DNA from: an uncultured Methanosarcinales archaeon | Lineage (GTDB): Archaea > Nanobdellota > Nanobdellia > Woesearchaeales > JAGVZT01 | Length of the DNA: 64,000 nucleotides | Direction of reading: 5' to 3' | NCBI GenBank assembly: GCA_964419615.1 | Contig: CAYQPU010000001.1 | Span: forward strand, 7,857 to 71,856 | Part shown: positions 1 through 64,000 of the stretch, in pieces | How the letters are laid out: each line of letters begins with the position of its first letter | Numbering within the stretch: the stretch's first letter is position 1 | Translations under genes and position numbers: made by a program | Notes under the pieces: generated by a model | What the model was told of the DNA's origin: nothing | Seen by the model: the letters and a program-made list of their open reading frames with translations, nothing else | The model's database searches: none

Positions 1-736
<736 letters not shown>

Positions 737-878
737 TTTTTATTTAAGCAGGGACTCACAAATATCTCTTATACCACAAACTATATAAGAAACATATAGT
801 TTAAACATATCACTTCTATCCCGCAGCGGGGGACAAGCGCTGATTTTCATGTGATAATCATAATATTATCATGTTCAT

Positions 879-1004
879 GGGCCCGTAGCTCAGTTGGTAG
901 AGCGTCGCCCTTGCATAGGGAGATTCTTCCAAAAGACAGGCGGAGGCCTCGGGTTCGAAAACGGGATCCAATTATGGAACCGGGTGAAAGCCCCGACGGG
1001 TCCA
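879..1004 (+). tRNA. tRNA-Ala (anticodon TGC) with two introns (one after anticodon position 37, one in the T-loop)
   Basis: GGGCCCG acceptor 5' arm / CGGGTCC 3' arm plus discriminator A; D-arm GCTCAGTTGGTAGAGC; anticodon loop CTTGCA; removal of about 22 nt (tagggagattcttccaaaagac) and about 32 nt (acgggatccaattatggaaccgggtgaaagcc) restores anticodon and T stems; sits in 16S-23S spacer as is typical for archaea. Confidence 0.7.
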
Positions 1005-2247
1005 TTTTCGATTACAGAAAATGACCCTCCGAACGAAAGTGAGGTTGGGTCAATTTCATATTCAATCACAATCATTTAATCAAAATGGTTTGGTTATCAG
1101 CAGAATACCAAACCTTCGGCTAAAACATCATGTTAATGCGGCCATGCATAAGTTGGAAAGGCTAAGCTATTAGGTGGATGACTCGGCTCAAGAGCTGATG
1201 AAGGGCGTGACAAGCTACGATATGCTTTGGCGAGCCGCATGTAGGCATTGAACCAAAGATACCTCAATCAGACTTCTGCTTGAATCAGTAATGATGGGAA
1301 ACGCAGGGAATTGAAACATCTTAGTACCTGCAGGAAAAGAAATTAATAAAGATGCTGCTAGTAACAGCGAGTGAAAGCAGCTTAAGGCAAACTGAATCCC
1401 TTTTTGAAAGAGAAGGGAGATGTGGTGTTATAAGACTACCTTTAAGCCCTATTCTGGCAACCTAAACTCTCCTGGAAAGGAGGACCATAGAGTGTGATAG
1501 TCACGTAAGGGTAACTGGGATGGGCCATGGTATGTTCTTGAGTACCTTTCGCTGGAAACCGAGAGGGAATTTGGGAGGCATCAACTTCCAACCTTAAATA
1601 CTACTTGAGTCCGATAGCAAACAAGTACTGTGAAGGAAAGTTGAAAAGAACCCCTAACAGGGAGTTAAAAGAACCTGAAACCTAATAGCGATCGTGTGGT
1701 ACCGCTCTACGGAGTTGTACCGTTCGTTTCGAATAACGTGCCAGGGAGTGTATTTGTGTGGCAAGGATAATCTAAAAGAGGATCCAAAGCGAAAGCAACA
1801 AACCCGCAGCTTGCGAGGGGTGGGGTGTGAAAGCGCCCATAGTCACATGGATACGATCTGAAGCTGGGCGATCTACGCTTGGGCAAGGTGAAGCCAGAGT
1901 AAAATTTGGTGGAGGCCTGAAAAGGTTCTATGGACAAGTGTTCTTCTGATCTGAGTGTAGGGGTAAAATGCTAATCGAGCCCAGCAATAGCAGGTTCCTG
2001 CCAAAGTTGGCTGTAGTCAAATCTCGGTGGAGATGGCTGAGGAGGTAGAGATACGGATTGAGAGTTTAGGCGTGGAGACACGTCGGCACTCTGTCCAACT
2101 CCGAATGCTTCAGCATCATAGATGCCGGGGGACGGGGGCGTGGGGTAAGCCCATGTCCCGAGAGGGGAACAACCCAGACTATAGTTAAGGTCCCAAAGTA
2201 CTAGTTAAGTGTTAAAGGCTAAAGAGTGTTCATTTCCCAAGACAGCG

Positions 2248-2280
<33 letters not shown>

Positions 2281-3108
2281 AAGTGCGTAACAGCTTACTC
2301 GTCAAGGAAGTGGGCCTCGAAAATGGACGGGGCTAAACTAGTCACCGATACTATAGAGTTTTGTAAAAAATTTGGTAGGCAGGCGTTCTGTTTGGATAGA
2401 AGTGTGTCTGCGAAGATGCATGGACCGGATAGAAATGAGGATCCTGGCGGTAGTAGGATCTGAGCAGCTTGAGAATAGCTGCCACCGTAAGGGCAAGGGT
2501 TCCTTGACAATGCAAATCAGTCAAGGGTAAGTTGGTCCTAACTGACTTCATAACTAGAAGTAATGAGGAAAGGGAAACAGGTTAATATTCCTGTACTATT
2601 TAGGTATCCGGCGACGAAAGCCTTGTTTCTGACGCTTTTGGGTAAGTTATCACTGTTTGTCTGCAGTGTTAACCAGCATAAATCTGTGGAGTATCTTAAT
2701 GATGAGAAACAGATTAAAGCTGGGATGAGCATCCTTCTGGGATGTATAGCTGATCCCTGGAGCCCGTGAAAAAGGAACAAGGATAAATTCTAAATAACCA
2801 TACCCAGAACCGACACAGGTGCCCCTAGGTGAGAAGCCTAAGGTGTGAAGGGACAATCCAATTAAGGGAAATCGGCAAATTAGCCCCGTGTCTTCGGTGG
2901 AAGGGGTCCCTGCGATTGTGTTCGTATGAATGCGATTACAGGGCGCAGTGACAAGGGGGGTCCGACTGTTTAACAAAAACATAGCCAACTGCCAACCCGT
3001 AAGGGCTAGTATAGTTGGTGACGTCTGCCCACTACCAGTACTTTAAACTCCTTTACAAGGGAGCGAAGAGCTGGCAAAGGGCGGGAGTAACTATAACTCT
3101 CTTAAGGT

Positions 3109-3830
3109 GAAAATCGTTGCCTTATCAAAATCTAGCTATATGCTCGAATATCTGGTGTATCTCATGCTACCAGTGGACATATGTGCGTAAGACTTTTTAA
3201 GTTTGATCACATATGAAGACTGGTGAAAATGCAATGAGTGCAGACAACGAGCAGGAAAGGCTAAATACAGATTGGGTTGTTGGATTCGTTGATGGTGAAG
3301 GATGCTTTCATGTTTCAATTAATAAAATTTCAAAGATGTCTTTGGGATGGCAAGTTCTTCCAGAATTTCGTGTTGTTCAACATGAAAAAGAAGTGAAGAT
3401 TTTGTTACAATTACAAAGGTTTTTTGGAATGGGAATTGTTGTTAAAAATCATGGAAGCAGAAAAGAGCTAAGAATAAGAGGTCATAGTACTCTTAAAGAA
3501 TTAGTTCGATTCTTCAATAAAAATCCACTGAGAACATCAAAACAAAAAGATTTTGAGATATTTGCTCAAATAATCAGTTTGATGGATCAAGGGAAGCATC
3601 TCACAAGAGATGGTTTGAAGAAAATTTCAATTCTTCGGTCAAAAATGAACCGACAAGTTAAACCAAAGTATTTAGAATCCCCAGAGACTATACGCTAGAC
3701 ACATAATATTGTGTGAAGACATAGTCCGACCCACTAGGCGACTAGTGGAGGTGTGCAGAAATGTGCATCCACCATCATCAAGATGGTCAAAACCCTAACT
3801 GTATTTTATGGGTTTAAAGTAACAGATGTG
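3109..3830 (+). mobile_element. 23S rRNA intron carrying a homing-endonuclease ORF, inserted between CTCTTAAGGT and AGCGAAAT(A/T)CCTTGTCG
   Basis: Conserved 23S sequence is colinear with E. coli/archaeal 23S on both sides of a ~720-bp insert; the insert contains a LAGLIDADG ORF. Confidence 0.7.
3213..3698 (+). CDS. LAGLIDADG homing endonuclease (single-motif, I-CreI-like), intron-encoded
   Basis: Motif VVGFVDGEGCF followed by a basic/aromatic pattern (QLQRFF, KN...KQKDFE) typical of single-motif LAGLIDADG enzymes; located inside the 23S intron. Confidence 0.8.
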   Translation: MKTGENAMSADNEQERLNTDWVVGFVDGEGCFHVSINKISKMSLGWQVLPEFRVVQHEKEVKILLQLQRFFGMGIVVKNHGSRKELRIRGHSTLKELVRFFNKNPLRTSKQKDFEIFAQIISLMDQGKHLTRDGLKKISILRSKMNRQVKPKYLESPETIR

Positions 3831-4795
3831 AGCGAAATACCTTGTCGTTTGAATGACGACGTGCATGAATGACGTAACGAGATCCCCACTGTCCCTAATT
3901 GGAACCCTCTGAACACTCTATTCTGGTGCAGAAGCCAGAGATTTCCAGTGGGAAGTGAAGACCCCGTGAAACTTTACTGTAGCCTGTTGCTGTGATGCGG
4001 ATGTTGTTGTATAGTGTAGGTGGGAGTTGCTAAAACTTGAGTCGAAAGACGAGAGATCAGACGACAATGTAACACCACTCTTCATAATTTGCATTGCTTA
4101 CTCGAAAGAGGACACCAATTGGCAGACAGTTTGGCTGGGGTGGCACGCTGCTGAAATAATATCAGCAGCGCCCAAAGGTTGACTCAACGCGGTCGGAAAT
4201 CGCGTGTGGAGTGCAAGGGCATAAGTCAGCCTGAATGGATTCTCACTAAGACAGATTCCAGCAAAGAAATTTTGGCCTAGCGAACCTCTATGTCCTCCTT
4301 GATGGGGGCTAGAGATGACCGAAAAGTTACTCCGGGGATAACAGAGTTGTCTCCCCCGAGCGTTCACAGTTGCTTGCGGCTATTGGTCGCAAGCGACCGA
4401 ACAGAGCGACGGGGAGGCTTGCTACATCGATGTCGGCTCTTCCTATCCTGGTGGTGCAGAAGCCACCAAGGGTGGGGGTGTTCACCCATTAAAAGGGATC
4501 GTGAGCTGGGTTCACAACGTTGCGAGACAGTTGGTTTAATATCTACTGGAAATGTAAAATGTCTGAGAGGAAGGATGTCAAAGTACGAGAGGAACTGGCA
4601 TTCGAGGCCTCTGGTCTACCGGTTGTCTGACAAGGCAGGCCGGGCAGCTACGCCTTAGAGGATAAGAGCTGAAAGCATCTAAGCTCGAAACCTCCCCCGA
4701 AAATAGACATTTATAGAACTCCTGCAGAACACAGGTTTGATGGAGCTGGGGTGTAAGTACCAAGGTAACGAGGTATTCAGCCCGCAGCCACCAAA

Positions 4796-4903
4796 AGTTC
4801 TTACTCAACTATGCATGGTTTTTTCATTTTTTTTTCTATTTCATTTCAACATAAACAATATTGGTATAGTGTAAGCTATGTTGTTATGATTAGTACAATA
4901 ATT
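4796..4903 (+). repeat. Direct repeat copy 1: 23S 3' terminus (agttcttactcaactatgcatgg) plus about 85 bp of trailer
   Basis: Imperfect direct repeat (roughly 80 percent identity by eye) with 5888-5986; both contain agttcttactcaactatgcatgg, ataaaca(t/a)tattg and agctatgttgt-attattagtacaa. Confidence 0.75.
4819..4837 (+). terminator. T-tracts (TTTTTTcaTTTTTTTTT) immediately after the 23S 3' end; probable rRNA operon terminator
   Basis: Archaeal termination occurs at oligo-T; located directly after helix-1 closing strand. Confidence 0.35.
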
Positions 4904-4954
4904 CCAATTGGAACTAAAATTAAATTATATGCAAAAAATAAAAAATTAGAATTG

Positions 4955-5788
4955 TTATCTTAGTTTTTTCTTCTCTTTTTTCTTTGGTAAAAAGTTTTCT
5001 TTAGAAATAGTTGATTTTCCTAAACGTTTTTCAACGCTTTTTCTTGCGTCATTTGCAGCTTCTCCACCTTCTTTAGCAGAATCTTTGCATTCACCAAATC
5101 CTTGAGAATTTCTATCTTTTGTAATTTCAGTAGTTGTCTTTTCTCCAAGCATAGTAAATATTAACTCTAAATCAGTCATATGATCCCTTAAATTTTGGTT
5201 TTTCTTTTGTAGTCGCTTGAATTCTTTATACTCTCCCACTGTTTTTCCAAATGTTGCTTTACTAATCTCATTTGTTAATATTGCAAATTCTTTTTCTGTT
5301 TTGATATCCCTATTTTCCCATTCGTCAGTCAATTCTTGTCTTACAGAAATTCCTCTTAGTCTTTTGTCAATCCACTCTTTAGGATAACCTTTGAGTTCAT
5401 AGTATTCTTTTATTCTATTTTGTCCAATTTCTGGATTTTCAATTTCTTCAATTCTTTCATATCCTACTTGTGCTAACCATTGTTTGAATGGTTCTGCTTT
5501 CGGAGAGGGTATTGCTTGTATTAGTCGAAAAATCTCTTTAGTGTTTCCTACATCTGTTAGTCGCATTTTACCATCAGGAGCAGACATTTTCAAAGCGTTA
5601 CAATTTGTAACGGTTTCATTTCCTTCATCTTTTAATCTTTTTTTGAGAACTCTCCAATAAATTTGAGGGTTATCACTTTCAGTTAAAACAGCTATGATGT
5701 CAACTATAGAGAAATACCATTCATCATTATTCCAGATTCGTCTTATTTTCTTGTCTTGAAAGACAACAAGTTTATTATTTTCTTCCAT
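4955..5788 (-). CDS. Bro-N domain / DinD-like (DNA-damage-inducible protein D family) protein, MGE-associated
   Basis: N-terminal Bro-N-like block (VVFQDKKIRRIWNNDEWYFSIVDIIAVL); C-terminal block KKNQNLRDHMTDLELIFTML resembles the DinD family; K-rich tail. Confidence 0.55.
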   Translation of the reverse strand: MEENNKLVVFQDKKIRRIWNNDEWYFSIVDIIAVLTESDNPQIYWRVLKKRLKDEGNETVTNCNALKMSAPDGKMRLTDVGNTKEIFRLIQAIPSPKAEPFKQWLAQVGYERIEEIENPEIGQNRIKEYYELKGYPKEWIDKRLRGISVRQELTDEWENRDIKTEKEFAILTNEISKATFGKTVGEYKEFKRLQKKNQNLRDHMTDLELIFTMLGEKTTTEITKDRNSQGFGECKDSAKEGGEAANDARKSVEKRLGKSTISKENFLPKKKEKKKLR

Positions 5789-5887
5789 TTATAAAGGAAT
5801 AAATTATTTATCTTTAAATACTCTACGTCAAAATGTCCAGTGGATAAACAAAACAACTAGAATCAACCGCAAAGGCCAGTTCCTAAC

Positions 5888-5986
5888 AGTTCTTACTCAA
5901 CTATGCATGGCTTTTTATTTTTTATTAATTTTCTACATAAACATTATTGACATAATGAGAGCTATGTTGTCATTATTAGTACAACA
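5888..5986 (+). repeat. Direct repeat copy 2 (duplicate of 23S 3' terminus plus trailer)
   Basis: See copy 1; the two copies bracket the DinD-like gene. Confidence 0.75.
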
Positions 5987-6083
5987 AAGATTATTATCTT
6001 AGAAGGAATTTATGTAATTAAAAATCAAAATTGTCAGAATTAATATAAATAGAATTTAATTCCCATAATTAAGGGGTTATTGA

Positions 6084-6803
6084 ATGAACAATAAAAAGGA
6101 AAGGCCATTTACAGAAATACTGTCAGAGATTGCAGAATATGAAGATGGAAATGTACTGCTGGCAGAGATACTTCAAGAGATCGGTAAGCATGATAATCAA
6201 AGAGTACTCAAAAAAATAGGCTTAAAAAATTGGTTCAAAGATCCTAAGAAATCCTATAAAGCATATTTTACCAGTCAGGATCAGTTAAAGGGGGATGTGG
6301 AAAAACTGTTAGTGGCCAATTCATCTATTGATAAAGTGTGCGAAGATCTGGAAGGATTGGAACATGAAGAACACTTCAAATACGGGAGTGTTAAGACCAC
6401 TTTTCCAGGTAGAATACTTATTCCCAATATTGGATGGATACCAGTTAATAGCGAGGCACATATTATACTAAGTAAAAGCTATAGAGAATGGTCAGAAAAA
6501 CCTATTGATATTGATGAACTTAAATTTGAATTAAATCCTTCTCAACTTTATGAAAAGATTGCTCAACATAGATTTAGTATGGGTTCGTGGATTGATGATC
6601 CGGGTTATGAAAGCGAATTACTTGATACAGTTGAAAGTGCATTGAAGTTAGATTATTTGCTTTTAGTGGATGAATATAAAGGTAAGCTTAGTAAACAAGT
6701 AGAAAAGTCTATCAGAATATATGATGTATATGCTTCAGATATGAAAATAACACAAGGTGGGAGATTGGTAAATTTAACCTCTAAATTTGTTGATTCTACA
6801 TAA
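6084..6803 (+). CDS. Hypothetical protein (orphan A), no recognisable domain
   Basis: 239-aa ORF with good coding appearance; first of three co-directional orphan genes. Confidence 0.5.
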   Translation: MNNKKERPFTEILSEIAEYEDGNVLLAEILQEIGKHDNQRVLKKIGLKNWFKDPKKSYKAYFTSQDQLKGDVEKLLVANSSIDKVCEDLEGLEHEEHFKYGSVKTTFPGRILIPNIGWIPVNSEAHIILSKSYREWSEKPIDIDELKFELNPSQLYEKIAQHRFSMGSWIDDPGYESELLDTVESALKLDYLLLVDEYKGKLSKQVEKSIRIYDVYASDMKITQGGRLVNLTSKFVDST

Positions 6804-6942
6804 AAATGCAATCAAGAAGATGATGTTGTTATGTTCTCTACAACAAAAGTTTATATACTAGTTACCACTCTTAAATAACAAATAATCGAAAGATTTATAT
6901 AGATGTAAATAAATCTTTAATGTAACAATTGGGGGTATTAGA

Positions 6943-7686
6943 ATGGGAAGAAATTTATCAAAAGATGTTTCAGATTTATTTAAAAATATGGTTTTAGCTG
7001 AGCAAACAGCTTTAAGTTTAGGATCTGAAGAAATAATAGAAATATTTGGTTATGGAACGGTTAGAGATATTGTTAAGCCTAATATTCCAGCATCATTTGT
7101 TGGCGCAGCATGGGATTATAATACAGAAAAAGTAGTAAGTTTTTCAGCAGAAAAAATGTTCAACTATGGTGGAGCTGCAGGAGCAATAACTCCTGGAAAT
7201 GAAATTCCTAATGAAACTGTTTTTGCAATGAAAACTGAAGCTGAAAGAACTGCAAGAAATAAAGCAGTAAGTGATTATGGTGATTTAATTGATGAAAAAG
7301 CACAGGAGGCAAAAGAATTTGCAAAAAGGATTACTGATGCTCAAGATTACTATGAATCTCCTCCAGAAGATGCAGATTATCAAACAATGCATGCAAATCT
7401 AGATTTTTTAATTAATGAATGTGGTACAACTTTTAGAACTCGCCCAGACACAACATACAGACAATTACAATTTGTTGTTAATAGAATTGAATCGCACATA
7501 GGATTATTCACTGAGAACCATCTATCTGAAATTCAAGATGAATTAGAACAATTAAGAGGACTTAAAAAATTCATAAAAGACAAAAAATATTTGGGTAGAG
7601 AAAAACAGTTTGAAAATACATTAGATCCTGAGGCTGTTGCTACAGTTAGGATGTATGAAATTGAACAAAGCAAGCAAAGTGAATAA
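6943..7686 (+). CDS. Hypothetical protein (orphan B)
   Basis: 247-aa ORF; 4-bp gap to next gene (operon-like). Confidence 0.55.
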   Translation: MGRNLSKDVSDLFKNMVLAEQTALSLGSEEIIEIFGYGTVRDIVKPNIPASFVGAAWDYNTEKVVSFSAEKMFNYGGAAGAITPGNEIPNETVFAMKTEAERTARNKAVSDYGDLIDEKAQEAKEFAKRITDAQDYYESPPEDADYQTMHANLDFLINECGTTFRTRPDTTYRQLQFVVNRIESHIGLFTENHLSEIQDELEQLRGLKKFIKDKKYLGREKQFENTLDPEAVATVRMYEIEQSKQSE

Positions 7687-7689
7687 AAG

Positions 7690-8778
7690 ATGAACAAAAA
7701 ACAAAAAAGAGTTGAGGATTTTGTAGTTGGAGTAAGTGATTGTGTTAAACAGCTTAATGCAATTGAACATCAACCAGAAATTAACCTTTGGCCTGTTTTT
7801 AATTTTGGTTTCGATTCTTATGTTTTCTATTTGTTCGTTGAACAGGGATTTTTAGGAAAGTATCACCACAATATGAATAGTAGACATCAATTTGAACAAG
7901 CAAGAAGAGATGCTGAAGATAGAGCTATTGGAGCAGATGATGAACTTGCCACTTTGTATAATGGTGTGAGACAGACTGCCTTTGAAGGGGACGACTTTGA
8001 AACTTTAACAGGTCTACTTGGACAATTAAAAGTTAAAGAAAATAGAGGTGACATTGGTTTTACTTGTCATCTGAACTTAGAAGAATTATACAGTGAAGCA
8101 GAGTTAACATTGGAAATTGCTGAAAGTTTAAGAGATCAAGGTAATATTGAAGCAAGATTTTTGGTTGATAGATTAGAAAACTTGCTTTCAAAAGACAAAA
8201 TTGGTGGTGCAAGAGGTCTCCCAGCAGACTATGTTGACCAAATGAGTATTGATTCGATTGCTAGAATCATGTTTAATGGTGATGCTCCAAGAAAAGTTCC
8301 AAAGTTCAAAGTGCCAAAAAGAAGTGGGGATATGTATGTTATTAAAACTGCTTTAGGTTTGAATGATATTGGAAGATTAACTAATGAATATGCTAAGGTT
8401 GGTGCATGTGAAAAATTCGAAATTTCCCCTGAACAAGCTGCAAGAGAAACTGTTGAACTGTTAGATGAACTTTGTATTACTTCAGGCGCAGTTGTCGATG
8501 CTGTTATGGGTTATATAAAGAATTTGAGTGAACCGAGTGGTCCTTATTCAAAAAAAGAGAGAGGATTTACAAGAGGAAGATGGGCTCATCCAAGACCTGG
8601 TATTGAAACAACATGCTACTGTGTTAAAGATATGCTGAAAGAATGTGCTGCTTTTGATAATAAAACAACAGTAGATAATATTAGAAGAGAATCTCTAAAA
8701 GTGTATGCTAATTCAAGAGGAAAACACCTCCAAATTAGACATGTTACTGGACTTGAATATGTTCCTGTTGTTATCTGA
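7690..8778 (+). CDS. Hypothetical protein (orphan C)
   Basis: 362-aa ORF tightly coupled to orphan B; converges on and overlaps the membrane operon end by 8 nt. Confidence 0.55.
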   Translation: MNKKQKRVEDFVVGVSDCVKQLNAIEHQPEINLWPVFNFGFDSYVFYLFVEQGFLGKYHHNMNSRHQFEQARRDAEDRAIGADDELATLYNGVRQTAFEGDDFETLTGLLGQLKVKENRGDIGFTCHLNLEELYSEAELTLEIAESLRDQGNIEARFLVDRLENLLSKDKIGGARGLPADYVDQMSIDSIARIMFNGDAPRKVPKFKVPKRSGDMYVIKTALGLNDIGRLTNEYAKVGACEKFEISPEQAARETVELLDELCITSGAVVDAVMGYIKNLSEPSGPYSKKERGFTRGRWAHPRPGIETTCYCVKDMLKECAAFDNKTTVDNIRRESLKVYANSRGKHLQIRHVTGLEYVPVVI

Positions 8779-10426
8779 TAGCAGTTTGTAGTTCTCTTCT
8801 CGCTTGCTTATAGAGATTTTCGTGACTACTTAATTCATTTCTTTGTTCCTGCAATTTCATTAAACGGCCATCATCTCTTTCTAAGTTTCTAACCATCCTC
8901 AAGCATTTATTGATCTTTTCTCTCACATCACTTAAGATTGTCACTCTTGGACTTCTCCAGTATCCTTCCAATTCTCCCTTTATACCATCAAACTCATTTT
9001 GTTCTTGCTGAAGATTTTTATATTCATCTTTTAAATTCCAAGAACATCTTCCAGTAATCCCATCTGAATCTGTTATCTCTGCTTTAAGGTCCTTTAAGGA
9101 AGCCTTATAATGGTCTAGATGATCTTTTAATGTCTTATGGTGGCCTCTTGCAGTATTCTTTTCAGCTCCGTCTGTCATCCTGTCAACTTGCTGGCTCAAT
9201 TGATTTGCTTCATTTAGCAAGGTTTGATATTTTTTATCTTCCATAACTTCTTTCTTTGAGATCTTAATCACATCTACAACAATTTCCAGACTCTTTTTAA
9301 TTTCCTTAGATATAACACTTACTCTTCCAATAATTGTCTTAATAAGAGCATGTCTTTTTGGAATACTCTTTGCTCTCTCACCTTCACTAACAGTTACTCC
9401 CAATTCCTGATCTATCTGCTCAAGTTTTGTTACTGCTGCTTCAAGCTTTACAAGATCCTGCTCCATGTGTTCATTGCTTCTATGCAAGCTTGACTTTAGT
9501 TGAGTATTTTGTGTAGCGTATTTATGTTTCTTTTCTCGAAACTCCTCAACTTCTTTATCCTTGGTGGTCATATTGCTCCACCATTCTCTTAGTTTTCCAC
9601 CAGCTTCCATTGTTGGGTCTGCTTCTGCTGCTCCTTTCCATGCACCACCTATACCTTTTACTGTATATCCAAGTGTCATCAACATAAGTATTCCTTCCAT
9701 AACACTAAAGATTACCATATAAGGTCCAGTTATATCTGGAGCCGGAGGTGCTGCAGATACTGCAAAAGCACAAACTATTGTTGAAAATAATACCATTGAT
9801 AGAATTGATTTCTTTTTCCTTTTGTTAAAAATTAATCCAAAAGGTAAAAAAACAGGATATGGTTTTAAGTAAGTTGCCAAATTATTTACAGCAGTAGCAA
9901 ATTGAGCTTTTGTACTTCCCACTATTAACAAAGTGATTAGACTTAATCCAGCTTTGATCCAATTATTTCTCGGTGTACTTGGTAATCGAAAAATGAGAAT
10001 CAACATTACTACAACTACTAATGACATCATAATAAAAATAAGACCTGTTATCCAATTCCCGAATAAGGCATAGAAAAATCTTGGCTGAAAATTCATAAGA
10101 ACTGCTATCATTGCTGTTAAAGCACCACAAACCATCATCCTAATTCTTAGAGGAATTGGTACCAAACCAGTTAATCCATATAAAATTGCGAATACGATAA
10201 TTGCAGAAAAAGCAATTAATATCCCAAAAGCCCTTGCTGGTGAACCAAATAATGGTAGTGAGAATATTTGTTCAACAAACCCAAAAGCATCAGCCACTAA
10301 TTTTACCAACTCTTGAAATTGGTTTCCTGCTGGAGCTCTTCTTGGTTGAGCATACACCATAGTAAAACCCAATAATAATATTAACACAATCATCAATCCA
10401 ATTTTTGTTCTCTTTTTCATTTTCAT
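8771..10426 (-). CDS. Polytopic membrane protein with about 300-aa C-terminal coiled-coil region; N-terminal module paralogous to 11479-12105 product
   Basis: Signal peptide ending VYAQ, then shared block NQFQ(E/D)L..L..(A/V)F.F...(I/M).LP(L/M)F..P..AFG, several TM helices, then heptad-rich charged C-terminus. Confidence 0.6.
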   Translation of the reverse strand: MKMKKRTKIGLMIVLILLLGFTMVYAQPRRAPAGNQFQELVKLVADAFGFVEQIFSLPLFGSPARAFGILIAFSAIIVFAILYGLTGLVPIPLRIRMMVCGALTAMIAVLMNFQPRFFYALFGNWITGLIFIMMSLVVVVMLILIFRLPSTPRNNWIKAGLSLITLLIVGSTKAQFATAVNNLATYLKPYPVFLPFGLIFNKRKKKSILSMVLFSTIVCAFAVSAAPPAPDITGPYMVIFSVMEGILMLMTLGYTVKGIGGAWKGAAEADPTMEAGGKLREWWSNMTTKDKEVEEFREKKHKYATQNTQLKSSLHRSNEHMEQDLVKLEAAVTKLEQIDQELGVTVSEGERAKSIPKRHALIKTIIGRVSVISKEIKKSLEIVVDVIKISKKEVMEDKKYQTLLNEANQLSQQVDRMTDGAEKNTARGHHKTLKDHLDHYKASLKDLKAEITDSDGITGRCSWNLKDEYKNLQQEQNEFDGIKGELEGYWRSPRVTILSDVREKINKCLRMVRNLERDDGRLMKLQEQRNELSSHENLYKQARRELQTAIR

Positions 10427-10438
10427 ACCTCTTATTGT

Positions 10439-18004: not shown

Positions 18005-19756
18005 ATGACTAGAATTGCTGTTGTGGAAAAAGAGAAATGCAATCCAATTAAGTGCGGAGATTGGCTGTGTATTAGACTGTGCCCTGTTAACAGAACTGGT
18101 GAAGAGTGCATTTCCAAAACAGCTGACAAAAAAGCTCAGATTGATGAAAAGCTTTGTACTGGTTGCGGTATTTGTCCAAAAAGATGTCCTTTTGGAGCTA
18201 TTCATATTCTTAATTTACCAGAACAGTTAACTCAAAAACCAATTCACAGGTATGGAGATAATTCTTTTGCTTTGTATTCATTGCCTACACCCATGTTTGG
18301 TAAAGTTGTTGGAGTTATTGGAAGGAATGGTATTGGTAAGTCAACTGCAGTCAAGATTTTGGCTGGTATTCTCAAGCCTAATCTGGGAAAGATTGGACAA
18401 GAGGCAAAAACAGATAGACTTATTGATTATTTTAAAGGAACTGAAGCACAAAAGTTTTTTGAAGGTGTTAGAGATGAAAAGATTGTTGTTAGTTTCAAAC
18501 CCCAAAAAGTTGATACAATTCCAAATCAGTATAAGGGAAAGGTTATTGATTTATTGAAGAATGTTGATGAAAAAGGAGAATTAGATATAATTGCAGAAAA
18601 GTTAGACTTGACAAAGATTCTTGATAATGATATTAAGAATATTTCAGGCGGAGAATTACAAAGAGTTGCTATTGCTGCAACCGTTCTTAAGAAAGCAAAC
18701 CTATATGTTTTTGATGAACCTACTTCATATCTTGATATTAAACAGAGAATTAAGGTTAGTAAGTTTATTAAAGATCTTGCTGATGAAGAAACAGCAGTTT
18801 TGGTTGTTGAGCATGATCTTATTATTCTTGATTACATGACTGATTTGATTCATATTATGTATGGTAAAGAGGCTGTTTATGGTATTGTGAGTTTACCAAA
18901 GACAACTAAAGCAGGGATTAATATTTATTTATCTGGTTATCTAAAGGAAGAGAATATGAGGTTTAGGGATTCCAAGATTAAGTTCTTTGAAAAAGCTCCT
19001 TCAAAACAAGTTAAACAAAAAACAATTGTTGAATGGAGTGATATTCACAAAAAACTGAGTAAGTTTGAACTTACAGTTAATTCTGGTAAACTTGAGAACA
19101 AGAAAGTTGTTGGTATTGTTGGAGAAAATGCAATTGGTAAGACAAGTTTTGTTAAGATTCTTGCTGGTGTACTTGAGGCAGATGATGGAAAGATATTAGG
19201 GGATATCAAAGTTAGTTACAAACCACAGTATGTGCAGGCATCTGAGAAAATGGTTGCTGTTGTACTAAAACATGCTATTAAATACAAGAATCAATTAATT
19301 GCACCTTTAGGTATTGAACCTTTAATGCAAAAAAAATTATCTGAATTGTCTGGTGGAGAGTTGCAAAGAGTTGCTATTTGTGTTTGCCTTGCACAAGATG
19401 CGGATTTATATTTACTGGATGAACCTTCTGCATATCTTGATGTTGAACAAAGGTTAAAGGTTTCAAAAGTTTTAGAGAACATAATTTCCAAAAGAGAAAA
19501 GTCTGCTTTGGTTGTTGACCATGATTTACTGTTTATTGATTATATTTCTCAGCAGTTATTAGTGTTTGATGGTATTCCAGCTGAGAAAGGAATGGTTAAG
19601 GGTCCTTTTGAAATGGAACAAGGTATGAACAATTTCTTAAAAGACCTTGGAATTACTTTTAGAAGAGATCCTGAAAGCAAAAGACCAAGAGCTAATAAAC
19701 CTGAGTCTGTTATGGATAGAAAACAAAAACAAGAAAAGAAATTGTATTATGGATAA
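18005..19756 (+). CDS. abce1: ABCE1 / RNase L inhibitor ribosome-recycling ATPase
   Basis: N-terminal 4Fe-4S Cys clusters (C..C..C...CP twice) followed by two ABC ATPase domains (GRNGIGKST, LSGGELQRVAIA, twice). Confidence 0.9.
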   Translation: MTRIAVVEKEKCNPIKCGDWLCIRLCPVNRTGEECISKTADKKAQIDEKLCTGCGICPKRCPFGAIHILNLPEQLTQKPIHRYGDNSFALYSLPTPMFGKVVGVIGRNGIGKSTAVKILAGILKPNLGKIGQEAKTDRLIDYFKGTEAQKFFEGVRDEKIVVSFKPQKVDTIPNQYKGKVIDLLKNVDEKGELDIIAEKLDLTKILDNDIKNISGGELQRVAIAATVLKKANLYVFDEPTSYLDIKQRIKVSKFIKDLADEETAVLVVEHDLIILDYMTDLIHIMYGKEAVYGIVSLPKTTKAGINIYLSGYLKEENMRFRDSKIKFFEKAPSKQVKQKTIVEWSDIHKKLSKFELTVNSGKLENKKVVGIVGENAIGKTSFVKILAGVLEADDGKILGDIKVSYKPQYVQASEKMVAVVLKHAIKYKNQLIAPLGIEPLMQKKLSELSGGELQRVAICVCLAQDADLYLLDEPSAYLDVEQRLKVSKVLENIISKREKSALVVDHDLLFIDYISQQLLVFDGIPAEKGMVKGPFEMEQGMNNFLKDLGITFRRDPESKRPRANKPESVMDRKQKQEKKLYYG

Positions 19757-19771
19757 AAGAAAAAGAAAAAA

Positions 19772-20635
19772 TTACCTAATCCTACTTGCCTCTGTTATTG
19801 GCAATGTTCCATCCATTTGTAGATAAATTACATCTGCTTCAGGATTAATGCTCTGGATTGCCAAGTACTGCAGGTATTCAGGAGTTAAAGTTTGATCAAT
19901 TATATCTTGTGCTTTTGCAATACCTCCTGCTTCTGCTATTCTAATGTCTGCTTCTTTTTTTGCTACTTCCAATTGAAATTCTTTTTGAAGAACTTCTTGT
20001 TCTTTTGTTAGTTTTAATTCAATAGCTTTTGTTAATTCAGCAGGTATAGAAATGTCTCTTAGCAATACATCCTCAATTACTATTCCTCTAGGTTCTAGTT
20101 TATTAACTAGATAGGTTTGCATTTCAACAGATACTTGTTTTCTACCCATCTCAGAGTATAAATCTTCTACTTTGTACTTGGATGAAGAGTCTCTGATTGC
20201 ATTTCTAATGTAAGGAACCAGTAATGTCTCCCTATAATTGTTAGATGTTGTTTTTCTAAGTTCAGCTACTTTTTCTGAATTTAATTTGTAGAGAACACTA
20301 ATATCTAACGTTACAATTAATCCTTCATTACTTGGAACTGTTGCTGTTTCTTTGATTTCCTTTGTTCTTACATCATATTTTGTGATTGTTGAAAAAGGAG
20401 GTAGTGCAAGATGTACTCCACTTAAGAGCTCCTTGTCATTTATTTTTCCAAGTGTTTTTCTAACCCCTACTTCTCCATCACTGATAACTCTGATAGTTGT
20501 TAACAGGAAGATAAATGCAAATAGTAAAAATCCTCCAATCAAAATTACTTTAACTGGATTTGGTAGTTCTTTTGTTCTAACCATAATTACACCTCTTAAT
20601 ATATTATATTGATTATTAGTTACTGTCATTTGCAT
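19772..20635 (-). CDS. SPFH/band 7 (prohibitin/stomatin-like) membrane protein
   Basis: N-terminal TM plus PHB domain blocks (VGVRKTLGKI, TATVPSNEGLIVTLDISVLY), C-terminal coiled coil. Confidence 0.8.
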   Translation of the reverse strand: MQMTVTNNQYNILRGVIMVRTKELPNPVKVILIGGFLLFAFIFLLTTIRVISDGEVGVRKTLGKINDKELLSGVHLALPPFSTITKYDVRTKEIKETATVPSNEGLIVTLDISVLYKLNSEKVAELRKTTSNNYRETLLVPYIRNAIRDSSSKYKVEDLYSEMGRKQVSVEMQTYLVNKLEPRGIVIEDVLLRDISIPAELTKAIELKLTKEQEVLQKEFQLEVAKKEADIRIAEAGGIAKAQDIIDQTLTPEYLQYLAIQSINPEADVIYLQMDGTLPITEASRIR

Positions 20636-20675
20636 TAATACAGTATATATACTTTTCTAATCAAAAAACCGTAAA

Positions 20676-21800
20676 TTAAGCCAATATGTTTAGAATGTCT
20701 TTTCTATAGAATAATAGTATCCCAAATACAACAATACTAAGTGAGATTGTGACACCAGTTATGTTGGAGTTATCATTCATATTTATTTTTTGTTCAATAA
20801 CTTTTGATGTTTTTCCATCATATAATATATTTCCAATTAATTCATATTCTCCTGCTTGAGGTAGTTTATAGTTTGTTTTTATGGTTCTTTCTTCTCCAGG
20901 TATGATTAGTATTGAATCACTTTCAATTATGTCAAGTAGTTTATTATTAAAGTAAATTTTTCCTTGGAATTTGGCATTTAATGGAGCTTTTCCTGTGTTT
21001 TTAAATATGGAACTTATTTCTAATATTTGCTCAGTTAATGTTAAATCCATTTTTTCAAAGGATCCTTTTCTTGACAAACTTCCAAATGGAAGAATATTAA
21101 ATGATAGTTCCTGATATTTTATTGGTTTATCTAAACTAACTTGCAGTTTTGCTAAATGGGTTCCAATATACATATGTTCTGTGCTTCTGTTAATTAGAAT
21201 CTTTTGTCTTGAATTTGGTAGAATATAATCTGATTCAAAGTTAAATTCATCAACAGAGATATTATTTTTTTCAATTAAAAAATTAAATAAAGGTTTTAAT
21301 TTAACATTTCCATTGTTGTGAACTATAGTTTTAAAGGAAACAAAGTTTCCTTGTTCTGCATCTTCAACACCAATTTTCTCAACCGCAAGATTGATAACTT
21401 GTTTTCCAGTTATCTTGACTTTTGTTTTTATTGATATTCCTGTGTTAAATGATACGCCTTGTTTGTTTGGGTTATCAATTGATATAGTTATGAATGTGTT
21501 GTATTCTCCATTTGAGGTTTCATCAGAAGTATTAACAAAAATATCAATAACTTGAGTTTGGTTTGGTTCTATTTTTCCTTTTTGTTGAAAAATTGTAAAC
21601 CATTCTTTGTAGTCATCTACCTTAGTTTGATATTCTATCACATGATCTGAAGGGTTTATTATTAATAGCTGAGTTCTTGCTTGCTCTCCTCTATAGATTT
21701 CAATTTCCAATCTTGATGGAGATATTCCTACACCTTGAGCACTCACAAATGGAATGAATAGCAAGCTAAGTGCTAACAGCATTAATGTATATTTGGCCAT
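20676..21800 (-). CDS. Secreted/cell-surface protein with C-terminal TM anchor
   Basis: Signal peptide ...FVSAQG, beta-rich, C-terminal hydrophobic helix. Confidence 0.5.
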   Translation of the reverse strand: MAKYTLMLLALSLLFIPFVSAQGVGISPSRLEIEIYRGEQARTQLLIINPSDHVIEYQTKVDDYKEWFTIFQQKGKIEPNQTQVIDIFVNTSDETSNGEYNTFITISIDNPNKQGVSFNTGISIKTKVKITGKQVINLAVEKIGVEDAEQGNFVSFKTIVHNNGNVKLKPLFNFLIEKNNISVDEFNFESDYILPNSRQKILINRSTEHMYIGTHLAKLQVSLDKPIKYQELSFNILPFGSLSRKGSFEKMDLTLTEQILEISSIFKNTGKAPLNAKFQGKIYFNNKLLDIIESDSILIIPGEERTIKTNYKLPQAGEYELIGNILYDGKTSKVIEQKINMNDNSNITGVTISLSIVVFGILLFYRKDILNILA

Positions 21801-23046
21801 GATAATTACCTGAGACTGTTCCTCTTGGCATTTCCAAAGCTATTGTTAATTCTCTGTATTGAGAAATACCATAGTTTAGTCCAACTGGAACTAGTTGTTT
21901 TGATGTACCAAGAGATCCACCATATCCTGATTCAAAGTCATTGTCAAGGAAGGAGTATTTTAGGTTGTTAACTGTTATAGTATCAAATACTGAATTTAAA
22001 TCTGAAGCTCTTATTTCAAAGTCAAGTTGTGTGTTTCCAATGTTTCTGACGGTTGGATTAGGTGTTGTCATGTCGTGATCTCCTAGTACTTCTACATAAG
22101 AGCCAGATTTTCCACTAAAGTTTATTTGAGGCGTGTCAATTTCAAAGGCGATTAATTCAAGGTATTCTATGTTTTGATTAGAAGTTAGATTATTGCCAGC
22201 AGTATCTTCAACAAATAAATCTACAGAATAATTTTCTGGTGCAAGATAATAGTTAAGTGGTATTTCCAAAGAGTATTGAACAGAGCTAGTGTTAAACTCT
22301 CGCACAAATACCATTAGATAATCTTGATTATTAAAACTGATTACTGGAGTTTCAAGATCTTCATCATAATCTGTTATGTTGACTTTGATAACAAGGTTTT
22401 TTGTTGCACCAGGATTTGGTATAACTTGAATTCCAGCAAATTCTGAATCATCAGGTGTTAATGTAAATGAATCTAATATTGGAGGATTACTTAGAACTTC
22501 AGCATAGATTTCAATTATTTTCTCATTTTCTGCAACTGCATTTGAATTTGTTGGGCTTGGTGATTGCTGTGAAAAATCAAAACTGTTGTTGTTTGTATCT
22601 ACAAAGTTATTTCTTGATAGACTTGTTCCTTCATCAACATCATCTGCAGGTGTTCCCTCGTAAATTAAGGAATCTCCCCAGCCAACAACATCAACTAGCT
22701 GTCCTTGACTGTCTAAGAGTTGTACTCCTGAGTTAGTGTTTGGTAAAGTAATTTCATCAACAAAATCTGGTTCTGACCATTCTTCGGGCCATACCTCATT
22801 ATCATCTTCGTCTGCAATTAAAAAAGATGTATTTGCTTTCAACACAGTATTGTCTGGAATTGTGGCTTGAATACTTGTTGTGTTTAGTTTCCAGCCACTA
22901 ATGTCAATTTCATCTCCAAGATTATATAATTCAATATACTCACTATCTGATTCAGACAAGCTTGGATCATAGTGAACTTCTGTTATGATAACGTTTGCCG
23001 ACGCAAAAGGGATCAGTAGTAGTAGTAAAAAAAGGTGGGTTTTCAT
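21766..23046 (-). CDS. Secreted lamin-tail-domain (LTD) protein
   Basis: Signal peptide then ITEVHYDPSLSESDSEYIELYN (LTD signature), Asn/Thr-rich. Confidence 0.6.
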   Translation of the reverse strand: MKTHLFLLLLLIPFASANVIITEVHYDPSLSESDSEYIELYNLGDEIDISGWKLNTTSIQATIPDNTVLKANTSFLIADEDDNEVWPEEWSEPDFVDEITLPNTNSGVQLLDSQGQLVDVVGWGDSLIYEGTPADDVDEGTSLSRNNFVDTNNNSFDFSQQSPSPTNSNAVAENEKIIEIYAEVLSNPPILDSFTLTPDDSEFAGIQVIPNPGATKNLVIKVNITDYDEDLETPVISFNNQDYLMVFVREFNTSSVQYSLEIPLNYYLAPENYSVDLFVEDTAGNNLTSNQNIEYLELIAFEIDTPQINFSGKSGSYVEVLGDHDMTTPNPTVRNIGNTQLDFEIRASDLNSVFDTITVNNLKYSFLDNDFESGYGGSLGTSKQLVPVGLNYGISQYRELTIALEMPRGTVSGNYHGQIYINAVST

Positions 23047-23241
23047 AATATCTGTTTGAAATTAGAATTTAATATGAATTGTGGAGGTTTTGCCGGAAAG
23101 TTTGCGGTGCTTATTCTACAATATAGTTATTTTTATTTTTGCAGTGCTTCCACCAAGTTGAATCCTCGTGAAGAATATGATTTTAAGTTGATCTTAACTA
23201 GAATTAAAAGCTAATAATAAAAGAAAAAAATTTCATTAAAA

Positions 23242-23469
23242 CTAATGTGCTGTAGTAAGTTGATGTTCATAATACGCAGGTTCTGCCTCAATTGTGTCCA
23301 AAATCTGTAGAGTCAAATCAGAATATGCTGTTTCAATTTCTCCAAGTGCTTGCCCTAATTTCGCACCCATTTCTTCTGATATTTTATCAGTTGGATTATA
23401 TTCTAACATTCCATCAACAATTCTTAGAGTTGCAATATGATCTGGTGTTTGGTTTATAGTTAAATGCAC
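23242..23469 (-). CDS. Small hypothetical protein (possibly 3' half of a frameshifted gene)
   Basis: 75-aa ORF. Confidence 0.3.
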   Translation of the reverse strand: MHLTINQTPDHIATLRIVDGMLEYNPTDKISEEMGAKLGQALGEIETAYSDLTLQILDTIEAEPAYYEHQLTTAH

Positions 23470-23684
23470 AAGGTGGTTTTTTTTATTACATAAATCTCAT
23501 CACCTTCTCCAAATCCAAAAAAACTTTTTGTTTCCTCCAAAAAATCTTTTTTGTATGGAAATCTTTGAGCCAAACTAAAGTTCCTTTGTTCCATTAATTC
23601 ATAAGCCACATGTGTTTCTAATACCTGGTTTGCTGTTGGATTCATTCCCTTGCTACTTGTAATAACATCTATTGGATCTACCAT
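23460..23684 (-). CDS. Small hypothetical protein (possibly 5' half of a frameshifted gene)
   Basis: 74-aa ORF overlapping next ORF at an A8 homopolymer. Confidence 0.3.
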   Translation of the reverse strand: MVDPIDVITSSKGMNPTANQVLETHVAYELMEQRNFSLAQRFPYKKDFLEETKSFFGFGEGDEIYVIKKTTLCI

Positions 23685-23797
23685 TGTGATTTCCTCCGAT
23701 ACATTTTGTATAAGGGTAATTTAGTTAATATTTAAATCTTTCCCAAATTAGTTATTTTTTAGTAGTAAATAATTGGATATAAATATATATAAATAAA

Positions 23798-24724
23798 CTA
23801 CTCTTTACTCGAAGCCAAATACCTGGCAGCCTTTATCAGTGCCATTGCCCCTTGGCCTGCAGAAATAACATATTGATACTCATGACCTGATGCACAATCT
23901 CCCGCTGCGAATATTCCTGGAACAGATGCTTTTGTTTGACAATCTACTTGTATGTGTCCATGGTTATCTAGCTCAACAAGTTCTTTGAATGGTGCTGTGT
24001 TTGGTATTCTTCCTATTTCTATGATTATACCTTGAGTATTGATTTCTTTTTCTGTTCCATCCTGTTCATACTTTAATCCGGAGACAAATTTATCTCCAAC
24101 AATCTCTGTTGTTTGTGCATTATAAATTACTTCTACTTTGGGATTGTTTTTTACTTTCTCCATAAGATATTCATGACCTTTTAATTTATCATCTCTTACA
24201 ACAAGGTAGATTTTTGATGTAATATCTTTTAGAAAGTCAACAGCTTCCATTGCAGAATCTCCTCCACCTACAACTGCAACTGTCATATCTGAAAACAATG
24301 GACCATCACATATTGAGCAATATGTAACTCCTTTATTGTTTAGTCTTTCTTCACCAGGCACATTAAGTTTTCTTGGTTTGGATCCTGTGGCAATGATTAT
24401 TGTTTTTGTTTTATACTCTGAGTTATTGCCAATCACAACAAAATGATTTTCTTGTTTCTCTATTTTCTTAATGTATTCTTGTTTGATGTTGACCAGGTTG
24501 AATTCCATTTGTTTTTTCATTACTTCACTAAATTCAACTCCTGTGGTTTGCACAATCCCAGGATAGTTTAATATCTCCCCGCTTGACATGAATTGACCTC
24601 CTGCTTCAGCTGAGATGATTTCATACTTTATCCTTTTTCTAGAGGCATAAATTGCTGCTGTCATGCCTGCAATTCCACCTCCAATTATGATTGTGTCATA
24701 CATCTTATAAGCCAAGTAGTTCAT
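23798..24724 (-). CDS. trxB: Thioredoxin-disulfide reductase
   Basis: FAD motif IIIGGGIAGMTAAIY, redox CSICDG, NAD(P) motif VVGGGDSAME, GIFAAGDC. Confidence 0.85.
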   Translation of the reverse strand: MNYLAYKMYDTIIIGGGIAGMTAAIYASRKRIKYEIISAEAGGQFMSSGEILNYPGIVQTTGVEFSEVMKKQMEFNLVNIKQEYIKKIEKQENHFVVIGNNSEYKTKTIIIATGSKPRKLNVPGEERLNNKGVTYCSICDGPLFSDMTVAVVGGGDSAMEAVDFLKDITSKIYLVVRDDKLKGHEYLMEKVKNNPKVEVIYNAQTTEIVGDKFVSGLKYEQDGTEKEINTQGIIIEIGRIPNTAPFKELVELDNHGHIQVDCQTKASVPGIFAAGDCASGHEYQYVISAGQGAMALIKAARYLASSKE

Positions 24725-24953
24725 CTATTTTTGATTTGTTGAATCCAACTATCACATTTTCATCAATCAATATAACAGGAACTCCCATCTGACCTGATTT
24801 TTCAATCATTTCTTTTCTAGCTTCTGCATCTTCTGCAACGTTTTTATGTTCAAATTCAACATTTTTCTCTTTAAAATAATCTTTTGCTTTCACACACCAT
24901 GGACATGTAGGTGTTGAAAAGACTGTAACTTTTGCCATTATTCTTGCCTCCAT
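24705..24953 (-). CDS. Glutaredoxin/NrdH-like thiol-disulfide oxidoreductase
   Basis: STPTCPWCVKAKDYF motif; about 80 aa. Confidence 0.7.
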   Translation of the reverse strand: MEARIMAKVTVFSTPTCPWCVKAKDYFKEKNVEFEHKNVAEDAEARKEMIEKSGQMGVPVILIDENVIVGFNKSKIDELLGL

Positions 24954-25055
24954 TCTCTTGTGAATATTTCACATTCACATTTCTCTTCATCACATTTGCA
25001 GGTTGTACATATTAATTTTTCGCCAACTTGTATGCATTCTTCTTTTGTCATATAT

Positions 25056-25541
25056 TCACTCCCTTTTTTTTAATTGCTTATCAAGTACCATCAAAGCTGG
25101 TTTCATTTCTCCAACCATTTTGAGTTTTTGTACAATCTCATCTGCTGACGCTTCTTCTTCAACTTGCTCTTTTACAAACCATTGTAAAAAGTTTTCAGTT
25201 GCATGATCTTTTTGCTCTCGAGCAAGATCTACGAGAAAGTGTATTCTTTTTGTGATATGCACTTCATGATTGTAAGCTGCAGTTATTGCATCTATTGGAC
25301 TTTTCCATTCAAATGCTGGTTTTGCAATTTCTGTTAATTCTACTCTGGCTCCTCTTTCATTGACATAATTATAAATTTTCATTGTATGTTCTATTTCCTC
25401 TTCAGCTTGCTTGATCATCCAATGGCTAAATCCTGGAAGATTAGTGGATTCAAAGTATGCTGACATTGATAAATAGATATAGGCAGAAGCTAGTTCTTCA
25501 TTAATTTGTTTGTTTAATTCATCGGTTACTTTTTTGTTCAT
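25056..25541 (-). CDS. Ferritin-like iron storage protein
   Basis: Ferritin di-iron ligand pattern E..ASAYIYLSMS...EEEIEHTMKIY...E..H. Confidence 0.7.
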   Translation of the reverse strand: MNKKVTDELNKQINEELASAYIYLSMSAYFESTNLPGFSHWMIKQAEEEIEHTMKIYNYVNERGARVELTEIAKPAFEWKSPIDAITAAYNHEVHITKRIHFLVDLAREQKDHATENFLQWFVKEQVEEEASADEIVQKLKMVGEMKPALMVLDKQLKKRE

Positions 25542-25555
25542 TTTTTTCTCCTCCT

Positions 25556-26098
25556 TTATTCAGGTTTGATAGCATCTTGTCCTGGTTCCCAATTTACAGG
25601 GCACACATATTCTGAATGCTCATTTATGTATTTTGCTGCCTTAATTTTTCTTAGGATTTCTTGAATGTTTCTTCCAATCGCATTGTCGTGAAATTCAAAT
25701 GCTTTAACATTCTGATCTGGATCAATAATAAATGTTGCTCTAAGGCTTAAACCTTCCTCTGGAATTAATGTTCCATAAGCTTGTGTTACTCTACGAGCTG
25801 GATCAGCAAGCATTGGATATTTTATTTTGGCAATTGCATCAGAGTTTTCATGCCATGCTTTGTGTACAAAGGCTGTGTCCGTACTAACACTAATTACCTC
25901 TGCATCAAGTTTTTTAAATTCTTCATATTTATTTGCCAATTCCTCAAGTTCAGTTGGACAAACAAATGTAAAATCAGCTGGATAAAAGAATAATACTACC
26001 CATTTTCCCGTATAATCAGTTAATTTGATTTTTTTAATATCCTTATTAATAAAAGCATCCTCTTGAAAATCCGGTGCTTTATCTCCAATATTTACCAT
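25556..26098 (-). CDS. Peroxiredoxin (AhpC/TSA family)
   Basis: FYPADFTFVCPTE peroxidatic Cys motif. Confidence 0.85.
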   Translation of the reverse strand: MVNIGDKAPDFQEDAFINKDIKKIKLTDYTGKWVVLFFYPADFTFVCPTELEELANKYEEFKKLDAEVISVSTDTAFVHKAWHENSDAIAKIKYPMLADPARRVTQAYGTLIPEEGLSLRATFIIDPDQNVKAFEFHDNAIGRNIQEILRKIKAAKYINEHSEYVCPVNWEPGQDAIKPE

Positions 26099-26107
26099 AA
26101 TTTCACC

Positions 26108-26362
26108 TCAAAATTTTATTTTAGTATTTCCTTGATTAATCTTGGATTGACAAGCAAGTCTTTGATTATCATCTAAATCCATGTCAATTTCTTCTTGTGT
26201 TAGCTGATTGAGATTATCCAAACCTTCTTCTACCTGGATTTTACATGAACCACAAGTACCTGCATAGCATCCAAAAACAACACCTAATTTTTCACAGGCA
26301 TTAGTGATATCACTGCCATCTTTAACTTCAATCTTGTTGCTATTTGATTCTATTGTTGCCAT
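26108..26362 (-). CDS. 2Fe-2S ferredoxin-like protein
   Basis: C...GCYAGTCGSCKIQVEEG cysteine pattern. Confidence 0.6.
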   Translation of the reverse strand: MATIESNSNKIEVKDGSDITNACEKLGVVFGCYAGTCGSCKIQVEEGLDNLNQLTQEEIDMDLDDNQRLACQSKINQGNTKIKF

Positions 26363-26952
26363 TTTCCAAGATTTCTATCTGCTTGTTCCCAATTGATTAT
26401 CTTAAAGAAGTTTTCAACATATTCTGCTCTTTTGTTTTGGTATTTAAGATAATATGCATGTTCCCACACATCAAGCATTATAATTGGTTTTAATCCATCT
26501 GTTATAGGATTGTCTTGGTTTGGTGTGCCCATTATTTTTAGTTTACCATTATCTAAAACAAGCCATGCCCATCCACTTCCAAATCTTGTTAGTGCAGTTT
26601 TTGAGAATTGTTCTTTGAATTGATCAAATCCACCAAACTGACTATTGATCATATCAGCAACTTGGCCTTTGAAATCCTGATCTTTTTTAAGAATTTTCCA
26701 AAACATTGAATGGTTTAAGTGTCCACCGCCACTATTTCTAACAGCAGTTTGTGTTTCAGCTGGAATATCATTTAAATTCTTTATTAATTCCATTGGTTCT
26801 TTTTTCTGTAACTCTGGATTATTCTCCAAAGCCTTGTTAAGTTTATTCACATATCCTTGATGATGTTTAGAATGATGTATTTGCATTGTTTTTGCATCTA
26901 TATATGGTTCTAATGCATCATACTCGTAATCTAATTTTTTTAGTTCAAACAT
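26350..26952 (-). CDS. sod: Fe/Mn superoxide dismutase
   Basis: HHSKHHQGYVNKLN and DVWEHAYY signature. Confidence 0.9.
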   Translation of the reverse strand: MFELKKLDYEYDALEPYIDAKTMQIHHSKHHQGYVNKLNKALENNPELQKKEPMELIKNLNDIPAETQTAVRNSGGGHLNHSMFWKILKKDQDFKGQVADMINSQFGGFDQFKEQFSKTALTRFGSGWAWLVLDNGKLKIMGTPNQDNPITDGLKPIIMLDVWEHAYYLKYQNKRAEYVENFFKIINWEQADRNLGKWQQ

Positions 26953-27046
26953 TTTTACACCTCCAATTCTGTTTGTTAATTTTTCAAATATAAAGGTTTG
27001 TAATTATTTTTTTCTCCGCGTATTTTTATCACATCTGTAAAAAAAA

Positions 27047-27088
27047 GCCCTGCAGGAAAGAGGCGGGAACCTGCAGTGCCTTTTTAAT
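27047..27088. terminator. Bidirectional hairpin terminator (cctgcagg...cctgcag) flanked by A8 and T5
   Basis: Hairpin with palindromic arms followed by T8 on minus strand downstream of 27206-27442 gene. Confidence 0.4.
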
Positions 27089-27205
27089 TAATTATATAAT
27101 ATTTCATGGTATTGTTGCTTGTCAATTTCATCTTTTATATTGTCCTTTTCAAGTATGCCATTCATCTTTGTTATTTCTCCATTATTGTCTACACACTTTC
27201 CTTCA

Positions 27206-27442
27206 TTACATTGAATTTTTTGCTCGATTTTGTATCACCACCTCAAAATTTTTGTTTGTTACAATCTTACCAAGTTCTTGTGTTAATTTTTCAACGTCAG
27301 CTTCATATGATTCTGCGCATTGCTGCACTGTTTCCCATGTTGCAACACAGCAACCAACGCATGGAATGCCGTGTTTTGACAATATTTGCACAGAATCAGG
27401 GTATCTTTTTACCAGATCTGCAATGATCATATCCTTTACCAT
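27206..27442 (-). CDS. DUF1858-type small redox protein (hybrid-cluster-protein-associated disulfide protein family)
   Basis: IADLVKRYP...ILSKHGIPCVGCCVATWETV pattern. Confidence 0.55.
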   Translation of the reverse strand: MVKDMIIADLVKRYPDSVQILSKHGIPCVGCCVATWETVQQCAESYEADVEKLTQELGKIVTNKNFEVVIQNRAKNSM

Positions 27443-27565
27443 CTTAAAAATGATTATTTGTGCTGATTTAATAAATGTATTCCAAATAATTTATGGGATA
27501 ATTATATTTTGAACTTATGAATTATAAGTAAAATATTTATAGAAGTTCCATTTTCTTATAGTTCA

Positions 27566-28132
27566 ATGGCAAATAAACCAAAAACATTTTCAAATATTGA
27601 AGAATTTGATAAAACATTAGGATTAAACCAAAAGCTAGCTCTTGACAAAAGAGATAATGTTATTTTGTCGATGATCCAGCAAAATCCAGATGTTTCTCAG
27701 GAAGAGATTGCTAAAATGATTAAGCTTTCCCAGCCTTCTGTTGGAGCAAGACTTAAGAAATTAAGAGATAAGGGCATTTTGCATAAAGTTAATGGGGTTA
27801 ATTTTAGAGTGGTTGATTTAAGTTTGGGTTTGGTTCTGGTTAATAGTACAGACACTTCTGCTATTATTAGTGAGTTTAGGGATTGTCCTTTTTTTCTTAA
27901 TGCAATGATTACATCTGGACAGCACAATTTGACATTATTATTTATGGCAACAGATTTGAAAAGATTAGAGGGAATTGTTAATCATCATTTGAGGGGAAAT
28001 GAGAAAGTAAAGGATATTCAATTAAATATTGTTATTTCAACAGCAAAAGATTTTGTGCTGCCCCTAAATATTAATTATAATAATAAAAATCAGCTTGGGT
28101 GTGAGCAGCACTGCAAAGATTGTTTAGCTTGA
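27566..28132 (+). CDS. Lrp/AsnC-like transcriptional regulator with Cys-rich C-terminal tail
   Basis: HTH (VILSMIQQNPDVSQEEIAKMIKLSQPSVGARLKKLRDKGIL) plus AsnC-type C-terminal domain; ends CEQHCKDC. Confidence 0.6.
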   Translation: MANKPKTFSNIEEFDKTLGLNQKLALDKRDNVILSMIQQNPDVSQEEIAKMIKLSQPSVGARLKKLRDKGILHKVNGVNFRVVDLSLGLVLVNSTDTSAIISEFRDCPFFLNAMITSGQHNLTLLFMATDLKRLEGIVNHHLRGNEKVKDIQLNIVISTAKDFVLPLNINYNNKNQLGCEQHCKDCLA

Positions 28133-28603
28133 GGATTTTTCTTTCCAGGTTGCATTAACTTTTGAGAGTAATTCTGTTAATTTTGGTTTAAGTTTTTCAT
28201 TCCAAAACACAACAGAATCGTCTATAAACTGTGCTTCTTGTTTTTTGTTTTTTGTAAGGCCAATTAAGGTATTTCTTGAGACTATCTCCATTATTTGGTT
28301 TAGTAATACAATTACTTCTTGTTTTGCATCTTGCTCAAACATTTGACTTTCAGTTACGCCGATCATGGAACCTGGGTTAGGCATTACAAGCCCGTGCAAA
28401 TATGATACCCATGAGTTAAATGTTGATGTTATTCTATGACACATCATTCTTGATAAGGAGGTGCTTATGAATCCTTCTTTTTGAATAAAATCTCTTAGAA
28501 AAAAGATCTTTTCAAGTTCCTCAAACGATGATTTGAATCCTAGCTCCTGCTTCATCTTAGCAAATTCTTGATCAAATTCCTTTTGTAGCTCGTTACTGAC
28601 CAT
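28124..28603 (-). CDS. Hypothetical protein
   Basis: 159-aa ORF. Confidence 0.45.
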   Translation of the reverse strand: MVSNELQKEFDQEFAKMKQELGFKSSFEELEKIFFLRDFIQKEGFISTSLSRMMCHRITSTFNSWVSYLHGLVMPNPGSMIGVTESQMFEQDAKQEVIVLLNQIMEIVSRNTLIGLTKNKKQEAQFIDDSVVFWNEKLKPKLTELLSKVNATWKEKSSS

Positions 28604-28740
28604 TGTAGGTAAAAGGGAAGGCAGGATTATATTTAAATGATTCCTTAAACGGACTTTCAGATCAAATTGCTATCCTCAAGTAGTAAAATACCGAAACATT
28701 TAAATACTCAAGATATCAATTACTACTCTAAGGTGGTTTT

Positions 28741-28988
28741 ACATGGATGAATTATCAGAATTAGTAAAAAAAGATACAAAACACCTTGAAGAAAAAGGGG
28801 TTGAGCACGTCAAAAAGAGGGATTACTTGGAGATATACTAGGTGAAAAACCAATGTTCGAAGATGATGGCGACCAAGAGATCCTAAAAGCTCTTAAAAAA
28901 AGAAAAAAGAGCTTTGAAGAAGTCGTGAACCAAAAAAATATAGACAAAATTGAATTAGACGAAGTTATGCAAGAGGATTTTTGACAAA
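28741..28988 (+). pseudogene. Small acidic/lysine-rich ORF interrupted by a single-base frameshift in an A-run near 28815
   Basis: Frame 1 MDELSELVKKDTKHLEEKGVEHVKK... stops at 28831; frame -1 continues EGLLGDILGEKPMFEDDGDQEILKALKKRKKSFEEVVNQKNIDKIELDEVMQEDF*; one extra A would fuse them. Confidence 0.3.
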
Positions 28989-29020
28989 GCTTTTTAAAAA
29001 AGACCCTGTTCTGAGATATT

Positions 29021-29272
29021 ATGGAATATGAACTTGAGATTAACAAAGTTATTAAACAGATTAAAAAACAGAATGCTAAGACTGTTTGTTTACAACTTGC
29101 AGATGGACTTAAGCCAAAGGCAAAGATGATACAAGAAGAGATTACAAAGGAAACAGATGCTCAGGTTGTTATATGGGCTGGTTCTTGTTTTGGAGCTTGT
29201 GATATCCCATTAGAGTTAAAGAATTTGAAAATTGATTTATTAATACAATTTGGGCATAGTGAATGGAAATAA
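29021..29272 (+). pseudogene. dph2: Dph2 (2-(3-amino-3-carboxypropyl)histidine synthase, diphthamide pathway) N-terminal fragment, 3'-truncated
   Basis: AKTVCLQLADGLKPKAK...AGSCFGACDIP...IDLLIQFGHS aligns with archaeal Dph2 residues about 1-80; ORF stops after 83 aa where full-length is about 340 aa, with no continuation in any frame. Confidence 0.65.
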
Positions 29273-29385
29273 AAATACAAGTAAATCAAAAATTTCCCTG
29301 TATTTTTAGTGTTATAATTCACCCCAAATGCTGAGAAGAAATGAGAGGAAAACAAGTTATTGTAGTTAAGGAGGTTTTATAACAA

Positions 29386-30537
29386 ATGAAGTTTTTAATT
29401 GAATCAGATATTTTGAATAAATTGGAGCCAAACATAACGAAGGCTGTGGAATTAATAAAAAACAATATTGGTAAAAGTCAAATTGTTATCAGACACCACG
29501 CAGATTGTGATGGTTACACTGGAGCAATCGCTGTTGAACAAGCAGTTAATAGTTCTTTGATTAGTAGGAGAAAATGGTTTTATTTAAAGAGAGTTTCCTC
29601 TCGAGCCCCTTATTACGAACATAGAGACGTTTTTTGGGATATTTCAAATTATTTAAAGGATGTTTCAAAAGATCAAGCACCATTATTGATCCTTATGGAT
29701 CATGGCAGCACTACTCAAAGTTTGTTTGCAATTAAACTTGCTAAACTTTATGGATTGAAAGTCATTGTTATTGATCATCATAAACCAACAATGATTGATG
29801 GTAAATCAGTTATTAGTGAGCATGCTGATGTTTTTATTAATCCATACCTGGTTGGAGGAGATTCTAATTTAACTGCAGGTATGCTTGGTGTTGAGATTTC
29901 AAGATTAATTAAGAAAAATCCAATTTCCCACTTAGCTGCAATTTCAGGTATTGGAGACAGAGCAGAAGGAAAAGAGTTTGACCAATATTTAAGAATTGCA
30001 AAGGAAAAAGGTTATACAAAAGAATTTGCTCGGTCACTTGCACGATGTGTTGATTTTGAAGCGTATTATCTTAGTGGAGATTCTAAGTTAATTCATGATT
30101 TACTACTGTCAGACTTAAAGGAACAAAAGATTAAGAGTTTTTTAATTGAAAATGAGGTTAAAAAGCTTGAAGATGAGGCAAAAGAGTCATTACTTGGTTT
30201 AACTAATATTTCGGGTCAAGGGTTTAAGATAATTGAGATTAATGTTGAAAGTTTACAATGGGGATATCCTTCACAAGGTAAAGCAACTGGTTTAATGTTT
30301 AGGCATTTTGAAAATGAGTATAATGAAAAGATTTTAGTTTTAGGGATTGGTGAATCAGCAATCACTATCAGAACTAATTTGAATAATTTCGATGTTAATG
30401 AGATAATTGCACAATTAAAAGAAAAGTGCAAGCATGCTGCTGCTGGTGGCGGTGGTCATGAAGTTGCTGGAACAATTCATTTTGTTGCTGCTGCAAAACA
30501 AGATGTGCTTAATGCTATTAAGGATCATGCAAAATGA
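29386..30537 (+). CDS. DHH/DHHA1 family phosphoesterase (NrnA/RecJ-like)
   Basis: Motifs HHADCDGYTGAIA, LILMDHGS, VIVIDHHKP (DHH) and AAGGGGHEVAG (DHHA1 GGGH). Confidence 0.75.
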   Translation: MKFLIESDILNKLEPNITKAVELIKNNIGKSQIVIRHHADCDGYTGAIAVEQAVNSSLISRRKWFYLKRVSSRAPYYEHRDVFWDISNYLKDVSKDQAPLLILMDHGSTTQSLFAIKLAKLYGLKVIVIDHHKPTMIDGKSVISEHADVFINPYLVGGDSNLTAGMLGVEISRLIKKNPISHLAAISGIGDRAEGKEFDQYLRIAKEKGYTKEFARSLARCVDFEAYYLSGDSKLIHDLLLSDLKEQKIKSFLIENEVKKLEDEAKESLLGLTNISGQGFKIIEINVESLQWGYPSQGKATGLMFRHFENEYNEKILVLGIGESAITIRTNLNNFDVNEIIAQLKEKCKHAAAGGGGHEVAGTIHFVAAAKQDVLNAIKDHAK

Positions 30538-30570
30538 TACAATATTTGTTGATAACTCTGGTTTGTTATT

Positions 30571-30978
30571 TTGGCATTTATAGCAAAAACAGAGGAAGTT
30601 AAGCCTGGTAGAAAGTATTTTTTGTTCATGCGAAAAGTTGTGCTTAGCTTAATTATTGGAGTTATGTTTTATAATATCCATTGGATTTGTGCTTTGTTAG
30701 CTGCAGGACTAGTTTATTATTTTAGCAAACAGATTAAAAAATACAAAGTTGTTTATTTATTACTAGGATTGGTTTTATTTGTTAGTTCTTCTTACCAAAT
30801 TTTCACTGTTGCAAGTCTGATTTTATTTTATGGTTTTGTGCAAGGAACCTTGGATACAGAAAAGCTGCTTAAGAAAAAGGTTTTTTATGTTATGGGTGTT
30901 GAGTTTAAGAGATATTATGGATTCTTGTTTGTATCTGTAATACCTAAGGTTCTTTGGAGCTTTGTCCAGATTCTTTGA
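30571..30978 (+). CDS. Small membrane protein, hypothetical
   Basis: Four hydrophobic segments; overlaps the convergent transglutaminase gene end. Confidence 0.4.
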   Translation: MAFIAKTEEVKPGRKYFLFMRKVVLSLIIGVMFYNIHWICALLAAGLVYYFSKQIKKYKVVYLLLGLVLFVSSSYQIFTVASLILFYGFVQGTLDTEKLLKKKVFYVMGVEFKRYYGFLFVSVIPKVLWSFVQIL

Positions 30979-32906
30979 AGGTTCTGCTTGATTGTTAGTT
31001 TTTCAAGTTCTATTACTATTTCTTGGCTTGAGTAGTATTCTTTTTGATTTGAATCATAATATAAAACCATTATTTCAACTGTATTGTTGCCTTGTTTTAG
31101 TTCTTCACTGTTAAATCTTAATACCAGTTCTTTGTCACCCTCAAATTCTTCAAATTCAAATTTACCCTGCAAAGTCCCAATTATTACAACTTGAACATTT
31201 TGCGGCAAAGTGGTTGAGTTCGTTGTTAAATGAATTACAATTTCATGTTCATTATCAAAGCTTACATTTACAGGATAGGTGATATTATTAATAAGTAGCT
31301 TTGGCTGATCAAGAATTGTGTACTTTATATTTGAGGTTTTAGTAATTTCTGAATTTTTAATTGTAATTGTCTGCTCAATAAATCCAGGATTTTCTGGTTG
31401 GATTGTAAAGTTTATTTGAGATGATCTTCCAATTCCAAGTTCAAGTGTGTTGCATTTATCTATGCAAATACTTAAGTTTTGTAGGATTACGTTGCCTATA
31501 TTTGTTATTTTGCATGAACCTATAATTTCTTCATAAATATAATATTCTTCTTGTGATATACTACAATTCAAGTTAACATTTCGAGAATAAGCAAGAGAAT
31601 CTTGCTTTACAAGATCACTTAGTAATTTGTTGATTTCTCCTAAAGAATAATTTGGATAAGTAACTGAAGAATCAAATGCATTATATGTAGCAGTGCCTCT
31701 TAGAGAGACAATACCAAAAGGCATCTCGTATCTATACATAGAATTAAGGTTTTTGTCAACTTTTATTATCCAGTAAATGTTTTTTTCTGAACTCGGTTCG
31801 AGTAATACATGTTTGTTATACGGGCTTATTATTTGTGTTCCTGATGAAGTTGATAAGCTAAGATCTGTTTCCACGTAAAAATTATTCTTATTAACAATTC
31901 TTGCGTTGATCAGATTATAAGACCCAAAGCCAACCATTTGTCTGAGCGGTCTTAGTTCAAATTCAAGTAAACTACTTTGCGCTTGTGTTCTGTCAACCAT
32001 GCTAGCATTAATGTTAAGTTGTTTAGAAGTCATTTGTACATCTCTTCCAACCCACATTATGAAACTTGTGCTTCTGTTTGAATCAGGATTATTACTGAAT
32101 ACAACATGTGATGCATCTACAAATCCAAATTCACCATAAGTTACATCAAATGGTATCCAGCCATATTCTGGAAAATATAATTCTGCCCAACCATGCGGTT
32201 CCCACCCTTCTATTCCAAGGTAGTTTGTGTATGCAACTCCGCTTACATAACGTGCTGGGATTCCCAAGCTTCTGGAAAGAGCCATAAATAGGGTGGTGAT
32301 TTCATCACATACACCATATCTGTTTTCAAGTACCCAAGATGCAGGTTGAGATGCTGTTGCTGTGATTGTGCTCATGTTATATTGCACATTTTGACTTACC
32401 CACCTAAATAGTTCAAATACAACATAGTTTAGATCATCTTGGCCTTTGGCAAGGTCAGATGCAAGCTCAATTATAAGTGGATCATCTGAATCAATGTTTT
32501 CAGTTGCTACAAGATACTCATTAAGTGAAGGATCAAATTCTCCCAAAGGAAAATCGATTTTTTCTTTTATGATTGGGAAATAATCGCTTACCTCAACTCT
32601 AGAGTCAACACTAGTTGTGAAAACAAGATCATCAAACGTGGTCCATTCAAATATGATTGTATCATCTATTGATTTTGGTTTAGGAGATATTTCCTGATTA
32701 ATGATTGTTTGTTGCTCTGTGTTTTGAGGATATATTGTTAGTTGGTATTGCAGCTCTGTTAACCTTGCTGAACTGCTTTTTTCAATTGCACGAAGTTCAG
32801 AATCAATTGAAACATCTATGACCATTTTGCTTGAATCAAGGCCAAGGTTAGCACAGGCAATAGGAATGATCAAAATAACTAAAAGTAGATACACACCTCT
32901 TTTCAT
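30915..32906 (-). CDS. Secreted transglutaminase-like cysteine protease-fold protein
   Basis: Signal peptide; core YGVCDEITTLFMALSRSLGIPARYV ... GWEPHGWAELYFPEYGWIPFD (Cys-His-Asp triad context). Confidence 0.75.
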   Translation of the reverse strand: MKRGVYLLLVILIIPIACANLGLDSSKMVIDVSIDSELRAIEKSSSARLTELQYQLTIYPQNTEQQTIINQEISPKPKSIDDTIIFEWTTFDDLVFTTSVDSRVEVSDYFPIIKEKIDFPLGEFDPSLNEYLVATENIDSDDPLIIELASDLAKGQDDLNYVVFELFRWVSQNVQYNMSTITATASQPASWVLENRYGVCDEITTLFMALSRSLGIPARYVSGVAYTNYLGIEGWEPHGWAELYFPEYGWIPFDVTYGEFGFVDASHVVFSNNPDSNRSTSFIMWVGRDVQMTSKQLNINASMVDRTQAQSSLLEFELRPLRQMVGFGSYNLINARIVNKNNFYVETDLSLSTSSGTQIISPYNKHVLLEPSSEKNIYWIIKVDKNLNSMYRYEMPFGIVSLRGTATYNAFDSSVTYPNYSLGEINKLLSDLVKQDSLAYSRNVNLNCSISQEEYYIYEEIIGSCKITNIGNVILQNLSICIDKCNTLELGIGRSSQINFTIQPENPGFIEQTITIKNSEITKTSNIKYTILDQPKLLINNITYPVNVSFDNEHEIVIHLTTNSTTLPQNVQVVIIGTLQGKFEFEEFEGDKELVLRFNSEELKQGNNTVEIMVLYYDSNQKEYYSSQEIVIELEKLTIKQNLQRIWTKLQRTLGITDTNKNP

Positions 32907-33017
32907 AATCTACTCTGAGTTTGAACTATATATAAGGTTTTTGCCAAAAATAAAAGATTCTGTTTTTTCAAACCTTTAATCAAAAACCTTAAAAACCTAT
33001 ATTCATTACAATGGATT

Positions 33018-34085
33018 ATGGGGATGTTTGATGGAATGCTTGGATCTGATGAAACTTTGTTTAAGAATCCTGTTGCTCTTGATTATGATTATCTTCCAAA
33101 AATATTACCTTATAGAGAGGGTGAACAGCGAAAAATTGCTGCTTGTGTAAAACCTCTGTTTAATAGAAGGAATGGTCGTAACTTGATTATTTTTGGTAAG
33201 TCTGGTGTTGGTAAGACTGCTGCTTGCAAGCATGTTTTAGTGGAATTAGAAGAGCAAACAGATGAGATTGTCCCTATTCATGTTAATTGCTGGCAAAAAA
33301 ATACTTCTTATAAGATTCTTACAGAGATGTGTGAGGAGTTAGGTTATAGGTTGACACATAACAAGAAAACTGATGAGCTGCTAAAAGTTGTGGTTACTAT
33401 GCTTAACAAAAGTTCAGCTGTGCTTGTGTTTGATGAGATTGATAAGGTTGAGGATTATGATTTTTTGTATAATTTTTTAGAAAGTCTTTATAGAAAGAGT
33501 GTTGTTTTAATTACAAATCACAAAGAGTGGTATAATGAGCTTGATTCTAGGATCAAATCGAGGTTAGTCCCAGAGATGCTTGAGTTCAAGCCTTATAACG
33601 TTGAGGAGACTGGAGGGATTTTAAAGCAGAGAATTGTGCATGGTTTTCAAGAAGGTGTTTTTGGGTCAGATTCAATTAGTTTGGTTACTAAAAAAACCCA
33701 TGAGATGCAGGATATTAGATCTGGTTTGTATTTGTTAAAAGAAGCTGCTAATATTGCTGAGGAAAAAGCTTGCCGAAAGGTTGATATTGAACATGTTAAG
33801 ATTGCTGTTGGTAAGTTAGATGAGTTTAAGATCAAGGATAGCGGGGATTTAGATGAAGAGACTCAGAATATTTTAAAGATTATTAAGAATAATTCTGGTA
33901 AAAAGATTGGAGATTTGTTTAAGGTTTATCAAGAGGATGGTGGGAGTTTAGTGTACAAGTCTTTTCAAAGAAAGGTAAAAAAGCTTGAGAAAGGTAAGTA
34001 TATTTCGGTTTTAACAAAGACAGGTGGAAAAGAAGGAACAACTTCTATTTTGAGTTATAGTGATAAGAAGTTGACTGATTTTTAA
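33018..34085 (+). CDS. orc1: Orc1/Cdc6 replication initiator
   Basis: Walker A IFGKSGVGKTAACKHV, Walker B VLVFDEIDK, C-terminal winged-helix region. Confidence 0.85.
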   Translation: MGMFDGMLGSDETLFKNPVALDYDYLPKILPYREGEQRKIAACVKPLFNRRNGRNLIIFGKSGVGKTAACKHVLVELEEQTDEIVPIHVNCWQKNTSYKILTEMCEELGYRLTHNKKTDELLKVVVTMLNKSSAVLVFDEIDKVEDYDFLYNFLESLYRKSVVLITNHKEWYNELDSRIKSRLVPEMLEFKPYNVEETGGILKQRIVHGFQEGVFGSDSISLVTKKTHEMQDIRSGLYLLKEAANIAEEKACRKVDIEHVKIAVGKLDEFKIKDSGDLDEETQNILKIIKNNSGKKIGDLFKVYQEDGGSLVYKSFQRKVKKLEKGKYISVLTKTGGKEGTTSILSYSDKKLTDF

Positions 34086-34354
34086 AACACCATCAAGAAG
34101 TCATCATAATCGTCAGAAGGTTCTTCATATTTTATGTCCAGATTATCTACTCTTGCTAAGAAGGATCCTTTTCTAGCTTCATGGATTAGTTCATCTATTA
34201 GTTTTTGATCACCTTCTGCAATTATTTCTACTGAACCATCTGGTTTGTTTCTAACGCAACCTTTTAGTCCAATCTGGTTAGCTCTCTTTTTTATATGTAA
34301 TCTATAAGATACTCCCTGGACTTTTCCTTGGGCATTTAGGATAACTCTTTTCAT
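34082..34354 (-). CDS. acyP: Acylphosphatase
   Basis: VQGVSYRLHIKKRA and GCVRNKPDGSVEIIAEG signatures. Confidence 0.8.
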   Translation of the reverse strand: MKRVILNAQGKVQGVSYRLHIKKRANQIGLKGCVRNKPDGSVEIIAEGDQKLIDELIHEARKGSFLARVDNLDIKYEEPSDDYDDFLMVF

Positions 34355-34399
34355 TACTTTCTTTGTTTGTGATATTGATATAAATAGATTTTGTTACTT

Positions 34400-34541
34400 A
34401 GTCCCACCTGGCCAGTTCGTGAGCCAGTTTGCTAGCTGCCAAACAAAGTGAGTTCAAGTGTTTTCTACAAATGGCAAACTGTTCCTTACCCTGTCTGATG
34501 ACGATCTAAGTCTCTCTCTCTTTCTTGGCCTTGCTGGGACT
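34400..34541 (+). ncRNA. Candidate structured RNA / regulatory element within a 575-bp gene-free region
   Basis: Long-range inverted repeat agtcccacctggcc / ggccttgctgggact enclosing hairpin cagtttgc...gcaaactg and a CT-rich segment with CTGATGA; no ORF of 60 aa or more in 34355-34931. Confidence 0.25.
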
Positions 34542-34931
34542 AATTTTTACAACTAACACACTGGACACTGGACATTGTGATGTGAGGTATTTAAACAAAT
34601 TTGTCTGATCTACTCCCTGAGGTGATGTTAATGGAAAATACAAGTAATATCCAGGAACTATTTTTTGAGCAGGTTAAGCAAATGACTTTAAGAGGTGGTA
34701 CAAATGCTTGATTATTATTCAGAAGAAGAATTGGAAAGTGGTGTTAGTGATGGTAGTGTAGCAGCTGGAGACTGTGCTTTTATGAGAGGTTATCTAGATG
34801 CAGCCTAATTATATGGATTGGAAGGATTACTCTAAAAAGGCTGATTTTTTTAATCTTTTTTATTTTCAGCAGCAAGTAAGAAAACAAAACTGTCACAAGC
34901 TATTTAAATAGAAGTTGATTACCATATATGT

Positions 34932-35504
34932 ATGCAGGTTATGACTAAAGATGAAGTTTTGCTGAACAAAAAAAGAATAGTTCAGGGTATTAAGAAGGGT
35001 GCTGTTTTTATTCATCCTACTGACACAATTTATGGAATTGGATGTAGTGTACTAGATCAAGATGCTGTTAAAAAAGTTAGAGATTTGAAAAAAAGGAATT
35101 TTATGCCTTTTTCCATATTTGCTCCATCAAAGGAATGGATCTTTGAGAACTGCAAAGTAAGTGAGCAGGCCCAAGAATGGATAGAAAAACTACCTGGACC
35201 TTATACTTTAATTTTGGCATTAAAAAACAAGGATGCTGTAGTTCCAGAGGTTAATAATAGTCTGAACACAGTTGGTGTTAGAATTCCTGATCACTGGTTT
35301 AAAGAGGTTGTTAGTGAGCTTGGAATTCCAATTGTTACCACAAGTGCCAATATTAAAGGAGAGAATTTTATGACTGATATTGATAATCTTGATCCAAGTA
35401 TTAAATCTGGAATGGAATTTATTGTTTATGAAGATGAGAAACAAGGAAAACCTTCTACTTTAGTTGATCTTTCTAAAAAAGAGCCTAAGATACTTCATAG
35501 GTAG
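34932..35504 (+). CDS. tsaC: L-threonylcarbamoyladenylate synthase (YrdC/Sua5 family)
   Basis: AVFIHPTDTIYGIGCS and VGVRIP...SANIKGE blocks. Confidence 0.8.
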   Translation: MQVMTKDEVLLNKKRIVQGIKKGAVFIHPTDTIYGIGCSVLDQDAVKKVRDLKKRNFMPFSIFAPSKEWIFENCKVSEQAQEWIEKLPGPYTLILALKNKDAVVPEVNNSLNTVGVRIPDHWFKEVVSELGIPIVTTSANIKGENFMTDIDNLDPSIKSGMEFIVYEDEKQGKPSTLVDLSKKEPKILHR

Positions 35505-35550
35505 GATCTTAACAAGATTTTTAAATAAACAGACCTTATTCCTTTTTAAT

Positions 35551-36153
35551 ATGAAAATACTAGCATTTGGGGATATTCATGGAGATACTAGGTTAGCATT
35601 AAAGCTAGCTGAGAGAGCTGAAAAAGAGAATGTTGATTTGGTTGTTTTGTGTGGAGATATTACCTATAATGAACAATCAACTGAGAATTTGATTGGACCT
35701 TTTGTTAAAAAGAACAAAAAGGTTTTATTGATTCCAGGCAATCACGAGAGTGTTGCTACATCTGATTTTCTAGCAAGGCTTTATGGAGCCACTAATTTAC
35801 ACGGTTATTCTATTACTTCTGGAGATGTTGGATTTTTTGGTTGTGGTGGTGCAAATATTGGCATTCACCAATTAGAGGAAAAAGAGATATTTGATTTACT
35901 TAAGAAAAGTCATGATAGTATTGAGGAAGTTAAAAAGAAGATTATGGTTACTCATGTTCATCCTTCTGGTTCAACAATGGAAAAAATGTCAAGTTTTTTC
36001 CCAGGTTCAGATGGTGTTAAAAAAGCTATTGATGAGCTAAAACCGGATTTACTTTTATGTTCTCATGTACATGAAGCTGAAGGTCTTGAAGAGATGATAG
36101 GTGGCACTAAAGTTGTTAATGTTGGAAAAGAAGGTAAGATAATTGAATTATGA
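35551..36153 (+). CDS. Metallophosphoesterase (paralog of 16037-16627 product)
   Basis: MKILAFGDIHGD...LCGDIT...PGNHES...THVHP...SHVHE; listed ORF start 35464 probably too far upstream. Confidence 0.7.
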   Translation: MKILAFGDIHGDTRLALKLAERAEKENVDLVVLCGDITYNEQSTENLIGPFVKKNKKVLLIPGNHESVATSDFLARLYGATNLHGYSITSGDVGFFGCGGANIGIHQLEEKEIFDLLKKSHDSIEEVKKKIMVTHVHPSGSTMEKMSSFFPGSDGVKKAIDELKPDLLLCSHVHEAEGLEEMIGGTKVVNVGKEGKIIEL

Positions 36154-36815
36154 AATCTTTTGATCTTGATATTGGTGAGCCGTATTTAGTGCAGATTGCA
36201 AAAGATCACAAGTGGGAAAACACTTGGGATATTGATTTGAGTTCTGATTTGCCAAACGCAGATAAGTTTATTGAGTACACAAAAGGTAGTTATGACAATG
36301 TTGCGATTGAAATTCTGTTTAAAAACAGTGAAGGTATGAAGAACATACTTGGGTTTGTTTTTAGTGACAAACTCAAAATCAAAACTGAAGCAGAGTTTTT
36401 AGAAATAATAACAAGGATTGCTAGCAACAAATCTGGTTTTGAAGACCTGGTAGGTGAGCTCAACAAAACATTATTGCATAAAGATGAGTTCTTGTTTAAA
36501 GGAATGCCTGACATGATCAGAGTTGGTGTTGTTAATCATTGGTTTTCTGTTGGTCCTTGTCTGATTTGGGAAAAAGACTCCTCAACTGTAATACCAAAAG
36601 AAGAACTGCTTGACAAATTACAGCAGAATCAGGGTTTGTTTAAATCAAGGCTAAACTATCAAGGAATTAGTTTCATATTTAATAGAAATGAGTTTGATTT
36701 TTATTATTGGATCAAACCTTCTTGTTTTAAAAAAAAAGGTGAATATTTTGTTGTTGATATTAATAAAATAATCAAACTAATGCAAAATATGTTTAGGTTT
36801 GAGTTCAGTTCCTAG
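36150..36815 (+). CDS. Hypothetical protein
   Basis: 221-aa ORF overlapping upstream stop by 4 nt. Confidence 0.5.
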   Translation: MKSFDLDIGEPYLVQIAKDHKWENTWDIDLSSDLPNADKFIEYTKGSYDNVAIEILFKNSEGMKNILGFVFSDKLKIKTEAEFLEIITRIASNKSGFEDLVGELNKTLLHKDEFLFKGMPDMIRVGVVNHWFSVGPCLIWEKDSSTVIPKEELLDKLQQNQGLFKSRLNYQGISFIFNRNEFDFYYWIKPSCFKKKGEYFVVDINKIIKLMQNMFRFEFSS

Positions 36816-36817
36816 AA

Positions 36818-37201
36818 TTAAGGCATGATATATCCTTCTACTTTCTGTTTTGATCCGTGAGCTCCTTTGTAGAGAATTGAGTTTTCAGGTATTATTTCGT
36901 TTACATCTTCATTATTATTAAGCATGCATGTTATTCTAGTTGCTAATCCATCATCATTCACTCCTGTCATAAAAATACCATGATATACAAGTGATAAAGA
37001 TTTAGCTTCTAGTTTTCCTCCAATAACTTGAGTTTGCTCAATAAAACACATTGAGAATTTTTTTGGTTTACTTGGGATTACAACAACAGGTCCATAATCA
37101 GGAGTTGCTGTTAAATCTTCTAAGTTGATTTTTTCAGCAGACTCAATAATTTCTAGTTCCACAAGCCTTTCTACCACAGGATCTGGGTTATATTCATCCA
37201 T
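36818..37201 (-). CDS. Hypothetical protein, last gene of archease-RtcB operon
   Basis: 127-aa ORF 66 bp downstream of rtcB on same strand. Confidence 0.5.
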   Translation of the reverse strand: MDEYNPDPVVERLVELEIIESAEKINLEDLTATPDYGPVVVIPSKPKKFSMCFIEQTQVIGGKLEAKSLSLVYHGIFMTGVNDDGLATRITCMLNNNEDVNEIIPENSILYKGAHGSKQKVEGYIMP

Positions 37202-37267
37202 TTTAATCTAATATAAGGGAATTGAGTTTAATATATAAAGTTAATTATTATAAAAGAGTAAAACAGC

Positions 37268-38734
37268 TTAACCTTTCACACTTATCAATGGTTTTACTCT
37301 GACAACTCTTTTTGCAACATCTGAGCTGTGCATTACACCTACAACAAGATCTACCGCTTTATAAGCTCCAGGTGCCTCTTCTGCAACTCCACCAAGACTA
37401 TGCCCTTTTATGATTATGCCTTTTTCTGCAAGGTGTTTGACAAGTTCTGTTCCTCGCCATTGTCTTTTTGCTTGGTGCCGGGACATTACTCTTCCAGCGC
37501 CATGTATTGCGCTTCCAAATGTTTCTTTCATTCCAGTTTCTGTTCCATGTAATATATATGAAGATGTACCCATTGTTCCACCAACTAATACTGGTTGACC
37601 TATTGATCTGTATGCACTTGGAACCTCATCCCTACCAGGACCAAATGCTCTTGTTGCTCCTTTTCTATGAACCATTAATTCTTTTTGTTTTCCTTGAACT
37701 GTGTGTTTTTCAACTTTTACATTGTTATGACCAATTTCGTAGAAGGTTTCAATTTCTTCGGGTTTTACATTTATTGATTTGAAAGCTTGTCTTGTTAAGT
37801 GAGCTATCATTTCTCTGTTGGCAAATGCACAGTTAATTCCAGCTTTTACCGCCGCCAGGTAATCTTCTCCTTCTGGGCTTTGGATTGGAGCACATACAAG
37901 TTCTTTTTCTCTAATTGGAATATTGTATTTTTTATTTGCAGCTTCAAGTGTTTTTAGATAGTCTGTTCCAATTTGATGGCCTAATGCTCTTGATCCACAG
38001 TGGATGCTGATTAAGATTTGATCTTTGAACAGACCATAAGCCTTGGCTGCATTTTCATCAAATACTTCATCAACATATTGAACTTCAAGATAGTGATTTC
38101 CTGATCCAAGTGTTCCTACTTGTCTAAATTGCCTTTGTTTAGCTTTGTCACTTACTTTTGATGGATCAGCACCTTTGACTCTTCCATTTTCTTCAATGTA
38201 CTCAAGATCAGATTCAAATCCATAACCTTGCTCAACTACATATTCTGCTCCTCTAATCAGAACATCATTAATTTGCTTCATATCTAATCTTAAGTCTCCT
38301 TTTGAACCAATTCCTGCTGGAACTGTTTTAAAGAGTGCATCTGCTAATTGTGATTTTACTTTTTCAACATCAGCTCTTGTTAACTGAGTTTTCAGAGTTC
38401 TAACTCCACAATTAATGTCAAAACCAACTCCAGCGACACTTATAACTCCTTCTTGCAGGTCAAATGCTCCAACACCTCCAATCGGAAATCCATAGCCAGG
38501 ATGTACATCTGACATTGCTAAAGAATATTCTTGTATTCCAGGTAAACATGCAACATTGATTATTTGTTTAAAAGCATTCCATTTCTTGCCTGCTTTAACA
38601 TCAGCTATTAAATGATCAATTATTTCTTTGTTAGCATATATTCTTCCAGGAACATTCATTTCTCCATGTTTTGGGATGTCCCAAACATAGTCTGTGACTT
38701 TTTTTGCTTCATTCATTTCTTCCATTTGTATCAC
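37268..38734 (-). CDS. rtcB: RNA-splicing ligase RtcB
   Basis: Signature GTLGSGNHYLEVQ and metal-binding His/Cys pattern; 488 aa. Confidence 0.9.
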   Translation of the reverse strand: MIQMEEMNEAKKVTDYVWDIPKHGEMNVPGRIYANKEIIDHLIADVKAGKKWNAFKQIINVACLPGIQEYSLAMSDVHPGYGFPIGGVGAFDLQEGVISVAGVGFDINCGVRTLKTQLTRADVEKVKSQLADALFKTVPAGIGSKGDLRLDMKQINDVLIRGAEYVVEQGYGFESDLEYIEENGRVKGADPSKVSDKAKQRQFRQVGTLGSGNHYLEVQYVDEVFDENAAKAYGLFKDQILISIHCGSRALGHQIGTDYLKTLEAANKKYNIPIREKELVCAPIQSPEGEDYLAAVKAGINCAFANREMIAHLTRQAFKSINVKPEEIETFYEIGHNNVKVEKHTVQGKQKELMVHRKGATRAFGPGRDEVPSAYRSIGQPVLVGGTMGTSSYILHGTETGMKETFGSAIHGAGRVMSRHQAKRQWRGTELVKHLAEKGIIIKGHSLGGVAEEAPGAYKAVDLVVGVMHSSDVAKRVVRVKPLISVKG

Positions 38735-39154
38735 CTATACATCTAATAAACATTCAAAATAATGGTTTCCTCCTTCATATTTATAACTCAAACCTGAGTA
38801 TGTTGCAGCTTTAACTTCTGTTTTTGTTTCATGTTTCTTAAGATTGATTTCTTCACCAATTGCTATTCCTTTTAATACAAATTTCTCATCTTGTTTAATG
38901 GAAACTTTAAATTCTGAGAAAAACATGCTGTTTATATCAGCTTGGGCTAGTAATTCATTTAGCCATTCCACAAAAAGAGCTGCTAAACTATCTGCTTCAC
39001 ACTTTATTTTAACTTCTTGTTTTTGATCAACCTCATCAAGGTTTATCATTACATTAAACATCGCCTTTGCTCCTTCTTCAAAAGCCTTATTAACAGACTC
39101 AGCGAAGCTTTGGATGCCAACATCAGCTTGATGTTCAAGGTATTTATATCCCAT
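38735..39154 (-). CDS. Archease (RtcB activator)
   Basis: MGYKYLEHQADVGIQSFAESV... typical archease N-terminus; abuts rtcB with no gap. Confidence 0.85.
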   Translation of the reverse strand: MGYKYLEHQADVGIQSFAESVNKAFEEGAKAMFNVMINLDEVDQKQEVKIKCEADSLAALFVEWLNELLAQADINSMFFSEFKVSIKQDEKFVLKGIAIGEEINLKKHETKTEVKAATYSGLSYKYEGGNHYFECLLDV

Positions 39155-39189
39155 AGCTAGATTGTATTGCCAGGTGATTTAAAAGGTTT

Positions 39190-40755
39190 GTGTACATGAT
39201 ATCAAAGAAAACCTTTTTATATTTGATTATACTCCGTTTTGTTATTATGGCTGTAATGTCGTTGGTCTGGGGTATATTTAGTAGTGGGACTACAAAGCAG
39301 TTGATCACTTCTTTCTTGATTTTGCTAGTTGGATTTCTTATTGCTAAATTTTCAACAAAGATATTTCATATACTGTACAGAACAGTTAGAGGTTCAGAGT
39401 CAATTAAACTGCATGAAGAAAAGGAGCCTTTACTAAGGTTTGTAAAGTATATAATTATGAGCCTTACTATTATTATTGCACTCTTATACCTTCGAGTTTC
39501 AATTGTTGAACATCTTAAGTTAACTTATGATCTTATTCCACAAATACTGTCTATCATATTGGTAATTGTGCTCGGAATTACGATTATTGAGTTTTTTATT
39601 TTTATATTAAAATCATTTATTAAGTCTGTTGGTCTTGATGAGTATTTGGAATTGTATAATCTTGGGCATTTGCTAGGAGTTATTATTTGGATTGTGAAAG
39701 TAACAATGCATCTGGTGTTGATTGAAATTATACTAAGAATGGTTGGAGTTGATTTTACCCCATTTACAACATTTTTAAGGATTGTTTTTTATGCATCATT
39801 TGTGCTGTTAGTCCTTTTTACATTTATTGGGTTAAAATGGTTTGTAGAAAATCTGTTTGCAGGATTGTTTTTAAGAAGCATACCTTATTTTAAAGTTGGT
39901 AGAAGCATAAAATATGGTGATTTTAAGGGAGAAATACAGAGTATAACAAAAGCTGCTATAACAATTAAAAGGGGTAAGAAGATTAAATGGATTCCAAATA
40001 AGCTTATGACTCATGCTGAGCTCGAGTTTGAAGAGAAAATCCCTGAGCTTAGATCTTTGCCAAAAATTAAAAAATATTTTGTTGAGCAAAAGCCAAGTTA
40101 TTGTGGTCCAGCATCTGCTGAGATTATATTAAACATATTTGGACATAAGGTTGACCAATTGGATATTGGAGAAAAATGCAAAACAGCTGTAGGAGTTGGC
40201 ACTCATCCTAAAACATTAATTGGAGTTTCTGAAAAGCTTACCAAGAAAAAGGTTAGAGGAGTTTGGATTGATTATGATAATATTCTTGATCTTCAAAAAG
40301 AAATCAAGTCTTGGCTTGACCAAGGTGCCCTTGTAATTATAGATTATAAGAAAAACTATCTTTTCCCAAAAGCTAAAACTGCTCATTATTCAGTTGTTAT
40401 CGCTGTTGAAGGTAATGAATTGCTAGTTGTAGATCCAAGTATGCATACAGGTGGAGTTTATTATGTTGATCCAAATAGAGTTTTCAAGGGAATGAATACT
40501 TATTCTAAGCTGATTAAAGGCAAGCGAGGATATATTGTGTTAGCACCATCTGGTACAAATGCATATTGGAGAATTGAAAATGATCTTGCTTATGCAGATA
40601 TAGGATTATATGATGATTTGAACAAAAAGTTAAGAGATAAACTTGCAAGACTAACAAATAAGACTAACAATGGAACTATTTTCCCAAACAAAGTTAAAAA
40701 GTTCCTGAATAATTGGGAAAAGAAGGAAAAGATTAGTCGAGTTTGGAAGCCTTAG
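39190..40755 (+). CDS. Polytopic membrane protein with C-terminal peptidase C39-like (papain-fold) domain
   Basis: About 8 TM helices, then KPSYCGPASAEIILNIFG (catalytic Cys context) and HYSVVIAVEGNELLVVDPS (His). Confidence 0.55.
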   Translation: MYMISKKTFLYLIILRFVIMAVMSLVWGIFSSGTTKQLITSFLILLVGFLIAKFSTKIFHILYRTVRGSESIKLHEEKEPLLRFVKYIIMSLTIIIALLYLRVSIVEHLKLTYDLIPQILSIILVIVLGITIIEFFIFILKSFIKSVGLDEYLELYNLGHLLGVIIWIVKVTMHLVLIEIILRMVGVDFTPFTTFLRIVFYASFVLLVLFTFIGLKWFVENLFAGLFLRSIPYFKVGRSIKYGDFKGEIQSITKAAITIKRGKKIKWIPNKLMTHAELEFEEKIPELRSLPKIKKYFVEQKPSYCGPASAEIILNIFGHKVDQLDIGEKCKTAVGVGTHPKTLIGVSEKLTKKKVRGVWIDYDNILDLQKEIKSWLDQGALVIIDYKKNYLFPKAKTAHYSVVIAVEGNELLVVDPSMHTGGVYYVDPNRVFKGMNTYSKLIKGKRGYIVLAPSGTNAYWRIENDLAYADIGLYDDLNKKLRDKLARLTNKTNNGTIFPNKVKKFLNNWEKKEKISRVWKP

Positions 40756-41555
40756 AATTCTTTTGTTCTTTTAATTTCCAAATCTGTTTGGTCAGTAATA
40801 TGTTTTATTTTTTCTTTGTATGGACCAAGTCCTTTCCAATCTAAGATTATGAGATCTGCTTTTGGAATAGTTCTATTTATAGCCTGACCTAACAACTCAA
40901 GATTCAAATCATCAAGTTTGTATTTGGGGCATACATGACCTATTGCAATTTCTGAGTTTAAAATTATTTTTTTGAAGCTTGGTGTGTGATGCAGTCCACC
41001 AATTCCAACTGCGGTTTGGTATTGTTTTGGTTCAGATGATATTAAGTCTAGAATTGTTTTGGCTATTATGTTTGCGGCAGTTTTATCATTCCAGTGCTCT
41101 TCTGATGAACCTATCTCAATAAACATAGATGGTTTTTCGATATATGGCCCATGGTGAGTGCATTCCTGAATAATTTCAAATTGAGTATCTTTGCCGAGTT
41201 CATTTAGTTTATTAAGTGCTTTTTTTAAGTGCAAAGCTGGAGCAACAGCAAGTTCATTATCTTTGCCGCCCATCATTGCTTCTCCCCAATTGCCTTGAGT
41301 GTGCACACTTAAGGAGGAAATTTGAGCTTTTGATTCGTGCTTGGTTGCAAATATGAACAAATCTGCTTGAATTTCCTGATCCAGGTTTTCACAATCAACA
41401 GAATCTTTTTTTACGGTGTACAGTTTTGCATTTCCAAGTTTGTATACTTGAGAATCATCAAATTCACCATCTGGTTCAAATCCTAATTCTAATAGTGAGT
41501 TTTTTATGTTTAAACCTGCCAGATCCTTGCTAGATACAATTATTCCGAATTCCAT
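40752..41555 (-). CDS. dtdA: D-aminoacyl-tRNA deacylase, archaeal type (DtdA)
   Basis: Blocks HTQGNWGEAMMGGKD, ECTHHGP, FIEIGSSEE, AVGIGGLHHTP, DWKG match DtdA family. Confidence 0.8.
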   Translation of the reverse strand: MEFGIIVSSKDLAGLNIKNSLLELGFEPDGEFDDSQVYKLGNAKLYTVKKDSVDCENLDQEIQADLFIFATKHESKAQISSLSVHTQGNWGEAMMGGKDNELAVAPALHLKKALNKLNELGKDTQFEIIQECTHHGPYIEKPSMFIEIGSSEEHWNDKTAANIIAKTILDLISSEPKQYQTAVGIGGLHHTPSFKKIILNSEIAIGHVCPKYKLDDLNLELLGQAINRTIPKADLIILDWKGLGPYKEKIKHITDQTDLEIKRTKEF

Positions 41556-41578
41556 TCTTGAAACTAAAGTACTTTGTT

Positions 41579-42928
41579 TTATAGATTTTTTGATAGATAG
41601 CTTAACACATTCCTATAAAAATTAATATCAGATAGTTTTGTAATATTATTTGTTATTGTTTTGTGATGCAAGTAAAAGCTTTTATATGCTTGTTTTTGTG
41701 TTTCCTTTAATGTTTCAGGATTATAGTTTTCGTTTACAACCAATGGATTTTCATTATGAGTTGAGAATCTTTGCCATTCATTGTTTGAATTTTTATCAAT
41801 AAATGGATATGGAACATACATATGAAATGATGCTCCGCATAAAGGAAGTTGTTTTGCAAGCGCTATTGACTTATTCACATCTTTTAAGGTTTCACTTGGA
41901 GATCCAATAATAAACGATCCGAATACCCTTATCCCTTGTTTTTTAACCATTCTTATTTTATTCTTAATGTCTAAGATATTGATTTGCTTATTCATTTTTT
42001 TTAGAATATTCTGAGATCCTGATTCTATACCAACATAGATACAATAACAGTTTGATTTTTTCATTGATTTGATCATTTTTTCATTTATATCATTTAGATG
42101 CATACTAGCACTCCAACCCATATTGTGCCTTTGCATATGTTCTGAGAATTCAATTACTCTTTGATTATCAACTCCAAAATTATCATCTTGGAAAAAAATA
42201 AAATTTCTACCGAGTTTTTTTGCAGTTATTACCATGTCAATTATATTTTCTGGTGAGTGTGCTCTCCATTCTCCAAAAACCGCCTGGTCACATATTTTGC
42301 ATTTGTATGGACATCCCCTACTGCTTATTAACAAGAAGGGTTTTCCATATGTTTGCAATGCATGAAATCGATAGTTTTTTGGATTAATTAGGTCAAAAGC
42401 AGGTAGTGGTAGAGAATCAAGTTTGGATACTGGCTTTCTTGTTGGAGTTTGAATGATTGTGCCATTATGTCTGTAGATTATACCTCTTACCTTGGATAAA
42501 GTTTTATCTTTTTTTAGGGTATCTAATAAATCAAACATAGTCAATTCTCCTTCACCAATTACTCCTATGTCCAAATCTAAACATTTTTTCATAGCAGAAA
42601 CTGGAACTGAGGAGATGTGAGAACCTCCAAGGATTGTGATTATTTTCTTGTTTTGTTTTTTGATCCTAGAAAAAATCTTTTTAATTGATGGAAATACTGC
42701 AGTTGCTGCTGTAATTGCTACAACATCAGGCTCTGCCTTGGTTATTAATGTGATTAGCTTGCCTTCACCAATTTTCTTTGCTGGACAGTCAATTAATTCA
42801 ATTTCATGATGCTTCCTAATGTAAGATGCAATGTACAATAATCCAACCGGGGGAAGAATTGCTGCAGACTCGTAATAATTAGAATATACCTCTTGATTAA
42901 CAGGAGGATTGACTAATAATACTTTCAT
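41579..42928 (-). CDS. B12-binding domain radical SAM protein
   Basis: N-terminal cobalamin-binding fold, CPYKCKICDQ (CxxxCxxC). Confidence 0.8.
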   Translation of the reverse strand: MKVLLVNPPVNQEVYSNYYESAAILPPVGLLYIASYIRKHHEIELIDCPAKKIGEGKLITLITKAEPDVVAITAATAVFPSIKKIFSRIKKQNKKIITILGGSHISSVPVSAMKKCLDLDIGVIGEGELTMFDLLDTLKKDKTLSKVRGIIYRHNGTIIQTPTRKPVSKLDSLPLPAFDLINPKNYRFHALQTYGKPFLLISSRGCPYKCKICDQAVFGEWRAHSPENIIDMVITAKKLGRNFIFFQDDNFGVDNQRVIEFSEHMQRHNMGWSASMHLNDINEKMIKSMKKSNCYCIYVGIESGSQNILKKMNKQINILDIKNKIRMVKKQGIRVFGSFIIGSPSETLKDVNKSIALAKQLPLCGASFHMYVPYPFIDKNSNNEWQRFSTHNENPLVVNENYNPETLKETQKQAYKSFYLHHKTITNNITKLSDINFYRNVLSYLSKNL

Positions 42929-42951
42929 TATATCTGAGTGTGCTTGTACTC

Positions 42952-44166
42952 TTATAATTGTTTCTGATATTTATTGTGAAGTGTTTTTTGAAATACTGAG
43001 GATTTTGTTAATTGTTCTAAGAGATGATCTGCTCTGACCAGACCAGAACCGAAGATCCATTGATTGTCATAGTCTCTTTCTGAATCAAGGTGGTCTGCTG
43101 TGTCTTCCATTATTTGTTCCAAATCCATGTCATTGTAAACTGAAAGAGCTAATGCGATGGTTCCTGTTATGTGTGGTGTTGCCATGGATGTTCCGCTTAG
43201 GATTGCAGATCCTCCTCCAGGATAACATGACATGATATCAACTCCGGGTGCAGATATGTCATTTGTCTCACAAATGTTACTAAAGTCTGCATGTTGATTG
43301 GCTTGATTTACAGCAGCAACTGCAATTACTGATTCATCAAATGAAGCAGGGTATGAAGGGCCATATCTTTCGTTGCCTGCTGCAGCAACAACAAAATGAC
43401 CATTATTATAAGCTAGTCTGCATATGTCTTCAAAGGCTCTTGAGGCATCTCTTGATCCAAGACTCATGTTCATTACATCAATTTCATTTTTAATGCACCA
43501 TTCAACACCTGCTATTACATCTGCTTCTGAGCCAGAGCCATATTCATTTAGGACTCTTACAGCATATAGTGTTGAGTCAAGACTAACTCCATAATTATTT
43601 GAACAGCTTGTTCCTGCAACATGTGTACCATGTCCTTCTTCATCCATGGGGTTAGAATCTAAGTTAACTAGATCAACTCCTTTGGATTTACCAAAGTTTG
43701 ATCTAAGTTCTGGATGATTGTAATCAATACCTGTGTCAATAATTCCAATTGATATATTTGATCCAGTAGATATTTTGTGTGCACCATACACACCAATGTT
43801 TCTTAAGTTCCATAGACTACTGAATTCAAGGCTGTGGTAAACATCAGGCTGATGTTTGAATGAAGGAACTTTTGACACCTTTGAAACAACATTAATTGTT
43901 GTGATTGAAGATAACTCATCTGATAGTGTTTTTGAATGCATTTTAGATGTTATTCTTTGCACATCTCCCGCAGACATAGTTACACTAATGTACGGGATCA
44001 GATCATAGACATGATCCACATTACCAAGTTTGCCCAATGATTCCGCAACTGCTGGTTGATATCCATTTTTTACACCGATAATAACACTAAATTTATCATC
44101 TTTATGTGATTTTGCAAGTTTTGCTTCGAGATGTTCTTTTCTCTTTACTTCTCTAAGAATTTTCAT
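42952..44166 (-). CDS. Subtilisin-like serine protease (S8)
   Basis: Asp/His/Ser blocks GIIDTGID, HGTHVAGT, GTSMATPHITG. Confidence 0.85.
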   Translation of the reverse strand: MKILREVKRKEHLEAKLAKSHKDDKFSVIIGVKNGYQPAVAESLGKLGNVDHVYDLIPYISVTMSAGDVQRITSKMHSKTLSDELSSITTINVVSKVSKVPSFKHQPDVYHSLEFSSLWNLRNIGVYGAHKISTGSNISIGIIDTGIDYNHPELRSNFGKSKGVDLVNLDSNPMDEEGHGTHVAGTSCSNNYGVSLDSTLYAVRVLNEYGSGSEADVIAGVEWCIKNEIDVMNMSLGSRDASRAFEDICRLAYNNGHFVVAAAGNERYGPSYPASFDESVIAVAAVNQANQHADFSNICETNDISAPGVDIMSCYPGGGSAILSGTSMATPHITGTIALALSVYNDMDLEQIMEDTADHLDSERDYDNQWIFGSGLVRADHLLEQLTKSSVFQKTLHNKYQKQL

Positions 44167-44306
44167 AAAAACAATTTTAGTTTTTTGTTAAATATGTTCT
44201 ACCCAAGAATTGCCGAAAACTTTTCGGAATTAGTGAAAATACTGTATTCTTCACAGACTAGTGTATAGTAAATTTTATAAAACAAACATAATTTTGCAAG
44301 GTAAAG

Positions 44307-44624
44307 ATGATAGTAATCTACATCACTTTTGCAACAAAAGAGGAAGCTGAATCTGTTTCTAGAGTGCTTCTTGAAAAAAAATTGATTGCATGTTCAAATA
44401 TTCATTCATTTGATTCAAGTTATTGGTGGAAAGGTGAAATTATTAGCAAACCTGAGTTTATGATGCTTGCAAAAACTAGTAAAGAAAAATTTGAAGATAT
44501 AAAAATTGAAGTTAAAAAGCTGCATAGCTATGAAGTTCCTTGCATTATTTACTGGGAAATTAACGGAAATAAAGAATACATTGATTGGATGAAGCGATGC
44601 GTTAATGAAGGACCATTTGATTAA
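44307..44624 (+). CDS. cutA: Divalent-cation tolerance protein CutA
   Basis: IVIYITFATKEEAESVSRVLLEKKLIAC...SYWWKGEI matches CutA1 family. Confidence 0.8.
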   Translation: MIVIYITFATKEEAESVSRVLLEKKLIACSNIHSFDSSYWWKGEIISKPEFMMLAKTSKEKFEDIKIEVKKLHSYEVPCIIYWEINGNKEYIDWMKRCVNEGPFD

Positions 44625-44808
44625 GATAAATATGGAATGCCTATATTGTTGTGAAAATGGCGAAAAGAGATGGTTCTCTGAATGGAACCATGAACATCAT
44701 TATAAGACGTTTCTATGCAAATGTTGTGGGAAAAAGAACTTTGTTAGAGTCAGTTTCCAAGGTTCAGGTCATGATAATTGGGGACTTGAGGATCAGGTAG
44801 ATTCATAA
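44605..44808 (+). CDS. Small Cys-rich (zinc-ribbon-like) protein
   Basis: CLYCC...CKCCGKK pattern; overlaps cutA end. Confidence 0.35.
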   Translation: MKDHLIKINMECLYCCENGEKRWFSEWNHEHHYKTFLCKCCGKKNFVRVSFQGSGHDNWGLEDQVDS

Positions 44809-44853
44809 TATCTATAGATTAAATATAAAAATATCAAGTACTTTTGGTTTGCT

Positions 44854-45291
44854 ATGGAAGATTGCATAACATGTAATTATAATAAAGATCCATCTAGTGT
44901 GCCTGGAGGAAGGATTAAAGAATATGAGTATTGGATTTTAGAACATATTAATGAACCAATACCTGTTAAAGGTTGGCTGGTTTTAAAAACTAAAAGACAT
45001 ACTGAAGGAATAGATGGTTTCAATATTAATGAGTCTCAAGAATTATCTGAAATTCTTTTTAACTTACCAAAAATCCAAAAGCAAATCTTTGATACTGAAC
45101 AGATTTACATTTGCTGTTTTACAGAACTAGTGAATCATTTACACTTCCATCTTATTCCTCGTGGCAAGAATGAGATAAGGAAAGGTACTCAAATTGTTGA
45201 TCTAATGTCTGATGTTAAAAAAAATAAAACCTTAGCAATAGACCCAAATTTAATTTTGGATTCAATTCAAGAATTAAAAAAGAGACTTTAG
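44854..45291 (+). CDS. HIT family hydrolase
   Basis: Histidine triad HLHFHLIP; N-terminal C..C. Confidence 0.65.
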   Translation: MEDCITCNYNKDPSSVPGGRIKEYEYWILEHINEPIPVKGWLVLKTKRHTEGIDGFNINESQELSEILFNLPKIQKQIFDTEQIYICCFTELVNHLHFHLIPRGKNEIRKGTQIVDLMSDVKKNKTLAIDPNLILDSIQELKKRL

Positions 45292-45292
45292 T

Positions 45293-46450
45293 TTATAAGA
45301 TATTATTTAATTCTTCTACTGTTCTATCAACATGTTCTTTTTGTATTATTAATGGTGGTAGGAATCTAAGTACTGTTGATGATGCCGGAGCTGCTATTAT
45401 TCCTTTTTCCTGAAGTTTTTTTAGGTATTCACTGCTTTTCTTTTTTAGATCTAGTCCTATCATTAGACCTGCTCCACGTACATCTCTTATCAGAGGAGAA
45501 TCAAGATTGTTTAGTTCTGACATAAAGTAACTTCCAATTTCCTTACTATGACTTAATAGGTTGTTTTGCTCAATGTAATTGATTGTTGCAAGGCTTGCAG
45601 CACATACTAATGGATTCCCTCCAAAAGTAGAGCTGTGAACACTCTTACCTACAGTTTCTGCAATTTCTTCAGTAGTGAGTGTTGCACTCATTGCAAGACC
45701 ATTTGCTATTCCTTTGGATAAACAGATTATATCTGGTTCTACATTGTAAAGTTCTGAAGCTGTCCAATGTCCTGTTCGAAATCCTGTTTGGACTTCATCA
45801 AAGATTAATACTGTTTCTGTGTCATTGCAGATGTCTCTAGCTGCTTTAAGGTATTGCTTTGTTGCAAGTTTTATTCCTGATTCTCCCTGGATTGGTTCAA
45901 GGATTAATGCGGCTGTATCTTTATTCACTGTTTCTTTTAATTCTTCCTCATCATTAAATCTGATTTGCTCAAAGCCAGGAATTAGTGGTAAAAATGGTTT
46001 TCTGTACTTAGGACTTGAAGTTGTTGCTGAGAGTGTAGCCAAAGTCTTTCCATGATAACCTAATTTTGCGGATATTATCTTTCTTCTTCCAGAATAGATC
46101 ATTGAGAATTTTATAGCTGCTTCAACTGCTTCTGCACCAGAGTTTCCAAAGTAGATTCTATTTAGATTCTTGGGTGTAATACTGATCAATTTTGCTGCTG
46201 CTTTTTCACGGACTTTATTATGAAAACTCCAATGTATGTTTGAGATTTTGGATAGTTGATCTGTGATTGCGCTGTTTATAGCTTTACAGTTATGACCCAA
46301 AATACTAACCCCAATGTTTGTCATTAAGTCAAGATATTTATTTCCCTTATCATCATATAGATAGACTCCGTTTCCTCTTGTGATGTTTAGTTCTCTAACT
46401 GGAAAGGTTGAGATCATTATTTTTTTATTATCTAAGTTTTCATTATTCAT
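45293..46450 (-). CDS. lysJ: Class III PLP aminotransferase, LysJ/ArgD-type ([LysW]-aminoadipate semialdehyde / acetylornithine aminotransferase)
   Basis: FDEVQTGFRTG and SKGIANG (PLP-Lys) motifs. Confidence 0.85.
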   Translation of the reverse strand: MNNENLDNKKIMISTFPVRELNITRGNGVYLYDDKGNKYLDLMTNIGVSILGHNCKAINSAITDQLSKISNIHWSFHNKVREKAAAKLISITPKNLNRIYFGNSGAEAVEAAIKFSMIYSGRRKIISAKLGYHGKTLATLSATTSSPKYRKPFLPLIPGFEQIRFNDEEELKETVNKDTAALILEPIQGESGIKLATKQYLKAARDICNDTETVLIFDEVQTGFRTGHWTASELYNVEPDIICLSKGIANGLAMSATLTTEEIAETVGKSVHSSTFGGNPLVCAASLATINYIEQNNLLSHSKEIGSYFMSELNNLDSPLIRDVRGAGLMIGLDLKKKSSEYLKKLQEKGIIAAPASSTVLRFLPPLIIQKEHVDRTVEELNNIL

Positions 46451-47232
46451 TGTATCACAGTTCCTTTTTTTATATCTTTTATTGGGTGCTCAACTCTCCC
46501 ATCTGTAATGTAAACTGTTGTTTGACTATTTTCAAATAGTTTTCTAAGGGCAAGGATTTTGCGTTTTATTCTGCCTTCTACTTGTTGCTCGCGCTGCTCT
46601 AATTCATCACAGTTTATTTCCTTTACAAGTGAATCAGGATCATTAAGATTATCTAATAAACCCTGAGCTTCTATTAATTGGATTATTTTGTCTGCAGGTA
46701 TTGCTTGGTGAATTACATTTACTATATTATCATTTTCAGAGTTTATTGCAAACCCATTTTCATCAACTATGGGTACAGTAATTACCGGAGTGTATCCATT
46801 ATCTAATAATAGCCTGAGTAGGGCGGTGTTTACAGATTTTGGTTTACCTGAAAAATCTCTTACAATTTTTAGCTTGTTATTTTCTTTAATCCTAATCCCA
46901 TTGTTTCTACTTCCTTGAATTAATCTTCCATCTAAACCAGTTAAACCTATTGCGTTTATTCCATTTTGTTGACATAGTTCAACAATTCTTTTGTTTTTAA
47001 GGCCAGAGTATGCCATCATCATTATATCAAGGGCATCCTTGTCTGAGAATACACTTGAATAGCCAGATACTGATTGAATTGTTTTTTTTGGTTTGTCTAA
47101 TTGCTCAGCAATTTTATCTCTTAGAGCATTTGCTCCATGAACTATTATGAATTTTTCATCTAGTTCTGATAGATCCTTAATTATCCCTTCAATGTTAATA
47201 TCTGCTCCTCCTCCAATCTTTACAATTATCAT
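46447..47232 (-). CDS. lysZ: Amino-acid kinase family, LysZ/ArgB-type
   Basis: IVKIGGG...IVHGANA motif; operon position. Confidence 0.8.
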   Translation of the reverse strand: MIIVKIGGGADINIEGIIKDLSELDEKFIIVHGANALRDKIAEQLDKPKKTIQSVSGYSSVFSDKDALDIMMMAYSGLKNKRIVELCQQNGINAIGLTGLDGRLIQGSRNNGIRIKENNKLKIVRDFSGKPKSVNTALLRLLLDNGYTPVITVPIVDENGFAINSENDNIVNVIHQAIPADKIIQLIEAQGLLDNLNDPDSLVKEINCDELEQREQQVEGRIKRKILALRKLFENSQTTVYITDGRVEHPIKDIKKGTVIQ

Positions 47233-47888
47233 TTAAAACACCTTGTTGTGTTGTTAGGTATAGGTTTTGATTCATTGTTAAATTTTTCTGAACATATTAC
47301 CAATTTGTCAGTTTCACTAAGGTGCATTGTGAAATATTCTGATCTTTCATTAAAATTTGTTGATAAAAATATGTTTTTAGTTTGCATATTTACAATTACC
47401 AAATTTATTGCTTTAACAGTATTTGTTCTACATACAAGATAATCAATTCCTTTTTTAATTGCATTTAATAAAGAATCTGATCCACTTGATTGTTGTAGTT
47501 CAGAGTCTCGAAATCTTTTGATAAGATTAAATATTTTTTCAGCACCAATTCTTCCATGTTCCCTTATTCTAACTCCTCTTAATTCTCCATTAAACACAAA
47601 GACTAGTTCATTATCAGTAAACGGCATGTTGTTTTCAATTACTATGTCTTTGTCTTCAAATGCACTTCTTGCATGAACAATTAGTAAGTTTGTTTTTTCA
47701 AATTTCTCAAAATCATCTTCCCAGATAGGATTAATGTTTTTGTAAAATTTCCAACCTCCTGAAAAAAAGGCACACCCCCAACCATGGCCTTGATACTCTT
47801 TGCTGTTTTGGCACAATTTAGCAAATTTTTCTAGATAGGGAGCTATTTCAAACTCAGTGTTTGATTTGATTATTAGTATTCTACACAT
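47229..47888 (-). CDS. Class II glutamine amidotransferase / Ntn-hydrolase-like protein
   Basis: N-terminal MCRIL (Cys2 nucleophile), HARSAFED...NNMPF resembling GATase-II core. Confidence 0.5.
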   Translation of the reverse strand: MCRILIIKSNTEFEIAPYLEKFAKLCQNSKEYQGHGWGCAFFSGGWKFYKNINPIWEDDFEKFEKTNLLIVHARSAFEDKDIVIENNMPFTDNELVFVFNGELRGVRIREHGRIGAEKIFNLIKRFRDSELQQSSGSDSLLNAIKKGIDYLVCRTNTVKAINLVIVNMQTKNIFLSTNFNERSEYFTMHLSETDKLVICSEKFNNESKPIPNNTTRCFK

Positions 47889-47904
47889 TTTTTATGTTGA
47901 GTTA

Positions 47905-48936
47905 TTAAACTGGATGAAGGCCTGGAAATTCAAGTCCAAGGGTTTCTTTGAAACCACTCATTAGATTCATTGACTGAACTGCTTGACCTGCTCCTCCTTT
48001 CATTAGATTGTCAATAGCGCCCATTACAACTAACCGGTTTGATTTTGGATCTACCTCAAATCCTACTTCACATATGTTTGTTCCTGCAAGTATTTTTGGT
48101 TCAGGGTATCTATATACTCCAGTTCGCTTTTTTACTAGTCTTACAAAAGGTTCATCTTTGTAGGCTTGCCGATATGTATTCCAGATTTGTTTTTCATCAA
48201 CTCCATCTTTTAAAAAAAGGTGAGATGTTGCCAAGATTCCTCTTATTAATTCAATTGAAGTTCCTGAGAAATGAACAGTTGGTTTGTGGCGAAAGTTTAG
48301 TTCTTGCTCTACTTCTGCTGTGTGTCTGTGACCTGTTGGCTTAAATGATCTTACAGCATGTGATCTTTCTGAGTGATGCGAGGCAAGGCTTGGCTTGTTT
48401 CCTGATGCCGAGCTTCCTACCTTTGCTTCAGTGATCACTGTTGATTCAACAAGGTTGTTTTTAAACAAAGGATATAGTCCTGTGATTGTTGCTGTGGCTA
48501 GACATCCTGTTCCTGCAACTAGATCTGCTTTTTTTATTTTTTCTCTATGTAGTTCAGCCATGCCATAAACAAATTTACTTAAGTATTCTGGATTAGGATG
48601 ATCTTCACCATACCACTTTTGATAGTCTTCTTTTTGTCTTAATCTAAAGTCTCCGCTAAGATCAATTATTTTTCCTGCTTTTTGCTGGAGCTCTGTTATT
48701 TTTTTCATTGCTAATCCATGGGGCAGTGCTAAAAATAATATGTCTGATTCTTCTAGATCATTTATTGTTGAAAATTTCAAGTTGTGGCCTCGAAGGTTTG
48801 GATGTACATCATGGACAAATTTTCCTGCAAATCTTTCTGAGGTTACTTGTTTTAGTTTTACTTTTGGATGTCCTAAGAGAAGTCTTACAGCTTCTCCACC
48901 TATGTAACCGCTCGCTCCAACTACACTTACTTTCAT
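47905..48936 (-). CDS. lysY: N-acetyl-gamma-glutamyl-phosphate / [LysW]-aminoadipyl-phosphate reductase (ArgC/LysY)
   Basis: VVGASGYIGGE NAD(P) motif and catalytic GCLATA. Confidence 0.85.
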   Translation of the reverse strand: MKVSVVGASGYIGGEAVRLLLGHPKVKLKQVTSERFAGKFVHDVHPNLRGHNLKFSTINDLEESDILFLALPHGLAMKKITELQQKAGKIIDLSGDFRLRQKEDYQKWYGEDHPNPEYLSKFVYGMAELHREKIKKADLVAGTGCLATATITGLYPLFKNNLVESTVITEAKVGSSASGNKPSLASHHSERSHAVRSFKPTGHRHTAEVEQELNFRHKPTVHFSGTSIELIRGILATSHLFLKDGVDEKQIWNTYRQAYKDEPFVRLVKKRTGVYRYPEPKILAGTNICEVGFEVDPKSNRLVVMGAIDNLMKGGAGQAVQSMNLMSGFKETLGLEFPGLHPV

Positions 48937-49775
48937 TTTTTTGCCTCCTTGATTAAATAATTAACAATTTTTTCTGGAATATTAACTCCAGTTGTATCAA
49001 TGCTGTTTCTAAATTCCATTGTATGATTGATTTCATTTATTATCATTCCATTGTCTGTTTCAAATATATCCATTGCTAAGATTCCACCACCAACTGCTTT
49101 AGCAGCCTTTAAACAGATATTATTGATCTCTTCTGTTATTGGGCAGTTAGTTGCCGTGCCACCTCTTGCTGTGTTGGTTATCCAATGGTCTGAAGCTCTG
49201 TAAATTGCACAAATTGTTTCATTTCCTACTACAAATGCCCTTATATCCCTTCCTGGTTTTTTTATGTATTCATTAATAAAAAAAACTGAGTGATGGTATG
49301 AACCAAGTACTTGTTTGTGTTCAAGTACTGTTTCTGCAGCAGCTTCATTATCAATTTTTGACAAGAGTCTTCCCCAAGAACCTATTGCCGGTTTTAAGAC
49401 TACTGGATAACCAAATTCTTGTATTGCTTTCATTGCGCTTTCCCTTGAAAATGCAACTTTCACTCTTACCGCAGGTACTTTGTTTTTTTCCAAAGCAAGT
49501 GTTGTTAATATTTTATCTCCACATGTTCGTACTACTTTTGGTTTATTTACTATTTTTATATCATGATCATCTAGGATTTTTGTGATATGTCTTGATCTTG
49601 AAAAATTGATGCTTCTATCTATTATTATATCTGTTTCAAAGACTGGTGTTTTTTCCAAACAAAAAGTTAAATCTCTATCATCAATTCTTACTAATTCAGC
49701 TTTGCTCTTCTTTATAGTCTCAAATAGTAATTTCTCTTCACGTCTAACCCTTGAGCATATGACTCCAATTTTCAT
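48933..49775 (-). CDS. lysX: RimK-type ATP-grasp ligase, LysX/ArgX family (paralog 1)
   Basis: ATP-grasp blocks GYPVVLKPAIGSWGR, FFINEYIKKPGRDIR. Confidence 0.8.
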   Translation of the reverse strand: MKIGVICSRVRREEKLLFETIKKSKAELVRIDDRDLTFCLEKTPVFETDIIIDRSINFSRSRHITKILDDHDIKIVNKPKVVRTCGDKILTTLALEKNKVPAVRVKVAFSRESAMKAIQEFGYPVVLKPAIGSWGRLLSKIDNEAAAETVLEHKQVLGSYHHSVFFINEYIKKPGRDIRAFVVGNETICAIYRASDHWITNTARGGTATNCPITEEINNICLKAAKAVGGGILAMDIFETDNGMIINEINHTMEFRNSIDTTGVNIPEKIVNYLIKEAKK

Positions 49776-50602
49776 TTTAGGCTCACCATGTAATCTATAA
49801 TATCATCTGTTATTTTTTCATCTAGATGAGGGAAGTAAACACTAAATTCAGGTGTATAATCTACTTCTAACACTTGTATTCCTTTACGAGATTCAAGCAT
49901 ATCAACACATACAAAATCTCCGTTTACTGCATTTTTTGCCTTTAAGGCCAATTTTTTGATTTTTGGAGTGACTGTGCATTTAGATATGCTTGCTCCTTTG
50001 TCTATATGAGTTATCCAATGTTTTGAATTACGGTAAATTGCATATACTTTGTTCCCTACAACAAATACCCTTATGTCTCTGCCGTGTTTCTCAATGTATT
50101 CTTGAACATAGTATACTGAGTGGTGATATGTTCCAAGATTCTTTTTATGATAGACAATTGCTTCAGCTGCTTCTTTATCATTGATTTTTGCAAGAAGTTT
50201 ACCCCAAGAGCCAATGGCTGGTTTTAGTATGACTGGGTAACCCATTTCCTCGATTATATCAAGTGCTTTTTCTGGTGTGAAGGCTATTTGTACTTTTGGT
50301 GTTGGAATTTTGTTCATGATTAAGGCTTCTGTAACTGAGAACTTGCTGCCGCAGATTTGAGCAGTTCTACCTGAGTTTACTGTTTTTACTCCAAAACTGT
50401 TTAGAATATTAAGTGCATACATTGCTGTTAAATGATTCATGCATCTTTCTAGAACAATATCATGATCAAATCCATTTTTTCCTATGTCAAATAGTAGATC
50501 TTGCACTTTAATTAAGTCTAGTTCAATGCCTTTTTTATTAGCTGCAGCTATTAGAAGCTTTTCATCTTTTCTAATTCGCTCATATAGCATTCCAATTTTC
50601 AT
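49772..50602 (-). CDS. argX: RimK-type ATP-grasp ligase, LysX/ArgX family (paralog 2)
   Basis: GYPVILKPAIGSWGK, YVQEYIEKHGRDIR; tandem paralog of previous gene. Confidence 0.8.
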   Translation of the reverse strand: MKIGMLYERIRKDEKLLIAAANKKGIELDLIKVQDLLFDIGKNGFDHDIVLERCMNHLTAMYALNILNSFGVKTVNSGRTAQICGSKFSVTEALIMNKIPTPKVQIAFTPEKALDIIEEMGYPVILKPAIGSWGKLLAKINDKEAAEAIVYHKKNLGTYHHSVYYVQEYIEKHGRDIRVFVVGNKVYAIYRNSKHWITHIDKGASISKCTVTPKIKKLALKAKNAVNGDFVCVDMLESRKGIQVLEVDYTPEFSVYFPHLDEKITDDIIDYMVSLK

Positions 50603-51741
50603 CGATATACACCCGGTAATTGTACACTTGGATTAACTTCTCTAATTATTCTCACAATCTGTGAATCTCCTAATACATTGCTATCTCTATTTTTTATTAA
50701 ACTAATTACCTCACTAAAAAATTCTTCTGGAAGCTCTATTCCCATCAGATCCAGCTTATATTGTAGAGCTGGCTTACTTACAAATTTATCAATTATAATT
50801 TCTCTTTGGCCACCTACCAAATCAGTAAACCCATTTTCATAATGGTCAGGACTTGATAAGACTGCTGACACGTGTAATCCTGCATTATGAGTAAATGCAT
50901 AACCCCCTACAAAGGGTTCCTGCTCTGGTATTAAAATTGCAGAATATTTTTCCACAATAGAAGATAATTCTTGAATTACATCAAAATTCCATTCATTTGT
51001 AACATTGAAATCATGTTTTAAAAGAGTACACACACTTGCAAGTGAAGCTATTCCTGTTCTTTCACCTAGTCCATTAACTGTTACATCAATTACACTTGCT
51101 CCAGCTCTGTATGCTGCAATTGAGTTTGCAGTCGCCATTCCTTTGTCATTATGACAATGTACATGAAGATCTACATCTAGTTCTTGTGATAGTCTTAAAA
51201 CATAGTCATACATTTGCCAAGGTAGCATACAGCCTGCTGTATCAGCAATACTGATTCTGTCTGCTCCAGCTTGCACAGCAGCTCTTGCTACTCTTACAAC
51301 TCGGTCAAAATCACTTCTAACAGTGTCTTCAGGTGTGTATCGAACTTTTAATCCATATTGTTTTGCATGTTTTATTGTATCAGTTATGATTCTTGTTGCA
51401 TCTTCTTCAGATTTTCGATACATCTCTTCCATTCTCTTATCTTTAAGACTGTAAAAAATTCCAACCCAGTCTGCTCCAAATTGATGGGCATAGTCTATGT
51501 CAGAAGACACAGCCATACAGTGAACTAAGAATTCGGCTCTAAGATCAAGCATGCAGATTTTCTCAACAGCTTTTCTAATACTTGGACTAACTGCTGGGTG
51601 ACCTACTTCAATTATTTCAGCACCAAATTCATCAAGAAGCTTTGCAATTTCTATTTTTTCATTTACTGTAAAGCTTACATATGGTGTTTGTTCACCTTCT
51701 CTTAGTGTACTGTCCAATATGGCAATACTCATTGACCCCAA
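50599..51741 (-). CDS. Homocitrate synthase / 2-isopropylmalate synthase family (HMGL-like)
   Basis: DSTLREGEQ, HCHNDKGMATANS motifs. Confidence 0.75.
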   Translation of the reverse strand: MGSMSIAILDSTLREGEQTPYVSFTVNEKIEIAKLLDEFGAEIIEVGHPAVSPSIRKAVEKICMLDLRAEFLVHCMAVSSDIDYAHQFGADWVGIFYSLKDKRMEEMYRKSEEDATRIITDTIKHAKQYGLKVRYTPEDTVRSDFDRVVRVARAAVQAGADRISIADTAGCMLPWQMYDYVLRLSQELDVDLHVHCHNDKGMATANSIAAYRAGASVIDVTVNGLGERTGIASLASVCTLLKHDFNVTNEWNFDVIQELSSIVEKYSAILIPEQEPFVGGYAFTHNAGLHVSAVLSSPDHYENGFTDLVGGQREIIIDKFVSKPALQYKLDLMGIELPEEFFSEVISLIKNRDSNVLGDSQIVRIIREVNPSVQLPGVYR

Positions 51742-51890
51742 TCCTCTTCAGCCTCAGGAGCAAGTTCTAATGCTAAAGGATCCAAGGCTCTTACTTCTAG
51801 TTCAGCTCCACAATCCCCACAGTTTACAACTTCTCCCACTTCAACTTCTCCGATTTTAATATTTGCTCCACATTCTGGACAATCTACCAT
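51729..51890 (-). CDS. lysW: LysW amino-group carrier protein (53 aa, absent from ORF track)
   Basis: Own translation of minus strand: MVDCPECGANIKIGEVEVGEVVNCGDCGAELEVRALDPLALELAPEAEEDWGQ; zinc ribbon CPEC...CGDCG and C-terminal EDWGQ typical of LysW; 13-nt overlap with downstream gene. Confidence 0.75.
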   Translation of the reverse strand: MVDCPECGANIKIGEVEVGEVVNCGDCGAELEVRALDPLALELAPEAEEDWGQ

Positions 51891-52160
51891 ATTTTTACCT
51901 CCGTTTGTTTAGATTTATTCATATTATGTTATTTGCCTGTTTAATTTTTCATATTGAAAACCTTGGCAAAATAAGACAATGAAGAGCTAACGCTGTTCTA
52001 ATTTAAATTTTGATTTAGCCATAATCATATTATCTCTCATTGTACACACACAAAATATATTCTAATAGTTAGATTATTTAAGAATCATAAAAGGTTATAT
52101 TAACTTAATGTTATTATTTTAACAAAATTTATAAGTAATTGTTATTTCTTAATATTTAAA

Positions 52161-52817
52161 ATGGTAACCATTTCCCATATTGTTTCAGAAAAATTGTCCA
52201 AACGCCCATTTTTGCAGGAAGCTCTTTCAAGAGGACTGATCAACTACGGTGCTTTAGCTGATGATTTAATTCCCATAGTTGAAACAACTCTTCACAAAAA
52301 AGTCAAACATTCTGCAGTGATGATGGCGATTAGAAGATATACTGAAAATGTCCGGAAAAATGAGTTTAAGCAAATTGAATTTTTTAAAGGTACAGATTTG
52401 AGTGTCAGATCTAATTTATGTGAGATTACTTTCCAGCGTTCAACCAAAACATTGGACAAAATAATGTTGATATATGATATTATTAATCCTAATCAAGGAG
52501 ATATGCTTAATATAATTCAAGGTAACTATGAAATAACAATTATTTCAAATCAATCTCTAAAAAAACAGATTATCAAGATAGTTGGCAAAAGTAATATGAT
52601 TAAGTGCTTTGATAAGCTTTCTTCAGTTTCAATTCGTTATCGTGAGGAGATCATTCACACACCTGGTTTTATTTTGGCTTGTGTGAAAGCAATATCCTGG
52701 GAACAGATTAATATTGTTGAAATTGTATCAGCAATGACTGAATTAACTTTTATTCTGGCAGAAAAAGATGCAATTCCTGCCTTTGAGATTCTACAAAACT
52801 TAATTTCCAGCAATTAG
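52161..52817 (+). CDS. ACT-domain protein resembling aspartokinase regulatory region
   Basis: C-terminal ...GFILACVKAISWEQINIVEIVSAMTELTFIL pattern typical of ACT domains; divergent from the lysW operon. Confidence 0.4.
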   Translation: MVTISHIVSEKLSKRPFLQEALSRGLINYGALADDLIPIVETTLHKKVKHSAVMMAIRRYTENVRKNEFKQIEFFKGTDLSVRSNLCEITFQRSTKTLDKIMLIYDIINPNQGDMLNIIQGNYEITIISNQSLKKQIIKIVGKSNMIKCFDKLSSVSIRYREEIIHTPGFILACVKAISWEQINIVEIVSAMTELTFILAEKDAIPAFEILQNLISSN

Positions 52818-52989
52818 ATGGTCTTAAAACATAGTTTTTTAAATCAACCAATTTTTATCATAGCACTTTAAGGTAATCTATCGTTACATAACCGCTTCAT
52901 TAAAAAGTGGTAGTAAATTTACTACATTTTAAAGTAACAAAAAATCAAAAAATTAATATAGGAGTTGATTATATTCAAGATCAAAGGGG

Positions 52990-53496
52990 ATGAATTTGAA
53001 AAAGTTAATTTTAATTGGTTTGATATTGTTGATAACGTGCATGGTTCTTGCACAAGAGGAAGCAATTCCTGAGCTTATTAGTGTTGAAGATCCTCAGGAT
53101 GTTCCCCCAGCAGAACCTGTTCAAGAGTTGGAAGTTGAGATTGTCGGAGAAGAAAAGGGGTCAGCTATGGAAAGTTTATCACAGCTAAAAACAAAGGTGA
53201 TTGGCTGGTTCTCTTTTGTTGCTAGTAGAAATTATTTATCTGCTGCAAAAAATCTTGCAAGTAATGTTTTAGGATTGAAACTATGGATTAAGATTGCTAT
53301 ATCTGTTGCTATTGTAATAATTGCATTGATTGTTTGGGCATCTTTGTTCAAAGATTCAAAACGTAACAATATGCGAAGAGCAAGAAAACTGCATAAAAAA
53401 GCAAAAAAAGCTCATGACAAGGGTGATGAAGATAAAGCAACTGCTTTGTATCAAAGATCAGCTGAATACCGAGAAAAAGCCCAGGAGCAATGGTAA
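52990..53496 (+). CDS. Small membrane-anchored protein with basic C-terminal tail
   Basis: Signal/TM at N-terminus, second TM, tail KRNNMRRARKLHKKAKKAHDKGDEDKA; 7-nt overlap with next gene. Confidence 0.45.
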   Translation: MNLKKLILIGLILLITCMVLAQEEAIPELISVEDPQDVPPAEPVQELEVEIVGEEKGSAMESLSQLKTKVIGWFSFVASRNYLSAAKNLASNVLGLKLWIKIAISVAIVIIALIVWASLFKDSKRNNMRRARKLHKKAKKAHDKGDEDKATALYQRSAEYREKAQEQW

Positions 53497-54206
53497 AAAT
53501 GGAATGGTTTGAAGAACTTGATTTTGATGAGAATCCTTTTGATACTAATCCAAAAAAGTATCCAGAAAAATTAGTTGGATTAACAGAGATATTTGAAGAT
53601 CTTATTTATAGAATAGAATCTGGGGCAATGGTCTTTTTGGAAGGTAAAGAAGGTTTTGGAAAGACTTCCTTGCTTTGGAATGCTATAAAGAAAAAAAGAG
53701 GAAAGGGAAAGATAATTTATGTTGATTGTGATATGCTTGATGAAGACTTGAATATTGAAAAGCTAATGATCAACAGGCATGGTCTTTCTGGGAAACTGTT
53801 TAAAACAAAACCAAAAGGTATGATTCTGCTGCTTGACAATGTTACAGCACTCAGTAAACTTAATTCAGAAAGAGTTAAGTACTTTTTTGACCAGGGTTAT
53901 CTTAGGTCAATTGTTTTTACTGGAAAAAGTTTTGGGAAAGTTAATTTTTCAAAAAGCCTAAAGCAAAGAATTGGAAGTAGAGTATTGAATATTAAGTCTG
54001 TTGACAAGTACCAAGCAATTGCTATTGTCAGAAACAGGATTCAAGATCTTAATATGATATCTGATGATCTTATTGAAGAGGTTTTCCAAAAATCAGGTGA
54101 GAATCCAAAAAGATTGTTAGAGAATTGTGAAAAGCTTTTTGGTCATGTGATTGAGAGTAATGAAGATAAAATAACTAAAAAGCACTTGAAAGTAATAGAG
54201 GGATAA
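53490..54206 (+). CDS. Archaeal-type P-loop ATPase (Arch_ATPase-like), Walker B lacks Glu (LLLDNV)
   Basis: DENPF, FLEGKEGFGKTSLL Walker A, ILLLDNV. Confidence 0.6.
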   Translation: MVKMEWFEELDFDENPFDTNPKKYPEKLVGLTEIFEDLIYRIESGAMVFLEGKEGFGKTSLLWNAIKKKRGKGKIIYVDCDMLDEDLNIEKLMINRHGLSGKLFKTKPKGMILLLDNVTALSKLNSERVKYFFDQGYLRSIVFTGKSFGKVNFSKSLKQRIGSRVLNIKSVDKYQAIAIVRNRIQDLNMISDDLIEEVFQKSGENPKRLLENCEKLFGHVIESNEDKITKKHLKVIEG

Positions 54207-54207
54207 A

Positions 54208-55128
54208 ATGTTATGGTATAAAGAATGGGGATTTCATGATAATCCTTTTAGTATAAAACCTGCTGCTTTTAACAGCATTGTAGTTGGATATGATCTATCT
54301 GAGATCTTTGAGAAAATTGATAATGGTGAAATATTGTTTCTCGAAGGAAAATTTGGTTATGGAAAAACAACTATACTAAAGCATATTATTAGCAGATACG
54401 GTGGTAGAAGAGAAGTTGCGTATTATAATTGCAACAGAAAAGAAGGTGACGTTGAAGTTGAGAGTGTCCTGAGAGGAAAGTATGGTTTGCTTGGCAAATT
54501 GTTTCTTGGAACTCCAAATAACATGATTCTTTTGCTTGATGAAGTAGGTAGTCTGTCTGAATCTGACCAGCAGGAATTATTAAGACTTCATTCAGAAGGC
54601 AATTTAAAATCTGTTGTACTCTTCGGACCAAAATTTGAATTGGTTAATGTGATTGCAGACTTAAAGCAAAAATTGGTTGATAATGTAATTGAATTAACGA
54701 AGTTAAGTGACGAAGAGGCAATTGAACTAGTGAGACAAAGGATTGGCAATGTTAAATTATTATCAGATGAGATTATTAAAAGAGTATATGAAAGTTCTGA
54801 TAAAACTCCTAGAGTGTTGCTTGAAAATCTTGAAGACTTGTGCAAATATGCTGTTGAGAATAATGAAGAAGAAGTTACAGAGGATCATTTAAAGGATGTT
54901 CTTGACATCAAGAAAACAAAAAAGAAAAAACCTAAGGCAGTGGCAGTTGTAAAAAAGAAAAAACCTAAAAAGGAAGCAAAGAAAGAAGGCAAAAAAGAAA
55001 AGGTTGAAGAGAAAACAGAAACTAAAGAGAAAGAAAAACCTAAGGAAAAAGTAAAACAAGGACCAAAGGGACTTCAAACACCTCAGGAAATTGCTGAAGA
55101 AAAAGAAGCTGAATTTTTTTATTATTGA
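54208..55128 (+). CDS. Archaeal-type P-loop ATPase paralog with about 80-aa poly-Lys/Glu C-terminal tail
   Basis: HDNPF, FLEGKFGYGKTTIL Walker A, ILLLDEVG Walker B; tail KKTKKKKPKAVAVVKKKKPKKEAKKEGKKEK... Confidence 0.6.
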   Translation: MLWYKEWGFHDNPFSIKPAAFNSIVVGYDLSEIFEKIDNGEILFLEGKFGYGKTTILKHIISRYGGRREVAYYNCNRKEGDVEVESVLRGKYGLLGKLFLGTPNNMILLLDEVGSLSESDQQELLRLHSEGNLKSVVLFGPKFELVNVIADLKQKLVDNVIELTKLSDEEAIELVRQRIGNVKLLSDEIIKRVYESSDKTPRVLLENLEDLCKYAVENNEEEVTEDHLKDVLDIKKTKKKKPKAVAVVKKKKPKKEAKKEGKKEKVEEKTETKEKEKPKEKVKQGPKGLQTPQEIAEEKEAEFFYY

Positions 55129-55149
55129 AATGTTTTGGTGAACTTTTCT

Positions 55150-56061
55150 TTAGTTATTTATTTTTTTAAGTGCATTATTTTTTTTTGAAGTTTTCATCAG
55201 TTGAATAACAATACCTGCAACAATAAGCACTAATCCAATAATCGAAGCAAAGGGGATAGTTTCATTATTTAAAAAGTAGACAAATATTAGAGATAAAAAA
55301 GGATTCACATAAACAATATTTGCCATTTTATGTGTGTGTCCGATTTTCAGTGCTTTGAACCAAAAAACAAATCCGATTGAATTTGCTAAACCACCCAAAA
55401 ACAATAATGATAATATTGTGGTAGGTGATGTTGGAATAGTAAATTTGGAAACCACTAGCATTGTTGGTGTAATCAATATAAAAGAGGAAGTATAATACAC
55501 CAGCATACTTGTAAACTTTTCATGTTCATGCTTTTTTCCTAGTACTGAAAACAAACCATAACATATTGCTGCTCCTAAAGCAAGGAGATATCCACGAGCA
55601 TATTCATTTTGAAAACTCGTGAAAGTACCTTTAGTAAAAACAATAAATGCTCCAATGAAACTAATTAGTATAGCAATAATGGTTTTTTGATTCCATTTTT
55701 CATGGAGTAAAAATATTGAAAAAATTACAATGAAAATTGGCCAGAGATAATTAATCATATTTGCCTGACCTGCAGGTGCTATATTAAAACTTCCATATAG
55801 TAAAATATAATACATATACAAACCAAGAAATCCCATACCAAACATCTTTGCATAATCTGATTTCTTATATTCTTTAAACAGTTTATACTTATTTTGGAAT
55901 TTAATAATTAATGAAAGAGTTATTATACCAACAATATTGTTGTAAAATAGAATTTGAAAGTTATTAAGTTCATTCAAAGCCAGTTTAGCAACAGCAGGTA
56001 CAGCTGACCACATTAAAATTGTAAGGATCAAGTAAGAATATGCTGACATCTCTTTTTTCAT
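55150..56061 (-). CDS. EamA/DMT family transporter
   Basis: 10 predicted TM helices in two 5-TM halves. Confidence 0.75.
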   Translation of the reverse strand: MKKEMSAYSYLILTILMWSAVPAVAKLALNELNNFQILFYNNIVGIITLSLIIKFQNKYKLFKEYKKSDYAKMFGMGFLGLYMYYILLYGSFNIAPAGQANMINYLWPIFIVIFSIFLLHEKWNQKTIIAILISFIGAFIVFTKGTFTSFQNEYARGYLLALGAAICYGLFSVLGKKHEHEKFTSMLVYYTSSFILITPTMLVVSKFTIPTSPTTILSLLFLGGLANSIGFVFWFKALKIGHTHKMANIVYVNPFLSLIFVYFLNNETIPFASIIGLVLIVAGIVIQLMKTSKKNNALKKINN

Positions 56062-56199
56062 ATCTTAACAAAATTTGCTTTAATTAAAAAATGTTTCTAG
56101 AAACAGTTTCAGTTTTCAAACAAAATAATATACTAGTGCATATTCTTTGGTCCTCCATTAATAAAGTTTTTAAATAACACACTCATTCTAGCATGTACA

Positions 56200-58953
56200 A
56201 TGGAAGATAATCAACTTTTAAGAGAGCGGAAAAGAAAATTAGCTGAGCTTAGAAAAAAAGGTATTGAGCCATATGCATATAATTTTGATAAACAGCATTT
56301 TGCTGATAAAATATTAAAAGAATATAATAAATATGAAGATAAGAAAGTAAGTGTTGCTGGAAGAGTTATGTCTATGAGGGATATGGGAAAGGTTAGATTT
56401 GCTCATATTAATGATTCTACTGCACAGATTCAATTGTATTTTAAAAAAGATATTATTGGCAGTGATAAGTATTCTGTGTTAAAGCTACTGGATATTGGAG
56501 ATATTATTGGATGCCAAGGAAAGGTGTTTAAGACAAACAAAGGTGAAGTGAGCATTGAGGTAAAAAGCTTTAGTCTGTTGACAAAATCTCTAAAACCTCT
56601 TCCTGAGAAATGGCATGGTATTAAGGATAAAGAACTTCAATATCGGCAAAGGTATGTTCATTTAATAATGAATCCTGATGAAAAACAAGTATTTGTGACC
56701 AGAGAAAAGATTATTGGTGGGATTAGGCAATACCTGTTGGATAGAGACTATGTTGAGGTTCAAACCCCAATCTTGCAACCTATGTATGGAGGTGCTTCAG
56801 CAAGACCTTTTGAAGCAAATCTACATGCTTTGAATATGCCTGTTTATATGAGAATTTCTAATGAGATGTATCTGAAAAGGCTTATTGTGAGCGGCTTTGA
56901 CAGAGTATTTGAGTTTTCAATTGATTTTAGAAATGAAGGAATTGATAAAAACCATAATCCTGAATTTTTATTGTTTGAAGCAATGACTGCATATACAGAC
57001 TATTTTGACGGTATGAAATTGATTGAGGATATTACTGAGCATGTTGTTAAGAAAGTTAAAGGTACAACAAAAGTTAATTATCAGGGAAAAGTTATTGATT
57101 TTAAGGTTCCCTGGACCCGAATTTCTGTTAGAGAGTCTATTTTAAAATATGCTAAAATTGATATTGAAAAAGTAGACGATAATGAGCTAAAAAAGATTTT
57201 GGATAAAAACAAGATCCAACTAAAAGGGCAATACACTCGAGGAAATGCAATTTTGGCTTTGGTTGATGAATTTTGTGAACAGCATTTTGTACAGCCAACA
57301 ATTCTTTATGATTATCCAAGGGAAACTTCTCCACTATCAAAACCAAAAAGAGATGACCCAAAATATACCGAGAGATTTGAGCAGTTTGTAAACTGTTCTG
57401 AATTAGGAAATAATTATACAGAGGTTACCAATCCTCAAATTCTCAGAGAGAATTGGGAAAATGAAGAGGATGCATTGAGTAAAGGAGATTATGAGGCAAT
57501 GAGAATGGACTATGATTACCTTAATGCTCTTGAAGTTGGAATGCCTCCAGTTTGTGGGATTGCAATTGGTATTGACAGATTGATAATGATTCTTACTGAC
57601 AAAATATCTATTAGAGATGTTATTTTGTTTCCATTTATGAAACCATTGGACATGCCAAAGCCGCAGCTTCAGACTGTCCAGCTTAAAGATATATCCGGGA
57701 GTAAAGTTATTGTAACAAAGGGAGCTCAAGATCTGGGTTTAAAAACAGCTTATGCAATAATTGATGGAGTTAATGTTAAGTCCAAACATGAAGAGTTGGA
57801 AAAACAAAAAAAGAAAGCTGGTATTCTAAAGGCAGATACAGGGAAGTTAAATGGTATGCAAGAAGCTTATAGATCATTTGGTATTGATCCAACTAAGAGG
57901 ATCCCTAGTGCAGAAGCTTTGATAAAAAGAGTTGAACAAGGAAAAGGGATATACAAAGTAAATACGTTAGTAGATGCTTATAATCTTTCTTCTATTAGAG
58001 AAAGTTTACCAATGGCTGCTTATGATTTAGTCAAAGTTAACTGGCCAATCAAATTAAGAGAGGCTAAAGAAGGCGAAGAAATAACTATTATTGGTGGGGA
58101 TAAAAAGAAAACAAAACAAGGAGAGATTATTTATGCTGATGAATCAAGAGTGTTATGTTTAGATTTTAATTATAGAGACTGTGATTTTACTAAGATCACA
58201 AATAAAACTAAGCAAGTTATTGTTTTTGTTGATGGATGCATTGGAGTTAGTGATGATGAATTATTGCAATCTCTTGATAACACGTGTGATTTAATTACTC
58301 AGTTTAATGGTGGGGAGGTTGTTGAGAAATGTATTGCAGGAAGAGAAGCTTTATCTGAAAAAACTTCCTTGTCAAAACCTCCACTTACAAGAGAGCAAGC
58401 ATGGGCACTTATTAAAAAGTACAATAAGCATGAACCAGATACTTATCATTTTCTTGAAAGTGAAGCAATAATGAAGGCTTTGGCTGAAAAGCTAGGTGAA
58501 GATGTTGATGCTTGGGGAATGCTTGGTTTATTACATGATGTTGATTGGGGTTTGACTAAAGATAATGTGAGTGAGCATACAGTTAAGTCTATTGAGATTC
58601 TAAAGGAAGCTGGATTTAAGGAAGATTTTATTGAAGCTGTTGCATCCCATAATTATGGCTGGCCAGGTGGACAGTGGGCAGATAAGAAGAGAACAAAAAA
58701 AGTTCATTTTGCCCTTGCTTGTGCAGAAACCCTAACTGGATTAATACATACTTATGCTTTGATGAGAAAGGATAAAATACAAGGCATGAAAGCAAAGGGT
58801 CTAAAAAAGAAGTTTAAGGACAAGAGCTTTGCAGCTAAGGTAAATAGAAATATCATCAGAGAATGTGAAAAGATTGGTCTGAGTATGGATGAATTTTTTA
58901 ATCTAGCAATTGATGCTGTACGCAAGATTGCAGACCAAGTAAAGCTTAAATAG
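56200..58953 (+). CDS. lysS: Class II lysyl-tRNA synthetase fused to C-terminal B3/4-like and HD domains
   Basis: Class II motif 2 IDFRNEGIDKNHNPEFLLFEAMTAY and motif 3 GIAIGIDRLIMIL; then B3/4-like block (VNTLVDAYNLSSIRESLPMAAYDL...VLCLDFNYRDCDFTKI...VFVDGC); then HD motif (GLLHDVDWG ... H..Y). Confidence 0.8.
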   Translation: MEDNQLLRERKRKLAELRKKGIEPYAYNFDKQHFADKILKEYNKYEDKKVSVAGRVMSMRDMGKVRFAHINDSTAQIQLYFKKDIIGSDKYSVLKLLDIGDIIGCQGKVFKTNKGEVSIEVKSFSLLTKSLKPLPEKWHGIKDKELQYRQRYVHLIMNPDEKQVFVTREKIIGGIRQYLLDRDYVEVQTPILQPMYGGASARPFEANLHALNMPVYMRISNEMYLKRLIVSGFDRVFEFSIDFRNEGIDKNHNPEFLLFEAMTAYTDYFDGMKLIEDITEHVVKKVKGTTKVNYQGKVIDFKVPWTRISVRESILKYAKIDIEKVDDNELKKILDKNKIQLKGQYTRGNAILALVDEFCEQHFVQPTILYDYPRETSPLSKPKRDDPKYTERFEQFVNCSELGNNYTEVTNPQILRENWENEEDALSKGDYEAMRMDYDYLNALEVGMPPVCGIAIGIDRLIMILTDKISIRDVILFPFMKPLDMPKPQLQTVQLKDISGSKVIVTKGAQDLGLKTAYAIIDGVNVKSKHEELEKQKKKAGILKADTGKLNGMQEAYRSFGIDPTKRIPSAEALIKRVEQGKGIYKVNTLVDAYNLSSIRESLPMAAYDLVKVNWPIKLREAKEGEEITIIGGDKKKTKQGEIIYADESRVLCLDFNYRDCDFTKITNKTKQVIVFVDGCIGVSDDELLQSLDNTCDLITQFNGGEVVEKCIAGREALSEKTSLSKPPLTREQAWALIKKYNKHEPDTYHFLESEAIMKALAEKLGEDVDAWGMLGLLHDVDWGLTKDNVSEHTVKSIEILKEAGFKEDFIEAVASHNYGWPGGQWADKKRTKKVHFALACAETLTGLIHTYALMRKDKIQGMKAKGLKKKFKDKSFAAKVNRNIIRECEKIGLSMDEFFNLAIDAVRKIADQVKLK

Positions 58954-58958
58954 TTTTA

Positions 58959-60962
58959 TTATACTTTTCCTTTTATTTTTTCTTTAAGATTTACTATCTT
59001 GTTAAAGACTTCTTCTTTTTTCTTTTTTGGTAAAAGTGTGTATAACTCATTTATACTCAAATACAGAACATGAGCTCTTTTATAGTCCCTTATATTTACC
59101 ACTTCTGTTGCTTCATCCAAAAGCATGTCAATTTTTTTGACTGGATCTAGTTTTTTATCAGTTGTGTCAGCTACTTTAGCTATATTTTTTGGAGCAATTC
59201 TTAGGACATATTTTTTAATGATGTGTTTTTTGATAATTGTATTAAGCAAGACTATTAGTACAGCAAAGAATGCTACATAAGCTACTAACAAAATCAAAGC
59301 TGAAACCTGGCTTACAAAGTAACTTTCTGAGATTATTGCTGGAAGCTTGGCATTAAATAGTATGCTTCTTCTAAGCAAGAATTGACTAATCACAAAAGGA
59401 TTAAATCTAGCAATATCAATGAAATGCAAAGGCATTGATTCCAAAGGTAATATTACATCTGACAAGAACAAACTGATACTTGTGAAAGATATGGCTGCGA
59501 GTGTTCCTGTTTCAGCTGAATTAAATGCCACACCAATCAGTATTCCTATTAATGAGAATAAGATCGTGATCATGAGCAATATGATGCTTGTTGGTAGAAT
59601 GTTTGTTAGAACATTTACATCAAATACAAAGTATGATATGCTTAATATTAAGATTAATTGAAGTACAACAAGGATTAGCGTGCTTAATAGATTTGCCACA
59701 AGATATAGTATGTCAGGATTTGGAACAATTAGATTTCTAAAGTATGCTTTAGAACGTTTTTCCATCATAACTATTGTGGATGAGAATAAAATTGATACTA
59801 GCATCACAACTAGTGCAACTATGCTTGGGAACATGTAGTTTAGATAGGTTTGAGATACAACTTCCTCTTTTGTTGTTTTGATAGGACTTACAATGGTCTC
59901 AGTTTCTGTTATTTGAATTTGATCAATATCTTTTTTGATGTCTTCCAATCCAGATTTTACAGCCATTAACTTGTTTAAACTGTCTTCAAGATCTTTAGTG
60001 CTATCACTAATTCCTCTTGTAACCTCGGTTTTCTTATTCGATGCAGATTTTAGTTTGTCCTTTGTTGAGGCAAGTTCAGTTTCAATATTGTCTACTGCTG
60101 ATTTTAATGAACCAATTGTTTCACTGTTCAAGTCTTCCAATTCTTCCTGAATGTCCTCTAGATTGTCTTCCAGGTCTTCAACATCAGATTCTGTTGAGGT
60201 TCCATTTAAGGTAGAGTCTCCTATATCATCAATAATATCATCCACAAGATCAAGGCTTTCGTTTAATAACTCATTTAAACTGCTGTTTGAGGCAAGTACT
60301 GAAGAACTTAGTGTTGTTTCAACTTTTCTTAGGTCGCTGATTTTATAGTTTTCTTCATTGATGTCAAAATCCATTTCCCCAAGATTTCCTTTCATTTTAG
60401 CCTGGGTTAATTGAACTCTATCATTAATTTCAACAAGTTCAGTGAATTTTGGATTTTGTTCATCTATAGTTGTTTTTGTGTTATCAAGTGTGTTTAGAAT
60501 GACTGTTGTGAGTTCTGCACTTATTTCTTGAGTTCTAGAAGCAACTTTTGTAGAGATCATATCAATAACACTATCTGCAAGATTCATTCTAGATGGATCA
60601 ACATAGAATTTTATTTCATTACTGACATCGGGTTTACCTGCTTCTGCAATTTCAAAGTTTTTGGGAAAGGACATGCAGATATTTACTATTCCTTGCCTTA
60701 GATTGTCCTGACATATTAATTCAGTATCTGTTTTTAATATTCTAAATTGAGATTCTTCAAGTTTGGCAACAAATGAGTTAACTAGATCGTTGTATTCAGG
60801 AGAGTATACACCGATGTTGATGCTATAATTAGAGGCATTATTAAAAGCTAGTCCAACAAGTAATGTTATTATTAAAGGCCCAAATACTGTTATCAGTGCA
60901 GATACTTTGGATCGGATTATTAATCTAAAGTTCTTGGTTATTACTCTAATCAGTTTGTTCAT
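58959..60962 (-). CDS. ABC-2/YhgE-type transporter permease with large coiled-coil extracytoplasmic loop
   Basis: N-terminal TM, about 350-aa charged helical region, 5 C-terminal TM helices. Confidence 0.7.
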   Translation of the reverse strand: MNKLIRVITKNFRLIIRSKVSALITVFGPLIITLLVGLAFNNASNYSINIGVYSPEYNDLVNSFVAKLEESQFRILKTDTELICQDNLRQGIVNICMSFPKNFEIAEAGKPDVSNEIKFYVDPSRMNLADSVIDMISTKVASRTQEISAELTTVILNTLDNTKTTIDEQNPKFTELVEINDRVQLTQAKMKGNLGEMDFDINEENYKISDLRKVETTLSSSVLASNSSLNELLNESLDLVDDIIDDIGDSTLNGTSTESDVEDLEDNLEDIQEELEDLNSETIGSLKSAVDNIETELASTKDKLKSASNKKTEVTRGISDSTKDLEDSLNKLMAVKSGLEDIKKDIDQIQITETETIVSPIKTTKEEVVSQTYLNYMFPSIVALVVMLVSILFSSTIVMMEKRSKAYFRNLIVPNPDILYLVANLLSTLILVVLQLILILSISYFVFDVNVLTNILPTSIILLMITILFSLIGILIGVAFNSAETGTLAAISFTSISLFLSDVILPLESMPLHFIDIARFNPFVISQFLLRRSILFNAKLPAIISESYFVSQVSALILLVAYVAFFAVLIVLLNTIIKKHIIKKYVLRIAPKNIAKVADTTDKKLDPVKKIDMLLDEATEVVNIRDYKRAHVLYLSINELYTLLPKKKKEEVFNKIVNLKEKIKGKV

Positions 60963-61959
60963 TTTTCCCTTTTATGAGTGATTCAAATACCTCTATTAAT
61001 GACGGTTTTGCTACCTCAATGTCTATTATGTGTTCTTTTTGTTTTTCAAGTATGTGCAATATCTCATGAAGCACCTTTATTGAGTCTGGTGTATAGATTA
61101 TCAGTTTGTGACCCTCATTTTTAACTTCTTTAACTACTGTTTTTTTGGATTTACTTAATTTTTTAATAATTTGGCCATATTTTCCAGGATATGTCTGAAT
61201 ATGAATTTCTTCATTTTTTGTGTACATGCTTTTTATTTGATCTGGAGTTCCAACTGTACCTAGCTGTTTTTTATGTAGAATTCCAATTCTAGTACAAAGA
61301 CTTTCCATATCTTTCAAAAAGTGAGATGCGATAATTATTGTGGTTCCCTGGCGGTTAATCCTCTTGATTAACTCAATCATTTGAGTTCTAAGCAAAGGAT
61401 CAAGATCAGAAGTTGGTTCATCTAGAATTAGAACGTCTGGATTATGCACAAGTGCACAAGCAATGTCCAATCTTTTGAGCATGCCACCAGATAATTGTCC
61501 AGCTAGGGATTTTTTGCAATGGTCAAGTCCAACTAGCTCCAAGACTTCTGACATGTTTTTTTCTCTAATTTCCTTTTTTATTCCATACATTGAGCTAAAA
61601 TATCTTAGATTTTCATCAACAGTTAATTTAGTGTAAACAGAGGGGTCTTGGGCAGCAAAACCAAATATTTTTCTAACTCTTAATTGATTACTTTCAACAT
61701 ATTTGTATTCTGTTTTTGGCTGGGTTTCTTTGCCTTTTTTCTTTTTTTTCTCTTCTAAAAACCGGTATTCAATCTTACCTGTTGATGGTTCAATAACACC
61801 ACCTAGCATGTTTAGAAATGTTGTTTTTCCACTTCCACTTAAACCCACTATTCCAAAGATTTCCTCTTTATTTATGTCCAAATTCACATTATTGAGAACT
61901 AATAGTTTTCCAAAAATTATAGTAAGGTTTCTAACTCTAATCAAGGCATCTTTAGCCAT
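60946..61959 (-). CDS. ABC transporter ATP-binding protein (with K-rich insertion)
   Basis: GLSGSGKTT, LSGGMLKRLDIA, ILDEPTSDLD; insertion EEKKKKKGKETQPKTEYKY. Confidence 0.85.
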   Translation of the reverse strand: MAKDALIRVRNLTIIFGKLLVLNNVNLDINKEEIFGIVGLSGSGKTTFLNMLGGVIEPSTGKIEYRFLEEKKKKKGKETQPKTEYKYVESNQLRVRKIFGFAAQDPSVYTKLTVDENLRYFSSMYGIKKEIREKNMSEVLELVGLDHCKKSLAGQLSGGMLKRLDIACALVHNPDVLILDEPTSDLDPLLRTQMIELIKRINRQGTTIIIASHFLKDMESLCTRIGILHKKQLGTVGTPDQIKSMYTKNEEIHIQTYPGKYGQIIKKLSKSKKTVVKEVKNEGHKLIIYTPDSIKVLHEILHILEKQKEHIIDIEVAKPSLIEVFESLIKGKNEQTD

Positions 61960-62017
61960 AGAGCTTTTTATTTATTATTAATTATTAAATTTAACGCTAT
62001 CATTTAACAGTGGGTAC

Positions 62018-62599
62018 TTACTTTTTTAGTTTTACATATATGAAATCAATCAAAAGATACAATACTACAACTAATACTGCTCCTGCTAAGAAATAGACAG
62101 CATAGTTTGGATTAGATACCTGGATTTCTGAAGCTAGGGGAGCTGCAGCAAGTTCTCTTGCACCTTCTAGCATTACATCTGCAGCCATAGCTTTTGGGGC
62201 TGCAAAAGTTTTATTCTGGTATGTTTGCAACATGGCTGCTGTCAAGGCTGTGAGTGTTATTGCTGGTAGAATAGATTTTAGTTTTTGCTTGATTCTTGGA
62301 ACCTTACCAGGCGTTATTATTATGTATTTGTTAGCAATAGAATAATGGTTTACTTCTTTTCCTTTTTTACTATAGTGATATTCATCAGCTAAGACTAGTT
62401 TTGCTTTCAGCAGATGTTTTATGTTGTAGTGAACTGTTGAAAGAGGGATGTCTAGCTTTTTTGCAAGCTCTGTTTCTGTGGCTTTTTTCTTGCTTAAATA
62501 ATCAAGAATTTTCCTGGATGTTTCATTGCTAATAACTTGAGCCAGTTTTTTTGATTTGCTATCGCTTAAAGACATTAGCAAGAATGATTCTTCTGCCAT
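62018..62599 (-). CDS. ArsR-like wHTH regulator with C-terminal transmembrane helix
   Basis: SRKILDYLSKKKATETELAKKLDIPLSTVHYNIKHLLKAKLV plus C-terminal hydrophobic segment. Confidence 0.6.
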   Translation of the reverse strand: MAEESFLLMSLSDSKSKKLAQVISNETSRKILDYLSKKKATETELAKKLDIPLSTVHYNIKHLLKAKLVLADEYHYSKKGKEVNHYSIANKYIIITPGKVPRIKQKLKSILPAITLTALTAAMLQTYQNKTFAAPKAMAADVMLEGARELAAAPLASEIQVSNPNYAVYFLAGAVLVVVLYLLIDFIYVKLKK

Positions 62600-62680
62600 A
62601 ATATACTAGAACAAGGTTTAGTATTTAAATATTAAGTTAACTGCAATGCGGATTAAAGTGATCAACACAATGATCTTAAT

Positions 62681-63985
62681 CTACAAATACTTTACAAGAT
62701 AGTAATCAACGATATCTTCTGGCCAGCCTGCATCTAGTAAGGCCTTTTTAACAAATTCTCGACTAATCCCTCTTGATTTACAATTTTTAACAAAATTCTC
62801 AAGATCAGTATGATGATGTTCTTTAGTAATACTTTTTGTTTTTTGTTTTTGGTGGGAGATGTATTTTTCTATGTTTTTCATAGAATTCATATGATCATAT
62901 TTTTTGTAACCTATGATTGCTCCAACAAATGCACTGATTACTACAAGGAAGATTATTATCACAAATATTTTGCTTATTTCTTTTTTGTGTGTTTGAGGTG
63001 CTTCCTGTTCGGGCTCTGCATTTGGCTCTTGCTCTACAGGTTCTTGGATAACCTCAATTTCTTCTTGTTCTGATTCCGCTTCTGTTTGCCGCACCTGAGG
63101 TGTGATTGAAACGATTGCAAATTTGCTAAATGAAACACTTGTTGCCTGGTACTGATAATAACCAGATCTTTGACCAATTAATTCAGTTGGAAGTTGGATC
63201 CATTTAGTTGTATATTTGTACAGTTTTATGTGTGATGCTGAACTTGAATTAGCTGTAATCCAAGATCTTGGTACTTTGAATTTGATAGATACTGATTCAT
63301 AGTCTGTATCTTCAATATCTTTCTCAGATATTTCAAGGATTTTGTATAGAGTGCTGTTTGAGACTATTGTTTCAGTATCTTTCAATGATTCAACAGTTAG
63401 TTCAACACTACTTGTGTTTTTGTTTAATACAAATGTTAAGTTTGTGAATGCAATCTCATCATTATTAATACTCATGATGTTTTCTGTGCTAGATTTAACA
63501 TCTATCCATTTTTTGGATGCACTTGGATTTGGCACTGTTGTTATTGAACCGCCTCCACCTCCACCACCTTCTGAACTTCCAGCTGCATTTATTGTGAAAT
63601 TGTGAGTAAATTCTCCACTTATTCTATTGGATCTGTCAATACATTTTATGTAGTATGTTTGTGCTCCGTTTGATAGACCTCCAACATAGACTGTATGACT
63701 TAAACCAGGTTCATCAAATGTACCGTTCATGTCATAGTAATTTGTTCCATTTGTCATATAGTATCTACAAGCTGCCCATTCACTTGTGGTTAGTCTAAGA
63801 CTTGTTGATGTATCATATACTGTACCCTGTGGTTGCCATTCAGTGATATTTGGAGGAGAGATGTCTGATGATAGGTTTAGTGGAGTTTTGGTTAATAACT
63901 CCACACCACCTATTGTTGTGTTGATAGATACATCAGGGAGAGATATGTTATACGACAGATTGTAGTTAGAGGTGTTGTACGTCAA
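62681..63985 (-). CDS. Cell-surface protein (Gly-run, acidic linker, TM anchor, small cytoplasmic tail); 5' end may extend past window
   Basis: N-glycosylation-sequon-rich ectodomain, GGGGGGGS, TM near C-terminus. Confidence 0.5.
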   Translation of the reverse strand: MTYNTSNYNLSYNISLPDVSINTTIGGVELLTKTPLNLSSDISPPNITEWQPQGTVYDTSTSLRLTTSEWAACRYYMTNGTNYYDMNGTFDEPGLSHTVYVGGLSNGAQTYYIKCIDRSNRISGEFTHNFTINAAGSSEGGGGGGGSITTVPNPSASKKWIDVKSSTENIMSINNDEIAFTNLTFVLNKNTSSVELTVESLKDTETIVSNSTLYKILEISEKDIEDTDYESVSIKFKVPRSWITANSSSASHIKLYKYTTKWIQLPTELIGQRSGYYQYQATSVSFSKFAIVSITPQVRQTEAESEQEEIEVIQEPVEQEPNAEPEQEAPQTHKKEISKIFVIIIFLVVISAFVGAIIGYKKYDHMNSMKNIEKYISHQKQKTKSITKEHHHTDLENFVKNCKSRGISREFVKKALLDAGWPEDIVDYYLVKYL

Positions 63986-64000
63986 ATTCAGTATAGCATA

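Follow-up and report, generated by a model that had tools for sequence, protein, structure and literature searches.

A duplicated 23S rRNA gene end around a Bro-N/DdrC-like candidate defence gene, a probable insertion scar in an archaeal ribosomal operon

Ribosomal operon and its duplicated 3' end

The window, by which we mean the whole 64-kb stretch of archaeal DNA analysed here, opens on a ribosomal operon. The 16S rRNA gene ends at position 736, and a 126-nt spacer tRNA lies at positions 879 to 1004, near the start of the window; at this length the tRNA is unusually long and probably bears an intron. Downstream lies a 23S rRNA gene with an intron-like insertion that holds a LAGLIDADG ORF (3213 to 3698), which is separate from the Bro-N cassette described below. 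The remaining 52 kb of the window contained no further rRNA or tRNA genes, and outside the operon the window has a G+C content of about 32%. The features around the 23S 3' end are as follows.

1147 to 4818, plus strand: archaeal 23S rRNA gene (Rfam RF02540, 2476 bits, model positions 1-2987)
4793 to 4901, plus strand: repeat copy 1, with the last ~22-26 nt of 23S (core 4796-4818), oligo-T tracts and ~83 nt of trailer
4902 to 4954, minus strand: spacer 3' of the cassette gene, with T-rich minus-strand tracts (TTTTTTATTTTTT), not common to copy 2
4955 to 5788, minus strand: cassette gene, 277 aa, with a Bro-N domain (residues 14-107) and an all-helical C-terminal domain
5789 to 5845, minus strand: cassette promoter-like module, with CACTGGACA at 5834-5842, a 13-nt spacer, TATA-like TATTTAAA at 5813-5820 and 24 nt to the ATG
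5846 to 5884, no strand assigned: 39-nt filler that separates copy 2 from the cassette promoter, neither 23S-like nor conserved where the cassette is found elsewhere
5885 to 5987, plus strand: repeat copy 2, an orphan 23S tail (core 5888-5910) with trailer
6084 to 6803, plus strand: first downstream gene, 239 aa, an orphan, with a TATA-like box at ~6040-6052

The 23-nt core AGTTCTTACTCAACTATGCATGG occurs exactly twice in the 64-kb window, at 4796-4818 and 5888-5910. No more sites were found in the whole window when up to 3 mismatches were allowed, and no match appeared in 100 dinucleotide-preserving shuffles. Gapped extension aligned 4793-4901 with 5885-5987, with 89 of 109 columns identical (81.7%), and blastn of the two copies returned 106 nt at 82% identity (E = 4e-18). 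These results uphold the initial annotation, which had reported that the 23S tail and its trailer recur ~1.09 kb further on at about 80% identity; a third copy was not found in the window. The left boundary of the similarity is abrupt, at 4793/5885, with no alignment upstream of either copy, while the right boundary is gradual: beyond 4901/5987 the best local score was 16 versus 14.1 +/- 2.3 in dinucleotide shuffles. The similarity is not limited to AT tracts, a possibility that the same annotation had raised, since complex blocks (ACATAAACA.TATTG, AGCTATGTTGT and ATTAGTACAA) are common to both copies.

The 3' end of 23S falls at 4814 by Rfam and at 4818-4821 by helix-1 pairing. As had been proposed for the repeated core, the 23S 3' core pairs with the 23S 5' end (1139-1175), the duplex reaching -24.4 kcal/mol compared to -14.1 +/- 3.3 in shuffles. 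The earlier figure of ~23 nt of 23S within the repeat holds for the core; with the Rfam end, the repeat comprises 19-22 nt of mature 23S and ~85 nt of trailer. Copy 1 is contiguous with the functional 23S and copy 2 with native downstream DNA, and beyond the repeat no LSU rRNA homology was detected to the left of or around copy 2. The arrangement was recovered in four contigs from three different samples at 99.9-100% identity, one of which (L002) covers both copies; this agreement indicates that it is not an assembly artefact. The contig is present in samples JGI 3300009008 and ENA ERZ23498668, ERZ23499038 and ERZ23499059.

The oligo-T tracts directly 3' of the core are retained in both copies, and copy 2 may possibly act as a terminator. 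It had further been suggested that genes downstream could receive their promoter from copy 2. The gene at 6084 has its TATA-like box outside the repeat, which ends at 5987, and thus promoter donation is not indicated. The protein encoded by that gene had no homologue besides itself among 5.8 billion proteins and matched no Pfam, PHROG or NCBIfam family, the NCBIfam rpsA model remaining sub-threshold (15 bits, cut-off 577). The spare 23S tail is very probably an insertion scar rather than a functional element.

Several other properties of the repeat were considered and rejected. The trailer had no Rfam match and displayed neither covariation nor a conserved fold between the two copies, which argues against a structured RNA, and as the 3' half of a processing stem it fared no better, leader-trailer duplexes being no more stable than shuffles. 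An extension of the repeat to the cassette stop codon was dismissed because the similarity between 4902-4957 and 5988-6056 is not significant, and an 18-nt inverted match near the sarcin-ricin loop, taken as possible additional rRNA homology, was at chance level.

The cassette gene, its borders and its relatives

The minus-strand gene at 4955-5788 is the only credible ORF between the copies, in line with the initial annotation of a lone DinD/Bro-N-like gene on the opposite strand. Its protein matches Bro-N (PF02498) with 50.2 bits (gathering cut-off 25.6, E = 4e-13), is a full-length match to phrog_15286 (E = 2.9e-99), and aligns over residues 1-275 of 277 with positions 1-275 of 286 of the PADLOC PDC-S13 profile PDLC04920 (E = 4.7e-122). 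The C-terminal domain is helical and DdrC-like, DdrC being the best structural match, although sequence identity to Deinococcus DdrC is 13%. The E. coli DinD equivalog model (NCBIfam NF008573) scored 19.9 bits against a cut-off of 242, and matched the C-terminal part only. Both DinD and DdrC are DNA-binding proteins of the DNA damage response.

No nuclease or recombinase fold and no integrase or transposase family was found in the cassette protein, nor were the nuclease domains of free-standing homing endonucleases (LAGLIDADG, GIY-YIG, HNH and PD-(D/E)XK). Given this, and DdrC as the best structural match, we rejected the idea that the cassette gene mobilises itself. Likewise, ORFs of at least 150 aa out to ~23 kb encoded no detectable integrase, recombinase or transposase. 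Altogether, the cassette protein is a PDC-S13-family Bro-N/DdrC-like DNA-binding protein, and its gene is a candidate anti-virus defence gene.

The PDC families, short for "phage defence candidates," were put forward because their genes occur embedded in defence systems already known (bioRxiv 10.1101/2024.01.29.577857). According to a survey of archaeal immunity, S13 occurs chiefly in bacteria and archaea gained it by horizontal transfer, and experimental validation is absent for most PDCs (PMC12988326). Whereas PDC-S13 was proposed from genes embedded in defence systems, the gene in the window is located behind an rRNA operon, between the 23S end and orphan genes; a homologue that does display such embedding is found at locus L066, between hsdM and hsdS of a type I restriction-modification (R-M) system. 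A term search of the preprint by Payne et al. (bioRxiv 10.1101/2024.01.29.577857) brought up no mention of flanking duplications.

Comparison with other family members delimits the cassette. On the 5' side, DNA homology to eight other loci stops at 5842-5844, and on the 3' side it stops at 4924-4960; these borders define a unit of ~0.92 kb. The distances from the cassette to the repeats are 39 and 53 nt. The promoter motif recurs at -49 to -58 from the ATG in ~20 archaeal loci, so that the promoter-like module moves together with the cassette gene. At the other end, the T-rich tract after the stop codon is likely the terminator of the cassette gene, and no inverted copy of the terminal motif was found downstream of the cassette. 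The left edge of copy 2 (5884/5885) is presumably an illegitimate junction.

More than 8000 homologues, 55-87% identical, were scored from DPANN archaea, other archaea and bacteria. The best 120 of these have identities of 73-87% and are mostly from DPANN archaea; the nearest are labelled Woesearchaeota or Nanoarchaeota by their sources, which makes a DPANN archaeon the likely origin of the window. In addition, the species-representative and metagenome homologues (53-81%) include Methanosarcinales, Thermoplasmatota, Bacteroidota, Treponema, Patescibacteria and others. Each of the two closest homologues (87% and 85%) forms a single-gene island among housekeeping genes, and the two neighbourhoods are unrelated. 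Together with the gene's own promoter module, these unrelated neighbourhoods indicate a horizontally moving cassette.

No virus was identified as the direct vector, since the homologues found on 29 viral contigs are at most 61% identical. Nor is the gene systematically linked to rRNA: 23S was nearby in 0 of 80 species-representative loci, and only one of 80 metagenome loci (L117) lies near 23S, at a distance of 880 nt and without a repeat. Many contigs of ~1.1 kb could have been taken for repeat-bounded elements; those of L088-L090 proved to be short low-coverage contigs running into the neighbour gene.

Flanking repeats at homologue loci

To find flanking repeats, each homologue's 500 nt of upstream sequence was compared with its 500 nt of downstream sequence, and local direct repeats scoring at least 40 were counted; as controls, the comparison was made again within these loci at sites 2-5 kb away. 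Direct repeats flanked 15 of 116 homologue loci compared to 20 of 599 shifted controls (odds ratio 4.3, P = 1e-4), with ~87% of homologue loci lacking one. Some of the repeats are uninformative, namely those at L085 and L091 (low complexity), L020 (a paralogue array) and L127 (a duplicated promoter module). Repeat lengths range from ~30 to 310 nt across loci, and hence there is no fixed stagger.

In the clear cases, the cassette is flanked on one side by the intact 3' end of a neighbour gene and on the other by an orphan duplicate of it. The closest parallel is a woesearchaeotal locus (L060), where the duplication takes in the last 10-19 nt of a tRNA-Cys gene and ~54 nt of trailer (77 columns, 83% identity, with a 43-nt identical run) and the cassette is convergent with the RNA gene, in the same geometry as in the window. 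In a member of the Cardiobacteriales (L066), the final 60 nt of hsdM recur at 97% identity. Furthermore, the repeat corresponds to the end of a 1076-aa ResIII-type gene at L139, to the 3' end of the upstream gene at L131 and to the end of an upstream aminotransferase gene at L096, while a 111-nt repeat at L125 (96% identity) starts 40 nt past a tRNA-Arg gene. The scar type thus recurs at a 23S end, a tRNA end and R-M gene ends.

At two protein-coding loci, the copies could be compared by codon position. Mismatches at third versus the other two positions numbered 22/8/6 at L131 and 16/4/3 at L139. This bias suggests that the copies diverged as functional coding ends before they were juxtaposed, such that one copy arrived with the cassette or else came from a second resident paralogue. 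The codon-position argument is carried over to the window from these other loci, and truncated resident paralogues could also explain the pattern at L131 and L139.

Origin of the duplication

The homologues in unrelated neighbourhoods, the end of DNA homology at the cassette borders, the orphan neighbour gene and the similar duplications flanking homologues elsewhere all agree with the earlier proposal that a cassette was inserted here by recombination, and it is very probable that the duplication is the insertion scar of a mobile cassette. As the particular route, we propose homology-anchored capture at the conserved 23S end, to which, reasoning by analogy, we assign an even chance. The cassette would be non-autonomous, a single gene of ~0.92 kb with its own promoter and terminator, and would have come on foreign DNA of a related archaeon that already had it behind its own 23S. 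The conserved 23S end would have been the sole homologous anchor. Entry could then have proceeded by homology-facilitated illegitimate recombination, in which one-sided homologous recombination is combined with an illegitimate far-end join, here at 5884/5885; alternatively, one crossover in the core could have taken in a circular fragment. The incoming tail and trailer (copy 1, from the donor) would complete the resident 23S, and the resident tail and trailer (copy 2) would be displaced 1.09 kb downstream, still in front of their native neighbours. Both entry routes would yield an intact 23S, non-conserved filler of 53 and 39 nt, a sharp left edge of copy 2 and a copy 2 that adjoins native DNA. 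With no nuclease, recombinase, integrase or transposase in the protein or in the surveyed ORFs, host recombination is the likely agent. On the other hand, if the crossover took place within the 23-nt core alone, this core offers little length for efficient homologous recombination.

A search with a 21-mer of the 23S end gave no match in metagenome_contigs, and neither this 21-mer nor the downstream protein led to cassette-free (empty-site) relatives or to a donor-like arrangement. Consequently, we infer the mechanism and its polarity, that is, the direction of transfer, the anchoring and the identity of the donor copy, by analogy with other loci.

The age of the event bears on the choice between capture and a simple target duplication, in which ~109 bp would have been doubled by a long staggered break or replication slippage and the once-identical copies would then have decayed. 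In the window, none of 23 rRNA positions differ between the copies, compared to 19 of 83 trailer columns (Fisher P = 0.011), and the trailers are ~77% identical. Target duplication would account for direct repeats that closely flank the insert, and the near-identical parallels at L066 (97%) and L125 (96%) would suit young duplications. It would, however, have to assume that the rRNA part of copy 1 was held by selection while that of copy 2 stayed unchanged by chance. If only copy 2 drifted, at half the observed divergence, the chance of 23 unchanged bases is ~0.06, which is not negligible; thus, the contrast between rRNA part and trailer is weak evidence against a simple duplication that decayed. 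Moreover, the third-codon bias at L131 and L139 is not expected under neutral decay of an orphan fragment, the variable repeat lengths speak against a fixed stagger, and neither a transposase nor terminal inverted repeats were found. We therefore regard target duplication as unlikely. The initial annotation had read the ~80% identity as the mark of an old event, a dating that the uneven distribution of differences and the codon-position bias do not favour: an identity of 23/23 in the rRNA part and ~77% in the trailer fits at least as well with donor-recipient divergence at the time of entry.

An improbable explanation is that the repeats are attL and attR, left over from site-specific integration by an integrase at the 3' terminus of a structured RNA gene, the integrase and the remainder of the element having been lost later or the integrase having acted in trans. 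The geometry is that of att sites overlapping RNA gene 3' ends, with an identical core and a regenerated end; the tRNA-Cys locus L060 is alike, and the repeat at L125 lies just past a tRNA-Arg gene. Nonetheless, no integrase or recombinase was found between the repeats or in ORFs of at least 150 aa to ~23 kb, several independent loci hold this one gene alone between repeats, and the other parallels (L066, L139, L131 and L096) are situated at the ends of protein-coding genes. In addition, a core-only exchange would not be expected to leave similarity of ~77% over ~85 nt to one side of the core.

Least credible, and in our view very improbable, is a repeat unrelated to the cassette, left by a second, mostly deleted rRNA operon or an older segmental duplication into which the cassette landed later: the perfect 23S tail in copy 2 and the occurrence of local repeats at ~3% of control positions would be in keeping with it, but 23S homology is lacking to the left of 5885, the remaining 52 kb hold no other rRNA or tRNA gene, the repeats closely abut the cassette, and members of this gene family have flanking repeats about four times as often as control positions do.

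Returning to homology-anchored capture, how single "embedded" defence genes enter operons and compact genomes is poorly understood, and the recurring scar points to this type of capture. We tentatively raise the possibility, to which we give less than an even chance, that PDC-S13 cassettes spread without a recombinase of their own, the conserved 3' end of a neighbour gene (23S, tRNA, hsdM or hsdR/res-type) serving as a one-sided anchor, and that other embedded defence candidates may do the same. If so, every such transfer would leave behind an orphan copy of the neighbour gene end, diverged at synonymous sites, the scars would record donor-recipient pairs, and in small DPANN genomes defence genes would generally have their landing pads at the ends of rRNA and tRNA genes. 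The present locus flags rRNA operon ends as possible entry points of foreign DNA in DPANN archaea.

Comparison with known systems

Three classes of insert differ from the locus. Archaeal rRNA introns differ in that the insert starts past the 23S 3' end and carries its gene on the opposite strand. Transposons and insertion sequences differ in that no transposase, no terminal inverted repeats and no target duplication of fixed length were found. Certain mobile ORFs, for example in fungal mitochondrial genes, bring along a replacement 3' end for the gene that hosts them, and the original one persists downstream as a pseudo-copy. The order of features is alike, in that an intact gene end is followed by a mobile ORF and this in turn by a diverged, orphan gene end; such ORFs, however, encode homing endonucleases, whereas the cassette protein is without a nuclease fold.

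Homology-facilitated illegitimate recombination, in which a one-sided anchor is combined with an illegitimate join, has been described for naturally transformable bacteria. The features of the window that would correspond to it are a conserved gene acting as the anchor at one end, an abrupt non-homologous junction at 5884/5885 and a displaced resident fragment, and the divergence of copies before juxtaposition, as deduced from L131 and L139, would be a further likeness. The process was described in bacteria, whereas the window is archaeal. The same product would be expected if a circular fragment had integrated by a Campbell-type single crossover.

Genomic islands at the 3' ends of tRNA and tmRNA genes are flanked by attL and attR, a duplication that regenerates the end of the RNA gene. 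In these islands, as in the window and at L060, the 3' end of an RNA gene is duplicated around foreign DNA and the RNA gene remains intact; the direct repeats of the window include and regenerate the 23S 3' end, as those of an integrative element do. Unlike the islands, the window has a 23S target and a single gene of ~1 kb, with no tyrosine or serine recombinase found between the repeats, where there is a single ORF, or in ORFs of at least 150 aa out to ~23 kb. In islands the similarity stops at a short core, whereas in the window it runs ~85 nt into the trailer at ~77%. Altogether, the locus resembles an RNA-gene-end integration scar, from which it is distinguished by its 23S target and by a single non-autonomous candidate defence gene that stands there without an integrase.

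Promoter-like module beyond the cassette

The promoter-like module of the PDC-S13 cassette, the one-gene unit behind the 23S rRNA gene, lies at 5811-5842 on the minus strand and consists of CACTGGACA, 12-13 nt and TATTTAAA. A second occurrence in the window, CACTGGACACTGGACATTGTGATGTGAGGTATTTAAAC at 34559-34590 on the plus strand, matches it at ~26 of 32 positions as counted by eye and precedes a 26-codon ORF (34632-34712). The module's 9-mer was found 3 times versus 0.26 expected. The second occurrence could be a shared operator or the solo remnant of a different cassette.

Several other cassette-bearing loci also carry the CACTGGACA motif apart from the cassette's own promoter, in some cases in tandem, and in L127 and L157 the entire promoter module is duplicated immediately 3' of the cassette. 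These extra sites may reflect a small regulon or a series of cassettes.

Extra CACTGGACA sites at other cassette-bearing loci
L008: 10227
L033: 8622 and 8629
L055: 8400
L113: 2761 and 2831
L126: 4548 and 4622
L127: 685 and 3194
L157: 1200

Genes within and following the rRNA operon

Two features within the rRNA operon, together with a gene pair farther downstream, are as follows.

Features in and behind the rRNA operon
879-1004, plus strand: 16S-23S spacer tRNA, 126 nt (Rfam tRNA, 47.8 bits)
3213-3698, plus strand: LAGLIDADG homing endonuclease ORF within the 23S (PF00961, E 4e-25)
12637-13543, plus strand: nucleotidyltransferase (PF18765/PF01909) and HepT-like HEPN RNase (PF01934)

ARAGORN called zero tRNAs across the whole window, the spacer tRNA included; this silence and the 126-nt length suggest that the spacer tRNA, probably Ala(TGC), is split by one or two non-canonical introns. 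The 23S (1147-4814) is 3668 nt long versus 2987 model positions and has the LAGLIDADG ORF inside it; thus, the rRNA gene holds an intron-like insertion that carries a gene for a homing endonuclease.

Downstream of the cassette, six ORFs in a row (239, 247, 362, 551, 349, and 208 aa) occupy 6084-12105. Searches of Pfam and PHROGs assigned none of them to an above-threshold family; one ORF gave a weak DUF7547 match (E 8e-4, under the cut-off), and the first (239 aa, from 6084) had zero homologues in a collection of 5.8 billion proteins. Two of the six look like membrane proteins, judging by eye from their signal-peptide-like hydrophobic N termini. After these family-less ORFs, 7 kb past the cassette, comes the 12637-13543 pair, which from its domains is a putative MNT-HepT toxin-antitoxin-type pair. 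The stretch that follows the rRNA operon, from ~4.9 to 13.5 kb, resembles an accessory region.

Cassette surroundings in other contigs

Two metagenome contigs from different samples, L003 and L004, cover window positions 4645-5872 and 4682-5872, respectively, and both end at 5872, 13 nt short of copy 2 of the duplicated 23S tail and trailer. This shared end could be an assembly-graph branch, i.e., strain variation at the cassette 5' junction.

In the Cardiobacteriales locus L066, the hsdS gene 3' of the embedded cassette (6934-8481, plus strand) encodes an N-terminal GIY-YIG nuclease domain joined to specificity domains.

Another PDC-S13 gene lies near a 23S end in L117, a 1.23-Mb metagenome contig.

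Features in L117
4001-4843, plus strand: PDC-S13 homologue (58% aa identity)
5725-8642, minus strand: another archaeal 23S

The homologue and the 23S 3' end are convergent and separated by 880 nt, which hold a single 135-aa ORF and no repeat. L117 is a second, independent instance of a PDC-S13 gene close to a 23S end, and its proximity may be a matter of chance.

Follow-up and report, generated by a model that had tools for sequence, protein, structure and literature searches.

Genes and upstream signals of the locus

The stretch of DNA analysed here (the window) comprises 64,000 nt of contig CAYQPU010000001.1, positions 7,857 to 71,856, with a GC content of 32%. Three co-directional open reading frames within it, A, B and C, converge on an operon of membrane proteins (Table 1). 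Their coordinates and lengths are exactly those given in an earlier note on this DNA, and C overlaps the 3' end of the convergent 551-aa gene by the 8 nt reported there. The 4-bp spacing which that note reported between B and C holds only as start minus end; the true gap is 3 nt, the junction reads TAA-AAG-ATG, and C lies in the same frame as B. A gap of 3 nt is consistent with translational coupling of C to B. A and B are separated by 139 nt.

Table 1. Features of the A–C locus, its convergent membrane operon and the adjoining Bro-N-like gene (window coordinates).
Feature	Position	Strand	Description
Bro-N-like gene	4955-5788		Pfam Bro-N, 4e-13; PADLOC PDC-S13, 5e-122
Palindrome, candidate operator	5966..5985	+	GTTGT-N10-ACAAC; 118 nt upstream of A ATG
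Gene A	6084..6803	+	239 aa; ORF, coding score 0.33
Palindrome, second copy	6825..6844	+	GTTGT-N10-ACAAC; 118 nt upstream of B ATG
B-C promoter and 5' leader	6874..6953	+	BRE/TATA-like CGAAAGATTTATATAG, purine-rich SD-like GGGGGT
Gene B	6943..7686	+	247 aa; ORF, coding score 0.53
Gene C	7690..8778	+	362 aa; ORF, coding score 0.43
M551	8771..10426	-	551 aa; signal peptide, polytopic membrane domain, 2 further TM helices, long coiled-coil tail
M349	10439..11488	-	349 aa; N-terminal TM anchor (GPYIAVL...K...), beta-rich domain; 1 TM segment
M208	11479..12105	-	208 aa; operon's first gene; signal peptide, ~4 TM helices

A, B and C are genuine genes that code for proteins and look expressed, on the chromosome of a low-GC archaeon. 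At 32% GC, open reading frames of their length are expected by chance at 1e-4 to 9e-9 per window, and the coding score of each is positive in the annotated frame only, against 0.37 +/- 0.08 for genes of the host. Codon usage of the three genes and GC content of the locus are both host-like. Several independent metagenome assemblies carry the locus at 100% identity, which leaves no variation for dN/dS, and the other homologues are too divergent for it. The diverging ends of contigs L003 and L006 resembled strain variants but proved to be chimeric, the assembly having joined on bacterial fragments that are S16-like and NadD-like. The remainder of the window holds no further paralogues of A, B or C.

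The exact palindrome occurs twice in the 64 kb, upstream of A and of B only, and a motif search returned three matches where 0.01 were expected. The element is short, and its third copy, just 3' of the LSU rRNA, is degenerate. A related locus on contig L020 carries the palindrome once, at 4727, as GTTGT-N10-ACAGC; its position is homologous to that of the B copy, as judged from a blastn offset (L020 4739-4802 = window 6837-6901), and the consensus of the A, B and L020 sites is GTTGT-N10-ACARC. The element is a candidate operator through which a DNA-binding factor may co-regulate the A and B-C units. A role as RNA hairpin or terminator was rejected, the structure being unstable (z about -0.4). 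Homology of the A and B upstream regions over ~150 nt was likewise discarded, as these do not align significantly (z = 1.7); the likeness that survives is the palindrome and its identical distance to the ATG. A has its own promoter, separate from that of B-C. The B-C promoter and leader, in which the TATA and SD elements were assigned by eye, shares 82% nucleotide identity with positions 1-79 of another contig, L021 (E 2e-14), and an overlapping stretch shares 77% with L020 (E 8e-6). It matched no family in Rfam.

Two protein families in a conserved gene order

The description of A, B and C as proteins with no recognisable domain or motif was borne out by searches of Pfam, NCBIfam, PHROG, PADLOC and PDB sequences, none of which gave a significant match. 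The best Pfam E-values were 0.06-0.2, well under gathering scores, and NCBIfam returned nothing significant; homology to housekeeping families, which the earlier note had allowed for, was found in neither collection. The homologues described below (P0011, P0013, P0014 and the 223-aa protein of L020) also have no Pfam or NCBIfam match above cut-off. TM segments, signal peptides and catalytic motifs are absent from all three proteins, as are signatures of metal or nucleotide binding (P-loop, HExxH or CxxC). A Cys cluster in C (C309-x-C311-x7-C319) was considered as a metal site and rejected, being absent from P0011 and P0013.

The label "orphan" holds for a word-indexed search of 5.8 billion proteins, which returned self-matches only, but not for an exhaustive HMMER search of 1.84 billion representative proteins, which recovered rare and remote homologues: two full-length relatives of C, P0011 (E 1.2e-17) and P0013 (E 3.2e-13), and one protein, P0014, related to both A and B. 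By blastp, C matches P0011 (345 aa, contig L018) at 7e-29 and P0013 (367 aa, contig L020) at 3e-20, B matches the 223-aa protein of L020 at 5e-12 and P0014 (contig L021) at 2e-5, and A matches P0014 at 1.7e-9. By these matches and its place in the gene order, B is the positional orthologue of the L020 223-aa protein and of P0014. Comparison of A with a profile of B, L020-223 and P0014 (hhalign; probability 92.6%, E 4.7e-7, residues 63-217) identifies A as a diverged paralogue of B, and the three proteins thus belong to two families, AB and C, rather than being three unrelated proteins. A, an acidic soluble protein lacking a catalytic motif, differs from B in an extra N-terminal region of ~62 aa and in missing the central helical insert of B. 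A shared N-terminal domain of the AB and C families was rejected (hhalign probability 0.5%).

Alignment of C with P0011 and P0013 reveals a conserved F-x-G-D-x-P block, and the invariant residues of the family are mostly hydrophobic. With only 3-4 sequences in each family, neither the statistics of conservation nor the modelled structure of C carries much weight. The AF2 model of C built from the three-sequence alignment is marginal (pLDDT 58.7, pTM 0.43) and suggests that C, a soluble protein, is mostly alpha-helical; a single-sequence model was unusable (pLDDT 32.8). The fold search proposed earlier, run for C, gave no specific match: Foldseek found nothing in the PDB at E <= 0.1, and its best hit in BFVD (E 0.1, TM about 0.2) identified no viral fold. 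The only matches returned were to generic helical bundles, which involve designed proteins, cover less than a third of C and share 13-18% identity with it. In this model the likeness is one of secondary-structure class, not a family assignment. Pattern-seeded scans of GTDB genomes, JGI metagenomes and IMG/VR for the C and membrane-domain families yielded no confirmed relatives.

Conservation of the reading frames, which the earlier note had left to be checked, is evident from homologues and gene order in other lineages. Contig L020 reads AlaRS, the 223-aa AB gene and the C homologue, converging on genes for 219, 119, 200, 354 and 202 aa followed by a radical SAM gene, and L018 reads the tail of an AB-family gene and a C homologue, converging on genes for 211, 309 and 153+ aa. 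On L021, P0014 is followed by an open reading frame overlapping it by 8 nt, whose N-terminus is C-like by eye (blastp not significant, 0.09). An AB-family gene accordingly lies directly 5' of a C-family gene in four of four lineages, counting the C-like frame of L021. All three contigs that reach past C show this pair convergent with homologues of the same membrane/coiled-coil operon, the two 3' ends overlapping (8 nt or 4 nt) or standing 2 nt apart. Identity of the AB and C proteins between lineages has fallen to 25-29%, and the outer flanks of the window and L020 differ; under an operational definition, homologous genes whose order and orientation persist in divergent genomes despite differing flanks, the arrangement is a conserved module. 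This conservation could partly reflect kinship of the four organisms, although the low AB and C identity and the different flanks make very close relatedness unlikely. The distribution is extremely sparse: four lineages, in uncultivated archaea.

The convergent membrane operon and the Bro-N neighbour

The best-conserved member of the module is M208, with 49% identity to the 202-aa protein of L020 (blastp 8e-54). The polytopic domain of M551 is paralogous to M208 (blastp 7e-21), and its N-terminus matches the 200-aa protein of L020 (2e-20); M551 also matches the 309-aa protein of L018 (1e-13). M551 corresponds to a set of genes in the other contigs: 200, 119 and 219 aa in L020, and 309 and 211 aa in L018. 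Of these, L020-119 matches the C-terminus of L018-309 (6e-9) and L020-219 matches L018-211 (3e-7). M349 aligns over residues 4-184 with a profile of L020-354 and L018-153 (hhalign E 1.7e-5, probability 78%; blastp 0.005), by which it is the positional orthologue of the L020 354-aa protein with a diverged C-terminal half.

ExbB/ExbD/TonB and TolQRA are stator-like assemblies of a polytopic protein, a single-pass protein and a coiled-coil anchor. The ~4-TM paralogues M208 and M551, the single-pass M349 and a membrane-anchored long helix may be analogous to these, as may the charged residue in the TM helix of M349. In contrast to the known systems, the membrane proteins of the operon have predicted cleavable signal peptides, and neither Pfam nor NCBIfam gave a sequence or profile match of the module to stator-like families. 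The comparison is offered as a lead only.

The neighbour of A described earlier as Bro-N-like is confirmed as such and also matches PDC-S13 (Table 1). It is bracketed by direct repeats (~110 nt) of the LSU rRNA 3' end, the exact 23-nt core of which occurs only at 4796 and 5888 and encloses a 1.09-kb Bro-N cassette that excludes A-C. The gene adjoins A but is unrelated in sequence to all of A, B and C, and unlike the module it is missing from the related locus on L020. Its own repeats and its absence from L020 mark it as a separate insertion outside the module. No integrase was found within 4.8-14.3 kb, the region as a whole does not qualify as a site-specific integrative element at the LSU rRNA 3' end, and the exact 23-mer had 0 matches in GTDB genomes and JGI metagenomes.

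A candidate module and its alternatives

We put at about even odds (roughly 0.5) the reading in which A, B and C supply the soluble half of an undescribed module, rare but conserved, that they form with the membrane operon. Its core would be an AB-family gene followed by a C-family gene, in an arrangement that fits translational coupling, and its partner operon would contribute two paralogous polytopic signal-peptide proteins, a single-pass beta-rich protein and a membrane-anchored coiled coil. In this genome, a duplication of the AB gene and of the control region ahead of it would have left a monocistronic A and a bicistronic B-C, both presumably controlled by the same palindrome-recognising factor. 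The acidic, helical products of A, B and C may then act as partner or adaptor subunits of a membrane/coiled-coil complex; we infer a cytoplasmic location, a non-enzymatic role and physical association with the membrane proteins. The process served may be envelope-related or one of cell-cell interaction in a small-genome archaeon. A fuller picture, which we hold to be doubtful, is that the six genes encode an undescribed envelope-associated apparatus confined to a small low-GC, probably small-genome (DPANN-like) archaeal clade, wherein fast-evolving cytoplasmic AB and C proteins, under a strongly conserved operator/promoter, couple to a membrane/coiled-coil complex that might mediate cell-cell or host interaction. 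The undescribed module proposed in the earlier note is supported, the AB-then-C order being kept in four lineages and convergent with the same membrane operon in three contigs; the viral or defence role suggested there is not.

Little probability attaches to A, B and C being spurious, decaying or non-functional frames: annotated homologues are absent, as such a reading would have it, but the frames are far longer than chance allows, their coding signal is confined to the annotated frame and the locus is identical in independent assemblies. Homologues that keep full length and gene order elsewhere at 25-35% identity already dispose of it, and we regard it as effectively refuted. A somewhat unlikely alternative makes the AB-C and membrane operons functionally independent neighbours, with A-C as lineage-specific cytosolic proteins, e.g. 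nucleic-acid-binding or regulatory ones, and the juxtaposition historical. The functional link rests on juxtaposition in three contigs, since the operons lie on opposite strands under separate promoters, and the palindrome precedes A and B only, being absent upstream of the membrane operon; yet the convergent junction has been kept in those contigs despite AB and C identities of 25-29% and flanks that differ between the window and L020.

The remaining alternatives look to conflict and to mobile elements. A role of the module in conflict or against viruses, as cargo of a variable island next to the rRNA operon, would account for its position in the window, flanked by Bro-N/PDC-S13 and by the toxin-antitoxin pair MNT/HepT, for its extremely sparse distribution, and for proteins that have diverged far more than their promoter, like arms-race genes. 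We consider it improbable. PADLOC-DB 2.0 gave for A a weak NsnC match only (E 0.012, 13 bits), none for B or C, and for homologues of the module proteins nothing beyond coiled-coil noise for L020-219; nuclease, ATPase and other effector motifs are absent from A-C, whose GC and codon usage are host-like. The Bro-N gene is an independent, repeat-flanked cassette, and on L020, where Bro-N, toxin-antitoxin, defence and mobility genes are all absent, the neighbours of the module are housekeeping genes, L15e and AlaRS at one end, with radical SAM-HHH at the opposite end. Across only two informative loci, no recurrent association with defence or mobility was found. It is more improbable still that the locus is what remains of an archaeal virus or plasmid once integrated here, A-C being structural proteins or nucleoproteins and the membrane proteins its envelope. 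Its unannotatable proteins, the signal peptides of the membrane proteins and the att-like direct repeats it adjoins at the LSU rRNA 3' end are compatible with such an origin; the repeats, however, enclose Bro-N alone and leave the module outside. Integrase, replication protein, capsid protein and packaging ATPase are absent in and beside the module, the best PHROG E-value for A, B and C was 0.02, their homologues gave no PHROG hit either, and tblastn against 50,697 phage and virus genomes gave no match. Among the 2.9 million contigs of IMG/VR there were no relatives of the three proteins, nor any for the C-family and membrane-domain profiles, and BFVD offered no fold match for C.

If the six genes form a functional unit, the cell biology of archaea gains a membrane-associated system that is as yet uncharacterised and none of whose components is assignable to a known family or fold. 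Practical impact is limited for now by the extreme rarity of the family (four lineages), its uncultivated hosts and the missing functional clue; six genes and one operator motif nevertheless make a defined, testable target. Proteins that appear as orphans in word-indexed searches may still have relatives and synteny under exhaustive search; A-C, which might have been mere noise of annotation, now count as a conserved system.

Three host-like genes and their distant relatives

Genes A, B and C lie just downstream of the LSU rRNA of an archaeal chromosome (~32% GC in the window), with ordinary archaeal genes (among them TrmB, metallophosphoesterase, ABCE1/RLI, Band-7, Orc1/Cdc6, SOD, peroxiredoxin, aminoacyl-tRNA synthetase) from ~15.5 kb on. 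The coordinates and lengths given for them in the earlier note are exact, and C does run 8 nt into the 3' end of the convergent gene for the 551-aa protein; TAA-AAG separates B from C, which share a reading frame. The proteins are acidic and soluble and carry neither a TM segment nor a signal peptide, nor P-loop, HExxH or CxxC motifs; the earlier note was factually right. No significant match to A, B or C was found in Pfam, NCBIfam, PHROGs, PADLOC or PDB sequences.

Features of the window (positions in nt)
Feature	Position	Strand	Remark
SSU rRNA, 3' part	1-736		window start, rRNA operon
tRNA match	879-1004		between SSU and LSU rRNA; Rfam only, 126 nt
LSU rRNA	1147-4814
First ORF inside LSU rRNA	3213-3698	+
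Second ORF inside LSU rRNA	4290-4658	+
Direct repeats around Bro-N	4793-4901, 5885-5987		~110 nt, ~80% identity, z = 28
LSU rRNA 3'-end copies	4796-4818, 5888-5910		exact, 23 nt, one in each repeat
Bro-N cassette	4902-5884
Bro-N/PDC-S13 gene	4955-5788	-	inside cassette
Palindromes	5966, 6825
Gene A	6084-6803	+	239 aa
Gene B	6943-7686	+	247 aa
Gene C	7690-8778	+	362 aa
551-aa protein gene	8771-10426	-	membrane operon
MNT-type nucleotidyltransferase/HepT ribonuclease	12637-13143, 13127-13543	+	toxin-antitoxin pair

The description of these genes as orphans held in a word-indexed search of 5.8 billion proteins, where each matched itself only, but not in an exhaustive HMMER search run with A, B and C joined as one query. 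The latter returned three unnamed singletons: P0011 (345 aa, E = 1.2e-17) and P0013 (367 aa, E = 3.2e-13), each matching most of the length of C, and P0014 (255 aa, E = 1.4e-4), matching A. Copies of the locus in several JGI and ENA assemblies are 100% identical and stem from a single clonal population. In two short ENA contigs (L003, 1-221; L006, 1288-1533) the locus is joined, at short k-mers common to both sides, to unrelated fragments that look bacterial (S16-like, NadD-like); the deviating ends were rejected as genuine variants, being assembly chimeras, and produced a protein-database entry, P0001, that is a false "359-aa variant" of C.

Direct blastp of A against B is not significant (E = 0.84). 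Residues 63-217 of A align to a profile of B, P0014 and a 223-aa protein of contig L020 (92.6% probability, E = 4.7e-7), and by this alignment A and B are paralogues; shared blocks include F-x-Y-G-S/T, F-x3-P-x3-Y and KYL...G-x-L-x-P...V/I-R-x-Y-E/D. A has an extra ~62-aa N-terminal region and is without the central insert of B. Because L020 carries a single gene of this AB family, the simplest explanation is that A arose by a lineage-specific duplication. Kinship between the AB and C families was considered and rejected, none being detectable (hhalign probability 0.5%).

Conserved pairing with a convergent membrane operon

Locus contexts and pairwise statistics together show that four lineages share the arrangement of an AB-family gene followed directly by one of the C family, and that the same membrane operon is convergent with the pair in the three contigs reaching downstream of C, in keeping with the undescribed module proposed earlier. 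In L020 (11.7 kb), PGI, SIS, L15e and AlaRS genes precede the 223-aa AB gene (B, E = 5e-12) and the C homologue P0013 (E = 3e-20), convergent with genes for 219, 119, 200, 354 and 202 aa and followed by radical SAM-HHH; the genes flanking the module differ from those in the window. In L018 (3.1 kb), the C homologue P0011 (E = 7e-29) is convergent, with a 4-nt overlap, with genes for 211, 309 and at least 153 aa, and the first 67 nt code for "...GKLDPALVARIKMSEL*", the AB-family C-terminal signature. L021 (1.2 kb) encodes P0014 (A, E = 2e-9; B, E = 2e-5) and then an ORF overlapping it by 8 nt, with an N-terminus that is C-like by eye and not significant by blastp (0.09).

Within the operon, the window's 208-aa protein matches the 202-aa protein of L020 (E = 8e-54, 49% identity), the N-terminus of the 551-aa protein matches the 200-aa one (E = 2e-20), and residues 4-184 of the 349-aa protein match a profile of the 354-aa (L020) and 153-aa (L018) proteins (E = 1.7e-5), which match each other (E = 2e-30). 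The 119-aa protein of L020 further matches the C-terminus of the 309-aa protein of L018 (E = 6e-9), and the 219-aa the 211-aa protein (E = 3e-7). In the 551-aa protein, genes that are separate elsewhere are fused: three in L020 (200, 119, 219 aa; 6645-8259) and two in L018 (309, 211 aa; 1102-2641). At about residues 229-275 it has an internal TM region (GPYMVIF...) similar to the TM anchor at the N-terminus of the 349-aa protein (GPYIAVL...), and there is a charged residue in each of the two helices.

A palindrome and promoter upstream of A and B

The 64 kb contain just two exact copies of GTTGT-N10-ACAAC, each 118 nt before an ATG, one that of A and the other that of B. When the consensus was drawn only from the two motif copies on either side of Bro-N, a search at up to four mismatches gave a single further match, the site upstream of B (0.2 expected). 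L020 has one GTTGT-N10-ACAGC, at 4727, a homologous position by blastn offset. The region upstream of B also holds a BRE/TATA-like CGAAAGATTTATATAG and an SD-like GGGGGT; window 6874-6953 is 82% identical to L021 1-79 over 82 nt (E = 2e-14), and the stretch that overlaps it matches L020 4739-4802 at 77% identity (E = 8e-6). We infer from these sites that the palindrome is a candidate protein-bound operator co-regulating A and B-C. An RNA hairpin was rejected as not stable, and an Rfam search of the palindrome/promoter region gave no family match. Across lineages, AB-family proteins are ~25% identical whereas their promoter/leader DNA is 77-82% identical. Coding sequence is usually the better conserved of the two; the reversal here may stem from rapid evolution of the proteins or from a very strong constraint on the promoter.

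Function, alternatives and neighbouring elements

A, B and C make up the soluble half of an archaeal module that is rare, conserved and unclassifiable, fitting no family, fold or system known so far. In our main reading, with a probability of roughly 0.5, a palindrome-bound factor would co-regulate A and B-C, and their products would act in the cytoplasm as non-enzymatic partners of the membrane/coiled-coil complex that the convergent operon encodes. The family is tiny, and uncultivated archaea probably hold many similar lineage-specific clusters.

The main rival takes the two operons, convergent in all three contigs, as neighbours without functional dependence, which we consider doubtful. A role as defence cargo would suit the MNT/HepT pair immediately past the membrane operon; the pair is absent from the orthologous L020 locus, PADLOC and PHROGs searches with module proteins and homologues gave no matches, and this reading is unlikely. 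The Bro-N neighbour, from which viral or defence proteins had been suggested, has its nearest relatives in human-gut phage contigs (~50-54% amino-acid identity). Its position between direct repeats with an LSU rRNA 3'-end core identifies it as an insertion separate from the module, lying between the control region of A and the rRNA terminator; it is absent from L020, and no relatives of the module were found in 50,697 phage genomes or IMG/VR. The suggestion is not supported, and a viral remnant is improbable. Least credible of all are spurious ORFs: A, B and C are real genes of host-like composition, with chance expectations for such lengths of 1e-4 to 9e-9 per window and codon-usage log-odds (A 0.33, B 0.53, C 0.43 vs 0.37 +/- 0.08 in 30 host genes) positive in the annotated frame only.

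The repeats around the ~1.09-kb Bro-N cassette also take in the oligo-T terminator region and resemble the att-like duplication that an insertion at the 3' end of the rRNA would leave; no integrase is present. The LSU rRNA, 3668 nt against a 2987-position model, holds an intron-like insertion coding a LAGLIDADG homing endonuclease (Pfam, 4e-25), and its second internal ORF (122 aa) had no match in Pfam. ARAGORN reports no tRNAs in the window, and the Rfam match is probably an intron-containing spacer tRNA. Local strain-level variation is seen just past the module: a contig from a sibling strain, in which the 208-aa protein is identical (L011, 1463-2811 vs window 14399-16020), has the TrmB-like regulator gene replaced by two small ORFs of 64 and 61 aa, and its wHTH protein is 140 rather than 154 aa long.

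Follow-up and report, generated by a model that had tools for sequence, protein, structure and literature searches.

The LysW route serves as the model case both for amino-acid synthesis on a carrier protein and for the common origin of lysine and arginine biosynthesis. In Thermus, Sulfolobus and Thermococcus its products are released by LysK, the [LysW]-lysine/ornithine hydrolase, an M20 metallopeptidase homologous to ArgE, and to our knowledge the last step of the pathway has to date been assigned only to this enzyme. Actinobacteria possess another small carrier or tag, Pup, the gene of which specifies Gln or Glu at the C-terminus depending on species. Dop both deamidates the C-terminal Gln of Pup and cleaves the gamma-glutamyl isopeptide, and the Glu form is the substrate of PafA, a distinct ligase that depends on ATP. 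The Ntn amidohydrolase EgtC removes a gamma-glutamyl group (PMC9103826). According to the genome paper on Caldithrix abyssi, LysWXZYJ and Hcs lie together at one locus; the paper does not mention a LysK and suspects that non-orthologous displacement has occurred (PMC5317091).

The window (the whole stretch of DNA analysed, 64 kb) carries eight ORFs on the minus strand between 45293 and 51890, in the order lysW, homocitrate synthase, lysX, lysX, lysY, a 219-aa protein, lysZ and lysJ (Table 1). Each has a profile match, and the gene assignments of the earlier note on this DNA all hold. Adjacent genes abut or share 4 nt, indicating a single operon, the promoter of which presumably lies in the intergenic region 5′ of lysW. 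Reading of the sequence places a GGAGGT ribosome-binding site 8 nt 5′ of the lysW ATG.

Table 1. Features of the LysW operon and its upstream region.
Feature	Coordinates	Strand	Description
lysW	51729-51890	-	53-aa zinc-ribbon amino-group carrier protein
HCS-like gene	50599-51741	-	homocitrate-synthase-like
lysX-a	49772-50602	-	divergent second RimK/LysX-type ATP-grasp ligase
lysX-b	48933-49775	-	canonical LysX, alpha-aminoadipate-LysW ligase type
lysY	47905-48936	-	lysY/argC-type [LysW]-aminoadipyl/glutamyl-phosphate reductase
Ntn gene	47229-47888	-	219-aa stand-alone Ntn / class-II-GATase-fold protein (MCRIL...)
lysZ	46447-47232	-	[LysW]-aminoadipate kinase
lysJ	45293-46450	-	lysJ/argD-type class III aminotransferase
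Intergenic region	51891-52160	.	5′ of lysW, common to divergent DUF7523 gene

The lysW gene, called in public data (P0151), matched TIGR01206 with 76.3 bits (cutoff 53.2) and PF21344 (E 4e-18), and its product displays the features of a zinc-ribbon carrier, with two CxxC pairs (CPEC...CGDC), an acidic tail and EEDWG. The HCS-like gene matched PF00682 (E 1e-67) and PF22617 HCS_D2 (E 1e-11), and scored 368 bits with TIGR02146, under the equivalog-level cutoff of 413. Translation of this gene probably begins at the ATG at 51732, which shares bases with the stop codon of lysW (ATGA) and would give a protein of 377 aa, the length of the JGI gene call. Matches were also obtained for lysY (TIGR01850, 396 bits, cutoff 233.6; PF01118 and PF22698), lysZ (NF010659, 245.4 bits, cutoff 223; PF00696) and lysJ (PF00202, E 2e-106; TIGR00707, 404 bits, cutoff 410), the last scoring 355 and 325 bits with LysJ models, under their strict cutoffs. 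Homologues of homoaconitase and HICDH were not found in the 64-kb window; related operons of Woesearchaeota (L011, L052) do encode both.

The 219-aa protein starts with MCR, placing a Cys directly after the initiator Met. It scored below the Pfam gathering thresholds of GATase_4 (20.3, gathering 23) and GATase_6 (20.6, gathering 27), had no match to Pfam M20 (PF01546), and reached 30.1 bits with the EgtC model TIGR03442 (cutoff 218.65); an EgtC HMM comparison gave a marginal match (E 0.05). Since similarity to characterised enzymes is marginal, its function has to be judged from fold and context. The AF2 model was confident (pLDDT 85.8) and revealed a four-layer alpha-beta-beta-alpha Ntn fold, unrelated to that of M20 and closest to EgtC (reference structures PDB 4zfj, 4zfk and 4zfl, from the ergothioneine pathway). 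The protein is thus not a member of the LysK/ArgE (M20) family, but it may work like LysK.

C2 was invariant in 25 close and 66 distant relatives. Among these 66 representatives (27-48% identity), R3, R74, N100 and G115 were likewise invariant, and G101 nearly so (≥90% conserved). We mapped the active site in a MAFFT alignment that included GlmS and PurF of E. coli, a comparison made at ~15% identity on sequences, with no superposed coordinates; hhalign yielded no alignment of the Ntn family with the reference families. R74 aligned with Arg73, N100-G101 with the oxyanion Asn-Gly (GlmS N98-G99), and the invariant G115 with GlmS D123 / PurF D127, which we take to be the Asp binding the alpha-amino group of free glutamine. 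Replacement of this Asp by Gly fits a protein substrate that ends in the glutamyl residue, the alpha-amino group of this residue being peptide-bonded and its alpha-carboxylate free.

The Ntn family is encoded in 559 species-level genomes, under the public annotation 'glutamine amidotransferase'. We compared 80 species-level loci from ~8 phyla and two domains, including archaea (Woesearchaeota, Methanosarcinales MAGs) and bacteria (Desulfobacterales, Ignavibacteria/Melioribacteraceae, Calditrichota, Bacteroidota, KSB1, Gammaproteobacteria). The Ntn gene adjoined lysY and/or lysZ in 78 of them, most commonly in the order lysW-(HCS)-lysX-lysY-Ntn-lysZ-lysJ, and no other gene family recurred in the flanks above 16/80. 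Divergent members (~110-140 bits) were also located within lysW operons; in two loci (L081, L084) the gene had no neighbours from the LysW pathway. Outside lysW operons, the family is essentially absent.

The earlier note had pointed out that the operon contains no M20-type LysK. This was confirmed, and no M20/LysK homologue was found in the rest of the 64-kb window either, by a Pfam scan covering the remaining large ORFs or by six-frame phmmer with two LysK queries. The same queries gave no match, in six frames, in the 80 genome loci or in 50 metagenome loci, and matched only three lysW loci of the non-Ntn type (L091, L093, L220). At the level of the locus, the Ntn gene and an in-cluster M20 LysK are mutually exclusive. 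In L220 the order is W-X-X-Y-Z-J-M20, and the Ntn gene is found 3′ of lysJ in L136 (W-X-Y-Z-J-Ntn) and in L216 (W-X-Y-HCS-Z-J-Ntn), that is, in the slot occupied by lysK in the canonical cluster. LysK may be missing from the genome of this archaeon as a whole.

LysW of this operon ends in EEDWGQ (GAG GAT TGG GGT CAA TGA), its last codon, CAA, specifying Gln instead of the canonical Glu, the gamma-carboxylate of which is the attachment site. The earlier note had not remarked on this residue. The closest relatives (P0152, P0153, P0155) likewise end in Q; a terminal E is found in 95 of the 98 other LysW sequences. Among Ntn-type operons, LysW was Gln-ended in 9/64 and Glu-ended in 55/64 (~85%). 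Gln-ended sequences occurred in at least 10 clusters, frequently within groups of Glu-ended relatives, and arose at least 10 times; one clade had exclusively Gln-ended LysW (8/8). An independent metagenome scan for EEDWGQ followed by a stop codon recovered 50 lysW genes, and where contigs extended past lysJ, all 15 carried the Ntn gene and none (0/15) an M20 gene. By comparison, Ntn-type operons represent at most ~40% of LysW clusters (3118 vs at least 7755), a base rate given by a rough ratio of cluster counts. Gln-ended LysW is restricted to operons with the Ntn gene.

Taken together, the fold, the conserved catalytic residues, the linkage within the operon, the lack of LysK at these loci and the restriction of Gln-ended LysW suggest that the 219-aa protein probably hydrolyses the gamma-amide carried by the C-terminal residue of LysW, an activity that would both release lysine or ornithine and deamidate Gln-ended LysW. 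After removal of the initiator Met, Cys1 would attack the gamma-carbonyl of this last residue, the amine would depart, and the resulting LysW-gamma-glutamyl thioester on the enzyme would be hydrolysed by water, regenerating LysW-Glu. If the departing amine is lysine (or ornithine, by way of the second LysX paralogue), the reaction would constitute the last pathway step, replacing the M20 metallopeptidase LysK. With ammonia as leaving group, the encoded Gln-ended LysW would be converted to the Glu form, which LysX could activate with ATP. The earlier note had proposed the Ntn amidohydrolase as a candidate non-orthologous replacement for LysK. This candidacy withstood both refuting checks named in the note, the gene being retained in orthologous operons and the catalytic Cys in diverse relatives, and it gains further support from the exclusion of in-cluster M20 LysK, the occupation of the lysK slot, the EgtC-like fold, the lost alpha-amino-binding Asp, and the occurrence of Gln-ended LysW only alongside the Ntn gene. 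More tentatively, and with a likelihood that we place a little short of even, LysW here may be an inactive, Gln-ended pro-carrier which one Ntn amidase activates before freeing lysine or ornithine, in convergence with Pup/Dop; a previously unrecognised enzyme family would then have displaced LysK in several hundred species of bacteria and archaea.

The constant association of Gln-ended LysW with the Ntn gene would also be expected if the Ntn protein were merely an accessory of LysW, acting as a pro-LysW deamidase or a proofreading hydrolase while an unlinked M20 LysK/ArgE frees the product. Proofreading would consist of stripping wrongly ligated amino acids from LysW, as type II thioesterases clean carrier proteins. 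M20 peptidases are common among prokaryotes, and an unlinked one (LysK, ArgE or DapE-like) could deblock LysW; our searches covered the loci. However, the gene is kept in all Ntn operons although ~85% of them encode a Glu-ended LysW needing no maturation. Furthermore, LysK is in-cluster in non-Ntn loci but absent from every Ntn locus, and the Ntn gene fills its slot in two of them. We therefore consider an accessory role unlikely.

The conservation of Cys1, Arg and Asn-Gly on a class-II GATase fold, as well as the public annotation, would suit a true glutaminase, or an amidotransferase subunit, with free glutamine as its substrate, to supply for example glutamate for LysJ or ammonia for a partner. 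Yet the protein is a stand-alone one of 210-220 aa without a synthase domain, it has no conserved partner except the LysW enzymes, and an invariant Gly is aligned with the Asp by which free glutamine would be held at its alpha-amino group. Since, in addition, no pathway step needs ammonia and Gln-ended LysW would be left unexplained, this function appears very improbable.

Alignment of the tandem ligases to T. thermophilus LysX (1uc8) and ArgX (3vpb), with specificity motifs tabulated and read against published work (PMC12998189), distinguished the two copies. lysX-b, which scored above the TIGR02144 cutoff (327.9 bits) and matched 3vpd (293 bits) and 1uc8 (270 bits), has the Thermus LysX signature F-I-T-NS. 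lysX-a, which matched PF08443 and PF22626 and fell slightly under the same cutoff (271.6 bits, cutoff 275.6), has F-I-I-VY, with ArgX-like hydrophobic/aromatic residues at positions 203 and 258/259. The suggestion that the pair comprises LysX and ArgX paralogues was thus supported in part: one copy is LysX-type, and the other resembles ArgX at these positions, making it a candidate LysW-glutamate ligase.

These ligases also bear on the idea that the Ntn protein is a transamidase, passing the thioester formed from Gln-ended LysW to aminoadipate or glutamate at the alpha-amino group, so that the carrier would be loaded without ATP. Acyl-enzyme intermediates can be transferred to amines by Ntn and gamma-glutamyl enzymes, and the clade with solely Gln-ended LysW would be compatible with such loading. 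But every operon retains at least one LysX ligase with an intact F-I-T-NS motif, a single turnover would leave LysW in the Glu form so that LysX would be needed anyway, and most operons encode a Glu-ended LysW; we regard transamidation as no likelier than the glutaminase. Least probable of all is that the gene is a passenger, unrelated to LysW and kept by chance or shared regulation, as the two loci without pathway neighbours might indicate, since its position is conserved over two domains and ~8 phyla, also after operon rearrangements, its end overlaps the lysZ start by 4 nt, providing translational coupling, and Gln-ended LysW co-varies with it.

Hydrolysis of the LysW gamma-amide by the Ntn protein would, if true, close a pathway hole noticed in genome papers (Caldithrix abyssi, PMC5317091). 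Because of this hole, automated reconstructions classify hundreds of species as auxotrophic for lysine, including Ignavibacteria, Calditrichota, Desulfobacterales, some Bacteroidota and Gammaproteobacteria, and DPANN archaea; its closure bears on the lysine self-sufficiency of a DPANN-type archaeon with a small genome. It would also give a specific meaning to the label 'class II glutamine amidotransferase', which thousands of proteins carry, add a cysteine-thioester mechanism to carrier-protein deblocking, and explain lysW genes that end in Gln, a residue which LysX cannot activate.

Compared with LysK, the Ntn protein would catalyse the same reaction, detaching Lys or Orn from the C-terminal Glu of LysW at its gamma-carboxyl, and its gene can occupy the same slot after lysJ (L136 and L216 vs L220). 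The two are nevertheless unrelated in sequence and fold, a di-metal M20 peptidase of ~350 aa versus an Ntn cysteine hydrolase of ~215 aa, and LysK would not be expected to deamidate a C-terminal Gln. EgtC shares only 15-20% identity with the Ntn protein and acts on a free gamma-glutamyl compound, as opposed to the protein C-terminus proposed here; egtA, egtB, egtD and egtE are not among the neighbours, all of which are LysW-pathway genes. An identity as EgtC was rejected, the equivalog score not being reached and the egtABCDE context missing. The Ntn protein lacks the synthase domain of PurF, GlmS, AsnB and GltB, and its family differs from PurF/GlmS-type glutaminase domains and from stand-alone YafJ/PA1307-type proteins both in the invariant Gly aligned with the alpha-amino-binding Asp and in its restriction to lysW operons. 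A parallel is offered by Pup/Dop, which follows the logic that we propose for LysW and the Ntn enzyme. Dop and PafA are, however, glutamine-synthetase-like and unrelated to the Ntn protein, and they serve protein tagging, with a Lys epsilon-amine as acceptor, whereas the LysW system serves amino-acid biosynthesis, with the alpha-amine of an amino acid as acceptor.

Eight back-to-back ORFs were read on the minus strand of the window between 45293 and 51890, every junction being a 4-nt overlap or a gap of at most 16 nt. Profile matches bore out the gene order proposed in an earlier note made from the sequence alone: a 53-aa lysW, a homocitrate-synthase-like (HCS) gene, two lysX genes, lysY, a 219-aa gene of Ntn-hydrolase type, lysZ and lysJ. 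Direct reading placed the HCS start at an ATG overlapping the lysW stop as ATGA. The window, archaeal and of ∼32-35% G+C, begins with a partial SSU rRNA gene followed by a spacer tRNA and an LSU rRNA gene. Two operon proteins had their best genomic matches in Woesearchaeota MAGs (57% identity for the 219-aa protein, 70% for LysW), and the host is probably an archaeon of Woesearchaeota-like (DPANN) type.

Features of the window and of related loci (L-numbers: lysW or Ntn loci fetched from genomes or metagenomes)
Feature	Position	Strand	Evidence
Spacer tRNA	879-1004	+	Rfam, 126 nt, 47.8 bits
LSU rRNA match	1147-4814		spans ∼3.67 kb; model 2987 nt
Homing-endonuclease ORF	3213-3698	+	LAGLIDADG_1, Pfam E 4e-25
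lysJ		-	PF00202, E 2e-106
lysZ		-	NF010659, 245 bits, above cutoff
219-aa protein, N-terminus MCRIL	47229-47888	-	
lysY		-	TIGR01850, 396 bits
Two LysX-type ATP-grasp ligases		-	profile matches
HCS-like gene	50599-51741	-	HMGL and HCS_D2 profile matches
lysW (53 aa)		-	TIGR01206, 76 bits, above cutoff
218-aa DUF7523 protein	52161-52817	+	Pfam 27.4 bits, at threshold
AAA_14/ATPase_2-like ATPase, first of pair	53490-54206	+	
AAA_14/ATPase_2-like ATPase, second of pair	54208-55128	+	
917-aa protein	56200-58953	+	tRNA-synt_2 class II core, OB anticodon domain, B3_4, HD
Three extra ORFs between HCS and lysX	L011:4526-7299		
Three extra ORFs between HCS and lysX	L052:5175-8013		
Second lysW-like ORF upstream of Gln-ended lysW	L118:6778-6945		C-terminus …AVEDWADS
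Second lysW-like ORF upstream of Gln-ended lysW	L165:462-629		C-terminus …KAPSASPD

Several features around the operon were recorded in passing. The overlong LSU match with a LAGLIDADG_1 ORF inside it shows that the 23S rRNA gene contains an intron with a homing endonuclease. ARAGORN reported zero tRNAs across the whole window, and the spacer tRNA is probably intron-containing or otherwise atypical. The DUF7523 gene, divergent from the operon, could encode a regulator of it. Downstream of this gene lie two adjacent paralogous ATPases with similar N-termini, the second with a long Lys/Glu-rich tail, and an aminoacyl-tRNA synthetase/B3_4/HD protein of unusual fusion architecture.

The earlier note had found no M20-type LysK, the metallopeptidase that usually frees lysine or ornithine from the carrier LysW, in the operon, and this held across the 64-kb window. 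Pfam searches of ten other large ORFs detected no M20 peptidase, and phmmer run over all six frames with two bona fide LysK queries, the in-cluster proteins of L093 and L220, gave no match. Three lysW loci lacking the Ntn gene (L091, L093 and L220) all have an M20 gene (PF01546) inside the cluster. Among all loci, the six-frame search matched these three only, with zero matches in 80 genome loci, 50 metagenomic lysW loci and the remaining loci. When 658 other flank ORFs were clustered, no family occurred in more than 16 loci, and the recurrent families that were annotated included no M20 peptidase. L220 has the order W-X-X-Y-Z-J-M20-argG-argH. In the rearranged operons L136 (W-X-Y-Z-J-Ntn), L105 and L216 (both W-X-Y-HCS-Z-J-Ntn), the Ntn gene follows lysJ, which is the lysK position of L220. 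This locus-level evidence supports displacement of LysK by the Ntn gene rather than mere unlinking. With the lysK slot taken in some operons and LysK absent from Ntn loci, the suggestion that the Ntn gene is a candidate replacement for LysK gained support.

The Ntn family is large and its association with LysW genes is persistent. A word-indexed search returned 3118 homologous clusters, mostly of ∼211 aa and at best annotated publicly as 'glutamine amidotransferase'. When 50%-identity representatives were searched exhaustively, 673 matched at E≤1e-3 and 295 at E≤1e-10; with each species represented by one genome, the gene turned up in no fewer than 559 species. Hosts include Woesearchaeota and Methanosarcinales MAGs, Desulfobacterales and other Thermodesulfobacteriota, Ignavibacteria, Melioribacteraceae (including the cultured Rosettibacter primus), Calditrichota, Bacteroidota, KSB1 and Gammaproteobacteria. 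The gene is present in orthologous operons, adjoining lysY and/or lysZ in 78 of 80 loci fetched, most commonly in the order lysW-(HCS)-lysX-lysY-Ntn-lysZ-lysJ; this context persists for divergent members scoring ∼110-140 bits. Some loci are reduced: L020 and L045 hold Ntn-lysZ-lysJ without upstream lysW/X/Y, L070 holds Ntn-lysZ only, and in L081 and L084 (the latter Candidatus Entotheonella) no LysW-pathway gene adjoins the Ntn gene. Among family members, P0249 (477 aa) joins an N-terminal Ntn part to an AA_kinase (LysZ) domain, being either a true fusion or a frameshift merging adjacent genes. In the gene context of P0163, two lysX genes are followed by a 212-aa protein that lacks a Pfam match and may be the Ntn protein.

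The GATase class II-like character ascribed to the 219-aa protein, with its N-terminal Cys, was corroborated by structure prediction and conservation. Sequence scores were low: 20.3 bits against GATase_4 (cutoff 23), 30 bits against the NCBIfam EgtC model (cutoff 218.65), no phmmer match of the single sequence to PDB sequences, and EgtC reached by the family profile at E 0.05 only. A confident AlphaFold2 model built from 25 homologues (pLDDT 85.8, pTM 0.86) retrieved EgtC entries at the top Foldseek ranks (E 6e-10, TM 0.71). Across 66 representatives of 27-48% identity, C2, R3, W56, R74, P89, N100, G112, G115 and N162 were invariant, and H72, A73, G101, the G36-W37-G38 motif and Q33 were at least 90% conserved. 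Met-Cys is a methionine-aminopeptidase substrate, so removal of the Met would leave the Cys as residue 1, the arrangement of PurF and GlmS.

Active-site residues were mapped by aligning the family in MAFFT to the glutaminase domains of E. coli GlmS and PurF, in place of hhalign, which gave nothing usable for the family profile and the GlmS domain. H72-A-R74 paired with H-T/V-R73 of GlmS/PurF, N100-G101 with the oxyanion Asn-Gly, and G115-A-E117 with D123-T-E of GlmS and D127-S-E of PurF. Arg73 of GlmS and PurF binds the alpha-carboxylate of glutamine, and the Asp its alpha-amino group. On this alignment, the family appears to keep the substrate-binding Arg and to replace the Asp by an invariant Gly. 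Such a pattern is expected if the glutamyl substrate has a free alpha-carboxylate and an acylated alpha-amino group, which is the description of a polypeptide C-terminal residue. The median pI of the family, 8.25, is only mildly basic and not decisive for LysW binding.

The carrier itself extends the interpretation of the earlier note. Canonical LysW ends in EDWGE, and substrates join the gamma-carboxylate of the last Glu. In T. kodakarensis, for example, LysW carries the alpha-aminoadipate (AAA) substrate on its C-terminal residue, E53 (PMC12998189). The window lysW ends GAG GAT TGG GGT CAA TGA, giving EDWGQ; independent contigs with the same gene and the three nearest LysW relatives share the Gln end. 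An error of sequencing or gene calling was rejected on the strength of those contigs, of relatives at 70-74% identity and of 50 metagenomic genes. Within Ntn-type operons, LysW ended in Gln in 9 of 64 species and in Glu in 55; a wider LysW sample gave a Gln end in 3/98 sequences. When partner Ntn proteins were clustered at 65% identity, Gln ends fell in at least 10 clusters, often nearest to Glu-type relatives, and one clade was all Gln (8/8). This scatter indicates that LysW has switched between Glu and Gln repeatedly, one G/C change being enough.

To test the association independently, metagenome contigs were scanned for EEDWGQ followed by a stop codon, and 50 of the 80 loci returned were lysW genes. 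All 15 Gln-ended loci whose contig extends past lysJ contained the Ntn gene, and none of the 50 contained an M20 gene. Cluster counts (3118 for Ntn, at least 7755 for LysW) imply that Ntn-type operons make up at most ∼40% of LysW operons; with a base rate ≤0.4, itself a rough figure, the chance of 15/15 is ∼1e-6. Few Glu-ended LysW loci were sampled outside the Ntn set, three being LysK-type. Some other loci deserve mention: the second lysW-like ORFs of metagenomic loci L118 and L165, with non-canonical C-termini, may be degenerate duplicates or spurious; P0161 is an isolated lysW; and L221 encodes a Gln-ended LysW, its sequence stopping right after lysY.

As an ATP-grasp ligase, LysX requires a carboxylate, and a LysW ending in Gln has to be deamidated first. 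By ancestry, Cys hydrolases of the class II amidotransferase type are glutamine gamma-amidases. We propose that the Ntn enzyme would act on the gamma-amide at the LysW C-terminus irrespective of which group leaves. Replacement of the last Glu of LysW by Gln would then be nearly neutral with the Ntn enzyme and lethal to the pathway with LysK only. Such indifference to the leaving group would account for the scattered occurrence of Gln-ended LysW as well as for its confinement to Ntn operons.

The earlier note had also suggested a carrier common to lysine and arginine/ornithine synthesis. Both LysX copies matched 3vpd and 1uc8 (T. thermophilus LysX) with higher scores than 3vpb, which we take to be S. 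tokodaii ArgX. Specificity has been assigned to a five-residue motif at TtLysX positions 182, 192, 203 and 258/259, F-I-T-NS in LysX and I-Y-V-GF in ArgX, a more hydrophobic, aromatic pocket being associated with glutamate (PMC12998189). HMMER alignments and a MAFFT survey gave F-I-T-NS for LysX-b and F-I-I-VY for LysX-a; extra copies in L011 and L035 read F-V-I-QY and F-V-I-KF. By these residues, the extra paralogue would have the more hydrophobic, aromatic pocket. The ArgX-like pocket of LysX-a supports, without proving, a division of LysX and ArgX roles over a single carrier; argG and argH were absent from the window. All 71 primary LysX of Ntn operons carried F-I/V-T-NS, with or without HCS in the operon. 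The reading that the HCS-less operons of Desulfobacterales are arginine-specific was not favoured, since their single LysX has the aminoadipate-type F-I-T-NS.

The AAA pathway requires HCS, homoaconitase, homoisocitrate dehydrogenase (HICDH), an aminotransferase, LysW and LysX, Z, Y, J and K. Apart from the aminotransferase and LysK, the whole set appears to be encoded in Woesearchaeota operons such as L011, with the Ntn gene present. By size and position, and by analogy with an annotated cluster in the P0163 context, the extra ORFs of L011 and L052 appear to be putative homoaconitase large and small subunits and HICDH. ORFs downstream of lysJ in L011 resemble those downstream of the window operon in size and orientation only. 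Homoaconitase and HICDH genes were absent from the window operon and the whole 64 kb, so the pathway in this genome may be incomplete.

Taken together, fold and gene context make it likely that the Ntn protein is a LysW gamma-amide hydrolase replacing LysK. If so, there exists a LysW pathway variant with a cysteine-based deblocking enzyme unrelated to LysK. The openly searchable literature gave no link between LysW and an Ntn/amidotransferase-type enzyme or EgtC. A 2026 GapMind preprint on new enzymes of amino-acid biosynthesis leaves lysK unmentioned. For Caldithrix abyssi, the genome paper gives locus Cabys_3146-3153 as 'LysWXZYJ and Hcs' with LysK unnamed, and suspects a non-orthologous displacement (PMC5317091). 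EgtC is a stand-alone Ntn amidohydrolase that strips gamma-glutamyl from an ergothioneine intermediate (PMC9103826). The gamma-glutamyl bond that it cleaves is of the type joining lysine to LysW. Whether the tag Pup has a terminal Gln or Glu varies among actinobacterial species, and Dop both deamidates this tag and cleaves the isopeptide. A Gln- or Glu-ended LysW served by one Ntn enzyme, proposed to perform both reactions, would parallel Pup and Dop.
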